A DNA stretch of 61,172 nt, counting the filler. It is 8 parts of 8 records of this genome, joined end to end, with 100 filler letters (N's around TTAATTAATTAA, not from the genome) between each part and the next. Parts side by side here need not be neighbours in the genome. Positions count along the whole stretch, not along the records: positions 31,052 to 36,986 come from SRR15195285_659; 7 more parts are not named here. The stretch is one strand, 5' to 3'. Each line of letters starts with the position of its first letter. The stretch's first letter is position 1. The notes under the pieces are model-generated. The model was not told where the DNA came from. It was given only the letters and a program-made list of their open reading frames with translations, and did not search any database. This document shows, in pieces, positions 1-61,172 of the stretch. Made by a program: the position numbers and the translations under genes.

Positions 1-943
1 GTACCGCGCGCCCCTGCGCGCTGTCAAACGCACAGAACTGCCCCGGGGCCGTAGCGCCCGCGTGCGCCTCCCACTTACACAACCATGAACATTACGCGCG
101 GTGGAATCGCAGCTTTCATTACAGATGCACTTCTGGACAATAAGCAAGACAAGAGTTTCGCGTGTACGACCTGCAAACGGACGGTGGTGTTACAACTAAC
201 CACAAAGACGCACCATGAGAGTTGCACAGTTGCTTCAAAGCCACCTACTTTGCCCAATAGCCACCGACCCCTAAGCGCACGATTGTGGCGCCCCCAGCTC
301 CCATGGCGCCACGGGGCTACAAAAGGGCACCACCCTGGCCCAGTCCTCCCCCACCACACCTAAGACCTGGCATAGCAACGTCTCAAAGCATTCGAGTTGC
401 TTTTTCTCCATTTCTCATGGCTTTTCTTCTTCCACTCACCAAGCTGGGCACATGCACCAGCGCTGATGTCATGCCACTGCGTGGCCGGCGCCGCGCGCGC
501 GTTTGTCCCCTGTGCGTATAACTCGGCGCGAGGGTGCAGATTTTGTACTACAATGCATCGATGTTCAGATTGGTGTGGGTTGAGCGGGGAGCGGACCGTA
601 GAATTGATAACTGGTATTCATTGCAGTTAAATACACCGCAATTAGATAGAGTCATTCACGACGGTGAAATAGAATTCACACCATCACTACTCGGTATCTT
701 CCATTTCCGAATTGCTGGGTGAGGACGGACACTCGTGCATGGGGAATGAATGCGTCAGACATTTGGGCGGTGCCACATTTTCACTAGTGAATATCGCCCT
801 CGGTACGGGAATCGGGTGCGGGGAGGAGTGCTCCACCGCCAGTATTGAATTCCCGTGTGTTTCCAACCATTCGTATAGCAATAAGCCAATCAGTCCGGAG
901 CGCCCTGAGCCGTTGACGGTACCGTACGTGGGCGCGCTGGAGG

Positions 944-1135
944 GGCAGAAGGGCAAGGGGAAGGGCAAGGGGTCGAACGTCTGGATCGTTCTCAGTGACT
1001 GTACGTTGCCCTTCTGCTGTGCGGCGACGGCCAAGCTCGCGGGTTTGCTAGTCGTACGCAGCCCCCTGAGGTGAGCTCCTCGCTAGCGAACAGTACTGGA
1101 GGCAGAAGGGCAAGGGGAAGGGGAAGGCGTCGAAC
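944..1135 (+). repeat. 35-nt direct repeat pair (944-978, 1101-1135) encoding QKGKGKGK-like peptides
   Basis: ggcagaagggcaaggggaagggcaaggggtcgaac vs ggcagaagggcaaggggaaggggaaggcgtcgaac, 33/35 identical. Confidence 0.8.
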
Positions 1136-1508
1136 ACGGACCGGAACGGGATGGTCCTGCTGCCGAGCCTCGCGCCGAACATGCTGGGGATCTGCCACTA
1201 CGAGAAGACCTGCCTCAACCCGAGCGTGAGTGGCGTGCAGTGCATCAGCGTTCGGGGTCGCTGTTCAGCCGTTCGCAACGCCTGCTGCGGTGGGGCTTGT
1301 GCGCCCAGCTTCAGCTTGCGTGGAGTTGGTTGCTGACTGCGCGGCTCGGTGCGCCGTCGTGCTTTGCGAGCAGATGTGGATGCCGCATTAGGGTCGCCAC
1401 CGCCTCCGCCGCCGCCGCCGCCGCCCGCGCTGAGAGCTCTGCTGACATTACGGCTGGCAGTGGATTTGCGGAGGTCCTACTTATTCTGACACCGAGCACG
1501 CCAACGAA

Positions 1509-4500
1509 ATGGTGCACACCGGCTCCACGTTCGACTGGTTCCTGCCCGTCAGTTCGGCAGAGATGCCGGCCATCCGGCTTTTCTGCTTCCCGCACGCTGG
1601 TGGGAGCGCCTCGAGCTTCTCGCACTGGGCCGGCAAGCTCTCGCCGAGAGTCGACGTTGTGGCGATAGCGCCTCCGGGCCGTGGAAACCGTATGCAGGAG
1701 CCGCTTCCGGACGACATTGCGGCCATGACGAGCACCATCGCAGACGGCCTCAAGTCTCAGAGCGACGTGCCCTTCGCATTCTTTGGGCACTCGTTTGGCT
1801 CTCTGGTAGCTTATGAGTGCGCTCGCGAATTGCAGAGGCGCGGTCAGCCAGCACCAGTGCTGCTCATTGCGTCCGCACACGAGGCCCCGCAGCTGAGTGG
1901 AAGTGAGCCGTCAACCTGGTTGCACGCGCTTCCAGACGACGAGTTCCTTGAAAAGGCTCAGGGGTGTGGCTTCATCCCGGAAGAGGCCGCGCATAATGCT
2001 GAGCTCCTTGCCATCCTTGCGCCGGTGCTTCGAGCAGACCTCCGCCTGAACGAGACATACAAGCACGAAGATTCGGCGCACCTGCTGACCTGTCCTGTGG
2101 CAGCCTTCGGCGGCAGTGCGGACCTGATCAAGCCTGACACTCTACAGGCTTGGCAAACTGTATCTGCCGGGGAATGTCCAGAGGTGAGGCTTTTCAGTGG
2201 TGGGCACTTTTACCAGGACGAGAACGACGCAGCGCTGTCGGCCATTGACGAAGAGCTTTTGTCGGTGACGCGCACGCTGCCGCCCTCTGTCATTGAGGGT
2301 GGACTGGAGCCCCACTACACGACTGACCCCAGCACCGCGAAACTTTGCCACGAGCTTTTTGATGAGCAGGCCCGCCGCACCCCGGATACAATCGCGATTG
2401 TCGATGTCCACCGAGAGCTGACATACGAGCAGCTGCGTTTGGAGAGTGATCTGCTGGCACGAAAAATCCAGCAGCTCGGTGGCGGCAAAGGATCAATCAT
2501 CGGCAGCTATATGCCCCACAGAGCTGAGTACATCATTGGCAAGCTGGCCATTTTCAAAGCTGGTGGCGCGATTTTTCCGCTGGAGACAAACTACCCACCG
2601 TCATTGATAGATGAGCTGGCTGAGATGGCCGGCATCGACATCGTGCTCACTATTGAAGAGATGAAAGGTATGCTACCGACGCAGCTGCGCAACGACGACC
2701 ACAGCGTCTGCCTCGAAGGCGAGTGGTATGCCACGTTACAAAAAGCAGCTCTACCAGAACTGCGAGATCCAGGCGTCTGTCTGGCCGATCCTGCCTATGT
2801 AACTATGACTAGCGGGAGCACAGGCCGGCCAAAAGGTATCGTCAATGCCCATATAGGAGCGACTTGCAATTTCCTCGCCAGATTTGACCTGGTCCCGTAC
2901 CATCAGGGCGAGCGCGAAGCACTGAACGTCTTCTTCGTGTGGGAGTGTGTGAGACCTCTACTCAAAGGCGCGACTGCGTACATCATCCCAGATGACGTGA
3001 TCTTCGATCCGAAACAACTCGCCAATTTCATTCACGAGCACGGTATCACACGTCTGATGACGACCACACAACTGTTGGAAGCGATTCTTGAGTACCCTGG
3101 GCTGAATGTTGCCACAAAGTTGGACAGCATCTGCTGCTGGTACCTCGAGGGCGAGCCGGTTCCTGCCCGTGTGGTGAATAAGTGGCTCGCAGAGCTGGGA
3201 AACAGTCACGGCCTGTACAATGTTTATTCGACATGGGAGTCTCTTGACTGCTCCTACGCCCATCTGGACCAGGAGATCTTGACATCCAAATTCGCCCCCA
3301 TCGGGTTACCGATAAAGAATGTCACTATCTACCTCATGACAGGAGAAGATCATAAGGAAATTGCCCCGCTCGGCAGCCCTGGCGAGATTTACATCGACTC
3401 CCCAGGCCTCGCACTGTCGTACTTGGGTGATCCTGTGAAGACCGCAGAACGTTTTTTGACAGTCGATGTCACTGTAGACGGCAAGTTAAAATCTTTGCGA
3501 CTTTACAGGACTGGAGACCGGGGGCGTGTGCTCCCGACGGGTGAATTGGAGTGCATGGGTCGCATGGACTCGACTGTCAAGATACGAGGTTTCAAGGTCA
3601 GCATTCCCTTCGTCGAATCAACGATCAAGGAACACCCACGGGTCGCCACAGCTGCCATTATGCCACAGATGGACACATCAACGAACATAGCGAAATCTCT
3701 TGCTGCATATATTGTGGGAAAGGACGGCAAACTGCCAGAGACTCACCTGCAAGAACTTAAGGACGACCTGCAGCTTGCACTGCCGTCTTTCGCATTTCCG
3801 CAACACTGGATACTGTTGGATAAGCTACCTACCAAGGGCGGGGAGTCCCGAAAGTTAGATAGACAGGCGCTGCCGCCCGTCGAGACGTCGGTTAAAGCAC
3901 CGACTGCCGGAGATAATCCAAGCGCTAAGATGGCTGCAAAGGCCGCTTCTCGGCTTGAGGAGGTTGTCCTTGAGTGCTGGTCAGCTGTGCTGGGCCTTGG
4001 TTTCGATACAATCTCGACGTCCGATAACTTCTTCGAAGTTGGTGGGCACTCGCTCCTTGCTGCCAAGCTGGTCGGAGAGCTCGGCCAAAAGTATGGAATC
4101 AATGCGTCAGTACTAGACATTTACGACCACCCGACGATCGTCACACTCGCGCAGCATCTTGGGCATGATGATTCGTTGACTCATCACACTGAGGAGCACA
4201 ATCCTCAAAGAAAACAGCGTCAACATAGGGACATCTCAGCAATGGCAATCGTTGGTCTAGCTGGACGCTTCCCCGGTGCCAACAGCGTCGAAGAATTTTG
4301 GGGTAATTTGAAGACGGGGCATGACGCCCTGCGCCGGTTCACGAAGGAGGAACTCGTTTCTTGTGGCGTTCCGACAGAAGTGTATAATCATCCCGATTAT
4401 GTCCCTGCGGGGCAAGTCTGCGACGATGTTGATAAATTCGACTCTGCGTTTTGGAGCATTGGGAAGCTTGAGGCTGAGATCATGGACCCTCAGCATCGTG

Positions 4501-7500
4501 TGTTTATGGAGGTCGCGTGGCACGCAATGGAAGCTGCTGGGTACGCGCCTCGTACGGGTACGCCCACCTCTTGCGGAGTGTTCGCTGCCAGCGGTATCGA
4601 TGGTTACCTGATTCACCACTTAAATGGCGGCGCACTGAAAACTCCACTCGAGCCAGGCGCGTTGTTCATGACTGAAGTTGGCTCCGAGAAAGACTACATC
4701 GCTACTCGCGTGGCATTCGCGCTGAACCTTCACGGGCCGGCAATTGCTGTTAACAGTGCCTGCTCAAGCGGCCTTGTCGCGGTGGCACAAGCAGCGCAAT
4801 CGATTGGCGCTGGTGCGATAGATATGGCCATTGCGGGAGCTAGCAGCCTGACGTTCCCAAATACTGGCTATCTCTGGGAAGAAAACTTGGTTTATTCTCG
4901 CGACGGGCACGTCAAACCGTTTGACCAGGGTGCAGCAGGTACAGTATTTGGAGACAGTGTAGGAGCTGTTGTGCTAAAAGTCCTGGACGATGCGATTGAA
5001 GATGGAGACAATATCGTCGCTCTATTGAGTGGCTCGAGTATCACAAACGATGGCGGGGTCAAAGCTGGTTATACTGCGCCAGCAGCATCCGGTCAAAGAG
5101 CTGCAATCGTCGCAGCCCAGCAGGCAGCAGGTGTCACTGCCCGCGATGTCTCGTATGTCGAATGCCATGCCACTGCGACAAATATTGGCGACGGCATCGA
5201 GCTACGCGGTTTGACAGATGCATTTGCCTTGACCCTTGATAAAGCAGACCCATACTCTCAGCGATTCTGTGCCATCGGATCAGTCAAAGGAAACATTGGG
5301 CATGCAAATTGTGCCGCCGGTCTGACAGGGCTCATCAAGACAGTGCTGTGCCTGAAGAATCGGCAGCTCGTGCCGACGGCTCACTTCAAGAAGCTCAATG
5401 GTAGCATATCGATCCGTCAAGACAGTCCGTTTTTTGTCAACGAACGTCTCGTCGATTGGATTCCCGACGGGCTTAAAATTCGTGGGCCACTCACTGCCGG
5501 AATATCGAGCTTCGGCATTGGAGGAACTAACGCGCACGCCATACTGCGCGAATGGACTCCTGAGCAACGTACCTCTCAGCTGCAGAGAGGCGGCGAAGGG
5601 CGCGGCATACACGTCCTCACAGCAAGTGCAAAGAGTCCATCCTCGCTCAAGGAGATGCTGAACAAGCTTGCAGATCACGTGGAGGACGAGTCAACCGACC
5701 TCACTGACACCGCATTTACGCTACATCAGGGACGTGAAGAGTTTCCCTTTCGTGCTGCGGTTGTCTGTGATTCAAGCGATCGTTCCGGGGCCTGCGATGC
5801 ACTCCGTACTTATCCTGCGGTAGAGAAATGCAAGGCAAACCCAAGTGTAGTCATGTGTTTTCCTGGACAAGGATCCCAATACGTGAACATGGGCAGCGGT
5901 CTGTACGAAACTGAGCATATCTACAGAAAGCATTTCGACACGTGTTGCCAGCTGCTGCAGCCAATTGTTTCTTACGACCTCCGGGCAAAGCTCTTCAATG
6001 ATTCGACCGATGTGGCGGCTCAGAGTTTTGCCGAAGCGTTCAACAGCGACCCAGTTGTGGTCCAAACTTCTATCTTCGCAGTTGAGTATGCGCTGGCGAA
6101 GTTCTTGATCGAAAGCACAGGGATCAAACCAATTGCGATGGTAGGACATTCGATCGGAGAATATGCTGCAGCGGCTGTGTCTGGTTTAATGACGCTAGAA
6201 GATGCGCTCGGCATGGTGGTTACGCGTGCCAAGAGCATGAATGAAAGCTGTGATCACGGATCGATGCTGTCGGTCAAGATGCCAGTGGAAGCAGCCCGTC
6301 AGTACGTGGAAGAGCGTGGCGAGGTGTGGCTGGCATGCGAAAACTCACCAGAGCATGTAGTATTTTCATGTTCACCTGAATCTATCGAACCTATCACTGC
6401 CGAGCTGAGTGAGCGCGGTTTCAAAGTGGCCGCGCTAAAGGTAACACATGGCTTTCATTCGCCAATGGTGCAACCAGCAGCAGATGCAGTAGCAGCATAT
6501 GCAAAGGGTATCAAGTTGGTGACTCCAGAAATTCCCATGACATCAAACGTTTCTGGCGGGTGGTTGTCAGACGATGATCTTACTACATCACGGTGGGCGG
6601 AACACGTTATCGGCACAGTCAAATTCGTTGATAATATTGAGACTGTCTGCAAGTGGAAACCGACGGCATTTGTGGAAGTAGGCCCAGGCACCTCACTGTG
6701 CTCTCTGATACGCATGTGCCTTGCGTCTGCAGAAGATCCTGCCGTGTGTATCCCAGCGATGCGGCACCCTAAGGCTACGGGAACGTCAGATCAGCACGCA
6801 TTGACAAGCATGATCTCCAAGTTTTGGTCCATTGGAAACAAAATTGACTGGGCTGCCTACCACTCTGGCGAGCGGGCTCTGCGAACCCCTGTTCCAGGCT
6901 ACGGCTTTGAGAAGACGTCGTGTTGGAAACACCCAGAAAAGTCGATATATGTGCCTACACCTCCTTCGAAGAAGGCCAAGCGATCGAAGAAGAAAAATCG
7001 CCAACGGGAAAGCTCTGCAAACCTGGTCCGCTACGGCAACGAACTATCTGCACAGACGATTGCGATTTACTGTTTTCCATTCGCTGGTGGATCCAGCGCA
7101 GCTTTTGTCGACTGGGCTCATTCGTGCCCTTCGTGGATGGACATTGTTGCTGTTGAGCTACCTGGTCGGGGATCTATGGCAGGTGACGCTCTGCCAGCTT
7201 CGCATGCGGATGACATCGCGCTTGTCAACGAACTAGCACGTCAGATCCGTGAAGACTTCAATGCATCGTCGGCAACTGGTATTGCGATGGTTGGACTATC
7301 TATGGGTGTGCTGATGGCGATTGAAACGCAGCAGCTGCTGGTTGACTTGCCGATCATCCACAGTTTCTTTGCCGGACGAGCGCCGGTGCGAGACTCAAGC
7401 CATGCATCTGTGCTGGACCAGACATCAATCGACAGCCTCAATCTGGCACCGGTTGAAGTGACGGAATCAGAGGCGTGGGAAAGCTACTTCCTTCCAATGC

Positions 7501-9563
7501 TAACTGCTGACCTCGCCTCGGACTCCCGCGCTGCCAGTCGCCTCTCCACTGGGGAGAAGCCTGCAAGTATCCGTGGCGATGTGGATGTGTTTTGTGGACT
7601 GTCTGATCCATCGTTTGCACCAGAAAGTGCCGATCAGTGGCGCGAGCTGGCCTCAGCTGATGCACTATTTGACCAGCACTACTTCGTCGGAGGGCACGAG
7701 TTCCTCAAGACGTGTGCTGAGCAAATTTTTGGACGCATTCAAGCGTCACTCTCTGTCAAGATTGCTGATTCTTTTGGAGCACTTGGAGCTTCTTCCACCC
7801 TGCAATCACACGATACAGGCTCGCCCAGTCATTCCGATATGATCAGCTGCGTTGCATGGGAACGTGCACCTTACCTACCGTTGACTGACCCGTCAGTCTC
7901 TGCTGATTACTGCTCACTTGTGCTCGACAGTTCCGAAGTACAGATTACCGATGAGCATGTTGGTGCGTTCAGAAGTGATGCTGGACTTGTGATCGTGGTT
8001 GCCAACGCGATAGAAGTTATGGCCAAGGACGCGTGCGACAACGGCGTCACCGATGAAGACCCTTCCTGGATCCAGGAAGATGAAAATCAGTGTTGGCGGT
8101 TGCTGCAGATAGTGAATCAGCTGGCTGAGCGAAATGTATCTGGCCGCCTGACTCTATTGTGTGATGCGTCTGTACGTGGCGCGATGGCAGTCGGTGCTTC
8201 AAAATCGATCCCGCTAGAAATGCCCGAGATCTTCTGCCAACGAATATTTGTTAAGCACGGGAAGCACTGGATCAGCCGTCCTGACACGTCAGCAGCCGAT
8301 GTGGTGACACTAGCCTTGGCTGCGGCTCAGCCTTATCGCAAGGAGACTGATATTCTCGTAGACTTTGGGCGTCAACACCGGCGGCGCTTGGCAGTGCCAT
8401 CTGTGTTTGTATGTAGGCTCCAGCCCTTTGTCCAGGCCCTCACGCAACCCTCTGTTGGTGCAGCCGACGGTCTTTTCGTTCCGCAGGCAAGCTATATTAT
8501 CACCGGAGGTCTCGGTGGCGTTGGGCTAGCATTAGTGGACTGGATGATTGATGCAAATCAAGTTGAGCCCAACAATATCGTCATACTCTCCCGGCGTGAG
8601 TACAAACAGGCATTGGGTCCGCGTGGTACTCGTGTCATACAGGCTGATGTTAGCGACGGTACGTCATTGCTGACAAACGATGCACTCACACAGCTCGGTG
8701 ATGTTGCCGGGATCTTTCACCTGGCAGGGGTACTCGACGACGGATTGATTTCTTCTATGACCCAAAGTCGCGTTGCGGACGTTGTCAAGCCGAAAGCATC
8801 GGGTGTTATGAATTTGTTGAGCTTGGCGGACCGAGCTGGCTGGGACCTTGAATTCTTGCTGTGTTCTTCTTCGACCTCATCGCTTGCAGGGTACGCGGGG
8901 CAGTCGAACTACTGTGCAGCCAACCAGGTACTGGATCACCTTGGCCAGGGCTGGGGGGTTTCATCTAGCACATCAAAGCCTTCTCTTGACACCAGTATAA
9001 AACTCGTAACAATCAATTTCGGTCCTTGGGGAGAAGCAGGAATGGCGGCCAAGGGTACACGTGCATACCAACTGTCTGTAGAGTCGGGGCAGACACCGAT
9101 GAGCAATGCCTCGGGCATGCAATGTATCGGCTGGGCGCTCCTGCACTCACTCAGCCAGCCAGATCGAGCGTTCCAGTTTGCCGTTTGCGACTGTGACTGG
9201 CCACGTACTCCGTGGGCCGGGCTCCCACTGATCAGTCACCTTGAGCAACGGCCAGCTGGAAATCTTGACGACGCAACAAGCGAGGACGAGGAGATGACAG
9301 ACCGAGCGACCGACAAAGAGGCCGATGAAGCAAGCCACGACAGTGCCGTGGTTGCATTTCTTCGAGACCGTGTGCCGGGTCGATGGGACCCGAAAGAGAC
9401 ACTGTCGGAGCTTGGGATGGACTCATTGGATACAGTGCAGTTGCGGAACGGATTCAATAAGGTCTTCTCGCCCTCCACTCCCGCTAAAATGTCTCTGTTC
9501 ACCGATCCGAGCACAACGCTTGGCGCGCTCATTTCTGCGCTGGAGGAGACTGTGGCTGCATAG
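1509..9563 (+). CDS. Hybrid NRPS-PKS megasynthase, TE-A-T-KS-AT-TE-KR-T (BurA-like; candidate gonyol/sulfonium-acid extending synthase)
   Basis: Uninterrupted 2684-aa ORF. TE1: FPHAGG, GHSFG (~1785), GGHFY. A domain: TSGSTGRPKG (~2810), YRTGD, GRMDSTVKIRG. T1: FFEVGGHSL (~4040). KS: NSACSS (Cys ~4761), ECHATAT, SVKGNIGH. AT: FPGQGSQ, GHSIGE (~6144), HGFH. TE2: FPFAGG, GLSMG (~7293), GGHEF. KR: ITGGLGGVG (~8505), GQSNYCAAN. T2: LGMDSL (~9420). Confidence 0.95.
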   Translation: MVHTGSTFDWFLPVSSAEMPAIRLFCFPHAGGSASSFSHWAGKLSPRVDVVAIAPPGRGNRMQEPLPDDIAAMTSTIADGLKSQSDVPFAFFGHSFGSLVAYECARELQRRGQPAPVLLIASAHEAPQLSGSEPSTWLHALPDDEFLEKAQGCGFIPEEAAHNAELLAILAPVLRADLRLNETYKHEDSAHLLTCPVAAFGGSADLIKPDTLQAWQTVSAGECPEVRLFSGGHFYQDENDAALSAIDEELLSVTRTLPPSVIEGGLEPHYTTDPSTAKLCHELFDEQARRTPDTIAIVDVHRELTYEQLRLESDLLARKIQQLGGGKGSIIGSYMPHRAEYIIGKLAIFKAGGAIFPLETNYPPSLIDELAEMAGIDIVLTIEEMKGMLPTQLRNDDHSVCLEGEWYATLQKAALPELRDPGVCLADPAYVTMTSGSTGRPKGIVNAHIGATCNFLARFDLVPYHQGEREALNVFFVWECVRPLLKGATAYIIPDDVIFDPKQLANFIHEHGITRLMTTTQLLEAILEYPGLNVATKLDSICCWYLEGEPVPARVVNKWLAELGNSHGLYNVYSTWESLDCSYAHLDQEILTSKFAPIGLPIKNVTIYLMTGEDHKEIAPLGSPGEIYIDSPGLALSYLGDPVKTAERFLTVDVTVDGKLKSLRLYRTGDRGRVLPTGELECMGRMDSTVKIRGFKVSIPFVESTIKEHPRVATAAIMPQMDTSTNIAKSLAAYIVGKDGKLPETHLQELKDDLQLALPSFAFPQHWILLDKLPTKGGESRKLDRQALPPVETSVKAPTAGDNPSAKMAAKAASRLEEVVLECWSAVLGLGFDTISTSDNFFEVGGHSLLAAKLVGELGQKYGINASVLDIYDHPTIVTLAQHLGHDDSLTHHTEEHNPQRKQRQHRDISAMAIVGLAGRFPGANSVEEFWGNLKTGHDALRRFTKEELVSCGVPTEVYNHPDYVPAGQVCDDVDKFDSAFWSIGKLEAEIMDPQHRVFMEVAWHAMEAAGYAPRTGTPTSCGVFAASGIDGYLIHHLNGGALKTPLEPGALFMTEVGSEKDYIATRVAFALNLHGPAIAVNSACSSGLVAVAQAAQSIGAGAIDMAIAGASSLTFPNTGYLWEENLVYSRDGHVKPFDQGAAGTVFGDSVGAVVLKVLDDAIEDGDNIVALLSGSSITNDGGVKAGYTAPAASGQRAAIVAAQQAAGVTARDVSYVECHATATNIGDGIELRGLTDAFALTLDKADPYSQRFCAIGSVKGNIGHANCAAGLTGLIKTVLCLKNRQLVPTAHFKKLNGSISIRQDSPFFVNERLVDWIPDGLKIRGPLTAGISSFGIGGTNAHAILREWTPEQRTSQLQRGGEGRGIHVLTASAKSPSSLKEMLNKLADHVEDESTDLTDTAFTLHQGREEFPFRAAVVCDSSDRSGACDALRTYPAVEKCKANPSVVMCFPGQGSQYVNMGSGLYETEHIYRKHFDTCCQLLQPIVSYDLRAKLFNDSTDVAAQSFAEAFNSDPVVVQTSIFAVEYALAKFLIESTGIKPIAMVGHSIGEYAAAAVSGLMTLEDALGMVVTRAKSMNESCDHGSMLSVKMPVEAARQYVEERGEVWLACENSPEHVVFSCSPESIEPITAELSERGFKVAALKVTHGFHSPMVQPAADAVAAYAKGIKLVTPEIPMTSNVSGGWLSDDDLTTSRWAEHVIGTVKFVDNIETVCKWKPTAFVEVGPGTSLCSLIRMCLASAEDPAVCIPAMRHPKATGTSDQHALTSMISKFWSIGNKIDWAAYHSGERALRTPVPGYGFEKTSCWKHPEKSIYVPTPPSKKAKRSKKKNRQRESSANLVRYGNELSAQTIAIYCFPFAGGSSAAFVDWAHSCPSWMDIVAVELPGRGSMAGDALPASHADDIALVNELARQIREDFNASSATGIAMVGLSMGVLMAIETQQLLVDLPIIHSFFAGRAPVRDSSHASVLDQTSIDSLNLAPVEVTESEAWESYFLPMLTADLASDSRAASRLSTGEKPASIRGDVDVFCGLSDPSFAPESADQWRELASADALFDQHYFVGGHEFLKTCAEQIFGRIQASLSVKIADSFGALGASSTLQSHDTGSPSHSDMISCVAWERAPYLPLTDPSVSADYCSLVLDSSEVQITDEHVGAFRSDAGLVIVVANAIEVMAKDACDNGVTDEDPSWIQEDENQCWRLLQIVNQLAERNVSGRLTLLCDASVRGAMAVGASKSIPLEMPEIFCQRIFVKHGKHWISRPDTSAADVVTLALAAAQPYRKETDILVDFGRQHRRRLAVPSVFVCRLQPFVQALTQPSVGAADGLFVPQASYIITGGLGGVGLALVDWMIDANQVEPNNIVILSRREYKQALGPRGTRVIQADVSDGTSLLTNDALTQLGDVAGIFHLAGVLDDGLISSMTQSRVADVVKPKASGVMNLLSLADRAGWDLEFLLCSSSTSSLAGYAGQSNYCAANQVLDHLGQGWGVSSSTSKPSLDTSIKLVTINFGPWGEAGMAAKGTRAYQLSVESGQTPMSNASGMQCIGWALLHSLSQPDRAFQFAVCDCDWPRTPWAGLPLISHLEQRPAGNLDDATSEDEEMTDRATDKEADEASHDSAVVAFLRDRVPGRWDPKETLSELGMDSLDTVQLRNGFNKVFSPSTPAKMSLFTDPSTTLGALISALEETVAA

Positions 9564-9730
9564 ACGACATCCTCACTTTTCGAACGTAAAACCTAATGCA
9601 AGACTAAAGAAATAAACTAAAACATCAGAAAATTCCAACTGAGAACATAGTCGCCAGTATGACATTGCATTCTACAGCTTTTGTGAAGGCTCACTGTTCA
9701 AAACCACCACATTCTCTCCGGGCAGAGCCT

Positions 9731-10258
9731 CTAACCAAATGGATTGAATCCACCGACCTGAAGCTTGCCTTTCTTCTTGCTGGTATCATCGAACGGCTCC
9801 TGGTCAACGTCTCCATCACAAAGCTGCCTAGCTGGGAATCGAAGCTTGCATGCTGGCCAGCTGCCAGAAGACGGCTTAGTCATCAGCCCTGCGCCGTCAC
9901 GCGCCCGCACAAAAACAATCGGCATCTTAACGTCCTGGTCGTCCGGTCCACCATCGATGGTGAAAAGATCATCGTCTGTGTTAACGAACAGTGCAGCTAC
10001 GGCGCCCGCGTTCTGGATGCTGATAGCCTTCTCGACGAATGGCACCTCGCCTCGCTCGGCAACAGCGATGTTGCCAGCAAGGTGGGCAGCATTCCCAATG
10101 ATGCCGTTGGCCTTGATTGGATCCACCGCCACGGCGGTGACGTCGAAGTCACAGTTTGACGCGCCGAAGCGTGCATGTGCGAACTCAACGGCAGTGCCAT
10201 CGATCAGCAGCTCTCGGGTGGAAACCGATTCAGGCTCAGGCTCAGGCTCGGGCTCAGG
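9731..10258 (-). CDS. 3' fragment of a protease-associated (PA) domain protein
   Basis: Frame is open from the contig end: EPEPEP...AHARFG...LAGNIAVAERGEVPFVEKAISIQNAGAVAALFVN...VKMPIVFV, a classic PA-domain pattern. 5' truncated at the linker. Confidence 0.75.
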   Translation of the reverse strand, partial: PEPEPEPEPESVSTRELLIDGTAVEFAHARFGASNCDFDVTAVAVDPIKANGIIGNAAHLAGNIAVAERGEVPFVEKAISIQNAGAVAALFVNTDDDLFTIDGGPDDQDVKMPIVFVRARDGAGLMTKPSSGSWPACKLRFPARQLCDGDVDQEPFDDTSKKKGKLQVGGFNPFG

Positions 10259-10260
10259 CT

Positions 10261-10360
10261 NNNNNNNNNNNNNNNNNNNNNNNNNNNNNNNNNNNNNNNN
10301 NNNNTTAATTAATTAANNNNNNNNNNNNNNNNNNNNNNNNNNNNNNNNNNNNNNNNNNNN
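10261..10360. other. Artificial contig linker
   Basis: 44 N + TTAATTAATTAA (stops in all six frames) + 44 N. Confidence 0.98.
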
Positions 10361-11073
10361 CAGCTCTGCCGGATCAGCCAGGTTTGCCACAAATTGGCTC
10401 GGGGCGCCGGACTGGTGGCTCTCGCCACTACCCTTACCCCCTCATTATTGTGGCTGATGAACACTACATGGTTGCAGGGGGCGCTGGGCCATGCCGCATG
10501 AATGTGTCTCTGTCGCATCGCAAGTCAGTGGATCAAATGAGCCTTTCCCGTGCCCATGTCGAGATGGAGCCGTCTCGAGCTGTTCGTGTGCAGTCGTATG
10601 CTTGCAGGTGTCGTGCTGAGCACCCAAGCAGGCCGAGGAATTGCCGATAGGTACGGGTGATGTGTGAACGACGGTTGATACGTGCGGGCGTGCGCTAAGC
10701 GTGTCTACTAGTACGTCTCTCTAGAATGAGCGTAGCGCCAGCTGGTGGCTCCAGGTGGCTGCTGAAAGCGTGGAGAGAGGGACGTGTTGAAAGACGCTGG
10801 ACAGCATGGGTGTGCGTCGAGTCTGGATTAACCCGGGGTATTTCGAGAGTGGTGGATCGACCGAACTTAGTGGCGTAAGCCAGTGCTCATCCGAATTCAG
10901 CCTTTGGGTGACGGAAATGCAGTGCCAGCCACGCCACCGAGGAGAACGAGGACCCAGAGGCCGGAAGCGGACAAAATCTACAAAGCACCTACATTTTCCA
11001 AACTAGTACTACCAAATAGTGCTCCAGATCGCCACACATTCTCAGAGCTGCCGTAGTTGCGTCGCTACAGCTC

Positions 11074-12491
11074 CTATATCAGGAGCCCGACGTCGTGCAA
11101 CCTCCATCCGAGATCAAATGCTAGGGTTCGCCATATCCAGGTGCGCAAGAACACCTGCAGCTGGTGCGGTGTGATAGTCGTGGAGTCTCCAGTGTGCTCC
11201 ACCACACCGCCCGGGTGGCCAGCGAGCGCCTCAGCCAACAGTTCCTTCTCTTCTGACTCCTGTGTCCATCGCGTCGTCTTGCCTGTTCGTACTCGATTGC
11301 CGCGAACTCGCGCTTGAATCGTCTGCACTTTCTGCAGTTCTTCATCGTCAAAGATTTTAAGCTTAGATGCACCCTCTTCGTCATCATCTGACGAGTCTGG
11401 CTCGTCATGCGTATCGCGCACGAGTGTGAAAATTTCGAGAAGGATGGACTCACCCACCTCGTCCTGCAATGACATATAGGTCTCGGCAGGTCAGACTCGC
11501 TAAATTGGCACAGCTGGCAACATTCTGTCAAGCTTCTTACCTCCGTGATTCTCGCAGTCTTTCTTGTGACGTGTGAAAGCTCCCAGAAGCCCATGGGCTC
11601 GTGCCGCCCCAGTCGAAAGCGACAGAAGAAAAGTCCGGCTATGTCGCTAGCCCCACAGCAGAGGGCCGCCTGCCGCAACCCTGAGCGTAAATTAGCCACC
11701 GCACTCGCAAGCTGACTCTCCCCGAGCGGACCGTGTGGCAAATTCTGGGGCAGCATCGTGCCTCCTACAGCACCGGCGACCAAATGGCAACACAGTGATC
11801 GAGCAAAGCCAATGATCTGCCGTTCCCGGAAGACGGAACAGAATAGTAGAACTAGAGCGCAGGTTCGGCTGCACTCACGCGCTGAGTATCGGTAGAATCT
11901 TGAGCTCGTCACCATATCACCCGTAGATTCCCCCTCGACGGCCAGCGAACGCTGCTCGTAGGCGGATGCCTTTGGTGATCGCATAAAGGACATTTCGGAG
12001 AAACCCGTGTCCTTTGTCGAGGGTAACGCGTAGCTGCAGCAGCGGCAAATGGAGAAAGAAAAAGGTTAAGCAGCGTCAAATACCCAGGAATACTGCATAA
12101 AGACATGCAACGTCTTGAAGCACCAGAGAACATAGCAGGGATAGCAGTGGCTTGCTGTGCAGCATCCGGCAGTCACGCACTGTTTCGAGTAGTTCATCTC
12201 CTCAAATCCAGCGACATGCCACAACACTGTCGTGACATCTTCCATCCAACCGGCTCCGCGGGACTGGTCTGTCCACGGAGTTGCTTTTGATTCACCCGTT
12301 GCACCCGCGTCCGGGTCCGGCAGCAGCATGGTACGTGCGCCAGGGGTCCGACTTTCAGTACGGGGGCTCGAGCTCGTGGCGCCATCCGGCGCTTCGGTAA
12401 CACTTTCCTGTCGCAGTAATGTGAACGCCACGAATGGCAACGGTGGAAGCCCGCCGCCTCGCTTCACGTTGCCGAGGCGCCTGGTACACAC
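11074..12491 (-). CDS. Probable multi-exon hypothetical protein with an IQ motif
   Basis: The last exon (11074-11475) contains VQTIQARVRGNRVR, an IQ calmodulin-binding pattern. Upstream open segments exist on the same strand, but the exon structure is not resolved. Confidence 0.4.
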
Positions 12492-12603
12492 GTCGACCAG
12501 TAGATGGGTTAATGTACATCAGACGTCATTTTGAACGACCGAGTTCTATCGAAATTATAGATCAATAATAGCCATGATAAATTTATAATTGCAGCTAATT
12601 TAG

Positions 12604-14696
12604 CTAAGGCAGAATCATAGCGTACCTGCGAAGGCCGATGACGCCAGCAGCAACTCGGGAGCGGCCTAGTAAAGACGCATCCTCAAGAGTTTCGCTCGCA
12701 GAGTACAAGCCACCACTACCTCCGTCGCTGTTCACCGATGAGGAAGTATTTTTCGATCGAGGGTATTTTGCGTCGCCTGCCGAGTGATCGGGGGCTCCAA
12801 CGTGTGCCTCCACTGCCTCAAACATCTCGTCAACGACTGAGTTCATCTCAGTCACCCACTGCTCCACACCGACCTTGTGTTGACCATCTCCTCCAGGCCA
12901 CGCCCAGCTCGGAGCAGGTTTGGTGAGTTTCACAGGCACAGTCGCGTCTTTTTCGAGCAGAGTCCCGTCCTCACTCCAGCGTGTCACATCAACACCCGTA
13001 GCACCAACAGGACCAGGATTCCATGTATATCTCAGACTATCCTCCTGTGTCAAGCTCGTGGTCTTCTGTGGTTCTGCTGGCACTGCTTGTTCCTTGAAGA
13101 GTACACCCATCGGCGGCCGAGCAATGCCTGGGAACAGGTGTTGTGGGCGCGCTCCAGGACCTGCGGCACGACACGACACATTACGGCAAGGCAGTTCAGT
13201 TTAACATCGCATATGGTAGACAGGAATGAGTTGCATAAATCGCGTATAGATTACGCACGAAAATCTGGGTCGAGCAGCAGACCAGCATATTGTTGGCTGC
13301 GCAGCTTGCGCGGGGCAGGCTGCCCCACCAAATGATCGCGCGTTAATGACGGCCGGTCAATTTCCTTTACCCCCCAAGGCACACCTGTTGACGCCGCTCC
13401 ACGGTACGTTGGCGTTGCGCTGGCAAAGCCGAAAGGCGAGAGGGAGCCTGCCCCGAGGCGTACGCCTGTAGACCGGGTGCTGGTAGCTCCGTCTGCTGAC
13501 GACCGCACAAGGCTCGGTGGCACTGGACGTCGCCGCCTTCGCGCGCGACGCACACGCTTCGCACGGACCTTTTTCTTCTTGGGCGGTGCATCATCCACTG
13601 TTTTGACTGTCGTAGGCTTGGCAGCCGCGGCAGCGGCTGCAGCTCCTTTCAGAACTTCCTTGAAGACTTGCTCACTGAGACTGTCGCTGCCTACGGCCGC
13701 ACCCTCGGCTGAGAATCGCAACGCCGAAACGCCAAAGGCGCAGGGCGTTGGGCGGAGCGATGACTCCTTCTTGGTTTTTGAAGCAAACCGCTCCGCAAGC
13801 CGCGTCTCTAGCGCCAGTAATTTGGACTTTTCAGCCTCCAGCGCAAGGTGCGGGTTGATCAATACCTCCTCCTCTTCACTGCGCTTGATCCATCTGTCAT
13901 GACCGGCGATCGCCCTCTGCAGCGTCCTGATCTTGCGACGCGATTTGTTGATCGCTGCGAGGACCACAGCTGTATGGTCGGCGAACGAAAACGGGGCAGG
14001 GATTGTCGGCTGCATGCCCGCTTCAACATCCTCAGCATCTGCCGCACCTACCCCCATCCCCATCAGGGCCTCGCTGAGCTGGCCGGTCGTGAGCTCTCTC
14101 CAGAGAGCTGCCAGCCGTGCCCGCAGGTCCCGCAGCGCCAACGACAGCTTATAGGCCTCGGCGTACTGTTCCGAAGATTTCAGCTGCACGTACTCGACCT
14201 CCAGCCTCTCGAGAGAGTGCTGCTGCCGTTCTGCATCGCGGAGTCGGGCCTCGTCCTCGAGCATCATAGCCAGGCGCTCCGCCTTGAGCACCTTGATCTG
14301 CTCCGCATTCGCGATCCGCTTCTGCTGGAGCTCTACAGCCTTCAGGAGCGCCTCGCCTCCGCTATCAGCCGCGCGCTGCTCGGCCTCTCTGATCCTCCTG
14401 ATATCAGCCTCGAGGTCCTGGATCTGCTTCATGGCGCCCTTCACGCGCCGCGACTCCGGCTTTTTGCTGGCCAGCTGCAACTGTCGCTGCTCCGCCACTG
14501 CAGCCTGCGCCAACCCGAGCTCCCGAGGGTCGCGCCCTTCCCGCGCGGCCCTCAGCCGCCGCCCAGCTGCAATTGCCATTGCCGCCAGGTCCGCGGCTGC
14601 CTTCGCAGCCGGCGAGCCAGCAGCAGGCCGCGACCCAGCCGACCGACCACTAACCTGCACATCCGCCGAATCCGGCGGTCGCTCCGCCGCCTCCAT
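12604..14696 (-). CDS. Coiled-coil hypothetical protein, probably two exons
   Basis: ORF 13251-14696 is E/K/R/L/A-rich and heptad-like with a basic KKKKVRAKR stretch. ORF 12604-13179 follows ~70 bp downstream on the same strand and is likely joined by a short intron. Confidence 0.6.
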
Positions 14697-15017
14697 GGCG
14701 ATCTCTCACACCACCCAGCCGTCAGCACGCCCACCCTCCAAACGATCGCCGCCACCCAGCGCGGCCACCAGCGTACACAGCTCGAGCGTCGGCTGAGGCG
14801 CTCATCTCGCAGCGCCACCGCGCCCGCACTGCAGGCACCGCCAGGCGCCACCCGCCCAAGGCCCAACGTCGTCAGTTGACGAGTTGATCCGGCTTGATCG
14901 TTGATGGACAGTCAGTACGGTAACTCCGGAGTCGGAGTCAGAGTCACTCTACTATGCTAGATCTAGCTCTAGCTAGCAAAAACACTAACTAGTGTCCCTG
15001 CCTCAGCAAAAGTGCGT

Positions 15018-15117
15018 NNNNNNNNNNNNNNNNNNNNNNNNNNNNNNNNNNNNNNNNNNNNTTAATTAATTAANNNNNNNNNNNNNNNNNNNNNNNNNNN
15101 NNNNNNNNNNNNNNNNN
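15018..15117. other. Artificial contig linker
   Basis: 44 N + TTAATTAATTAA + 44 N. Confidence 0.98.
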
Positions 15118-15898
15118 TGCTGCTGCTGCTGCTGCTGCTGCTGCAGCGGTCGCTACGGCAGCGGGTTCGGACGGAAGGGTGCAGCCGCCAAGCCATAGAC
15201 GTCACACAGAGCCAACTAAGCGACTGCAGCGGCCGATTGGTAGCGCAGGCGCCAAGCGTCGGGTGTCTGCACGCAAGTCGCTGATCGACCGCGCCGATAA
15301 TTTGGCACAGAGAGTCGATCGGCTAGCAAGGCCGAAGGATGCAGCCACAGCCACAGCGATGCAACGCCTGACCGAGAGCACTCGGTCTTCGCTCCCGAAG
15401 TTGGGGGAGCCTGGCCATCCTGCCAATCGAGCCAATGGTACAGCAGCTGTCGTGCCGATGAGTGGCCTGATGCCGGGTACTGCGGCTGCTGTTGTTGGGT
15501 TAGATCGTGCTGCTGTGAGTGGAAACAATGGCGCGTCTCTTACTGGCGCGGAAAAAATTTGGGGGCACTCTGCGGTGACCGAGCTGAGGATGCGAATCCG
15601 TGACGTTGCTGTTGAGCGGGGTTTGGATCATGGCAGTCACGGGCACGCTGACGAGCAGAAGTTCTCCCGCGAGCACGGCCGAGGCACCCTGGAGAGTGTG
15701 ATGCGCAGCCGTCAGCAACATGCAGCGGGCAGTGGGCAGGGACAAACCCTAGGGAACGTCCTGGGCATGACAGTCACATCCTACAAGGAATACAACGGTG
15801 GCGCCCCAAGCGGCTGGAGAATACCAACTGCCAGCAGTGCTGGCAATAGCGGGGGCGCTGGGGGTATAGCTGGCAATAGCGGCGCGTCTTGCGTCTGA
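15118..15898 (+). CDS. 3' fragment of a low-complexity hypothetical protein
   Basis: ORF of >=239 aa adjacent to a contig start that begins in a (CTG)n tract. No recognisable domain. Confidence 0.45.
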
Positions 15899-16071
15899 AT
15901 GGTCTCATTAGCTGTGCTGGTGGTCGATGCACCCATGCATCGGTAGAATGTGTACAGTGTGCACTGTCTGTCCATTCCACACGAATTCAGACTCTAACTC
16001 AGACTCTTTATCGTGCATCTCTACGCTGCACACGCCATCATCAGACTCTATAGATGGCACATGCATGTATC

Positions 16072-17553
16072 TCAGCGGAGGAGTGGCTCTCGCATGGTGC
16101 TAGCTACACGAGCATGGGCCTTTTCTCTGTCCCCAGGAAGACAATCAAATATCGCCCAGCCAAGCAGCGCCAGCAACAGGTTTGCTGCGACCACTGCGAT
16201 TTCGATGACCAAGCCATCCACTGTCGCAACCTTCCCTTCATCAGTGCTCCACAGTGGCGTCAGGAAGAAGAGGGAACAGGACATGGCTGCCTGAAACGTT
16301 CTGTACAGCGCAAACGCCTCCGCAGACCGGCCTCCGAAGTCATCGGCACATATAGCCGATGTGTTTGATTGGATTGCACAGTCACCCAGCCCGAATAGGA
16401 AGGCGGCGACGAAAAACAAGCGGTAATCTCCATCGACGCAAGGTTCGACAGTGTCCGTTCCGGCACTGCTGTCGCTGCCACCGCCCGTGCTTCCCCCAGC
16501 GCACGACTCCTGCAGCGCCTGATTGCCGAGCCACAGCGTTGCGCATGCTCCGAGTGTGGCTAGGGCACCTAGCATGAAGCCCACCCCGCGACCACATCGG
16601 TCGGAGATGCGACCAATTACCAATCCGCCCACAATCTCCGCCACTGCAAAGAGCGGCATGACGAGACCTATTACTGATTTCTCCATCTGCCTGGTGAACC
16701 ACGCGCTCCACATGACCGAGATCGACCCGCAGAGCATGAACATGGGGATCAGCAGCAGCACCCGAGCCTCGAACACCATGGCTAGCGTCGCTCTAATCTC
16801 GGCGCACACCGACTTTGTCGGATCGGACGGGATCGGCGCAGTTCCGGCGTTGTAGTCCACTGGTCGCAAGAGGAGCATACACAGTATTCCGCAGGCCCCG
16901 ACAGCAGACAGCACACAAAATAGGAAGGAGTTCTGGTCGGACCAGCCGAGGACCTGCTGCGATGCAGGCGCTGCAGGCACGGCAGGAGAGCCAGATTGCT
17001 GCTCGAGAATGAAGTGCGAGGCAATGTTCCCAGGCACCACGCAGCAGTTGAACAGCCCCCAGCAGATCGCAGCGAACAAGGACTTGTTGTCCTCGTTCGA
17101 GCAGCGGCTCAGCATCTCGCCCTGACCACACCATAGCGTCGCGGCGCCCACCCCGAGAAGGGCCGAGAGCACCAGCACAAGCGGTTTGATGATGTAGATC
17201 AGGCTCACCATGTAAAGGATGTAGCAGCTGGCGCCCACCACCAGCGCGCCCTTGGGGCCGATCGCGTGCACAACGCTGGGTGCGACGAACCCAAACCCAG
17301 CGAAGGCAACGTACAGGATCCCGAGTGAGGTGGTTCCGAGCTCACCCAGCAGCTTAGCCGCTAGCCCCTGCACCGTCTGGAAGGCGGTGAAGGTAAGCAG
17401 GAAGCCCAATCCCATGTTGAGGACATTGGCCAGGTTCCGAGCCACCCCGCACGTGGTCAGTGGCTCGGCTGGCTGCTGCTGCACTGACCCGCCGCCGCCG
17501 CCGCCGCCGCCCAGCATCCCTATGGTCACTCCCCTGCACGCTCGCCACGCCAC
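16072..17553 (-). CDS. UNC-93-like / MFSD11-like major facilitator superfamily membrane protein
   Basis: About 11-12 hydrophobic helices. Motifs GFLLTFTAFQTVQ, GTTSLGILY, APSVVHAIGPK, LGVGAATLWCGQG, FLFGLGD. Confidence 0.85.
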   Translation of the reverse strand: MAWRACRGVTIGMLGGGGGGGGSVQQQPAEPLTTCGVARNLANVLNMGLGFLLTFTAFQTVQGLAAKLLGELGTTSLGILYVAFAGFGFVAPSVVHAIGPKGALVVGASCYILYMVSLIYIIKPLVLVLSALLGVGAATLWCGQGEMLSRCSNEDNKSLFAAICWGLFNCCVVPGNIASHFILEQQSGSPAVPAAPASQQVLGWSDQNSFLFCVLSAVGACGILCMLLLRPVDYNAGTAPIPSDPTKSVCAEIRATLAMVFEARVLLLIPMFMLCGSISVMWSAWFTRQMEKSVIGLVMPLFAVAEIVGGLVIGRISDRCGRGVGFMLGALATLGACATLWLGNQALQESCAGGSTGGGSDSSAGTDTVEPCVDGDYRLFFVAAFLFGLGDCAIQSNTSAICADDFGGRSAEAFALYRTFQAAMSCSLFFLTPLWSTDEGKVATVDGLVIEIAVVAANLLLALLGWAIFDCLPGDREKAHARVASTMREPLLR

Positions 17554-17904
17554 CCAGGGAGGTCAGGGGCGGTTTATTTTGCCTCCGCCGGCGGGCGCGC
17601 GGCGCGCGCGCGCACCGGCGCGGAGACCGGACGTCCGGACCGCGGCGCGCATGGCCCCGGCGCGGTGCAGCAAGCAGCATGGTCGACACCGGGTTGCACC
17701 CTGTTCCCAATATGATTTTGGGGTTGTGGAGTTTCACCAGAACGCACGCCCGACGCCGCAACGCTGGCCACAGGTGCATGGGAGTCAAAACTCAAATGAC
17801 GGAACGTCAAATTCACAAGCAAGCCTACATGTACATACTGTACCGGTCTGCGTGGATCCGCAACCCACTCGGCTTGCAGGTCTTGTCGTGGCAGAGCGCC
17901 AGAG

Positions 17905-19413
17905 ATGATGATGACGCGGAGCGCCTTGTGGATCGCGGCTTGGCTGGTGGTGGCTATGGCGGGCGTGAGTCGTGGCCAGGAGGCGGCCATGTGCACCATC
18001 TCCGCGTGGACGGCGCGAGCAGAGGCGGTACAGTCCGCGTGCTGCCCCGGCGGGTCTCGGACCGGGCAGCAGCAATTGCAGGGGCACCGCCGCGCGCAGG
18101 ATGGCGACTGCCAGCTCCCCACGCAGTGTCCGTCTGTGGAGTGTGCAACCTTGTTCGTACCGTTCCGTCGGGACTGTGGCGACCTCATCGCGACAATCAG
18201 CAGCGTCGATCCCGGAATGGAGGGTCGCTACAACGAGCTCGAGCAGAGCTGCCAAGAATTGCTGTCACCGGAGCACAAGACCGAGGCGCCTAACCGCCCA
18301 GCGAGCGCCACTGCTTCACCCCAGTTGTGCCCCCAGGAGCGCGTGGTCTGCGAAGGCACCAACAGCCGCTGCCACGTCGAGTGCGCCGGCCCGGAGGACC
18401 GAGCGGACGAGGCCAGCTGTGCTGCTCTGATGCCCGCCGCCGACAGGCAGCGGCTAAGCGAGCTAATCTCGAGCACTCCTGTCGTATTCTTCGGCACACG
18501 CAACGACCAGGCGACTTCGAACGCTGCCAACATGCTGTGGCACCTCTCCGTTTGTACCGAAGATGTCGTGCTAGACTCGGCAACTTCGCGGTACCTGCGG
18601 TGCCTCTATCCCCACGAGACCGTCATGTTCGTGTACCCCCCCACGTCGTTCGTATTCCTCGGCGGAAACTTTCTCGGAAATGGGATCACGATCACGGGCA
18701 TCCCATCAGACGAGATGGAGACCCGGCTTCGCGCCACCGGAGTGGAGCGCACATGTGGTGAGGCCGCACAGCCACCACCACCACCACCCGGAGAGGTCAA
18801 TGCCTGCGTCGCGCCAGGCTCGACCACCATTCACGAGGAGGACATGGGCCTGCCAAATCGCTGCCAGGCGCTGAAACGTGCCCTTCCAGCAAATGGCTGT
18901 AGCAGCCCCGCAGACTCTGGCCCGTGGAACGACTTCATGGCGTGTGCCTTTGACGCCAACGACTGGGTAAAATACAGGGTTGGCGGACAGGGAGGTTGCT
19001 CTGGGCCCACTCTGTTCGCGTTCTGTGAAGAGCAGTTTGCTGGAGATCCCGACAAGATTCGCTGCTGCTCCAATTCGCGCTGTGCCTGGTCGGCGAGTCT
19101 GTTCGGCGAGGGTGGTGGACAGCCAGCTTGCATCAGCGAAGACTGGGCTGTGAACATCTGTTGTGAGCCGTGCACCTGCTGGCTCAGTCCTGCGCCAGCC
19201 GACGGATCGCCGGGCGGTAGAGGAAATATGACAATTGTCGAGGAATACGAAGGCCGGGACTATCCCGTGCTCGTAAACTCTGATGGCTTGGCTATTGCTG
19301 CGCCCTTCCCGTGCGGTCGAACCGGACTGTTCGGGCGGCGGGGTGTGATGCAAATGAGCACGTGGCAAAGCGCGATGGGCGACTGCTCCCACAACCCAAT
19401 GGACGGTCGCTAG
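17905..19413 (+). CDS. Secreted cysteine-rich protein with a degenerate glutaredoxin-like domain
   Basis: 502-aa ORF with an N-terminal signal peptide and many Cys. The segment LISSTPVVFFG...SFVFLGGNFLGNG resembles the Grx fold but lacks CxxC. Confidence 0.7.
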   Translation: MMMTRSALWIAAWLVVAMAGVSRGQEAAMCTISAWTARAEAVQSACCPGGSRTGQQQLQGHRRAQDGDCQLPTQCPSVECATLFVPFRRDCGDLIATISSVDPGMEGRYNELEQSCQELLSPEHKTEAPNRPASATASPQLCPQERVVCEGTNSRCHVECAGPEDRADEASCAALMPAADRQRLSELISSTPVVFFGTRNDQATSNAANMLWHLSVCTEDVVLDSATSRYLRCLYPHETVMFVYPPTSFVFLGGNFLGNGITITGIPSDEMETRLRATGVERTCGEAAQPPPPPPGEVNACVAPGSTTIHEEDMGLPNRCQALKRALPANGCSSPADSGPWNDFMACAFDANDWVKYRVGGQGGCSGPTLFAFCEEQFAGDPDKIRCCSNSRCAWSASLFGEGGGQPACISEDWAVNICCEPCTCWLSPAPADGSPGGRGNMTIVEEYEGRDYPVLVNSDGLAIAAPFPCGRTGLFGRRGVMQMSTWQSAMGDCSHNPMDGR

Positions 19414-19527
19414 ATCTTGACCGGTGCACAAAATGAAGCTTCAGTGTGACTGACTGTTGCCAAAAGATGCGGTGGCACTGCAAACAGCTTGTAAATTGCG
19501 GCCAGCATCCTTCACACTCGTCTTCCA

Positions 19528-20729
19528 TCACCGCGTGCCACGTAACGGTCCGGAAGACCGTGATCGCAGCAGCTGTTCACAGTCAGCTCGCGATACCTCC
19601 GCCAGCAGAGTCGCCAACTGCGTGCCGTAGAAGCGCACCACCTCCTCCCCACGTTCACTGTCGGCATTCGTCGCATCACCAACGACACCACTCGCAGCTA
19701 GATCCTGCGCCATCCACCCGTAGCCAACAGCTCCGCCGTGCGGGAAGAGGAGTTCGCACTCACTCGCGACTTCAACAGCATGTGATTTAAAGTCTAGCGC
19801 ATGCTCCCATTGCACGAGATCAGGCCGCAGGTGTGCCATCATTGAGGTCTCCACTGCGCCACCATGGATTCCGAATCGCAGCTCTTCGGCCCCCCAGCCG
19901 CCGATTCCCTCAGGGAGAGGCATGAAAGGGTAGTGGCAGCATACTGCAAGAAGGTCATGCTCCACTCGCAGCCTCCTGGATGTGCATAATCCAGCAATCA
20001 GTTTTCAGAGTCCAGAGAGCCGAAAGCCGATAGAGGACGATGCGAAGCGTAAGTGGCGTCCCGCACCGAGCTGCTACATTCAAAAGTGGAACATTGCCAC
20101 CATGCCCATTGGCGATCACTAGCTTCCGCACACCAGCACGGGCTACTGAGGCGCCGATGTCCATTATCACTCGGAGCAGGGTGTCGGTTGAGAGCGAGAG
20201 TGTGCCCGGCTACTTACAAGGAGATGCAATGTTGGAAACACACAACAGACCATGAGAATGTATGAGTGACGCCCATGCAAGCGGACGAGTGGTAACTCGT
20301 GAACCATGCATATGCACCTGGGGAGGATCGTCTGACTAGTGGACTGAACAATGCTTACATATTCGAGATGCTCATGCGAGGTGCCGATGTCCTGGGTCGG
20401 TAGGGTAAATATGTGCCGCGCTACTGGGCCATCGCGGTCATACTCGCCGGCATCCAGACCGTCCAGTGCCGACTGTACAATCCCGACACACTGATATGTG
20501 TCCACTCCAGTCGGCAGGTGAGGACCGTGCTGTTCGATTGCTCCAATTGGTAGAAGCGCGACTGCAGAGCGGAGCTCCGTCTCAGGTGTCGAAGACCAAT
20601 CGCAGGTGCTCAGCTCAGACCACATGCGGCGAGAGCGAGGGGTTTGAGCTGACGTGTTGCTAGACGCAGCCCGTGTCGGCACAGCGGCCGCAGAAAGTGA
20701 CCGGTGCTGTTGCCGATCTCCTTCGGTCA
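19528..20729 (-). CDS. Creatininase / creatinine amidohydrolase family domain (3 exons; probably the C-terminal half of a fusion with the upstream oxidoreductase)
   Basis: Motifs LPIGAIEQHGPHLPTGVD, SHEHLEYPGTLSL, NGHGGN, GIHGGAVETS. GT-AG introns at 20210-20358 and 19976-20066 restore one reading frame. Confidence 0.9.
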
Positions 20730-20822
20730 CTGATGCAATGCATGGCAGCAGCGGGCGTGTTACAATACACTGATGTGTTTGCATTATGCCTGACACAAGT
20801 CTAGTCAATAGCTGAAACGCAT

Positions 20823-22436
20823 CTACGCACCGTCCGCCTCTCGACCTTTGTCCAACTCTGCAATCATCTCTATCGTGAGGCCGTCCTCACCAAGTCCCGC
20901 TGGTCCCGACGCACCCTCCCTCAGTATGTCATATGCATTGAGCACTCCTTCAACGACTGGCCGGCCTTCCTCCCATGCTCGCATTTTACCTGGATTCAGT
21001 AAACCAGCAGGATCGTTCTGTGTTTTGAAGTCGAGCTGCACCTGGTCGGTCTGTTTCATCCCACCATCCTCCAGCACAAAGGTATGTGGGTTGAATATCG
21101 GAGCTCCCATGGAGTTATGTCCAGCAATTAGCTCGTCGAGGCGCTCCTTGGAGGTCCACTTCACGAGTGGAAGACCGAAAGCACTCACACGTCCTCCGAG
21201 ACGCAGCCATTCAACGTGCGTCATGACCTCGTAGTCATTCTCTGCGCCGCCGTACGTTTCCTCCAATTCGAGCACTCCTGCCAATGTGTCGTCAGCATAG
21301 CCACACTGCAAGTACGTGATGCGTTCGTCTTTGCGGAGTGCCCGGAGGGTGGTGTGGTTCCACGCCCATTCGTACAGTGGGTGGCTGTTGCCGCCGCCTT
21401 CGCCACGAGGCTCGCCCGCGCGATAGTCGCACTGCATCACACCGCCGTGCTGGGCGCTCAGTGCTGCCACCGCCTCGACCGAGGCTGCCCCGATCGTCAT
21501 GAGATTAATTGCGCCGCAAGCAGCAACAGCACTAGCGTCACCACCAGCGGATGCGATCTCGCGAGAAAGGCCCTCGAAACCAGGCAGTGCAGGAATAGGC
21601 GCGCCGAGGGTGCAGACTTGTCGCTTTGCGATAGCGGGAGACTCGCTAAGCGCCACTGCCGCAGCTCCCGCAGAGGCTAGATCTGGGAACGTGACAGCCA
21701 CTTCCTTCCAGCTCTGTGCCGGTGCCAGCGGCAGCTCCACTGCGACAATAATGCCGTTGGTGCCGTAGGCGTGAATCGCCCCCATCGCTTCCTCGCCCCG
21801 GAGCTCTAGTACTCGCGGCTCTTTCTCCATAGTCACTACCCGCAGCGCCGTGACGTTGCCTGGATCGCGCAGCACCCCGTAGTTGATGGAGCCGACGCCG
21901 CAGCTGCCACCCGCGACAAAGCCGCCAATGGTCGCCTGCGCCACTGTGCTCGGGTAAAAGCGCAGCTCCAGACCGTGCTGCTCACGCAGCTGGTTCTCCA
22001 TCGAGCCCATGAGCTGTCCGGCCGCCGCGAGCGCTACGCCGTCGCCGACCATCTCGAAACCCTGCATATCCTTCAGGTCCAGCACCACACCGCCGCGCAG
22101 GGGCACCGCCTGCCCGTAGTTTCCCGTCCCTGCGCCGCGGGGCGTGACTGGCACACCGAGATCGTAGCACTCGCGCAGCACCGCGACCACTTCATCCTCG
22201 TTCTTTGGGGACACGATGATGTCCGCTTTTAGGCCCTGCAGTGTGCTGCGGAGCACCGGCGAGTACCAGTAGTAGTCCTGGCTTCGAGCCTTTACCCTCC
22301 CGGGCTTGCTCGATGTCGCGATACCCAGTGGCTCGAGCCTCTCTGTGACCGCCGCGGCGCAAGACGTCGACAGCTGCAGTCGACCTCGGCGCGTCGGCGA
22401 TCCGAACGACCGACTGCACAGCCGCCGCGGCAGCAT
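20823..22436 (-). CDS. FAD-binding oxidoreductase (VAO/PCMH flavoprotein family) with a mitochondrial-type presequence
   Basis: Motifs SQDYYWYSPVL, VTPRGAGTGNYGQAVPLRGGVVLD, ATIGGFVAGG, HAYGTNGII, DPAGLLNPGK. The N-terminus MLPRRLCSRSF is Arg/Ser-rich and acid-free. Confidence 0.9.
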   Translation of the reverse strand: MLPRRLCSRSFGSPTRRGRLQLSTSCAAAVTERLEPLGIATSSKPGRVKARSQDYYWYSPVLRSTLQGLKADIIVSPKNEDEVVAVLRECYDLGVPVTPRGAGTGNYGQAVPLRGGVVLDLKDMQGFEMVGDGVALAAAGQLMGSMENQLREQHGLELRFYPSTVAQATIGGFVAGGSCGVGSINYGVLRDPGNVTALRVVTMEKEPRVLELRGEEAMGAIHAYGTNGIIVAVELPLAPAQSWKEVAVTFPDLASAGAAAVALSESPAIAKRQVCTLGAPIPALPGFEGLSREIASAGGDASAVAACGAINLMTIGAASVEAVAALSAQHGGVMQCDYRAGEPRGEGGGNSHPLYEWAWNHTTLRALRKDERITYLQCGYADDTLAGVLELEETYGGAENDYEVMTHVEWLRLGGRVSAFGLPLVKWTSKERLDELIAGHNSMGAPIFNPHTFVLEDGGMKQTDQVQLDFKTQNDPAGLLNPGKMRAWEEGRPVVEGVLNAYDILREGASGPAGLGEDGLTIEMIAELDKGREADGA

Positions 22437-23145
22437 CTGATCACCAGCACCAGCACCACAGCCCGCTGCCTTGCCCGCCCAGGGTTGCTTTCCCTATCCG
22501 ATATCCCTGTAGGATTGAGCGGCGCTGCCAGAGGGCGCACAGCAGGGAGCAGCCTGTCGCGCGAGCGACCGTGACGGAGGCGGCTTTTTCGATGCTCTAC
22601 TACGTACTAGTAGCTAGTGCGGACACTATTGGCTATCGATTAGGTTAGCCTTTACTGTAGCGCGTGCGCGATGGTACACGGTGTGTCGACACACAGAAGT
22701 GCCGTACTCAGAGTACTATCAATAGTACCAGGGCGGCAGCGATGAGTTGAGATCGATGAGATCAGCATCGAGCATGAGCATCGCCGCTAGTAGGGCCGGA
22801 CGTACGGGGTTTGTAAGTACGCTTTACGGAGATCTCAGGCGGACGTCTTGATCAATCGAGAGAGCCATTCGCCATTGGACACATCAGCAATATATCGAAT
22901 ATACGGTCACCCCCCCGGGCGGGGAGCAGTCGCCGGAACACGCGCGGGTTGCATGCATGCGCCGCGCGCGCGCGTCCACGCGCGTGACGGACGTCGCCGA
23001 GCCCGGCGGGGCGGAGCTGCGTCGGGGCCCGACGGCAGCGCGGCCCAGTGCCGCACTGCGTGCACGAATCGCAGGCTCGCGCTCGCGCTGACAGGGCCCG
23101 GCCGGGCTCGTGTCCCACCGCAACTCAAAGTGGCATTGGCGGCAG

Positions 23146-26100
23146 ATGGCCGGCGGCAGCTGCTGCATGGCTCGGGATCGCTCGCGCTGCCTCAGGATGG
23201 CGCTGGTGGAGGCGTCGCTCAGCCTGCTGCTATTCAGTGCGGTGTGGCTGCAGCCTGCTGCAGGGGGCGCTGAGACGCCTTCATCGATGAAGAGGTGCAA
23301 CAAGGGGCGGCGCGCCACCACGGAGTGCTTCTTCGCGGCTGGTACTTCGGAGACACTCGCGGAATACGTCGACGTATTTGTCGATGAGGGTTTTGAAACG
23401 TGCGTGAGCTGCTCTCGGACCTAGCTGTCCTCGAGCCCTTGTGCTTGAGTCGCCTGTTCGATGGGTCTCTACTCAGTAGACTGGAATGTGGTTCTGCTTC
23501 GTAAACTGTATAGTGCGAATGACTTTATCGAAAACAAGCTGTCCGAGGAGGACTTCGAGAGCCTGGGGATTGAGGATGCAGCTGCCGTAAAGGAGATCCA
23601 GACCATGGTCGAGGCGCTGGCCAACCCGCAGCCACCTCCGCCGGCCAAGGCATACCACCGTCACCTTGCTCCGGAACTCATCGAAGCAGTTAAGGCAGGC
23701 GAGATTGCCGAGATGAAGCGGTTGCTGGGGATAGTACGCCATCGCCACATCTCCTGCTACCACAGACTGTCTGCGCCGTTGTATGCATAGGTGGAGCTTT
23801 AGTGGCCCACGTTCGTTGATCCTGACGTGTACTTGCCATAGCGCGCTGGGCCGCTTTCCTCACAGTGCAGCCCTGCAGCTGGTCGACGACCTTAGTACCA
23901 TCAGGTCGCTAGACATTGCCACCGCTGTTTTCTTTTACTAGATACACGTTTGCACGCTCATGTGGTCGGTAGGGCGCAAGTCCGAATCACAAAGTGCTGA
24001 CCGGTGCCGAGGGCTCCTTACGTTGGTCTGCAGTGCGCTGGGCCGCCATGAAGGGCTCAAACGCAACATCTGTAGAGGCAAGTTCCATATATTGTCGGCG
24101 CTTTCTATCGGCGTGTTGGCTTCGTGGGCACTAAGACGGTGTGGTGAACGGACCGCAGGAATTGGAAAGCCATTCGCTGCTGGAAAATGGTGTAGAGGTG
24201 CTGAAGGTGCTACTGGAGCACGGCGGAGACGTCGACCAGACCGACGAGGCTGGAAAAACTGCCCTGCACACAGGTAAGACTTAGTTTTCGCCTCTGTGCT
24301 AGGTACACTGTACGTTCAAAGAGTTTCTGGTACCAGGTAGAGTATCGATTGATTGCATAAACTTGAAACTTGGTTTGCTACGGCGCGGCAGCGTGTTTCT
24401 TTGGCGAGTCGCATCGAGACATCATCGAGACATTGCTTGAAGCGGGAGCAGAGTGAGACCATCCTACCCGATTCCGCTTGCTATTGGTGCTGGTTGTTTC
24501 GTTTTCATTTGTCCTCAGCTGAAGATTCAGCGGTACTTGGTCTGTGCGAGTAGGACTGATATCGTCGGAAGCGACGGTTTTGCACCGCTGCACTCAGCGG
24601 CAAAGCAAAACAGTGTAGGGATCCCAACACTGCTCGAGGAGTATGGCGCGGAGATAGTGAGTAGTGTTCGTGGCTTGCGCCTTTGTCCGCAACTACCAGC
24701 GGGTAAAGGTACACCGATAATCTGTTGCACTCATGCATTTGTGCGCATGTTTGCTCACGGTAGAACCTTGGCGACAACTACGACATGACTCCGCTCTTCA
24801 TCGCCTCAGAACATCAGCTAACCAAGATGGTGCTGGAATTGTTAAAGCTAGGAGCGGACCCGAACTATGTACGCAAAGCAATGGATGTATGCGCGCCAGT
24901 GGTTGGTTGCCCTCGTCATGATGGCCCTGACAATATTGAAACCAATGCCGTAACTCTCAGGGTCTGGAGTTGGATGTCGTCCAGCCTAGAGTTCACTTGC
25001 TCAAGGGAATGACACCCCTTATGGTCGCAGTGACACCGATCAACAACAATGTGAACTCTGCCACACTTGCAACGGTACGACGCTAGACCACGCCACAGCC
25101 CAGCACGAACAGAACTGAGTCGAATCAGTCTTTGTCATAGCTATTTTCTGTCTTTGCACGTGCTCTTATCCGAATAGGTCGACGCGCTACTCGATGGTGG
25201 TGCGGACCCGTGTTTACTCCGTTCAACAGTTGTTGATTTCTGAACGTCCACAGCTGCGAGACGTGTCCCATCATACAAATGTTACGTGGAGCAGGTATCA
25301 GACAGATGGCGAGGGTATGACTGTGTTCGACCGCAGTCGCTGTGATAAGGGTGCTGGTTGGCTAAAAACAGACGAAATGCGGTCAGAGTTTCGCAAGGTC
25401 TGCAAGCGATTGGACGAAGCCAAGGACGAAGCATTGGGTGCGAACATGCGTTCACACGTGCAAAATATCATTTGCATATGTTGCGGCTCGACCGTCTCGT
25501 TGTGAGCGTCCTGTTTCTGAATCTCTGACTGGGCGCACACTCGCCCGGTCACGTACGAAACGTCACCATGCCTGAAAAAAATGGCCTGCCTGCCTGCCGA
25601 CTGTCGGTGGCTCTATTCTTCACTCTGACTATCTGCCTGGTCGCTGCAGAAAACAAAATCATGAAAACCGAGGTCGCACAGCTTTTCTCTGAGCGCCTAG
25701 GCAAAATGGAGTGAGATCTTTGCCTTCAAGCAACAAATTGCTGTTGCAGCTTGCATCGCCCGTACGAGTATGTTGGTGTGCGCGATCACGCCCAGGCATG
25801 GTGCACGCGCGTGTGCGCAGCTATCGGCGTCTTTTCTACCACAACGGTTTCATCAACGTTACAGACTTAAAGATCATTAGGAATGAGATGGACCTACTAG
25901 TGAGGCGGAATGTTTGCACCGTTCAGGCAGCTGGAGAAGCAAGGAAGAAACTGATTGCAACGTTCTTAGACGTACGCACCTGGTGGTGTTCGTTGTTCGC
26001 AGGACCTTGGTGTCCGTAAACACATACAGGCGTTCAAATTAATGAAGATCATCCGTGAGACGGACCCTGAGCACTGGGACAAATTGGAGGCAGCAGGTGA

Positions 26101-26227
26101 CTTGCCAGAAGTGGACATCACGAGTGAGCTACCATCACGCATTGCCTACCAATTTTTAGTTCTTGACATGTGTCAGCTCTTGATTCGTGACAGAATTTCC
26201 ACAAATGGAGCTTGGCAGTCGAATTGA
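23146..26227 (+). CDS. Intron-rich ankyrin-repeat protein with SAM-like domains and a probable signal peptide
   Basis: Exon fragments: LAEYVDVFVDEGFE / LSEEDFESLGI (SAM-like); GFAPLHSAAK, MTPLFIASEHQLTKMVLELLKLGADPN (ankyrin); YRRLFYHNGF (second SAM-like). Many gtgcgt/gtacg/gtaag donors. Exact exon boundaries are uncertain. Confidence 0.65.
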
Positions 26228-26476
26228 CGAGACCGCGGCGGGCAAGGTCAAGTCCAAGAGGGGCACCAAACTGTGTGCAGGCCACGTCCACTTGCCATGA
26301 CTGCATAGCAGTGCATTTCAGCAAAGTACAACGTTTGGCAGTCGTGTTAACCCTCGTTGTTTCACGCGGCATACAGGTACAAGCCGGCTGCGAAAGCAAA
26401 GCAAAAAGATGATCTGTGATGAATTTCACTCTCCCCACACACGGTTTCATCCGGCTCACATTCGGCTAACCCATCT

Positions 26477-26573
26477 GCATTGACACCGGGCAGAAGGCAG
26501 CCTTATGCCCGGCGTCATTGCTAGTTTAGGCCTTATGCGCGGTGCCTTATGCCCGGTGTCATTGCTAGTTTAG
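26477..26573. repeat. Combined inverted and direct repeat cluster
   Basis: Unit gccttatgcccgg(c/t)gtcattgctagtttag at 26500-26529 and 26544-26573, a partial copy at 26530-26543, and an inverted copy at 26477-26498. Confidence 0.85.
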
Positions 26574-26980
26574 ACGAGTACATGTACGAGGAGGTGGTGC
26601 TCAACTTGATGTTTTCGGCCGAAGCTTGTTGTTGACTATCCATCTCTACACTCCATTGGTATCGATAGCTAAATTACCCGGCTTTTGGATCCAAGGAGAA
26701 TCGCCTGGTCACACAACCTGGCCTTCTCGAATGCGATCGCCAACGTCTTCTATCCAGCTGTATTAGCGTGGGGTAGCCGCAAAAAAGGCGCTGAGTGGGC
26801 GTGTGGCCCCACCGGACTGCGAAAACCCGGTTGCATGTTCCTCCGCATGCGGGAATTCGCCTGGTGCTAGTTGCTCTAAAGGGTGCAAATTGCAACCAGA
26901 CATCATCACATGCTAAATTTGTATTCATTCAATGCACACTACAATTCATGTTTAAAGATGGACTTCCGGCGCTTGGGTAG

Positions 26981-27080
26981 NNNNNNNNNNNNNNNNNNNN
27001 NNNNNNNNNNNNNNNNNNNNNNNNTTAATTAATTAANNNNNNNNNNNNNNNNNNNNNNNNNNNNNNNNNNNNNNNNNNNN
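26981..27080. other. Artificial contig linker
   Basis: 44 N + TTAATTAATTAA + 44 N. Confidence 0.98.
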
Positions 27081-27178
27081 CCTGTCGCTTGAAGTAGGTG
27101 TTTTACAGTAGGATCCTACGACATCACTGCTGATACGCGATACTAGTATCTGAGCGAGTGAGCGTATATCGCGGTGCG

Positions 27179-29021
27179 ATGCAGAGGTTCGCGCGCGCAT
27201 CGATGGGCGCTGGTATGAAATCATCATGGGCAGCCGCAGCTGCTGCACTGCTACATGTACATGTGCTTCTCTCGATGACCGTCGCTGAGGAGCTGGGAAT
27301 CGGCGCACCAGCGAGCGACATCATCGCCGTTGATTCGGTGTCGGGCAACTTTGTGGACACACTTGGTCGGACACGGTTCTTTCGTGGGGTGAATGCCGTC
27401 AGCAAACTGCCCCCATTCCACCCAACGCTCAGCGGGTTTGACCCCGTCCACTCACTCAGCCGCATCGATGCCGAGGCGCTGCGGTCTTGGGGCTTCAACG
27501 TCGTTCGGCTCGGAGTGCTGTGGCAGGGTGTCATGCCGGAGCCAGGCGTGGTCAATGCCTCGTACCTCGATGCGATCGACGCGGTAGTTTCGACACTGGC
27601 AGATGCAGGCATCTATACGATTCTCGATGCGCACCAGGACTGCCTCGGGCGGCGGTTCTGCGGAGAGGGCCTGCCGGACTGGGTCATACTGAAGACTCTG
27701 AGGATTGCTGGCGTCAACGCCAGCGACCCGAAACAAGCGTTCCCGAAGCCGTTCCCATGGGATCTTGGTAGCGATCATGACGGCCTCCCTGATCTTGCAA
27801 AGTGCCAGTCACACAACTTCGTCGATTACTACAACACGGAGGTTTCCCTTGCAAGCTGGCGAGCCCTCTATTCGACCCGCGAGCTGTGGGATGACTTTGC
27901 TCAGCACTGGCAAACCGTAGCAAATCGATTCGCCGGGCAGTCTTTCGTCTTGGGATACGAGCTGCTTAATGAGTGCGTGCGCCCTCCTGCGCACATTTCT
28001 TCGCCGCAAAACATCTTCCACCCTTGCCTGTTTCGTCATCACGTCGTGCCGCGGTCTGTTCGTTTATTGGTCGTGCACAGACCGTGGGGGACTGGCTCGG
28101 ATGAACATGATCTGCTGCCCCTATACCGGCGCCTGCATGAATCGATCCGGCGTGTGGACAACCGCAAGATCATCATGTTTGAGCCTCATGTCATCCGTGG
28201 CCAGCTTGGAATTGCCACCGACCTGCCAAAGGTACGCAGTCCTATGCACCTCAGTGCACCAGCGAATCATTTGAACCAGCGTGACGAGCGCTACAGCTTG
28301 TGGCTGAGATCAGCGCTAAGCTTTCGCTACTCCCGTTGTTCAAATTCGAGGTGTATAGGGCTCCCCGGGCGGTGAGGCCTTCCAGGACAGGCAAGCGCTG
28401 TCCTACCACGTGTATTGTTTCAACAATACAAAAAAGATCCTTGAACCGATCTGTGACCTTGCGCTCGACCTCGCATGGAGTGCGAGTGACCGCTCCCGGA
28501 AGGCACTCGGCGGCGGGGCGATGATGACAGAGTTTGGAGCGGTCGGCAGCGACCCGGTGTCATTGCAGCTGCTTGGGACAGTGCTGGACGCAGCGGAGGA
28601 GCGATTGCAGAGCTGGGCGTACTGGAACTTCAAATCATACGACGACATCACAACTGCTGGCTCCCCTGCGAGTGAAGGTCTGTATAACCCAGACGGGAGT
28701 GTGCAGACGCAAAAAGTGCGTTTGCTCTCGCGGCCCTTTGCTACTGCGGTGGCAGGGCATCCTATCCGTTCGAAGTTTGACAGTCGCACGAACACGTACA
28801 CCCTCAGCTACAACATCACCGAGAAGCTACTCAATGCCACAACGGACATTTTCATCAATCGGGCGATGTACTATCCACGTGGGCACGAGATTCAGTTCTC
28901 GCCTGTTGGAGTCGACGCTCGAGCTGAGTCAATCTCGAACGATGGAGATCGAATTGTTGTGAAGCATGGACATATTCCCACAGGCACTATGCTGGAGGTG
29001 CGAGTGGTTTCTCGCCATTAG
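27179..29021 (+). CDS. Glycoside hydrolase family 5, endoglycoceramidase-like, secreted (3 exons)
   Basis: Motifs GRTRFFRGVNAV, WGFNVVRLG, LDAHQD, GEGLPDW, YELLNEP (acid/base Glu, after splicing), SYHVYC, MMTEFG (nucleophile), LSRPFATAVAG. Introns at 27973-28080 and 28232-28358. Confidence 0.9.
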
Positions 29022-29130
29022 CATTATCGCACAGGACTGTCCAGTACAATTCCATGAGTTTCATATCAGTGCAAAGGTCCATAAAATGAAGTGGAGACAG
29101 TCTAGCGGTACTCCATTGAGTTTCACCTCG

Positions 29131-30939
29131 TTAGCGCGATGAAGAGGACCGCGCCACGGATGCTGCCGCTCTGCGCTGCCCAAGCACCTCAAGGCCATCA
29201 GTGTCTCCAAACAATGCCTCAACTTGTTCAGTCACGCTCGTCTTTAGCGCATCCATCCGTTCCCGCAGCCACACGGACTGAGATTCAGGCGATCGCATCT
29301 GCAGAAGCTCTGTCTCTTCCTTGCATTCTGTCGTACGATTCGAGAATATTCGCGCGAATCGCGGCAGCAGGTCATCATTCAACATGCGTTGCAGCTGCTC
29401 ACGAGGGATGGTCGGCACTCCCGCCAGTTTTGTTCCGCCTTCAAAACTGATCTTGAGCCGTGGTGCGATCACGCAGAGTTTGACGCCATCTACTGCACTC
29501 TCTAGCCGCTTCGTCCACATTTCATCGAGAGCAAGCAATTCCTGCTCTAGCTCAGTGATCCGCGTGTCTCGCCGCAGAATCGTGGACTCAGCCTTCTTGA
29601 ACCGATTGAGGATCAAATCCCGAGCATCTGTTAGTTCCTCTACGGTGCCGGTGAGTCGTGCGTTTTTGTCGCGCTCCTCCCTGAGCCGTTGCCTGAGCAG
29701 GTCCAGATCACCCACCTGACGCAACTGTTCCTCCAATTGCATGAGCTTCTCTTTAAGCCGCAACAGCTCCGCGTAGTCGTTCCAGATCGGAACATCTCCA
29801 CGCGTCACAGTCCCTACCACTGCATCACACCCTACATCGACCCTGGTTGCTGCAGCAGCGACGTGGCGATCGTGAAACTCCCTGAGCCTAGCCAGCTCGT
29901 CCCGCTGCGCGTCAAGCTGTGCCTGCAGAGCTGCCATCTGTGCTCGCAAGCTCGAATTCGCATCCTCCAACTCCTTTACTCTCTTGCGCAAGCTGTCAAT
30001 AGTCATTTGCAGCATTGCATTTTTCATGCGCAGATGGACACATTCTTTGTTCCGCATGTCGAGCTCCCGTCGCAGGGCCGCAATCAGATCCTGCAGCTCT
30101 AACAGGTGCTTCTCCATTGCCGCCTCTCTCAATCCGCCGTCACCTCGGATGTTCTGCCAAGCGCCTTCGGTCGCGTCTCGGGTGACGAGATCCTTCGCGT
30201 CGCCTACCAGGAGTGACAGGGCTTCACTGTCTGTCGACCATGCCCGCCCTAGGTTTACCATCCGATCGCGCGCTGTGGCTTCCTCAGAGCGCTGGTCCTG
30301 CCACAACGTATTAGCGGGAGCACGCTCCTGCGCAACTTCCGTGCGCGGGATTCGCATGGTGCGGCGGCCACTCGAGGTTTCAGTCGAGCGGAATTGTCCG
30401 CCTTTGAGTGGCTTCGCAGGAAGAGAGCGAGTCCGCTGCAGTGCGCTACGCAGCCTCCTGTTTTCTTCTGTCAGCGCCTCAGACAGAGCCGCTGCGTTGA
30501 GATGCTCGAAGGAACCCGGCATTGCGTCGCCAACAGGCGGGAGCTGGTTGTCGAGCAACAGAATTCCCTGTTCCCGCGTTTTCTCGCCTAGCATCTCCAG
30601 CTGACTCATTGTAAGCTCGACGCTCTGCTGCACGCCGCTTGTGCCGAGCACGCTTAGCTGCACGGGAGCAGCGCCACCGCTGCTTGCCGTGCGCGCCAGC
30701 CCTCCGCTCGAGGCCGGGCGCGCGCGGAGGCGCGAGCTCACCGTTCGCTCCACGCCTAGCGCTGTGGAGGAGTGTGAGCGCGACAAGCTACTCGTCGGCG
30801 AGGGCGGCGGTCGCGACTGCTGCTGCTGCTGCGGCAGCGCGTCCGTCAGCCCGCCGTCGTGCATCCGCATCATCATCGGCGGTCCAAGGGAACCCCGAAC
30901 GGAGCGCACGCAGTTGCTGCGCTCCAGGTCGATTCTCAC
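29131..30939 (-). CDS. Coiled-coil hypothetical protein
   Basis: About 600-aa ORF with long heptad-like E/L/R/Q runs. The true start is probably one of the MMMRM codons near 30870. Confidence 0.7.
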   Translation of the reverse strand: MRIDLERSNCVRSVRGSLGPPMMMRMHDGGLTDALPQQQQQSRPPPSPTSSLSRSHSSTALGVERTVSSRLRARPASSGGLARTASSGGAAPVQLSVLGTSGVQQSVELTMSQLEMLGEKTREQGILLLDNQLPPVGDAMPGSFEHLNAAALSEALTEENRRLRSALQRTRSLPAKPLKGGQFRSTETSSGRRTMRIPRTEVAQERAPANTLWQDQRSEEATARDRMVNLGRAWSTDSEALSLLVGDAKDLVTRDATEGAWQNIRGDGGLREAAMEKHLLELQDLIAALRRELDMRNKECVHLRMKNAMLQMTIDSLRKRVKELEDANSSLRAQMAALQAQLDAQRDELARLREFHDRHVAAAATRVDVGCDAVVGTVTRGDVPIWNDYAELLRLKEKLMQLEEQLRQVGDLDLLRQRLREERDKNARLTGTVEELTDARDLILNRFKKAESTILRRDTRITELEQELLALDEMWTKRLESAVDGVKLCVIAPRLKISFEGGTKLAGVPTIPREQLQRMLNDDLLPRFARIFSNRTTECKEETELLQMRSPESQSVWLRERMDALKTSVTEQVEALFGDTDGLEVLGQRRAAASVARSSSSR

Positions 30940-30951
30940 ATAGCGGCTACG

Positions 30952-31051
30952 NNNNNNNNNNNNNNNNNNNNNNNNNNNNNNNNNNNNNNNNNNNNTTAAT
31001 TAATTAANNNNNNNNNNNNNNNNNNNNNNNNNNNNNNNNNNNNNNNNNNNN
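30952..31051. other. Artificial contig linker
   Basis: 44 N + TTAATTAATTAA + 44 N. Confidence 0.98.
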
Positions 31052-31052
31052 G

Positions 31053-34000
31053 CCGCAGCCAGAGCCAGAGCCAGAGCCAGATCACCCTGAGAACCCATGC
31101 CCTGGTCACTTCTCCGAGCCAGTCACGCTCACGTATCCGGCGTACGAAGCCTGGGCTGCGATGCCAGATGTTGTCCGCGTTTCGACGACGGGTGTGTCTT
31201 TGCCTGCGTACCTGTCCCCTCGCTCGGGAGACTTTCCTTGCCAAGCAGCTCCGACCGAGGTCAGCGTCCGGGGCGTCACGTTGATCGGTTCTATGGCCCG
31301 CTGTGGCGCACGCGGTGAGTGCTGCACGTGCTGCACGTCGGCTGGCGTGACCACTACGGAGGCGACTCAAGTCTGTGAAGCTGTGAAGGACGCGCAGGCG
31401 TGGGATGCGTCCGAGTACTACGACAGAACAACCGGCGTGCCGCACAATCCTATGAGCACTCGACCGCTCGACCAGGAGCGCTGCCAGGATATGCAGACGC
31501 TGGACGGTCAGGTCTGGCTTGACATCGAGGGGGACGCCTGCAACGCGTACCGTGAGATGTGTGAAGGAGGCGCTGTACTCACGCGGAGTTTCAATGCGCA
31601 AGACCGTGAGATTGTCGAGGGCTGGCTGAACCAGCCTGAGGTGTTTACGGCTGACGTTTTGGCTATCAATCTGAACCTTGTCGCTTGGGCGCCGATATCA
31701 GGCCCATTTCAAGGCATGTCGGCGCTGCACGCATGCTGCAGGTGTGGTGGAGGGCAGACGATACCTGAGCCTGTTCCACCGCCTCCGCCTCCCGAGCCGG
31801 AGCCGGAGGCCAGCCAGACCACGGCATCGACAAAGTCGCCAAAGGCGGAGCCAGAGCTGCCACCGAAACTCTACTCTCGCGCGGAGCTGATGATCTATAT
31901 CTGCGGCTGCAGCCTCTTCGGCCCTGTCGTCGCCGTCGGCGCGTACCTGTGCTTTACAAGAGTTGATGGTAAGACGGGTGCGATGGATATGACGTGGTGG
32001 CGAAAGCACAAGTCACTGCTGGCCATGTTCAGCCTGTACTACTGGTCAGTCAAAGTGTCAGAAGACAGCATGGGAAGAAACGGGCACGCCTGGCACTGGA
32101 AGTGGAGCTTCCTGGCCGTGCTCGCGAACCTCGTAGGCTTTCGATTCGTTTGGATGAAGGTGGCGGACTACGTATCTGCTCCGCCCGAAGCCGAAGGCCC
32201 GGTTGCGGTCTGCGACCCTGTCATGCTACTGCACCAAGGCAATGCTCTGATTGCTCTGTTCGTCCACTGTTGGCTGGTCCAAATCGCGAGCAACATTATG
32301 GCCTTCCAGACCGGCTTCATCGTGAGCCGGTATTACATGCTGTCTTCAAACGCGATCCACGAATCGTCGGCAGGTGACGATACTGACATCGAGCCTGTCC
32401 AGTGGCCAAGTCTCTGGGGGGGCGCTGCCCCGATATGGCGAGTTCTAGGACACTTTGCCTTGTTTCGGTCGGCGCTGCCTCTCTTCGACCTGTGCGAGAC
32501 GTTCCGCCGATACCTGCTTGGCCAACAATTCAAAGAATCGCTGCGATTTCGGCTGGTGCGAATGGCCATATACGGCCCAGAGCAGTCGTTGTGGGAAAGG
32601 GCACAGAGTAAACGGGCGCTCGACTATCAAGAAGACAAAGAGCGCATGAACATTGCGAAGATGCTATACAACGAGGCGGCCAGCGTGGAGGTTGTCTTTG
32701 TGTGCCTCTACATCCTCGGCGGTGTCCTGACTGTGCTGCTGCTCGCGGCTGTTCCAGCAAACCAAGGCGCGACAGGTTGCGTAACATCGGTTGAATGGGC
32801 AGCGGCGTGGTGCATCGGATGGAGTTGCACTCGACTATGGCTCTCGACACGACAAGCGGGCATCTCTGCCGCCATAGTATGTTTTGTCAATGAGCCGACC
32901 TTTTTGGCGTTTCTCGACTCAGAGTCCTACGTTAGCATGCGTGCGGTTAAGGGTAACGACGCGCAGAGACCCGGCGAGCATGTTTTCTATCATCTGCTTG
33001 ACAGTGGAAGGTACACAAAGCAGCAGGTTGCAGATATCGAAAAGCAGCGGGAGGAGTGGTTCATCGACAGGACGGACGCAGACCTAGTAGAGGACTGGAT
33101 TCGATGGGTCAGTTCGCATGTCGGTGTCTTTTCAGTCACGGAGGCTACCGGCACGAGGATTGAGTTGCTCTTGTTGAAAGATGGGCTCGGTACGATGACA
33201 GACACACAAGGTGGTGCTGATGACCTACTCAGGCTTCTGCAGCACATCGAGCGCCTGATCAAAACGCCGCCGGAATCGAACAAACGAGAATGGCTGATCA
33301 AAAATCGGACGGGTACACACGGCGCGCGCGCCGAGGCTCGGAGGTTCGAGACTGTGGATATCGAGTGGGAGTGGACCATCCAAGAGAAACTCGCACAGCT
33401 GCTTATTGCGCACAAAACTGGACTGATGGCAGCCATTGGCACTCGAAAGAAATTGGTATTGCCACAGTGGGCGAGACGTATGCCCCAGATCAAGGACACT
33501 CCAGCGTACAAGAAGTTTGACCACAATGAGTATGAGGCGCTCCGCTCGTTCGACATCTTCATCTCTTACCGGGTGAGCGCTCACGCGGGTGTTGCCGAAA
33601 GCTTGTTTCACAACCTGTCCAGAAAAAAGGGTGCCGACGGTAGGCCGATCACGGTGTTCCGAGACAAGGAATGCCTGGGACGAGGAGATTGGAAGCAGAA
33701 CTTCCTTCGTGCGATTGGTGCTGCCAAGATCGTGGTGCTGCTTGTGTCCCAGGAGGTACTGTTCGAATTCAGGAAGAATGTAGAAGGTCACGCAGTGGAC
33801 AACGTGCTGCTCGAGCACGAGTACGCTTTGCATATGATGAGTACCGGAACTGCGGAGATATTTCTTGTCCAAATTGGTACCGCACCACCCCTTCATCAGT
33901 GGCTTGACAGCGCGGACATCCCCAATGTTGATGCGTTCAAGAAAGCAATGACGGAGCGTGCGACCGACATGTCATCAGTGTCTTCGCTGACGGAGCTTGT

Positions 34001-36986
34001 AAAAAAGGATAAAACCTTCGTTGTGGATGCCTGCCAAAAAGCTGGTTTGAACACGGCGCAGACTGTTGCATTCCTGGAAAAATTGCGGAGCGTAGAGTAC
34101 CACTGGGGTGCTGTGCAAAATTTCGAGTACTCGCAGCAGCCACACTTCGACATCCAAAGTTTAGCACTCGGCTCAGTGAAGCAGACAATGATGCCCCTGC
34201 TTTGTCAGCAGTGGAGCACAGGGTTTGGCATAGACACAGGCAACACGACCGGCGTTGGGCTGCAGGTCGCTGACCTCGACGTGGGCAAGACTGTCCCCGA
34301 AGACGACAGTCGTTTCAACAAGGAGCTGATCTATCCAATTCTGAAGATGGTGGACAAGGTCAACTACGAGCAAACGTCCGAGGTTGTGGGTGGAAATTCA
34401 CGCCAAGGCATTTGGAAGGAGTTCGAAGCACGGTGGATGACCACGGTCTATTCCATCGCGCACGACAAAGAAATCATGCCCCAACAAATCAAGCCGAGCA
34501 AGGCCGTGACGGCAAAATGGCGCGACAAGGTCAAGGCGGCTGTGATGGCAGCGCGAGTGATGCCCTCGACACACTGCGCCGAAACTGCATGTCACACGAG
34601 CTGCTTCAAGTGCCATCACACGAACCTGTCGGAAAAAGAAAAAGATAGACGACTTTCCGACGGGGCACGCCTAGTTCTCTGGTGGGATGAAGAGACGTCC
34701 CCTGCCGGCAAAACTCAGGTTCCATCCAAGAAGTGGTCCCAGGTGATCTCGGAGGTCTTGGTTGCGTGCCGCATTTATGAGCGCTGCCGTGAGGACCTGA
34801 CTGTTCTTGTGCAAACGGACGGATCGGATCTGGAGCAGACGACATCTGCCGCTAAGAAATTCTCCCCGCGAGAAGAACGGCGTGCCAAACAAATCATCCT
34901 GCACACGGTAAAGCAGCTGAAAAAAGAGCTGATAGCAACAATGTGCTTGGCGGATCAAGACGAAGATGGAGTTCTGCTATCGTGGGCAATGATCGAGGTC
35001 GCCAAGAACAACCGTGACAGAATCTATGCTGGCGACTTCGTTGGCGACGATCAGGATGAGCCGCTGGTCAATGATGGCTGGAAGAGCGCAGCGCAGGAGG
35101 AGTATATCTACCTCCGCAACCAGCATTCTCTGCGGACGGGTGAGATCAAAACGTGCTTGGACCTGGTTGCGAACGACAGGTCTGCCGACGCCCTGGAAAA
35201 GATCAACAATGCCATTGCGAAAGTGGCTGAAACAGCGACGAATTTTGTAGAGAAAGAACGTGTCCGACTGGAACCATTGGCAACAACGGCTGATGTTGTG
35301 ACTCCGCTGAACAGCGACGAAGAGCGCAGCATCACCGACCAAGGGACCAGTCTCCAGACTGATGGCCAATATGTAGGAGCCGCACTCCAAGCGCTGGCCG
35401 CAATGGATGAGACGTTGGTCACCAGGTTGTCAGACGACCTCACCCACTTCAAAACTGAATTGCAGAAAATTATCGACAAGAGTGGAAAGCCGCACACCCC
35501 AACTCCAATCTCAGTTGCCGGGCAACAGGGCACATCCACCGCCCCTAGCTCCGAGCTGCAAGAGCTGGAGGCAGCAGTGCAGCAAGCGGAATCACACGAG
35601 GAAAAGGCTGTCTTGCGGTGCAGAAAGCGTAAGGCAGACTTCACGGCTGCGCTGGCAGACTTGGATTTGCTGAGCTATCAGGACACCCTGGAAGAGCAGG
35701 GGTATCGGTCGATGGGAGACATCTTTGCAGCATCGCTGGAGCAGTTGCAGGAGCTAGAGGAAACGATTCAGATGGCGCCTGGTGACCTTAATCGGCTCCA
35801 TAAAGAGTGGGGGGCACACCATGACGAGCGTCAGACTGCTGGGCCGAGCGATGCGCAACAGGACCTGAAGGAAATACAGAACACGAACCGCCGGCTTCGT
35901 TTCCACGATCGGAAGCAAGCCGAACTACTGGTAGAGCTCAAAAAGAAGCGCGCTGCGCAGCGAGAGCAAGTCGAGGCGCAGCGACTTGATGTTGAGACAC
36001 AGGGACTGGAGATGGAGCTGAAGGCGGAGACGCAGCAATTGAAAGCGGAGCTTGAGAGAATGCAGGAGGAGCATCGCCAGAGTGTACAAAAAGCAGTTGA
36101 GCTGCGGAACCAGCTCAACAAGTTCGTTGGATCATTACTTGATGAGTGGGACGTAGACCATGATGGTACCATCAGTCCAATAGAGTTGCACGACTATGTG
36201 GAGCATCTCTACGTGGAACATGCGTTCGGGTATGATGCTGCCGCCGACCAAAACATTGCAAACTTGATGCACAAGATAGATCGAAATATGGACGGCATCA
36301 TATCAAAGAAAGAGCTGGTCGAGTTTCTGCGACAGCACCACGGAAACCTTCTGTTGCATCGTTCAACAGGAGGGGAAGAGCAGATATATGATGACAATCT
36401 CATGGCGGAAGCTCTGCGCGTAGAAAGGGGAGAGGACGAAGAGGCTAGGAAGGCATCTTTGCAAGGCAAACCAATCGACACTGTTCCGAACATTGAGCAC
36501 GCGCTTGCTCTGTACGGCCTCTGTTCCCACGACTGTGGGGCGGAAGGCGACTGCCAGTTCCGTTCGCTAGCATTTTCGCTGCTTGAAAGTGCAGAAGAAC
36601 ACATGGAAGTACGACAGGCCGTCGTCAACGAATTGCGCGATCATCCGGAGAGGTACGAGGAATTTGAAGAAGCGTGGGGGCGCAACGCGCAGCTGACATA
36701 TGCAGAGTTTGTCCAGAAAATAGGCCGTCCTGGTGAGTGGGGTGGAAATGCCACACTCTATGCTGCATCCAACTACTATGGACGCGTGATCAACGTCGTA
36801 CGCGAGGATAAGTCATACGCGAGGATAAGTCCGCATGCTGGCGAACGTGAAGGAAACGATCTGTGGTTGGCCTACGTCAACGGCAGCCACTATCGTGCTA
36901 CAAAGCTTTGCACCGGCTTCGCTCATGCGACGACGCCAGACGGAGCGGTTTGTCATACCCCGATGGATTTGTTCAATCAAAAACAG
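31053..36986 (+). CDS. Multipass membrane protein with TIR, SAM-like, EF-hand and OTU deubiquitinase domains (truncated at both ends)
   Basis: The frame is open across the whole contig. Cys-rich N-region, then several TM helices (~31890-32890). TIR: FDIFISYRV, VFRDKECL, IVVLLVS, DNVLLEHEYAL (~33550-33880). SAM-like: LDLLSYQDTLEEQGY...MAPGDLNRL (~35640-35800). EF-hands: DVDHDGTISPIE, DRNMDGIISKKE. OTU: GDCQFRSLA, GEWGGNATL, GSHY (~36530-36900). Confidence 0.9.
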
Positions 36987-37086
36987 NNNNNNNNNNNNNN
37001 NNNNNNNNNNNNNNNNNNNNNNNNNNNNNNTTAATTAATTAANNNNNNNNNNNNNNNNNNNNNNNNNNNNNNNNNNNNNNNNNNNN
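36987..37086. other. Artificial contig linker
   Basis: 44 N + TTAATTAATTAA + 44 N. Confidence 0.98.
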
Positions 37087-37602
37087 ACCGTGGTCGCCGT
37101 TTACCCGAGTGTAAGGGGTAAACAGGCCCCCCACCTAGCTATGCTAGCTGGGTCACGGAACGACCATGGAAAGACAACACAGAGAGGATTTACAGTGTAA
37201 GGGGCTACGGGCCGAGCGGCGGGCCGGAGTGGTCGCTTCGGTCCAGCCTCCAGCGGCAGCGAGCGCGGCGCGACGGCGGAGCCAGGGCGGTGAGAGTCGA
37301 TCCGCAGTCGTCAAAGTGGTCCCTTGTGGGACTTGCCGAGATCGATGGCATGCGACCACGGTTGCTCTGCACTCCAGACAGTAGGCATGCGAATGCGCAG
37401 CGATCGGGAGGCTCACGCCACGTGCAGAACTCTGCATCCGCGGGTGCGCGACGCAATGATGAAGAAAGCCGATCAAATAGACTCTTTGCTTCTGAAAACC
37501 AATGATGCTGACACCATGCGCTTGGGTCCAAGTACCCAATGTCATCCATGTCCCCGATGTCACAATGTATTGTAATAATTCTGCGCGGTGCGCAAACTTG
37601 GG

Positions 37603-39831
37603 TTACAATAACTGTAGCGGGGGACCCATCGTCGACTTGAGGTGAATTGTCTTGATGCTGCCCCAGCCATCCTTAGTGGCCGAGATCAAGCAGTCGATAG
37701 CTATGGAAATGTTTTCGGTCAGTTGCCTCGGAGTCATTTGCACGTGGCCGATGGCCACCTGGAGACCCATCACCTTCTTGAGCTGCCATTTGGATTTGCA
37801 CCGCAAATTCTCCACTGCGTCTATTAAGTTCTTGCCATCCGGGAGCACCGCGGGAAACTTCGCAACTTTACCAGTCGTAGGTCCGAGCACTCTCGGGATA
37901 TGCTTGATCACGGACTCGGACGCCAAGAATGCGGCATAGGTATCGAACAGCTTCTTCACCTCTTTCTTGTCCCGTCTCAGCTCGCGAAGCATGTCAAGGC
38001 TTCGCCACGGAATCCCATGCGTCTCCGCCTCCGCGCAGTGTCGTTCATCGCCGATCACGCAGACCAAATGTGCTGGGCGGGGGCAGTGTCGCAGTGTGAA
38101 CGTGGCTGCGAAACGCTTGTCTTGTGAAGGATCATAACCTTGGAGCCCAACCTGAAGTTCTACTGTCTCTAGGTAGTTGCGTGGTTTTGGCCCCTGTTCT
38201 ATCAGGCCAGCTGGATAGCGCTTCGAAGGCTTGGTTTCCACTGGCTGCTCCAGCACCTGACCATTTGAAAACGACAGACACTGGCAAATCCTCAGCATGA
38301 TTTCCCCGTCACAGTCATCAACTGCTGTGGTGCTGCTATATCCACCATTATACGGTTTAGACAATGGACGATGCAAGCCGCCCCACTGTTCACTACAGCG
38401 TTCTAGTACAGTAGCAGTCGGCTGCTGCTGCTGTTGCTGTGATAGCTGCTGCTGCGACACCATATGGACCAGCTGGGGATCGATCGTGACTTCCTGTTCA
38501 AAGAGCACGGTGGCCAGCGCCAGCCGCTGCGCAGCTGCCACGACTAATCTCGCGGCGAGACGTGCTTGCCGCTCCTCAATTTTCTCCTGCTCACTCATCC
38601 TCAGCCATATAATGTTTGCCTCATGGTGCTGAGAAAACTCCGCTATGATCCCAGGCCGTGCCAATCTGCGTCTCTCGACTACCTCTTGGCTGCGACCAGC
38701 TCTCTGACAGGCATTCAGCTCCGCACGTAATGCGGACCACCACTCTGGCCGCTGGATATTCAGGCTGTGCGCGGGAGTATCACGCAGTCGGTTTGTCAGC
38801 AGCTTGCGATGTACAGTAGCCTTGGTCACAGCAGCTTCATGTGCAGCGTCTGGAGCTAGATAGTCAGCGTGTATTGCCCAGGGGCGCCGAGTACCACGTC
38901 CATACGGAATCACCTCGGCAGCTAGCGTGGTGATCAGGTTGGATGTTTCGACCTTGGCTACTCGAACAGCCACCTGCTGTTGTAGCACTGACTGTAGCTC
39001 CTGATCAGCCGCTTCCACTGTGGCGTGGGCTTCCACAGCCACCACTTCCGCTGCAATTCTTCGAGCACGTTCCTCATTGGAGCGTGTCCGTACAATAGCC
39101 GTGATGCTCGAGGCGTACGAAGGCTGGGGCATTGAGGCTGTTTCTTCCGGCTCCGGTTCCAGACCCAGCTCCGGCTCTGGCTCCGGTCCGTCTGCACTCC
39201 AGGCAACGGTATCTAAGGCAGATGTCAGCGCAGCCTGTCTTGCGACACCCTGGGGTCCCTCTGTGGCTTGGAGGACGCCGAGCCACGCTGCAAGCTCAAT
39301 CTCCTGCCTCGTGGTTCGCTGCTGCAGGCTTGCAAGCAGCTGGAGACGCTCATCTGACCACCTACCAAAAAGCGCGATCTGTTCACACTGCTCTTCCAGT
39401 GGGCGGTGGCAACACTGCTCTCCAAGCTGGGCGCGTGCCTGCTTCCAGTCCGGCTCGACCGTCAGGTGCAGACGATAGACCTGGATAAGCTTGAACCGGT
39501 CGGCCGTAGCGGCAGTATGGTCGTCCTTGCAGCCCGAAAGCCGCAGCTCGAAAGCGTCGCCCGGGTAGACGGAGCGGCTAGGTTTGGCTGGTGGCTGGCC
39601 ATCTGACACCACCCAAGCATCCACGCGCCCGACCGGTCCCTGCGGGGTGCAACCCACGCTAGCTGCGCGCGCTGCACGGATTGAGCCGGCCTTGCATGCC
39701 CTACGGGCTGCGGAGGCCGAGGGAAAGACGTGAGCGCTGCAAAGCCAGCGGTCTAGTCGCTCGACTGCGCCTTCCTCCTCCTCCGTCCTTCTGCAACTCC
39801 GCCGAGCGTACCAGCGGGCTGTGACCATCAC
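37603..39831 (-). CDS. Fusion of an Hsp15/S4-like RNA-binding domain and a divergent ribosomal protein uL1 (RPL10A-like) domain
   Basis: N-terminal RLDRWL...FPSASAARRACKAG...KPSRSVYPGD (S4/Hsp15 pattern). The C-terminal ~200 aa contain RNYLETVELQVGLQGYDPSQDKRF, FLASESVIKHIPRVLGP, QLKKV, HLKSTMGPP, which is the eukaryotic uL1 signature. Confidence 0.85.
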   Translation of the reverse strand: MMVTARWYARRSCRRTEEEEGAVERLDRWLCSAHVFPSASAARRACKAGSIRAARAASVGCTPQGPVGRVDAWVVSDGQPPAKPSRSVYPGDAFELRLSGCKDDHTAATADRFKLIQVYRLHLTVEPDWKQARAQLGEQCCHRPLEEQCEQIALFGRWSDERLQLLASLQQRTTRQEIELAAWLGVLQATEGPQGVARQAALTSALDTVAWSADGPEPEPELGLEPEPEETASMPQPSYASSITAIVRTRSNEERARRIAAEVVAVEAHATVEAADQELQSVLQQQVAVRVAKVETSNLITTLAAEVIPYGRGTRRPWAIHADYLAPDAAHEAAVTKATVHRKLLTNRLRDTPAHSLNIQRPEWWSALRAELNACQRAGRSQEVVERRRLARPGIIAEFSQHHEANIIWLRMSEQEKIEERQARLAARLVVAAAQRLALATVLFEQEVTIDPQLVHMVSQQQLSQQQQQQPTATVLERCSEQWGGLHRPLSKPYNGGYSSTTAVDDCDGEIMLRICQCLSFSNGQVLEQPVETKPSKRYPAGLIEQGPKPRNYLETVELQVGLQGYDPSQDKRFAATFTLRHCPRPAHLVCVIGDERHCAEAETHGIPWRSLDMLRELRRDKKEVKKLFDTYAAFLASESVIKHIPRVLGPTTGKVAKFPAVLPDGKNLIDAVENLRCKSKWQLKKVMGLQVAIGHVQMTPRQLTENISIAIDCLISATKDGWGSIKTIHLKSTMGPPLQLL

Positions 39832-40520
39832 CTCATCAGGCAGTCGGTCGCTGCTGAGAGCACGAACTCGAGCCTCGCTTGCGTGCTCTCAGCAGCGCCA
39901 GCAACAGACACGCGGCGACAGTTGGTTCTGTACCACTGGTGGTAGCTGCAGCGAGCAGGCTCGCGCGAGACACACGACATGTTACCGGGAATGTGTGGCG
40001 TGGCCACAACTTGCCATCGAGATACGTAGCCGCCGCTGTAGCACACTAGAGAGAGTGTGGCTGCCGGTCTATATGCAGGGACGACGCCCACGCGGCCGAT
40101 GGACGCGCGGGACGGCGGCGGGCGCGTCCTTCATGTTATGTTCTAATGTAGCTATATGCATCCACCCGCTAGCGGTACCGCGTACCGGTGCGCATGATGA
40201 CGGGCCCCTCGCGCGAGAGACGACGGGGAGAAGCGCGCACTCTCGACGCCGGCGCGCGCGGCTATTCGCCTACTACAGTACTAGTACTACTACTAGCTAG
40301 TATTGGTGACGCTTCCGCGCGCGCTTCAATGCTGAATGCAACTGCCGCCGATCGACCGCGCGCGCGCGTCATGCGTCAACCGGACCGCGAGCTGGCCTAT
40401 CTCATCATCATGCATCGAATTCATGCGTGCAACCCAGCGCGCTCATACGATACGCGCGTATGCAGTACTATATATAGGGCGGCGCGAGACGGAGCCGCAG
40501 CTGTCGGTGGCGAGGTCGGG

Positions 40521-41865
40521 ATGCCCAGGTGCAAGATGGCTGTGGCCGTGGCCTTGGTCGCTGCGCTGCTCGGGTTGGGCACGACGAGTGTGTCTGCAGC
40601 ATGGTATCTGCCTGGTAGAAAAGTCTGTCTTCATTGGATTGAGCCCTGTATTGTTAATGGCCGCTGCTTACGGCTCTTCTGCATTCACTGGAGCAGGTAC
40701 GACGGGCTGGTGGATATGCTCGAGCTGCCACCCGGGTTTTCAGTGAAGGTGTATGCAGAGGTGCCGGCGGCTCGCTCGCTCGCGTACAATCCAGCCACTG
40801 GGACGGTGTTCGTCGGTGCGTACGACTTTAGTGGGATACAGGGTCGCAATTCCAACCTCGCAGTGTATGGTCTGCGTTTCTACGACGGAGAGATGTTTCC
40901 TCCTGAGTACGCACTAGTGCGATCTGGTTGTAGCATTGCCATTCCACCTTTTTTGGAGCTCAAGTACCTAACCCAGCTGTACTGCTGCTGTTCTTGGTAG
41001 GTTTCGTGGCCGTGCATTTTATGTGGAGCACGGTAGTTGGGACAGAACGATTCCATCTGGATACGCAGTTGCGTCGGCCGCGATTCTCAATCCACATACT
41101 GGTGACTATCAGGCAGTAGACAGTGGAACCAACCGCTGTTGCGTGGCATTGTAATCTAGATTGAGCTGGTCTGAGCTGGCTCTGTGCGTGACCCGACAGG
41201 TATCGATGAGGCTGCCATTGCGGACTCTACGACAGGTCCGTACCGCACGGAAGACTTCCTCGGCGGGTTCAGGATCGAGCCTCCACTGGCGTGCGTCAGG
41301 AATAGTGACTGGTGAGGCAAAACATGCGTCGTGCAGGATGAGCCATGCAATGAGTCAGAACTGAGTCTGCAAGTGTTTCTAACTCGACAGTTCCTGGCAC
41401 GACTGTTGCTGTGCCATCAGCCCAGGAAATAGCTCTTGCCAGACGCGTGCACCGGCAGCGAGCGTACAGAACACCTACTGTGGGGGCCGTGGCCGCCCTG
41501 CAGACCTTCTCGTCCTCATGGATGGCTCTATGCTCGTCACGGACGAGATGAACTCTCTGGTCTTGCGCGTCTCTTATGATGGACCGGCCGGCAGTGCGCC
41601 GCCCCCGCCACCACCGAATGAGGACGGGATGTCGAGCCTGGCCCTGACCGTGGTCATGAACTTCGCGTAAGCCTGTTCCCTCGCGTTGTCTGTCTCTTTT
41701 GCCAAGCTTTGACACAGGTAGACTTGCTGCTGCGGCAGCTGTTGGGGATGCATTGGTTGCGCATACGGCGCCCGAGTTCTCAACAAACGCCGAGTGAAGC
41801 AGCCTACTGCAGACTACGAGCCGCTTATGTCGTCCGTGGGTGTGGACGCGGCGAGCTCTAGATAG
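40521..41865 (+). CDS. Glucose/sorbosone dehydrogenase-like (PQQ beta-propeller) protein, multi-exon, apparently internally deleted
   Basis: Signal peptide; LELPPGFSVKVYAEVPAARSLA; GLRFYDGEMFPPE, then intron 40907-41000, then FRGRAFYVEHGSWDR; EDFLGGF; GRPADLLVLMDGSMLVTDE...LRVSY; possible C-terminal TM segment. The 3' end is approximate. Confidence 0.7.
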
Positions 41866-41984
41866 AAGTCATTTGTGTTGCTGCTATGGGTACAGAATCA
41901 ATAGAATTGTGACAGGCAGCCGCGCTAAGTAGGAAGAGGCGTCCACACCCCTACTGGTCGGTCTAGCGTGTTCCAGCTGCTGAC

Positions 41985-43455
41985 TCAGTCCATCTTCGGC
42001 CCGAGCGTCACCATACAGAGCCACTCATTGTGACTTTCCTTGCATGTCTCGCGGGTGTGCCATGGACCGTCATACTCCGGCAGCACATACCGCTCCTCTC
42101 CTCTACCACGCCGCACCGGAGTCCCACGGTCGGTCCCACCATACTCTTGGCCACACCCGCAAAGGCACACATCAGACAGCTTGCGGTACATCCGATCGTC
42201 TGTCCAGCACATCACTCGCCACATGATCCGGCCGCCTACGAACGGATCTCGTCCATGAAGCATGCGGTACTGCGATGTACGTACACATATCCATGAGAAA
42301 GCACAAGAGCTTCAAACCTAGCGCGCGTGCACAGGTCCCAACTTACATTGTCAATCAATACAGCCTCGCCCTCGCGAACAGCGAAGCGTGGGGCCACGAG
42401 ATCCGCCTTGACCACTGCCTGCTTATAGGCTCTGATAAGCTCTGCACCCTTTCGACAGCCAGGCACAGGCTGTTCCACGTCGCGCGTCAGCCCATTCGTC
42501 ACGCCATTGTCCGTGTGGCCATCGACCGGCACGCTGAGCATGAGCCGCCCTCTGTTCGTCCACTGCGCCATCGGCCTGCGCCACCCACTCGTCTCCGAGT
42601 AGTTGCGGCTCTGGGTGTCCACGGTGAAGAAGTCGTCGCGGTGTGGCATCGAGTCAAGAATGTCGTAGCCGTCTAGCAGGATGCTGCCACCGTTGCTGCC
42701 ACTGCCCATGTAATTATCGGGGCCGGTTGTTGCGCACTCGCCAGAGAACATCAGGAAGTAGTCAGGCTTGAGCTCGCCACCTCCATCCATGTGAGGCTTG
42801 TTGGGCAGGTGGCCACGGTCTACAGTGGCAACTCCTTTCCAGCCCTGCCAGCGCCTTCCGTCCCATCCACCGCCGGCTAGGCGCACTGGCATCTTGAGCT
42901 GCGCGAGTTTGTCGCCGAAAATCCGTGCAGGTAGTTCTGCCGCGATCCTCTGCTGCTCGCGTTCGCTCAGAGAGACGCCTTCGGGCACGGCTCGGAACAC
43001 CACCCCACCGTCCCTCTGGAGCAGCTTGAGCGCCTCCTTGGGGTCACTTGTGCGCTGCGGGATAAAAGTCGTGCCGGGGACTCCACGTGCGGGCATACCT
43101 ACCCCGACCCATCAGAACCCTAGTCAGAGCAATCACAGCAACAGAGTACCGCGAGGATTCCATAATGCAATACTGTGTACACTGCACTCGTGCACTGGCC
43201 AAGAGATTTCTTGGTCGGCGACATCTCGAATAGACCCACGCACGTGCGGCGCAGGCACAACTGATGGCGAGGTCCGAGTTGACCGCACCTGCAGGCGCGT
43301 CAGCAGTGCGCCGAAATGCCGCCGCACACCTCGCGTTGGGATGTGCTACAGCCACCGCCGGTTGGCAGGGAGCGGATGCGACATGCTGAGCCAGCCGGAG
43401 CAGCCTCGCCGGGCGAAACTCCACCCTTTGCTCTACCCCCACCTCCTCGTGCGTC
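41985..43455 (-). CDS. TauD/TfdA-family Fe(II)/2-oxoglutarate dioxygenase, multi-exon
   Basis: HxD motif KPHMDG; GGSILLDG; EGEAVLIDN, then intron 42270-42346, then YRMLHGRDPF (distal His/Arg). The 5' exons (RLLRLAQHV...) are approximate. Confidence 0.8.
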
Positions 43456-43997
43456 ATCCGACTGACGGTGTCGCCTACGTCATCGCTCGCGGCGGCGGGC
43501 TGGCTGCTGGTCACCCCAGCTACTAGTAGCGCAAGCACGTGCGCAAGCGCGAGCTATTCGAATACCCACATATGCCTGCATGAATAGCTGCGATCACGCC
43601 GAAGTGCCCAGCATAAGATTAAGAACACGATCCGGTCGTACTATTTCGACTATTCGAACACATGTATGGTTTGTATGCTTTTTTACATACAATTCGAAAA
43701 TTATGATAGCTGGACCTCCGCTTACGAAGAGTTAAACTGTTCCGTAAATTTTGGTAAAACATATTCAATTGTATGCGCGCGCGCCGGCACGCGCGCGGCT
43801 CGCGGGCGGCGCGGCGGGCACATACACGCGTCGCGTACGTATACGCGCCGGCACGGCTCAGCGAGATCCAAGATCGACCCCCGCCTGCCTCACGCAGTAC
43901 TAGTCTACTCTACTTGCATCTATACAGAGGGAGTATGTTGGTGCTGCGACAACGCGCATCACACCACTAGCTCTCGGCACGTGCGCTCCTCTCCGTC

Positions 43998-45733
43998 ATG
44001 CTCCACGCTACCAGGCGCGGGCGCCGCGCAGTCGGCACCACAGCCGGCAGTATCTCACGGTTGGCACGGACGCTGCACCACGGACGCTGTGCAGGCAGCG
44101 CGCCCAGCGCATCTGGAGCGAGGCCGGCATCCAGCTTGGGCTCGAGCAGGGAGCCACCACAGGAGCCGCAGCAGCTGACACCAAAGGTACACCCGGGAGC
44201 CCTTTCTGCGCCTGTCAAGAGCGCATCGGCGACACTTTATGGATTCTGGGGCCGAGTACTTCCTGACTCCTGTGGCACATCAAGGTGAGTTTGCAGTCCA
44301 GCTGGTTTGCTTCCTGATCTCCAAACAGAACACTCAGCGACACACGGATGGGCAGGGTGGATCTGAACTTCGACCACCGCAGCTGGGTGGAGCACTCTGG
44401 GCCATGGAAGCATTTCCAACGGATGTCGCCTTTTTCTCTGTTTCGGAGTGCGGACATGCGACGCATCTTCTTTCCTGATGTTTTCATGGTCGGCTGCACG
44501 GCATCTGCAGTTTCGTGCGTTCTCTGGGAGATATACATGTGGATGGCCATCCAAATCTCATCAAACCACTGTGTTCCTGGGCCCACTTTGTGACAAACCG
44601 TTCCTGGAGCAGTTACTACAATCACTTGTGTGCGACGCCTCTCTGGCGGAGCCTGGACACGGATGGCGATGGCATCGTTAGCGCTTCTGAGATTAGAGCT
44701 GGGATCGATGCAGGCTTGGTGGAAGCCCATCACATGATGGGCTCGGATTTTTTCATTACGGGAGAGATGCTGACGATAAATACCTTGCAACCCTTTCAGC
44801 TAACTGCTGTAGCGTTGGGCATGATGCTCGCGTTTCGGACCCAGAATTGCAACGCCCGGTATACTGAAGCCCGCAAGCTCTGGGGCGCGATGGTCAACGA
44901 GAGTCGCGCTCTCTCATCCCGCATCCTATCTCTGGTACAGGATGTGCGACCGGACTCAGAGGCGGCAAAAGCCACGGTCCTTTCGGTGAAGTGTGTCATG
45001 ACCTTTCCTCACACGCTGAAGTACCACCTGACCCCCGGTGGCTTTTGCCCGGACCTCGTCATCACGGCAGAGATGACCGATGCTGAGATCAATGCGGTTA
45101 AGGCTGTAGCGCTACGCAAGGAGCTGGCGACCGTCTGGGACTACAATGACGCACTCGAGCGCGCACATGTGGACCGGCTGGTGCGGTGTTTGTTGGCCTC
45201 TCCACTCTACTGCAAATCCTTCTCCTCCTTAATTTCTGGCCAATTAATCGCTTGCTGTTTTCGTGGACCAGCTCGCGCCAGGAGTCGGGAGCCGGCCATT
45301 GCATGTCCTGCAGGAGCTCAGCGAGATGAACGCACGAGTGCTGGCGAAGCCGAAAGCGGACGGAGGGGCTGGTCTAGATCCGATGCATGTCAACGAGATC
45401 TACCGCAGTGTGACGCGCTTTCACGATGTACTCGGCGCTTGCGAGCGCCTCTACAAGACACCAGTCTACACTGGATACAGTCGATTTACGAGTCGCTGCG
45501 TTTTTGTCTGGACCAACCTCCTACCCCTAGCCTTGTATCCGATCATGGGTCCTGCAGGCACGGTGCCAACTAGTATCGTCATCGGCGTGTTCATGTTTGG
45601 CCTGGAGGACGTTGCCTCTCGCATCGAGGAGCCCTTCCGTACCCTACCGCTGTGGCAGTACGTCGAGGGTATCGACGCTTCGTGCACGCAGATACTCGAG
45701 CAGCATGAGGTAATCAGGAAAATCCCGCGATGA
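43998..45733 (+). CDS. Bestrophin-family anion channel (VCCN/UPF0187 type) with an EF-hand insert, multi-exon
   Basis: Motifs FDHRSWVEH, LAFRTQNCNARYTEARKLWG, CERLYKTPV..YSRFTSR, GLEDVASRIEEPF; EF-hand DTDGDGIVSASE. Introns at 44515-44612 and 45181-45271. Arg-rich transit-like N-terminus. Confidence 0.85.
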
Positions 45734-45896
45734 TTAGGGGCCCAAGAGAGTATCTGTAAACGGGTGGGCTAGACAATGCACATTCTCTTCGTGTCATCCT
45801 CGGTTTGCTACGTGCGGTAAGGCGCAAATGCCCCTCGCACGAACCTTGCATCCAACGATCACCCATTGTGTGTGTAAATGGTATGTATTGAGTCCG

Positions 45897-45996
45897 NNNN
45901 NNNNNNNNNNNNNNNNNNNNNNNNNNNNNNNNNNNNNNNNTTAATTAATTAANNNNNNNNNNNNNNNNNNNNNNNNNNNNNNNNNNNNNNNNNNNN
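45897..45996. other. Artificial contig linker
   Basis: 44 N + TTAATTAATTAA + 44 N. Confidence 0.98.
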
Positions 45997-46034
45997 CAAG
46001 GGGATACGTAGTGGAGTGGGGCGGCCCCCCGGGG

Positions 46035-49000
46035 ATGCGCTGGCTGCGGCGGCGGCGGCTGCGGATGCTGCTGCTGCTCGGCGTGGTGGTGGTGGTGCTG
46101 CTGAGGCCGGTCGGCGCGGAGGAGGAGGACGAGCGGCAGCGGAAGGAGGAGGAGGAGGAGGAGGAGCTTGTGGTGATGGTGGACAGGCGTGCTGCTGCGG
46201 ATGGTGCTGTCGATGGCGGTGGTGGTGCTGCAGCTGCTGCCGCGGCGGTTGATCTTCCTGCGCATCCAGTTGATCCGTTGCTCGGGCCGCTCAGCCCACA
46301 GGAGGAGGTTATGAACAAGCCTGCTCAGGAGGAGGCAGCAAGGGGCGCCCAGGCTGCTGCTGGTGCTGCTGTGGCGCCGGATCGGCCTGCACATCCAGTG
46401 GATCCGTGCGTGCTCAGTTGTTCAGCTCTCGCTGTGCCTAGGGCATCTGATCGCTGCAGTTAGTCACCCAGTCACTTCGAAAGCATAGGCGGGCAGCCCC
46501 TGTGCCATTCGCCCATATTGTCTCTCACACTGCGATTCGGCGCCGCAGAGAGCATGGGAGGGATCAGCTGGCTGGCAGCGCGGAGGCAGCGAATGCTGCT
46601 GGCGAGCCTGCGGCAACGGCGGCGCCAGCGGCGGACAAGGAACGCGGCTCGCTGCAGGGGCAGCGGGGCGCCGAGAGCACGGCGTTTGTCGAGTTGTCCG
46701 CGCTCTCGAACGAGATTGCGAGTGGTGCCGTCAAGGCTGGCGAGGCGACGAAGCGCGTGTCAGCAATCATCAAGCGCGCCGAGCAGGCGCTGCCCCCGGG
46801 CGGCGAAGCCCTGGCAGCGCTGCGTCTGCGAGGCGCAGAGCTGGTGGCGATGACGTTCCGCCGCGCGAAGCAGGCGGACGATCAGCTTCGGAATGACCTG
46901 CTGCAACTAGTTAGCGAGGCGCGCGCGGGCCGTCGGCAAGCCAAACCTGGCGCGGGGGGTCTTGCAGAGCTTGGGGATGAAGAACTTGATCTGGACGCGC
47001 TGATAAGGCTTGCCACAGACGAGCTCGGCACCCATGACGACGCAGTCACGGCTCTGCATCAGCTGCGCGACAGAAGGAACGATCACAAGCCACTAACACA
47101 TGATGGCGAGGCGTTCAGGGCGACGGTGGCTTCAGCCACAGCTGTAGATGCAGACGCAGCCACTGAGGCTGCGCGAGACTTGCATCAGGCAGGGAAGCTA
47201 CAGAATGGAAACCACTCTACATCGGTGGAAACACTGCGGGAGCGGATCGTCTCTTTGCAGAAACATTTCGGTCTCCCGCTCCTTGTGCCCAGGAAAACGT
47301 CACCGCCACCACCAGGCGCAGGCGTGAAGAGGGGTGGGCAGATGCAGCGGCCGACGGTGCTGGACACATCTCGAAGCGCATGGGCAGCGGCCACCAATAC
47401 CAGAATTGCATGGATCAATCGCTTGCACCTGCACGTATCACTCAGCAGCGCCAACAGCTCAACGGCGGAAAGGACTGATTCCACAACTGATAGCCATGGC
47501 ATCGATAGGGACCGCATGATCTGGGCAAATGCTAGCTCGGCATCCAATGCAGTTCACATCGGCGAGGCCTCGGCACGCTGCCCACCGCAGGCACTAGTGG
47601 GTGGAGGTCAGACACGGAGCGAGAGCTTTCGACGAAACTGCGCGGCGCACGTCCTTGACGGCAACCAGAACACACTGTGGCACGCGGGGCAGGCCCAAGG
47701 CAACTGGCTGACGTTGACAGTCCCGACTGGAGTTGTGTTTGATGTGCTAGAGGTGCAGTCGATTGATGAACGCCTAGCAAGACCGACCCTGCAATGGGGT
47801 ACATCGGCGGACGGTCCATGGGTGACCCTGCCTTCTAGCCGTGACGCGGCAGGCGTCTCCACATGTGACGGCTTGCTGCCAGACACTCAACAGGTTAGGT
47901 CTAATAGATCAGACGGTGCAAGCCCTGCCGAAAGCGTAAACCACTCGAACGTTGACACTGACAACCACACCAAGTCCGCCAACGGCAGCAGCTCGACTGG
48001 AGGTGACACCTTGTGCCATCGGTTGGTGGCGTCTCGGCAGAGCACCCGGTTCTGGCGTTTGCAGGTTGCGTCGGCCCAGGATGACGGCAGGGACGACCCT
48101 AATGACCCATATCGTTTCCCGTGGCCAGTAATATCGGAGGTCAACTTTGGTGTAATATTAACGCCCGCTGAGCGCCAGCAGTTGCTTTATGCCAATCATC
48201 ATAAGCAGGGGCAAGTCGGCACTCAGTTTACGCCGCTGAACATGGGCAAATACACGCATACCACAACGGCTCGCACAACTGATGTGCGACAAGACTTCCG
48301 CCCTACATCTGCACGACTTTCGCGGCCGCCTCCACCGGCGCCGCCGCCGCCGCCAGCACCATGTGTCGCAGTGTACGACACTGGAGTACCACTGATTCCG
48401 CCACGGGCATATTGGGTGATAATCGAGGACGTACCGACATTTCCTATCTCGATAACGCTCCCTGACTCGGCGCTGTCACATGCGGCCAAGCGAAAGGCGG
48501 TGCCGCCTCCGGCACCACGTACAGGCAATTCATCAAAGCCAACCCATGTCGCGGAAGCACCGCTGCACCATGGACCACAGCAGGAAGTGGCTGCGCGAGG
48601 GAACACCAGCTTTCAGGATAGTCGAGTGGAGGGCGAGGACCTATCACCGTTGTCGCCAGAGTCTATTGACACAAACAATAATGGCAGAGTTTCTGCACAC
48701 GAACTGAGCGCAGCTGTCGTAGGCTCTACTGGACGTTGGCCCTACGCGAAGAAGGTGGAGGCCGGCGGCGCAGCGATCGCCTTGCACACAGTGGACCCTG
48801 AACTGGCCGTACATATGGTGATATCTGGCGCAAGCGCAGAGGCAATGCGACAAGTGGGAAGGTCACCGCACCCACGTGCTACTTTCGACGCGGCACGCAC
48901 CGCAGCTTACCCAAAGGATGGTACTTCTTCGGGTGAGAAGGAGCAGCGGTGGCAACAGGAGCTACACGAGCTGTGGCTGAGAACTCAGGAGCAGCAGTCA

Positions 49001-52000
49001 GCTCCTCCGCCGGCAGCAACAGAGCTCTCTGATCGAGGACAACAAAATGATACCGAAGCTTCAGCGGACGCGGTTGATGAAGGTATCAGTCTGCATCTTT
49101 GGTTTTATCACGGCTCTGCACAGCCAGGCGGTCAGCGATCAATCGTCACATACGTGCCACCACACAGTGCGGCGCACGCACCCGGTGGGGCACCTGCGCA
49201 ATCAGGCTCTTTGCAAGGTAAGCTGCCGTCGCTGCAGTTGCGAGCAGACGCACGGAATTCCTCCCGAACACTACTAGCTGCAACACTCTGGACAAGCAAG
49301 GGTCGGCATGTAGCTTTGGTTACTGGACCGCTAGGGACAGCAGTGCCTTCATTCGAGTGGGCACACCTCGCCGTGGTGGTGCGGCCGAGACTGGCGCAGA
49401 TATATGTAAACGGTGACATGACCGCCTACTCGTCGTCGCTATCAGATAGCTCTGAGCAGTTCATTGTCATACCAGACGCACCAAAACGATCAATGGGTGA
49501 ACCCCCGAACTCGGTGCTGTACGAGAATACGAGCTTTGCCATTGGGAAAGCTTCCCTCAGAGCTGGAATTTCGTCTCGTGGTGCTCGCGGCATGGTGGAG
49601 CGCATGTCCATTTACGGCAGGCCATTGTCCCCCGGTGAGGTGCGCTGGCTTGCGACATGCTCTGGAGTGAACAGCAAGAACAGGGGTATCGATTCACCCT
49701 GGCAGCCAACTGCTCCACATCCGTTTCTACTCAGGGTGTCGCAGGGCGGTTCCACAGCCCCATCAGGAACTGTTGCACCGGTAACCCTTCGGCGACCTCA
49801 AGAGCCGCTCTCAACACCAGAGATGCCACCGTCATTTGTTGGGGCGATTGCGTCCGGCCGCTCGGTGTTTACGAGGCACATGCCGTGGGCACTGAAACTG
49901 AAGCTGAAGCTAGATAGCGCCGAGGTTGGACTGTTGCACAGCTGGCGACAGCCTGATGACGTACACGACACGTCCCTGGAACAGGTTGGAAGCGAGTACG
50001 AGCCGCTAATTGCCGCAGCGGATGCACTTCGAGAGGCATATCGCACAGGAAGACTGCCGAGTCTCTACGAGCACAGTGGGGCTCCAGGCAGCACACCTCC
50101 AGTACAAGCGGATACTGACAACGACGAAGCGAGCTCTGATGGGCCCGAGATACGTATGGTCGACATCGCTCGGGACGTGGCAATGGCACGGTGCATAGAG
50201 CTGCTGCATAGAGCTGCAGCCGTGGGGAGCTGCCAGGCAATGCACCGACTCGGAAGCTTGGTGCTCAGTGGGGAGTGGGCTGAGATGAGAGGACAAGGCA
50301 GGGCGGCGCTGTCCTTGCTGGAGTTTGCGGGACGTGGCGGGTGCGCAGACGCGCTTGCGTTGGCAGGGCATGTCGTGGCTGCGGGCAAGATTGCAGGGAT
50401 TGAGACGCCTATCTACCTTAACACAGCCGGCACCAGCACCGACACAGACGCTGACACCAAGGAGGTACACGCATGGCAGTTCTATCACGCGGCTGCGATG
50501 TATGGATCAATCGACGCGCATGCTGCGCTCGGGCGACGCTATTTGATCGGCGACGAGAACACACCCTATGCCAACCGAGTGTTGTGGCGGCCTGAGGGCT
50601 CAATCCAAGCTGCCTTGGCAATGGGACACTACTGCCAAGCTGCGCGCATCGCTGTTGCTCAAATAGACGGGGGTTCTTCGCTGCCCTTCACGGAGACCGT
50701 GCGGCTATCGTCAGACCAAGGGACACAAGGACAGTCCGGTGATGACGACGAATTGCTCCAGTATATCAAGCTACAGGCAGACGCAGGGGAAGCAGGAGCG
50801 TTAATGCAGATGGGTAGACTATACTACGCGGGGCAGCGTGGTATCCCTCGTGAGGCCGACCGCGCCTTAGAATACTTCCAGCAGGCAGCAGAGCAAGGCG
50901 TGCCGGAAGCAGAATTCAATATTGGCGTGATGGAGTCGCGAGGAGAGGGAGCGACGGGGGAGGTGGACCAGGCGGCAGCCTATGAGCATTTTGAGCGTGC
51001 GGCAGATGGCGGACACGTACCAGCACAGAATGGCCTTGGAGTAATGAATTTACACGGGCAGGCGAACACGACACGCAACGCAACAAAGGCAAGGCAGTAC
51101 TTCCAGATGGCTGCAGACCAGGGAGACGGTGATGGCATGGCAAATTTGGCGGCGATTCTCACCAACGGCGATGCTTCAACGACACCAGGTGGTCACCACC
51201 GCAGCGCGTCTGAAATCATCGAAGACAAGATTAAGGCAAAGGCGGAGGCCTTCCGGTGGGCGGAACTCGCAGCTGCTGGTGGGCACACCAAGGCATCGAT
51301 TCTGCTCGGAGACTTCTTCAGAGACGGTGTTGGGACCATGCCCGACGCAGAGCAGGCTGCTTGGATGTATCGTAAGGTCGCGGAGCGCGCACCTTCTTTA
51401 GGACTCGTCCTGCGCCAGGCCCTCGAGTGAGTGCTTTCCGATACATTTTCTGTACTACTGCACTTTGCATTCTACTCATGTCCACCCCAGTTTCACTGAC
51501 GCGTCGTGTTCCGACTCACGTAGGTGGCAAATGGTGTCTACTGGGCCGGCAGAGATATCACAGAATGTTGCCGACGTGACCAGGGAGCACAATGATGGTT
51601 GGCAATGGTCGGGGAGTGGCGCGGGTGAGTGGGAGCGTGCCGTGACCTATTATAGGATAGGCGCAGAGATTGGTTACGAGTTGGCTGCGGACAACGCCAT
51701 CTGGTTGATAGAAAACGATATTTTCGGCGGCAGTGGGTGGCCAAAAGCCTTCAGACACACGCTGGCGGATTCGGCGGACCCCCTAGTCGCACCAGCAGAC
51801 AAAGGAACAAACGCAGGAGCACCAATGGAAGTGCTAGCCGAAATATGGCGGATGCTAACGACGGTGGAGGTGCAGCACGGGCAGCGGTTGCTCCAACTCT
51901 GGCTGGGTGTGCTAGTGGCGCTGTACCAACATGCCAGCGATAGTGAGAACACCGAGGCGATGCTGCAGCTCGGCAACTTGCAGTATTACGGCTATGTTAC

Positions 52001-53025
52001 GAGTATTGCGGCTGGAACCAACTCAGTTACACCATTCGCTGGATGCGGTAGACCACGCGGCTGTGTGGCACTTGCGGCAAGCAGCGACAGCAACCAAACT
52101 CAGCAGCTGCGATTTCAGCTTGCGATGCAGTGGTACAGTGACGCACGCGACCTTGGTAGCAGCCAAGCTACCTTCGAAATTGCGCTCGGGCGACTGCATT
52201 TAGGCACGCCAGGCGTGCTGCAGCTCCTGCGCCAATCTGTAGACTCTAACCCCGGAGCAGACGCTCGGAATGATCCGGCTGAGTGGAGTGCAGCCATGCA
52301 CAGGGCAGAAGGACTACGGTTGCTGCGTGAACTGGCGTGGGAAGATGGCATGAGGCCAGCTAGTCGCTCGAGCCACGATAAGAGCGAAGAGTTCGACGGT
52401 CTGGGAGGCGAAAGGACGCAAGAGTCCAGTTGGTTGGCACTGGCTAGCAGCTGGCTCCTTACTGGCTGGTCCTCTCGTGACTATCATCACGCAGCAAGTA
52501 GAGACGAAGGTGGCAACACAGATGCGCAGCACGGAACCGACGACCAGCAGAATGATCCAGATGTGGATGTACTTGGAGACGACGACGACCGTGTGAGGCT
52601 GTTATCCGCAGAGATGACAGACGGGTATTTTGCTCTGTACGGAACCGAGTTGGGCGGCCGCCATTCGGTGATGGCGAGGCGGCGACGCTACTACGACGGC
52701 CTGGCCGCCAGGTACTAGATCTAGCTGCTGTTGCTTGTAGTACAGCGCACTACAATCATGCAAGTGCGCTGGAGTCTCATTGTTGTGTTGGTTATGTCCA
52801 TGCTTCACTATCTGCAGGGAGGCGGCGTTGAAGGCGCACTACGCCGCTCATGGTAAGAAGAACTCCAAGAAGCACGGACAGACGCAGGAAGCGGCCGGCG
52901 GCGGGAAGACAGCTGTTGAGCGAAGCGCTCCGCGCGTTGTCATTGAGGCCGTGCCAGAGCGCAGCTTCGGGGAGCGATTGGCTGCGCGTCTTGCACTATG
53001 CTGGGCGGAATATGGCAGCCACTGA
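46035..53025 (+). CDS. Large secretory-pathway Sel1-repeat protein (SEL1L/Hrd3-like) with discoidin-like, EF-hand and LamG-like regions, multi-exon
   Basis: Signal peptide at 46035. VLDGNQNTLWH...RFWRL (F5/8-like); DTNNNGRVSAHE (EF-hand); WAHLAVVV...IYVNG...IYGRPLS (LamG); Sel1 repeats ALMQMGRLYYAGQRGIPRE, AQNGLGVM, AEIGYELAADNAIWL. Probable introns near 46405-46550, 51427-51522 and 52711-52817. Confidence 0.8.
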
Positions 53026-53163
53026 TGATTGAAAATAACAATGGGATCGCAGACCAGGTCTCGCTCGAACGAGACGCATAAGCACCAAATTGGTTACACT
53101 CGTCGAATGGTGACTTTGGCGGACAGCCGCGTGTATTGTAACATAGATGCACCGGCTCGTTGG

Positions 53164-53915
53164 CTAGGCATCGCTTTGATTTGCGAAGAAGACTTGGTCG
53201 TCATCATCTCCAGCACTGTAGAGTTCCTCATCCTCCATTGCTTGGGCACTGGATACGCGGTTGCCGTTCTCATCAAGCACTTCGGAAGACGTTTCTTCGC
53301 GATTGTCGCGCAGCAGAAGATGATTTTCTTTCGTCAGCCGCTTAATCGTCTCAGACATCTACAGCAATGGCAGGTGTGAGGGACAGACAGTGAGCCACGG
53401 CACATAATGAAATTCAAAATTGATCCAGGCACCACAACGAAACGCAAACGTACCTTCTCCATGACGTGGGTCATAATCTTTTCGGCAATTGCAGGCTGCT
53501 CCCTCTCCATCCGTGTAAACTGTTCCCTTGTGAACACAAGCATTTCTACCTGCTGGCTATCGGCTACAAGCGAGTAATGCATCTTCTTCCGCAGGAAGAA
53601 CTATACCAAGCGCAGGCACACGTACAGTGCGGAGATCAGAAACGCAAGACAATGATGCCGATGAACTGATTGAGCGATGCGCAAGCACGCCAACACATGC
53701 TGCACTTCGAGCTTGAGGGCAACCCATGAACTCACCTCTGTCTCACAGCACATTGTCCCTCTATATTTCTTCTCCAGCCTCTTCTCCCTGCCATCAAATG
53801 CCATGCGCCTAACCATTGCTGCAGAGCCTTCAGTTATGAAGAATAAAGCATCTGGGTCGGCACCCTGGTTGGCTATCACTTGCCCGGCTTTCCACCGAAT
53901 TACATCTCCGTACCT
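53164..53915 (-). CDS. 3' fragment of a cyclic-nucleotide-binding domain protein (resembles the C-terminus of SulP-type transporters), multi-exon
   Basis: KAGQVIANQGADPDALFFITEG..., MLVFTREQFTRMEREQPAIA (cNMP fold). Three exon pieces; 5' truncated at the (CA)n tract and linker. Confidence 0.7.
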
Positions 53916-53922
53916 ACAGGGG

Positions 53923-53950
53923 CACACACACACACACACACACACACACA
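53923..53950. repeat. (CA)n microsatellite at a contig end
   Basis: cacacaca... runs directly into the linker. Confidence 0.95.
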
Positions 53951-54050
53951 NNNNNNNNNNNNNNNNNNNNNNNNNNNNNNNNNNNNNNNNNNNNTTAATT
54001 AATTAANNNNNNNNNNNNNNNNNNNNNNNNNNNNNNNNNNNNNNNNNNNN
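53951..54050. other. Artificial contig linker
   Basis: 44 N + TTAATTAATTAA + 44 N. Confidence 0.98.
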
Positions 54051-54051
54051 G

Positions 54052-57000
54052 CCAGAGCCAGAGCCAGAGCCAGAGCTTGAGCCTGAGCCTGAGCCGGACG
54101 ACAGCTCTGCCAGTGCGGGAAGCGAAGGCAGGTCGGATCGAGCACGCAACGCCGCCGCAGATCGGCTGAAGCATATCAAGCACGTGGAGGAGGCAGAGGA
54201 GAAGGCTCAAAATGAAAAGCGGTGGAAGAAGACCAAAACTCCGATGCAGATGGCGTCGTTGTTCACTGCAGCTCAGAATGAAAAGGAGGTACAGGCGGCA
54301 GCCTTGTGGGGCGAAAAGGGCAGCGCGTGGAAGCGTGCCAAGATGGTCAAGCAGATGGCCGGCGCTGTGATTGCAGTGGAAGAAATGTCCGCGGACCTTT
54401 TCATGATGCACCGCAAGGCGACCTACATTCAGGCACACATTCGGTGTTTTTTGGTACGGGCGCGACTTGGAATGGCTCCTGGTGACTCGCTCGTGAACGA
54501 ATCCACGCGACAAATGGTTCAGACTGTTTTAGCCGAGAGGAAGTTGGCTGAAGCTATGGCCCAGCTGACGCCAGAGGCGCAGATTGGCGTGTCCAAAATG
54601 GGCACCCAACTTTGCAACATGACGAAAGAAATCACTTTCAACAACGCGGCGGAACATCTTGTGCTTTGCATCAAGAACCCAAATATGTCCATGCTCGTGG
54701 TGAACTTCGCTCTGACAGGTGGAGGAGGTGGGCGGCCGATTCACCACGCAGCTAGGTTCAAGAACCTAAGGATGACTAACTTCCTGCTGGGACGGGCTGC
54801 TGAGCTCAACTTGCGGGATAAAGCTGGCTGGACGGCGTTGCACCACGCCTGCGCGCCGCCGTTTCCCTCAGCAGCTGCCAACAAAGACGAAGTTCTTGTC
54901 GACGTTGGGGCCGTTGTCCGGAGCTGTACGGTAACGGCCGAGGCTCTGCTGGCTAGAGGCGCAATGTTCAGCGTACCTGATAACCGTGGTTTCACGCCGC
55001 TGCATCTGGTCGCGTTTGAGTGCATCAAGCACATCAACTTTTTCCACATCAACACGAACGATTTAGAGGCTGCAGCTTATGCGCAGTGCTGCTTTCAGAT
55101 GATGGGGTATCTTGTCGACACGGTGGGGTGCAACCTCGGGACTGTAGACCGACGGGGCAACAGTATGCTGGGGACATGCGCGATCGAGGGTGGTCCCGGG
55201 GGTGTCGATGTTGCCGGTTGGTTGCTGGACCGCGGCGCAGACTTCGAGCACGTTAACAAAGAAGGAAAGACATCGTTTTTCTTGGCGTTACAGCATGGCC
55301 ATGGTGGTGTGGCTACATTGCTGAGGGACGTGGGGGCGGACCAGAACGCTGTCGACAAACTCGGTATCACTCCAAAGGAGCATGCATTATTCTTGAGGAG
55401 GATAACGCATCTACTGTATTGTGAAAACTGGCCAAAAGATTTCATGGACGCGCTGAAGGAAGAGAAGCTCTGGACAGGTTGTGAAGTTTCACAAGGCGTC
55501 GACCGCATGAAGCGTGAGCTTACGCAAAAAGAGCAACAGGACCTCAATAATCTGGAGGATCTCATTTCTTCTCCAACATGGAAATGGGGATCTTCGCCGC
55601 CGGCAGGATTTACTGAGTTTCACAATCCAAGTCATCGGGATTTCGAGAGCCCTTTCGAAATTTTTGATCCTGCCTCGCTCGGAAATATGCTTTATTATGA
55701 TTCAATGTGGGTACAAATGGACGATGAAGGTGACGGCATGGTGTCACATCTGGACGTGGATTGTGGATTGTTCTTTGTACCTCTAGCACAAGGTTCCTGG
55801 CGCTGCACATGGCCAGGACGTCTACTTGGCTCTGATGGGCAGGCTGAATGGGTCTTGAACGATGGTATCCAACCGCTGAAATCGTTTAAAGCTCATGAGC
55901 GCGGCATCACAAGCACGGTGGTGATTGCGACATCGACCTCGGGTGAAAGAGAGCTTCTGACAACAATTTCAGAAGGACTGGATGCAAAAATTTGGGATAT
56001 TCCTGCAATGCGATGTGCGGCGACCCTAACCGGGCACCGAGAACGCGTTACTTGCGTTGTGTGCGCATCAAATGTGATATTCACGGGCAGCGTAGACCGT
56101 ACTATCAGAGTGTGGTCGCTGCTCCAGAATGGCGCCTGTGTAGCGGTCTTACGTGGACACACTGATTCAATCACCGCACTGGCTGTCGATAGCGCGGCTA
56201 CTTGGCTTGCATCAGGAGCACACGATGGCTCCATTAGGATATGGCACGTGCCTGCCAGAACGTGCACAGCCGTTTTCGGCGAGAGTCGAAACGTTGGGGT
56301 GGCATCTGCGGCGTTCCCACGCTGCTTGGTTTTGGACGAGAGCCGTTCGCACTTGTACTGTGGACTTCAGAATGGTGAACTGCAGTTGTGGAATTTGCAC
56401 CAGCATCTTGTGACCTTGAAACGTCCCAGTGTAGCCAATCGTACAAAACCAAAGCTGCTCTTACCTGGCAAGCCGGATGAGCTGGTCGAGATGGCACGCG
56501 AAAACGTGACAATCGTACGCAGTGACTTGCAGCCACTATCGGTAGCCCCGTTTGACACATGGGAACACATCAGCCCAGAAAATCAGAAGGTTCTCTTGCC
56601 AGGCTGTGTCTATGTGTACACACTAACCGCGAAAAATTTCGGCGCCCCGCTGAAAACTGTTGTTATAAAGGACATGTTGGAGACTGGGATGAAGTTCGTA
56701 GAATGCCGCCCGGTGGCTGCGTCTGTGCAGTGTAAGCGAGAGTTCAATGGTCGGACGACAGTTCATTGGCAGATTGATAATCTTGGTGTAGCGAAGGAAG
56801 CCGAGTTGTCATTCCATATCATGGCTGACACACAGGGAACAGTCGCCCGCCCGCTCCGATTGATGAAAGGCGAAGGACTTGCTGTGATGCGGATGAAATT
56901 TTTACAAGGGCAGCTGCATTGTGGATTTCAGGGAGGCAACGTAGTTCGGCTGGCTATTCACCACGAAAAGAAGCCAGTAAAGCTCTCGCGTATATTCAAA

Positions 57001-60000
57001 TCAACCCCAGAAGACGATGACCCATGGGCAGTAGAGAGAGTCAAAAAGAAATCATTCTCGATTCGTTTCCTTTGGTGTTGCGTGACCTGTCTGTTGTGCC
57101 GCAGAGGCTTGAAGAAATTGCATTCACGATGCCGTCGTGCTTCTGAGAAGTACAAAGTCAGCCCTGCCCAAGGCAAGAAACCCATAGCTCACATAAAAGA
57201 CACCCAGTTTCTCAATCAGATGACCGACCTAGAAGGCGATCTCGAACGTAGCGTTCTTGTAACCGGATTAGATGGCGATGAGAAGTGGACCACGTTCTGT
57301 GTCGGCAAGCAAGTTTACTCGGTGCCGAAGAGCCAGAAAAAGGAGACTGTCACAAACTATCATCCGATCTCAGTACGCGCTGTAGAGGTGACAAATGGTT
57401 CTATGCTCGCTGGGTACTCTGACGGCGTCATTCGAGTGTGGCCCATGCGGCCACCGAGATCGTGGGAGGATACTGACTTGTTCTTTGTTTTGTTGATCAA
57501 CATTGGATATACGCTGCTCTTCTTCATGTCGTTTCTGTGGTTTTGGCGAGCAGCTCCTGTGGTGAAGAAAGTGCTCTCGTCGATGTCGCCTTGTCAACGG
57601 TGGCGACACCCACTGAAACAGCACCAGCGGCGAGAGCTGATTAAGGATACCGCGATAGCGGCTGCAATCGATGCACTTGCTGTGTTTTTCATAGTTCAGT
57701 ACGCTTTCCTTGTCCCGACATGGACTGCAATCAAGGATCTATGGCGAGTCAAGCCGGACGAGTTTATCAAAGACCCGGACGCGTTTAAATTGGAGGTTGT
57801 CGATGCGTATAGAAATCGGCTGGAGCACCATTTGGAATATCTGGATAGAATCGCGCGCTACCCGCGTGATCGATTGCTGTTGCTATCACATCGCTTTGCA
57901 ACATTTTGCCGTGACGCTCTGTACGGTGGACACAGATCCGAGATAGTGTGCATGGACACGTACGGCACGCGCTTGTTCAGTGCCTGCAAAGCAGGAGTGG
58001 TTGTTGAGTGGAACCCATCTACTATGACAGATATCGTCGGTCAGTGGCTTTATCGGCCTGGCATATCATGCTTGCAGTTCTTTCCGCTGACCAAGAGTCT
58101 GGTAACGTTGTGGATTGGGACGGCCGATGGGCATCTTGACGTGCACATCTTGGGCACAGGAACTTTAATGTGTTCTTTTCACGAAGACCTTGAAATCCAG
58201 CAGAAGTTCGATGAATTGGACGAAGACAAAAGTGGATCGCTAGACGCCCAAGAGTTGGCTCAGCTGATAAAGCAGTTGTTGGAAAGCAGCCGCGCAGAAG
58301 CAGGCAAAAAGCCCATAGCAGAGGGAACAAAGGGCATGCGAAAACTGAAGAATCGATGCCTGGAGATGGCAGTAGAAGTATTGGCCGAAATGGACGACGA
58401 CAATAGCGGCGAAATTGACTTGGACGAATTTTCAATGTGGTGGAAGGCGTACAGGAAAAAGACAAGCCACGGCCTGTTTGCCGGACTATTCAGCGGACAA
58501 TCTGCAGCACCTCATGGTGGCACCCGTGGCGGGGTCATGTGCATAACACCCGGACGTCTTAATGACCATTCCTTTCTTCTTGTTGGCTGGGAAGACGGTA
58601 GTATTGTGAAGATGCAGCTCACGAAGCCAATCGGTGTTTTGCAGACGCGAGAGGTTGAAGTTCTCGGAGAGCTGAAGGGCCACCTAAAGCCAGTCGAAGA
58701 GATCGCCATGCACAACTTTGTAATTTATAGTCGTAGCAAGACTCGTGTGCTAGCTCATAACATCAAGACGCATGAATGCCTCGTCTCCTTCAACGATTCA
58801 GAGGACGATAAAATTGCCGGCTTCGTGTTTCTTAAGGAGCAGATGTTCATGGCTCACAACAGTAATGTTCTTGTGTGGGATCTGACAGAGAGCTTGTACC
58901 GTAAAGATCCGATGAATTTGAATGATGTGCAGCTGACTATTAGTGGTGGAGAGCTGATGACCGTTAAGTCTGGAAAGGTGATTGGTTCGCTCCAGGGGCA
59001 CACGGCACAGGTCACAGCCCTGAAATTGACACAGAAGAGCTTATTTAGCGCATCTGCTGATGGAACAACGAGAGAGTGGAAGTTTGCTCAGCCGTGGGAG
59101 TGCATCAATGTTTTCGACTCGCAGTCTGATCGTGTTGAGCGCATTACCGTGTGCGGCAGACAAATATATTGTTCTCACCCAGATGGTTGCATGAAGGGTT
59201 GGCAGCTTCGGTCTGGCTTCTCAGACGGTGAGAATTCTTCATCAAAGAAAAAAGTCAATGCTGGAGTGACGCAAGCTCTGAATCAGCTGCTCGGTCAAGC
59301 GAAGTCGGCTGCGCGCGACGTGACTGACATCACCTTTGGCCCAACTTCTGGCCGATCTATTGAGGTTTCCTTAGTGCCCCCAGTTGCGGTGACGTGTACA
59401 GCTGCGTTCTCTACAGCTGTGCTGGATGGTCGCATTTATGTGGGCCTGCAGAACGGAGATCTGTGGATACTGGAAGGTAGCAGTGGCAAGAACTTGGCAA
59501 CTGTCCAATGTGGCCACAACAATAGCATTGGATGGTTGATACTCGAGGTGGCCACGATAGCATTTCAAGTAATTCAGCTGGTCGGTCTGAGCTTTTGCGT
59601 GGACAACACCCAGTGGTCTTACACTGGAGCAGCAATCCGACAGTTTTTAGGCCGCCTCGTTTTCCGCGCTCGCGGATTCCATGCTCCTGCATACAAGCCG
59701 ACATTCTTTTTGGCTTCAGCCATATGTGTTCTGTACATCGCCTTGATAGTGATGCAGATCAGGTACAATTTCATCGCGAACATGCTGCTTCGATCGAAAT
59801 ACTGCCAGCGGGCTTATGTGCAACAGCCGTTGGCGCTGCTTAGCAGTATGTGTTGGATGACAATTTGGTTGGGATCATCAGTTTTGATCATTCCTACAAC
59901 TCGTGGACTTGCAGCAACTTTCGACTGTGCGTTTGATTGCTGGACTGGCGAGCACGCACTATATGCAGGAGGAGCTTCGGCGTTGCTTCTGCTCTATGTA

Positions 60001-61170
60001 CCATTTGCTGGTCGCATGGCGTATCTGCACGGCGATGCTCTGCGCCTGGCTCACCGTCGATGGACATCGTGGAAACTGGATAGACACCGCGATGAAGACG
60101 TGAATTTCTTGCTTACGTTCTCCACTGTCTCGAGCAGCACGTGGTTCCTTCCGTTCTCGGTGTACATGAAGATGCTCGCAGCGTTGCTGTCAACGATTAT
60201 CAAAATACCGTCACTAGGTGCATTTGTGCTGTGCGTAATTGCGGTGGCAATGACGGTCGCGTTCGTCGTTGCGACACCGTACCGATCACGAAACGGCAAT
60301 TTAGCGATTTTTGGGGGCTTCTTGGTGTTCGGAGCGAGTAGCATCGCGTCATTTGCTTCAGCCTGGCGCCAGGATTGGCAATTTGACGAGCCGGCTGTGA
60401 AGTTTCTGCTGGTCTGGTTTCCAGTCCTTGTTGGCCCCTTGCTTTTGTTCAACTTTGCAGGCTTTGTGAAGTACATAGCTGGTATCGGCCATGGAATAGC
60501 CGACAGATGCAGCTGTGTTTCCCCGGCCGCGTTTGAGAAGCGCCGGCGACAGAGAGAGCTGCGCTCGAAGATGAAGATGGCTGCCGGTGGTACAGCCGCA
60601 CTGATAGGCATTCTTGGAACTGCGCGCACTGGTCCCGAAGATGGTCAAGTAGCGCCGCAGCCACCAACCCTGCTGGAAAGACTGAAGAAAGCAGAGGATT
60701 TGACACCGTCTGACCCACCTGCTCCGACATTGCAAGGCTTAGCCAAGTCCATGCTCAAGGCTGGAGATGGAGGCGAAGCACCCCAGCCAACGCATGGCTC
60801 TGCCACGGCAGTGCAGTCGACGGAAGGCCCTGACGCAGAACCTCCAAATGCTGACGAGGTAGTCAACGCACCCCCAGTTGCGATTGGATTCAAGAGTAAG
60901 AACAAATGGAAGAAGGTTGGTGTCACGGCGAAAATGGGTGTCATGGCACGAGAAGCAGACATCACGGTTGCTGCAGAGACAATTCAATCCACACGCACAT
61001 GCAAGCAGTCTGTGCAGTATTGTTTTACAAAGGACGCATGGCGCGCTTGCTGTGCGCGCACTTCGCAAATGATGCGCAACCCACAAGAATTCGTAGACGG
61101 CTTCAAACGAATCGGTCATCGCATGGCAGCATGCTGCACTGCCGCCAAAGACACTCTACAAAACCCAAAT
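54052..61170 (+). CDS. Giant IQ-ankyrin-WD40-EF-hand multipass membrane protein (>2370 aa, open at both ends; absent from the ORF track)
   Basis: Manual translation of the frame starting at 54052 shows no stop to the window end. IQ: YIQAHIRCFLVR (~54425). Ankyrin: GWTALHHAC, GFTPLHL (~54730-55380). WD40: KIWD..LTGH..TGSVDRTIRVW, LRGHTDSITAL, LQGHTAQVTAL. EF-hands: DEDKSGSLDAQE (~58219), DDDNSGEIDLDE (~58393). About 7-8 TM helices at ~59530-60470, including FDC..CWTGEH. Confidence 0.9.
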
Positions 61171-61172
61171 CA

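Follow-up and report, generated by a model that had tools for sequence, protein, structure and literature searches.

A large membrane protein with TIR, EF-hand and OTU domains encoded by a marine eukaryote, probably a picozoan or relative

The window, a stretch of 61,172 nucleotides, comprises 8 contigs, and the contig under study occupies positions 31052–36986 (5,935 nt, the whole contig). A single frame without stops (0) runs through it and is open at both contig ends (Table 1). Synthetic N/TTAATTAATTAA spacers flank the contig, so that neither end of the gene is present and the neighbouring genes do not represent genomic context. The contig was judged to carry a genuine but incomplete gene from an uncultured marine eukaryote, encoding a very large secretory-pathway membrane protein, and the host is probably a picozoan or a relative.

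Table 1 Features of the contig, with positions counted along the window.
Feature	Residues	Position	Strand	Basis
Single ORF		31053..36986	+	1,978 codons; N- and C-termini missing; one collinear tblastn match of P0002, 31098-36287
Cys-rich ectodomain	14-235	31092..31757	+	Cys conserved in P0002; motif RCGARGECCTCC also in P0078
Multipass membrane block	279-621	31887..32915	+	Kyte-Doolittle peaks common to P0002
Juxtamembrane stretch	622-832	32916..33548	+	Conserved in P0002 and P0078
TIR N-terminal part, strands A to D, helices A to C	833-946	33549..33890	+	Pfam TIR_2, library matches, AF2, SARM1 profile/fold
Glu921 codon, putative catalytic glutamate (DNVLLE)	921	33813..33815	+	Aligned to SARM1 Glu642; invariant in P0002
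Helical insertion, about 76 residues, four predicted helices	947-1022	33891..34118	+	AF2 model; VIA range
TIR C-terminal part	1023-1111	34119..34385	+	Family's conserved post-strand-D segment, strand E, helix E
Middle region	1112-1520	34386..35612	+	Collinear with P0002
Five-helix SAM-like fold, predicted only	1527-1595	35631..35837	+	AF2, Foldseek, VIA
Proline-free stretch, 40% charged	1600-1692	35850..36128	+	Probably helical
EF-hand pair	1693-1765	36129..36347	+	Loops at 36150-36185 and 36279-36314
OTU cysteine-protease domain	1830-1946	36540..36890	+	Pfam OTU; OTUD3 4bou
OTU catalytic codons	Cys1834; His1946	36552-36554; 36888-36890	+	Aligned Cys and His boxes

A first-pass annotation of the same DNA had described a Cys-rich ectodomain followed by a multipass transmembrane region, and comparison with the homologue P0002 agrees with both. 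Residues 1–270 contain 14 Cys, all of which (14/14) are invariant in P0002, and the ectodomain is flanked by Pro/Glu-rich linkers (residues 1–13 and 236–272). Five strong hydrophobic peaks (residues 279–297, 353–371, 398–416, 547–565 and 603–621) are found in the membrane block, with weaker ones besides; read from hydropathy, the predicted topology would have 5 to 8 spans. A further fragment, P0149, matches residues 239–364 and thereby reaches into this block. No Pfam or PDB match was found for the ectodomain or the juxtamembrane stretch, and no family for the membrane block.

The next domain is a TIR, as had been proposed together with the Glu of the motif DNVLLEHE. Pfam TIR_2 scored 25.5 bits (E 2e-5), which is under the cut-off of 28, and an exhaustive library search returned 302 matches (E<=1e-3) on the TIR stretch; among the matches listed, 148 of 150 (of the 302) were confined to residues ~802–990, a pattern assumed to hold for the rest, and TIR_2 was present in 98 of the 104 that were scanned. 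The TIR family profile matched SARM1 with an E-value of 3.6e-12, with DNvLLE opposite DWVHKE, which places Glu921 at position 642 of the 724-residue SARM1 chain; with the SARM1 E642A chain, this part of the match was lost. The AF2 model of the TIR (pLDDT 77.8 overall, >90 in the core, about 51 in strand E) was superimposed by VIA on the SARM1 TIR (6o0u_A) with a Z of 14.9 and an rmsd of 2.4 over 140/140 residues at 23% identity, and plant TIRs were the next-best fold and profile matches. Across the alignment of 104 family members, conservation of Glu921 and the DNVLLE motif reaches at least 90%, a sign that the catalytic site may be under selection.

The TIR is split in its helix-D region by an insertion that its relatives lack. 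The VIA match to the 140-residue TIR spreads over the model range 18..287, consistent with such an insertion, and identity to P0002 is 30% over residues 947–1064 as compared to 53% for the TIR core. A second SAM-like stretch had been suggested at this place; the model bears out an insertion here, whereas its identity as a SAM domain found no support in sequence.

For the middle region, no Pfam or PDB match was found. A small Cys/His cluster lies within it, at residues 1174–1190. The SAM-like domain that had been placed further downstream is borne out only as a predicted fold: the AF2 model of residues 1527–1595 (pLDDT 75.8) is a predicted SAM-like bundle with weak scores, SAM domains making up 32 of 36 among the Foldseek matches listed (best E 0.29) and VIA giving Z 5–7, at most 7.0 and tied with NusA repeats, whereas none of the sequence methods supported the assignment. 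A coiled coil had also been noted, but found no support in a crude heptad test, where residues 1600–1692 scored no higher than shuffles.

The EF-hand pair and the OTU domain, the latter with Cys in GDCQF and His in SHY, had likewise been read from the letters, and both were recovered by Pfam. EF-hand_1 reached 29.7 bits (cut-off 25.4) in two stretches, EF-hand_5 and EF-hand_6 were likewise above their cut-offs, and both loops, DVDHDGTISPIE and DRNMDGIISKKE, are canonical when read directly; the first EF-hand is kept in P0002. The OTU profile scored 33.7 bits (cut-off 23.3) over positions 2–127 of 128, and OTUD3 (4bou) matched at E 1.4e-5, with GDC(Q)F opposite GNC(L)F and SHY opposite EHY. The TIR and the OTU are thus both supported by HMMs and profiles, and, with Glu921 and the pair Cys1834 and His1946 present, neither domain looks catalytically dead from its sequence.

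The domains, their order and their catalytic residues can be read along the contig, and the layout is kept in a second gene as far as the first EF-hand. This gene encodes P0002 (Picozoa sp. COSAG02, 1,838 aa; 38% identity, E 8e-168), which is collinear from the ectodomain onwards and has the same order of parts: a signal or anchor segment, a Pro/Glu linker, the 14-Cys ectodomain, the membrane block, the juxtamembrane stretch, a TIR with DNVLLEHEYALHM, the insertion, the middle region, the SAM-like stretch, the charged helix and the first EF-hand. It differs in being cut within the second EF-hand, so that the OTU is not covered, and identity is only 38%. The paralogue P0078, also from Picozoa sp. 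COSAG02 (1,461 aa), shares ectodomain motifs, the last membrane spans, the juxtamembrane stretch and the start of the TIR, but has 27% identity and a longer ectodomain, and the predicted protein ends inside the TIR; both are uncharacterized EukProt predictions. The architecture had been called unfamiliar, and it appears so: within these searches, the layout is shared only with Picozoa proteins and no sequence but this contig shows the fusion to an OTU, none of the 150 TIR relatives among the matches listed (0/150) carries a similar OTU, and no report of a TIR–OTU or EF-hand–OTU fusion was found in the literature, as judged by titles and abstract openings.

The most likely reading, to which we give a probability of about one half, is that the protein acts as a receptor-type TIR NADase whose deubiquitinase is tuned by Ca2+. 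From the domain content we infer a disulfide-rich ectodomain facing outward, followed by at least five membrane spans and a cytosolic tail of roughly 1,350 residues, which would hold the split SARM1-like TIR, about 400 further residues, the SAM-like bundle, the charged helix, the EF-hands and the OTU. On sensing a ligand or stress through its ectodomain and membrane block, the receptor would cluster and bring the TIR domains together; TIR NADases require self-association to form their active site. The clustered TIR, with Glu921 as the catalytic residue, might then convert NAD+ to nicotinamide and ADPR or a cyclic ADPR isomer. Ca2+ bound by the EF-hand pair would modulate the OTU of the same polypeptide, which could remove ubiquitin, or a modifier of that type, from the receptor or from signalling proteins close by. 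On the strength of the domain content, SAM-driven oligomerisation, a coupling of NAD+/cADPR signalling with Ca2+ and deubiquitination, and a role in immunity or cell death may be put forward, as in the first-pass annotation.

Unlikely, in our judgement, is a TIR that has no enzymatic activity and serves as a scaffold for assembly, as in the signalling of animal TLR, IL-1R and MyD88, with no NAD+ signalling and no immune role for the protein. A heterotrophic flagellate would then use the protein as an ordinary receptor at the cell surface, for prey, mates or nutrients, its OTU editing receptor ubiquitin for endocytosis and turnover and Ca2+ tuning the OTU step. Deubiquitinases commonly control receptor trafficking, and the model fits scaffold-type TIR folds well too (IL-1RAcPb Z 13.1, IL-18Rbeta Z 13.0, MyD88 Z 12.3, MAL Z 12.2). 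Judging from the model, the insertion could alter or block TIR assembly, and may in this way disturb an assembly of the enzyme type. According to a preprint, cADPR can be produced by protist TIRs that carry the catalytic Glu, and 4 of 29 non-animal protist TIRs bearing the Glu were active in a screen (bioRxiv 10.64898/2026.04.20.719644); as only these few were active, the Glu alone is no proof of activity, which also speaks for a scaffold. Enzymatic TIRs nevertheless match best by both profile and fold, and the conservation of Glu921 and its motif among the 104 relatives likewise argues against a purely structural role.

Far less probable is a chimera from amplification or assembly, in which the OTU or the EF-hand–OTU junction derives from another gene and the TIR–OTU architecture does not exist. 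The assembly is fragmented and the contig open at both ends, the only long homologue ends inside the second EF-hand so that the OTU junction occurs in no second sequence, positions 36364–36419 are bridged by none of the short public reads/contigs, and the TIR relatives listed lack such an OTU. A check for chimerism, which the first-pass annotation had named as a danger, nonetheless revealed no sign of it. The frame stays free of stops for 213 codons beyond the EF-hands and yields a complete OTU, the EF-hand and OTU parts have an equal GC3 (0.56), codon usage in the tail (cosine 0.85) is inside the 0.81–0.91 range of all blocks, and P0002 is collinear with everything up to the first EF-hand. 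In addition, 99–100% identical pieces of the ectodomain, membrane block, TIR, middle region, EF-hands and linker-OTU were found in independent marine metagenomes, membrane-block pieces only in X2, X4 and X6, and two RNA libraries (one polyA) also contain pieces of the gene. Run X1 has identical pieces of both the EF-hands (36213–36363) and the linker-OTU (36420–36571), as well as of the TIR and middle region.

A foreign origin of the gene, from a giant virus, bacterium or other contaminant binned with eukaryotic contigs, is the least credible explanation of all: mis-binning is possible for contigs of such assemblies, bacterial defence often uses TIR domains and language-model look-alikes at 0.89–0.90 are mostly bacterial TIR clusters, but all three same-layout relatives of named source (3/3) are eukaryotic (Picozoa sp. 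COSAG02), named TIR relatives come from Paulinella and chytrids, the motif DNVLLE[HY]EYAL had 0 exact matches in 2.9 million viral contigs and 0 in 185,579 prokaryote species (one genome each), PADLOC gave no match, and the polyA library contains pieces of the gene.

The receptor-type TIR NADase proposed here was compared to known systems. Among solved TIRs, that of SARM1/TIR-1, the animal ARM-SAM-SAM-TIR NAD+ hydrolase, comes nearest in both profile and fold; common to the two proteins are the catalytic Glu, a DxFISYR start, the pattern of the BB loop and possibly, judging from the model, a SAM-like bundle elsewhere in the chain. In contrast to SARM1, the protist protein lacks an ARM domain, the 76-residue insertion interrupts its TIR, which also lies away from the C-terminus, its SAM-like bundle is single, lies about 415 residues past the TIR and is not recognizable by sequence, and the protein sits in the membrane and carries an ectodomain, EF-hands and an OTU. 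The two are not orthologues. A likeness of another kind is offered by Gephyrocapsa huxleyi, whose receptor-like TIR proteins, anchored in the membrane and bearing a conserved Glu, respond to virus; these TIRs resemble signal-producing ones in structure, and the proteins are proposed as receptors in the virus response (PMC12489294). Each has either an extracellular region or several helices in the membrane, and the TIR follows on the intracellular side; their description names no EF-hand or OTU, the terms 'otu' and 'ef-hand' being absent from the text, and the comparison is by description only (PMC12489294).

Toll-like and IL-1 receptors also combine an ectodomain, a membrane segment and a cytosolic TIR (fold Z 12–13), but theirs is a single span with an LRR or Ig ectodomain and a scaffold-type TIR, whereas the protist protein has several predicted spans and a TIR motif of the enzyme type, and its Cys-rich ectodomain gave no match to LRR or Ig. 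The OTU belongs to the same fold family as OTUD3-like deubiquitinases (Pfam and PDB sequence match), with the Cys and His boxes aligned. The match is distant, the acidic position three residues ahead of the Cys is Glu in place of Asp, and the protist OTU stands last in a membrane TIR protein, fused behind an EF-hand pair. The EF-hand-bearing deubiquitinases USP32 and USP6 belong to the USP class.

The plus strand from position 31053 encodes a single frame of 1,978 stop-free codons (the ORF, to which residue numbers refer) that runs to the contig end, with both ends of the gene absent. The 61,172-base window consists of eight contigs spliced via 100-nt artificial spacers (44 N, TTAATTAATTAA, 44 N), and the finding at 31053–36986 coincides with one of these (31052–36986; 5,935 nt). 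As the finding fills exactly one of the joined contigs, the genes flanking it give no genomic context, and since the window is a concatenation of separate contigs, gene adjacency across the spacers is meaningless. The encoded protein begins with 14 cysteines within residues 1–270, followed by five strong hydropathy peaks between residues 279 and 621 and weaker ones besides, in agreement with the Cys-rich ectodomain and multipass region proposed in the first-pass annotation. Searches of PDB and Pfam returned no match to the ectodomain, membrane block, juxtamembrane stretch or middle region, so that about 1,100 residues lack a recognisable fold; for the membrane block the Atlas was likewise uninformative. 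A small Cys/His cluster (HCAETACHTSCFKCHH; residues 1174–1190, window positions 34572–34622), kept only in part in the homologue P0002, may be a zinc knuckle within the middle region.

One strong match was found in the protein library, namely P0002, a 1,838-aa EukProt prediction from Picozoa sp. COSAG02 (E 8e-168, 38% identity), which aligns collinearly with the ORF, beginning at the Pro/Glu linker and continuing through the first EF-hand, where P0002 stops. The two proteins share, in order, the ectodomain with all 14 of its 14 cysteines invariant, the membrane block, the juxtamembrane stretch, the TIR domain (with DNVLLEHEYALHM invariant), an insertion, the middle region, a SAM-like stretch, which in P0002 carries an extra 19-residue loop, and a charged helix. 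P0002 has a true N-terminus, and its hydrophobic segment at 75–93 reads like a signal peptide, were translation to begin at Met73. A second homologue, P0078 (1,461 aa), comes from a different contig of the same COSAG02 assembly; its longer Cys-rich ectodomain has NPC..., RCGARGECCTCC and CCxCGGG in common with the ORF, and the two also share the last spans, the juxtamembrane stretch and the TIR start, at which point the predicted P0078 protein stops. Although the source name of P0078 marks it as complete, the prediction breaks off within the TIR domain after strand C, for which an intron, a frameshift or gene truncation may account; it is a paralogue within the receptor family. A third match, P0149, is a 195-residue metagenome fragment corresponding to the linker and first spans. 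On the basis of these three proteins the receptor family is real, small and so far picozoan. A word-indexed homologue search with the whole ORF found none among 7,997 scored candidates and also missed P0002, and two metagenome scans returned no family member, with none of 585 pattern matches confirmed in one and the sole match of the other rejected as an unrelated EF-hand protein.

The TIR domain was weakly visible to Pfam, where TIR_2 matched residues 835–964 with an E-value of 2e-5 and 25.5 bits, below the cut-off of 28. An exhaustive phmmer search with residues 270–1469 against 1.84 billion representatives returned 302 proteins at E≤1e-3, 7 at ≤1e-10 and 1 at ≤1e-30, and about 147 of the 150 matches listed (302 in all) touch the ORF only at 802–990, the TIR domain. 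Domains were scanned in 104 of the 150 matches listed, being those within the size limit in rank order, and TIR_2 was found in 98, SAM_1 in 12 and ankyrin repeats in 4 of them; the named organisms among the TIR relatives include Paulinella and chytrids. In an alignment of the 104 relatives, D916, N917, L919 and E921 of the DNVLLE motif are each at least 90% conserved. A family profile comprising the ORF segment and 54 relatives (P0002 and 53 matches picked mostly for short length) retrieved 39 PDB sequences at E≤1, nearly all of them TIR chains, with the SARM1 TIR ranked first (3.6e-12), followed by Roq1, TIR-1 and plant and bacterial TIRs. The profile alignment places DNvLLE opposite SARM1 DWVHKE, with the Glu counted to position 642 of the 724-residue chain, and in the SARM1 E642A chain the profile match is gone from 637 onward.

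An AlphaFold2 model of residues 815–1135 with the family alignment (mean pLDDT 77.8, pTM 0.74, core >90) predicted a flavodoxin-like fold of five strands and five helices, with strand E of low confidence. Foldseek matched this model nearly exclusively to TIR domains, with SARM1 on top (E 2e-3, probability 1.0; no row at E≤1e-3), and VIA-align superimposed it on the SARM1 TIR (6o0u_A) with a Z of 14.9 and an rmsd of 2.4 Å for 140/140 residues, spread over model residues 18–287. As the family profile, the AlphaFold2 model, Foldseek and VIA-align all point to the SARM1 TIR, the predicted domain is real and SARM1-like, and its putative catalytic residue, Glu921 in helix C, is retained; the TIR with catalytic Glu that had been read from the sequence at first pass was thereby borne out.

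With a 140-residue fold stretched over 270 model residues, the TIR domain is interrupted. Strand D of the model stops at 941 and is followed by four helices (947–1022), after which the confidently modelled segment 1023–1055 represents the family's conserved post-strand-D stretch (SVKQTMMPLLCQQ in the ORF versus NV+xTMxxLFxIQG in relatives), and the predicted fold is completed by strand E (1067–1072, low confidence) and helix E (1086–1111). Identity to P0002 is 30% over the insertion region (947–1064) versus 53% over the TIR core. The first-pass annotation had placed a SAM-like insertion at about 33900–34090; the insertion is present in the model, and its SAM identity was not upheld by profiles. 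A three-relative HMM gave 3.5 bits for residues 947–1022, a 17-sequence HMM gave nothing and hhalign a probability of 0.4%, and phmmer comparison of the insertion with the SAM parts of P0005 and P0007, two of the TIR relatives, produced chance-level touches (domain E about 5).

A SAM-like domain had also been proposed downstream, and residues 1527–1595 match no SAM profile: none in Pfam at a maximum E of 10 (HMMER filters drop most matches above ~0.1), none by PDB phmmer or our own 17-sequence HMM, and an hhalign probability of 0.5%. AlphaFold2 on residues 1510–1604, using a two-sequence alignment with P0002 as the second row, yielded five helices (pLDDT 75.8), and Foldseek matched this model to SAM domains in 32 of the 36 matches listed, with a best E of 0.29. 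A Foldseek-independent VIA search of 48,161 chains placed NusA acidic repeats (Z 7.0) above both SAM matches, these being the Sans SAM (Z 6.4, rmsd 3.1, 70 aligned) and the tankyrase SAM (Z 5.9, rmsd 2.4, 65 aligned), and all of these Z values (5.9–7.0) lie within the tool's stated noise range for helical bundles. We therefore describe residues 1527–1595 as having a predicted SAM-like fold and refrain from calling them a SAM domain. The following segment (1600–1692) contains no proline and is 40% charged, and in a simple heptad test it did not exceed its shuffles (0.13–0.53 of which reach the observed value), leaving the suggested coiled coil without backing from that test. The domain content assigned at first pass was largely right, with the SAM and coiled-coil parts weak.

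As true SAM_1 domains occur in 12 of the 104 scanned relatives, TIR-SAM pairing recurs in this TIR subfamily, in both orders: SAM_1 lies C-terminal of the TIR in P0005, P0007 and P0029, all scanned TIR relatives, and N-terminal in the others found. The pairing recurs although the SAM-like parts of the ORF itself defy recognition by sequence.

The C-terminal part was assigned more directly. Two stretches at about 1697–1761 scored above the Pfam cut-offs for EF-hand_1 (29.7, cut-off 25.4), EF-hand_5 (28.5, cut-off 25.9) and EF-hand_6 (27.1, cut-off 25), while the pair model EF-hand_7 scored 22.1, below its cut-off of 30. Read directly, both loops (DVDHDGTISPIE and DRNMDGIISKKE) are canonical, with 12 residues of the DxDxDG type and a final Glu. 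Residues 1830–1946 matched Pfam OTU (PF02338) with 33.7 bits (cut-off 23.3) over profile positions 2–127 of 128, and aligned with human OTUD3 (4bou; E 1.4e-5), with GDCQF on GNCLF and SHY on EHY. Cys1834 and His1946 are in place in this alignment, and the position at -3 to the Cys is Glu, not Asp. The claimed EF-hand pair and OTU domain thus held, and the position of the EF-hand pair directly before the OTU domain suggests Ca2+ control of a putative deubiquitination.

We favour, at a probability of about 0.5, the reading of the protein as an enzyme receptor. The disulfide-rich domain would lie outside the cell, the number of spans would be odd (as with the five strong peaks), and the TIR domain, EF-hands and OTU domain would be cytosolic. 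In SARM1 and in plant and bacterial TIRs, clustering assembles the active site and NAD+ is cleaved; by analogy, an active site centred on Glu921 would form when the receptor clusters, leading to NAD+ cleavage. The EF-hand pair would give Ca2+ control of OTU deubiquitination, and the receptor may be its own substrate. The main rival accepts the same architecture and takes the TIR domain as a scaffold and the OTU domain as a control on trafficking; we hold it to be rather unlikely, while ranking it ahead of the other alternatives.

A recent preprint reports that protist TIRs with a catalytic Glu can make cADPR, although only 4 of the 29 tested did so in a heterologous screen (bioRxiv 10.64898/2026.04.20.719644). 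An extended form of the enzyme-receptor reading is a self-contained loop, in which clustering would switch on the TIR, a cADPR-type product would raise a Ca2+ signal sensed by the protein's own EF-hands, and these would turn the OTU on or off, making up a protist innate-immune or cell-death module without counterpart in animals, plants or bacteria. If this were true, a single molecule would translate a cue from outside the cell into signals carried by NAD+ derivatives, Ca2+ and ubiquitin; we consider the complete loop improbable, and a candidate immune role as such plausible.

P0002 vouches for everything up to the first EF-hand and not for the OTU domain, and the joining of unrelated sequences in a chimeric contig was therefore weighed. 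P0002 is cut before the OTU, a similar OTU is present in 0 of the 150 TIR relatives listed, a word-indexed search with the EF-hand–OTU part found none among 911 candidates (a method that also missed P0002), and none of the short public contigs from the four runs compared with the gene spans 36364–36419. Against a chimera, the frame runs 213 codons further and gives a full OTU, GC3 is 0.56 in both the EF-hand part and the OTU part, and the codon usage of the tail has a similarity of 0.85 to the rest, where all blocks range from 0.81 to 0.91. Furthermore, scattered stretches of the gene are matched at 99–100% identity by short marine metagenome contigs, and the public run X1 holds pieces of the TIR, the middle region, the EF-hand (36213–36363) and the linker-OTU part (36420–36571). 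Taken together, we regard a chimera as very unlikely. A foreign origin of the gene has a still smaller chance, as the PADLOC bacterial defence models (Thoeris and others) gave 0 families at E≤0.01 and an exact pattern search of viral and prokaryote genome collections did not find the family motif DNVLLE[HY]EYAL.

Two RNA libraries, one of them polyA, contain identical pieces of the membrane block, middle region and charged helix, a weak hint of gene expression, as DNA can occur in such libraries. A contig from a further marine metagenome run, X2 (record 13), covers 33716–33950, corresponding to TIR helix C and strand D, at ~90% identity (23 differences in 235 nt), and its loose letters behind 33837 encode an in-frame homologous peptide; the sea thus harbours a close relative, be it a strain, a species or a paralogue. 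We also weighed an intron at 33796/33797, where further loose ends lie, and rejected it, as the loose letters vary between runs and lack a terminal AG, and as the X2 letters behind 33837 fit a related gene or strain.

The remaining contigs look eukaryotic, and their main features are collected in the table. The 2,705-residue frame encodes a megasynthase of hybrid NRPS/PKS-like type, its contig being eukaryote-like, and the frame with ankyrin repeats and WD40 propellers represents a second giant multidomain protein in the same assembly. When the seven remaining contigs were searched by tblastn with P0002 and with the ORF, nothing came up under E 0.4; a weak TIR-like match at 48548–48895 (E 0.49) was rejected, as Pfam shows no TIR there. 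The ribosomal protein uL1 is 63% identical to its best database protein and ~45–50% to named eukaryotes, which suggests a divergent, poorly sampled lineage. The window most likely derives from a picozoan or one of its relatives; Picozoa are described as the sister group of red algae, without plastid and known from single cells only.

Features and artificial spacers along the window, outside the contig of the ORF
Feature	Position	Strand	Remarks
2,705-residue frame: thioesterase, AMP-binding (adenylation), carrier, ketosynthase, acyltransferase, ketoreductase	1446–9563	+	
Spacer	10261–10360		
Spacer	15018–15117		
Spacer	26981–27080		
Spacer	30952–31051		
Spacer	36987–37086		
Cytosolic ribosomal protein uL1/L10a	37606–38241	-	end of 761-codon stop-to-stop frame
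Spacer	45897–45996		
1,659-residue frame: Sel1 repeats and Laminin_G_3 domain	46451–51430	+	
Spacer	53951–54050		
>2,373-residue frame: ankyrin repeats, WD40 propellers, EF-hand pair	54052–61170	+	open at window end
UNC-93/MFS protein			on another contig of the window

TIR domains are an immune currency common to bacteria, plants and animals, and their use in protists is little understood; the enzymatic activity of protist TIRs (bioRxiv 10.64898/2026.04.20.719644) and virus-responsive algal membrane TIRs (PMC12489294) have come to light only in recent work. The gene adds a lineage-restricted receptor family, present in the organism of the window and in Picozoa, in which a SARM1-like TIR with a putative catalytic Glu lies behind a multipass membrane block, and in the ORF copy this TIR is physically joined to parts predicted to sense Ca2+ and to remove ubiquitin. 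Should the fusion prove genuine and active, a functional link is predicted between TIR products, Ca2+ and ubiquitin editing; being an orphan architecture from an uncultured lineage with domains amenable to recombinant study, it can be approached without culture of the organism. Were the protein merely a trafficking-controlled receptor, it would extend the known range of TIR architectures only modestly.

Among known systems, the likeness to SARM1 lies in a SARM1-type TIR, here coupled to a receptor. SARM1/TIR-1 consists of ARM repeats, tandem SAM domains and a C-terminal TIR, whereas Pfam detects neither ARM nor SAM in the ORF at E≤1, the TIR of the ORF is internal and split, the SAM-like bundle follows the TIR, and the protein is membrane-seated; the lack of ARM, the internal split TIR and the membrane location argue that the ORF is not a SARM1 orthologue. 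Toll-like receptors combine an LRR ectodomain, a single span and a TIR, whereas the ORF has no LRR match in Pfam and five or more hydrophobic spans, and by the missing LRR and the several spans it is not a TLR. In Gephyrocapsa huxleyi, receptor-like membrane TIR proteins with a catalytic Glu have been reported, with expression tied to viral infection, and the terms 'OTU' and 'EF-hand' are absent from the main text of that paper (PMC12489294). A full-text literature search, judged by titles and abstract openings, found no TIR-OTU or EF-hand-OTU fusion, nor does a 2020 survey of TIR groups mention one, in keeping with the first-pass remark that the architecture was not recognised. The kind of protein is known, and what is new is its combination with EF-hands and an OTU domain, the TIR insertion and the multipass block.
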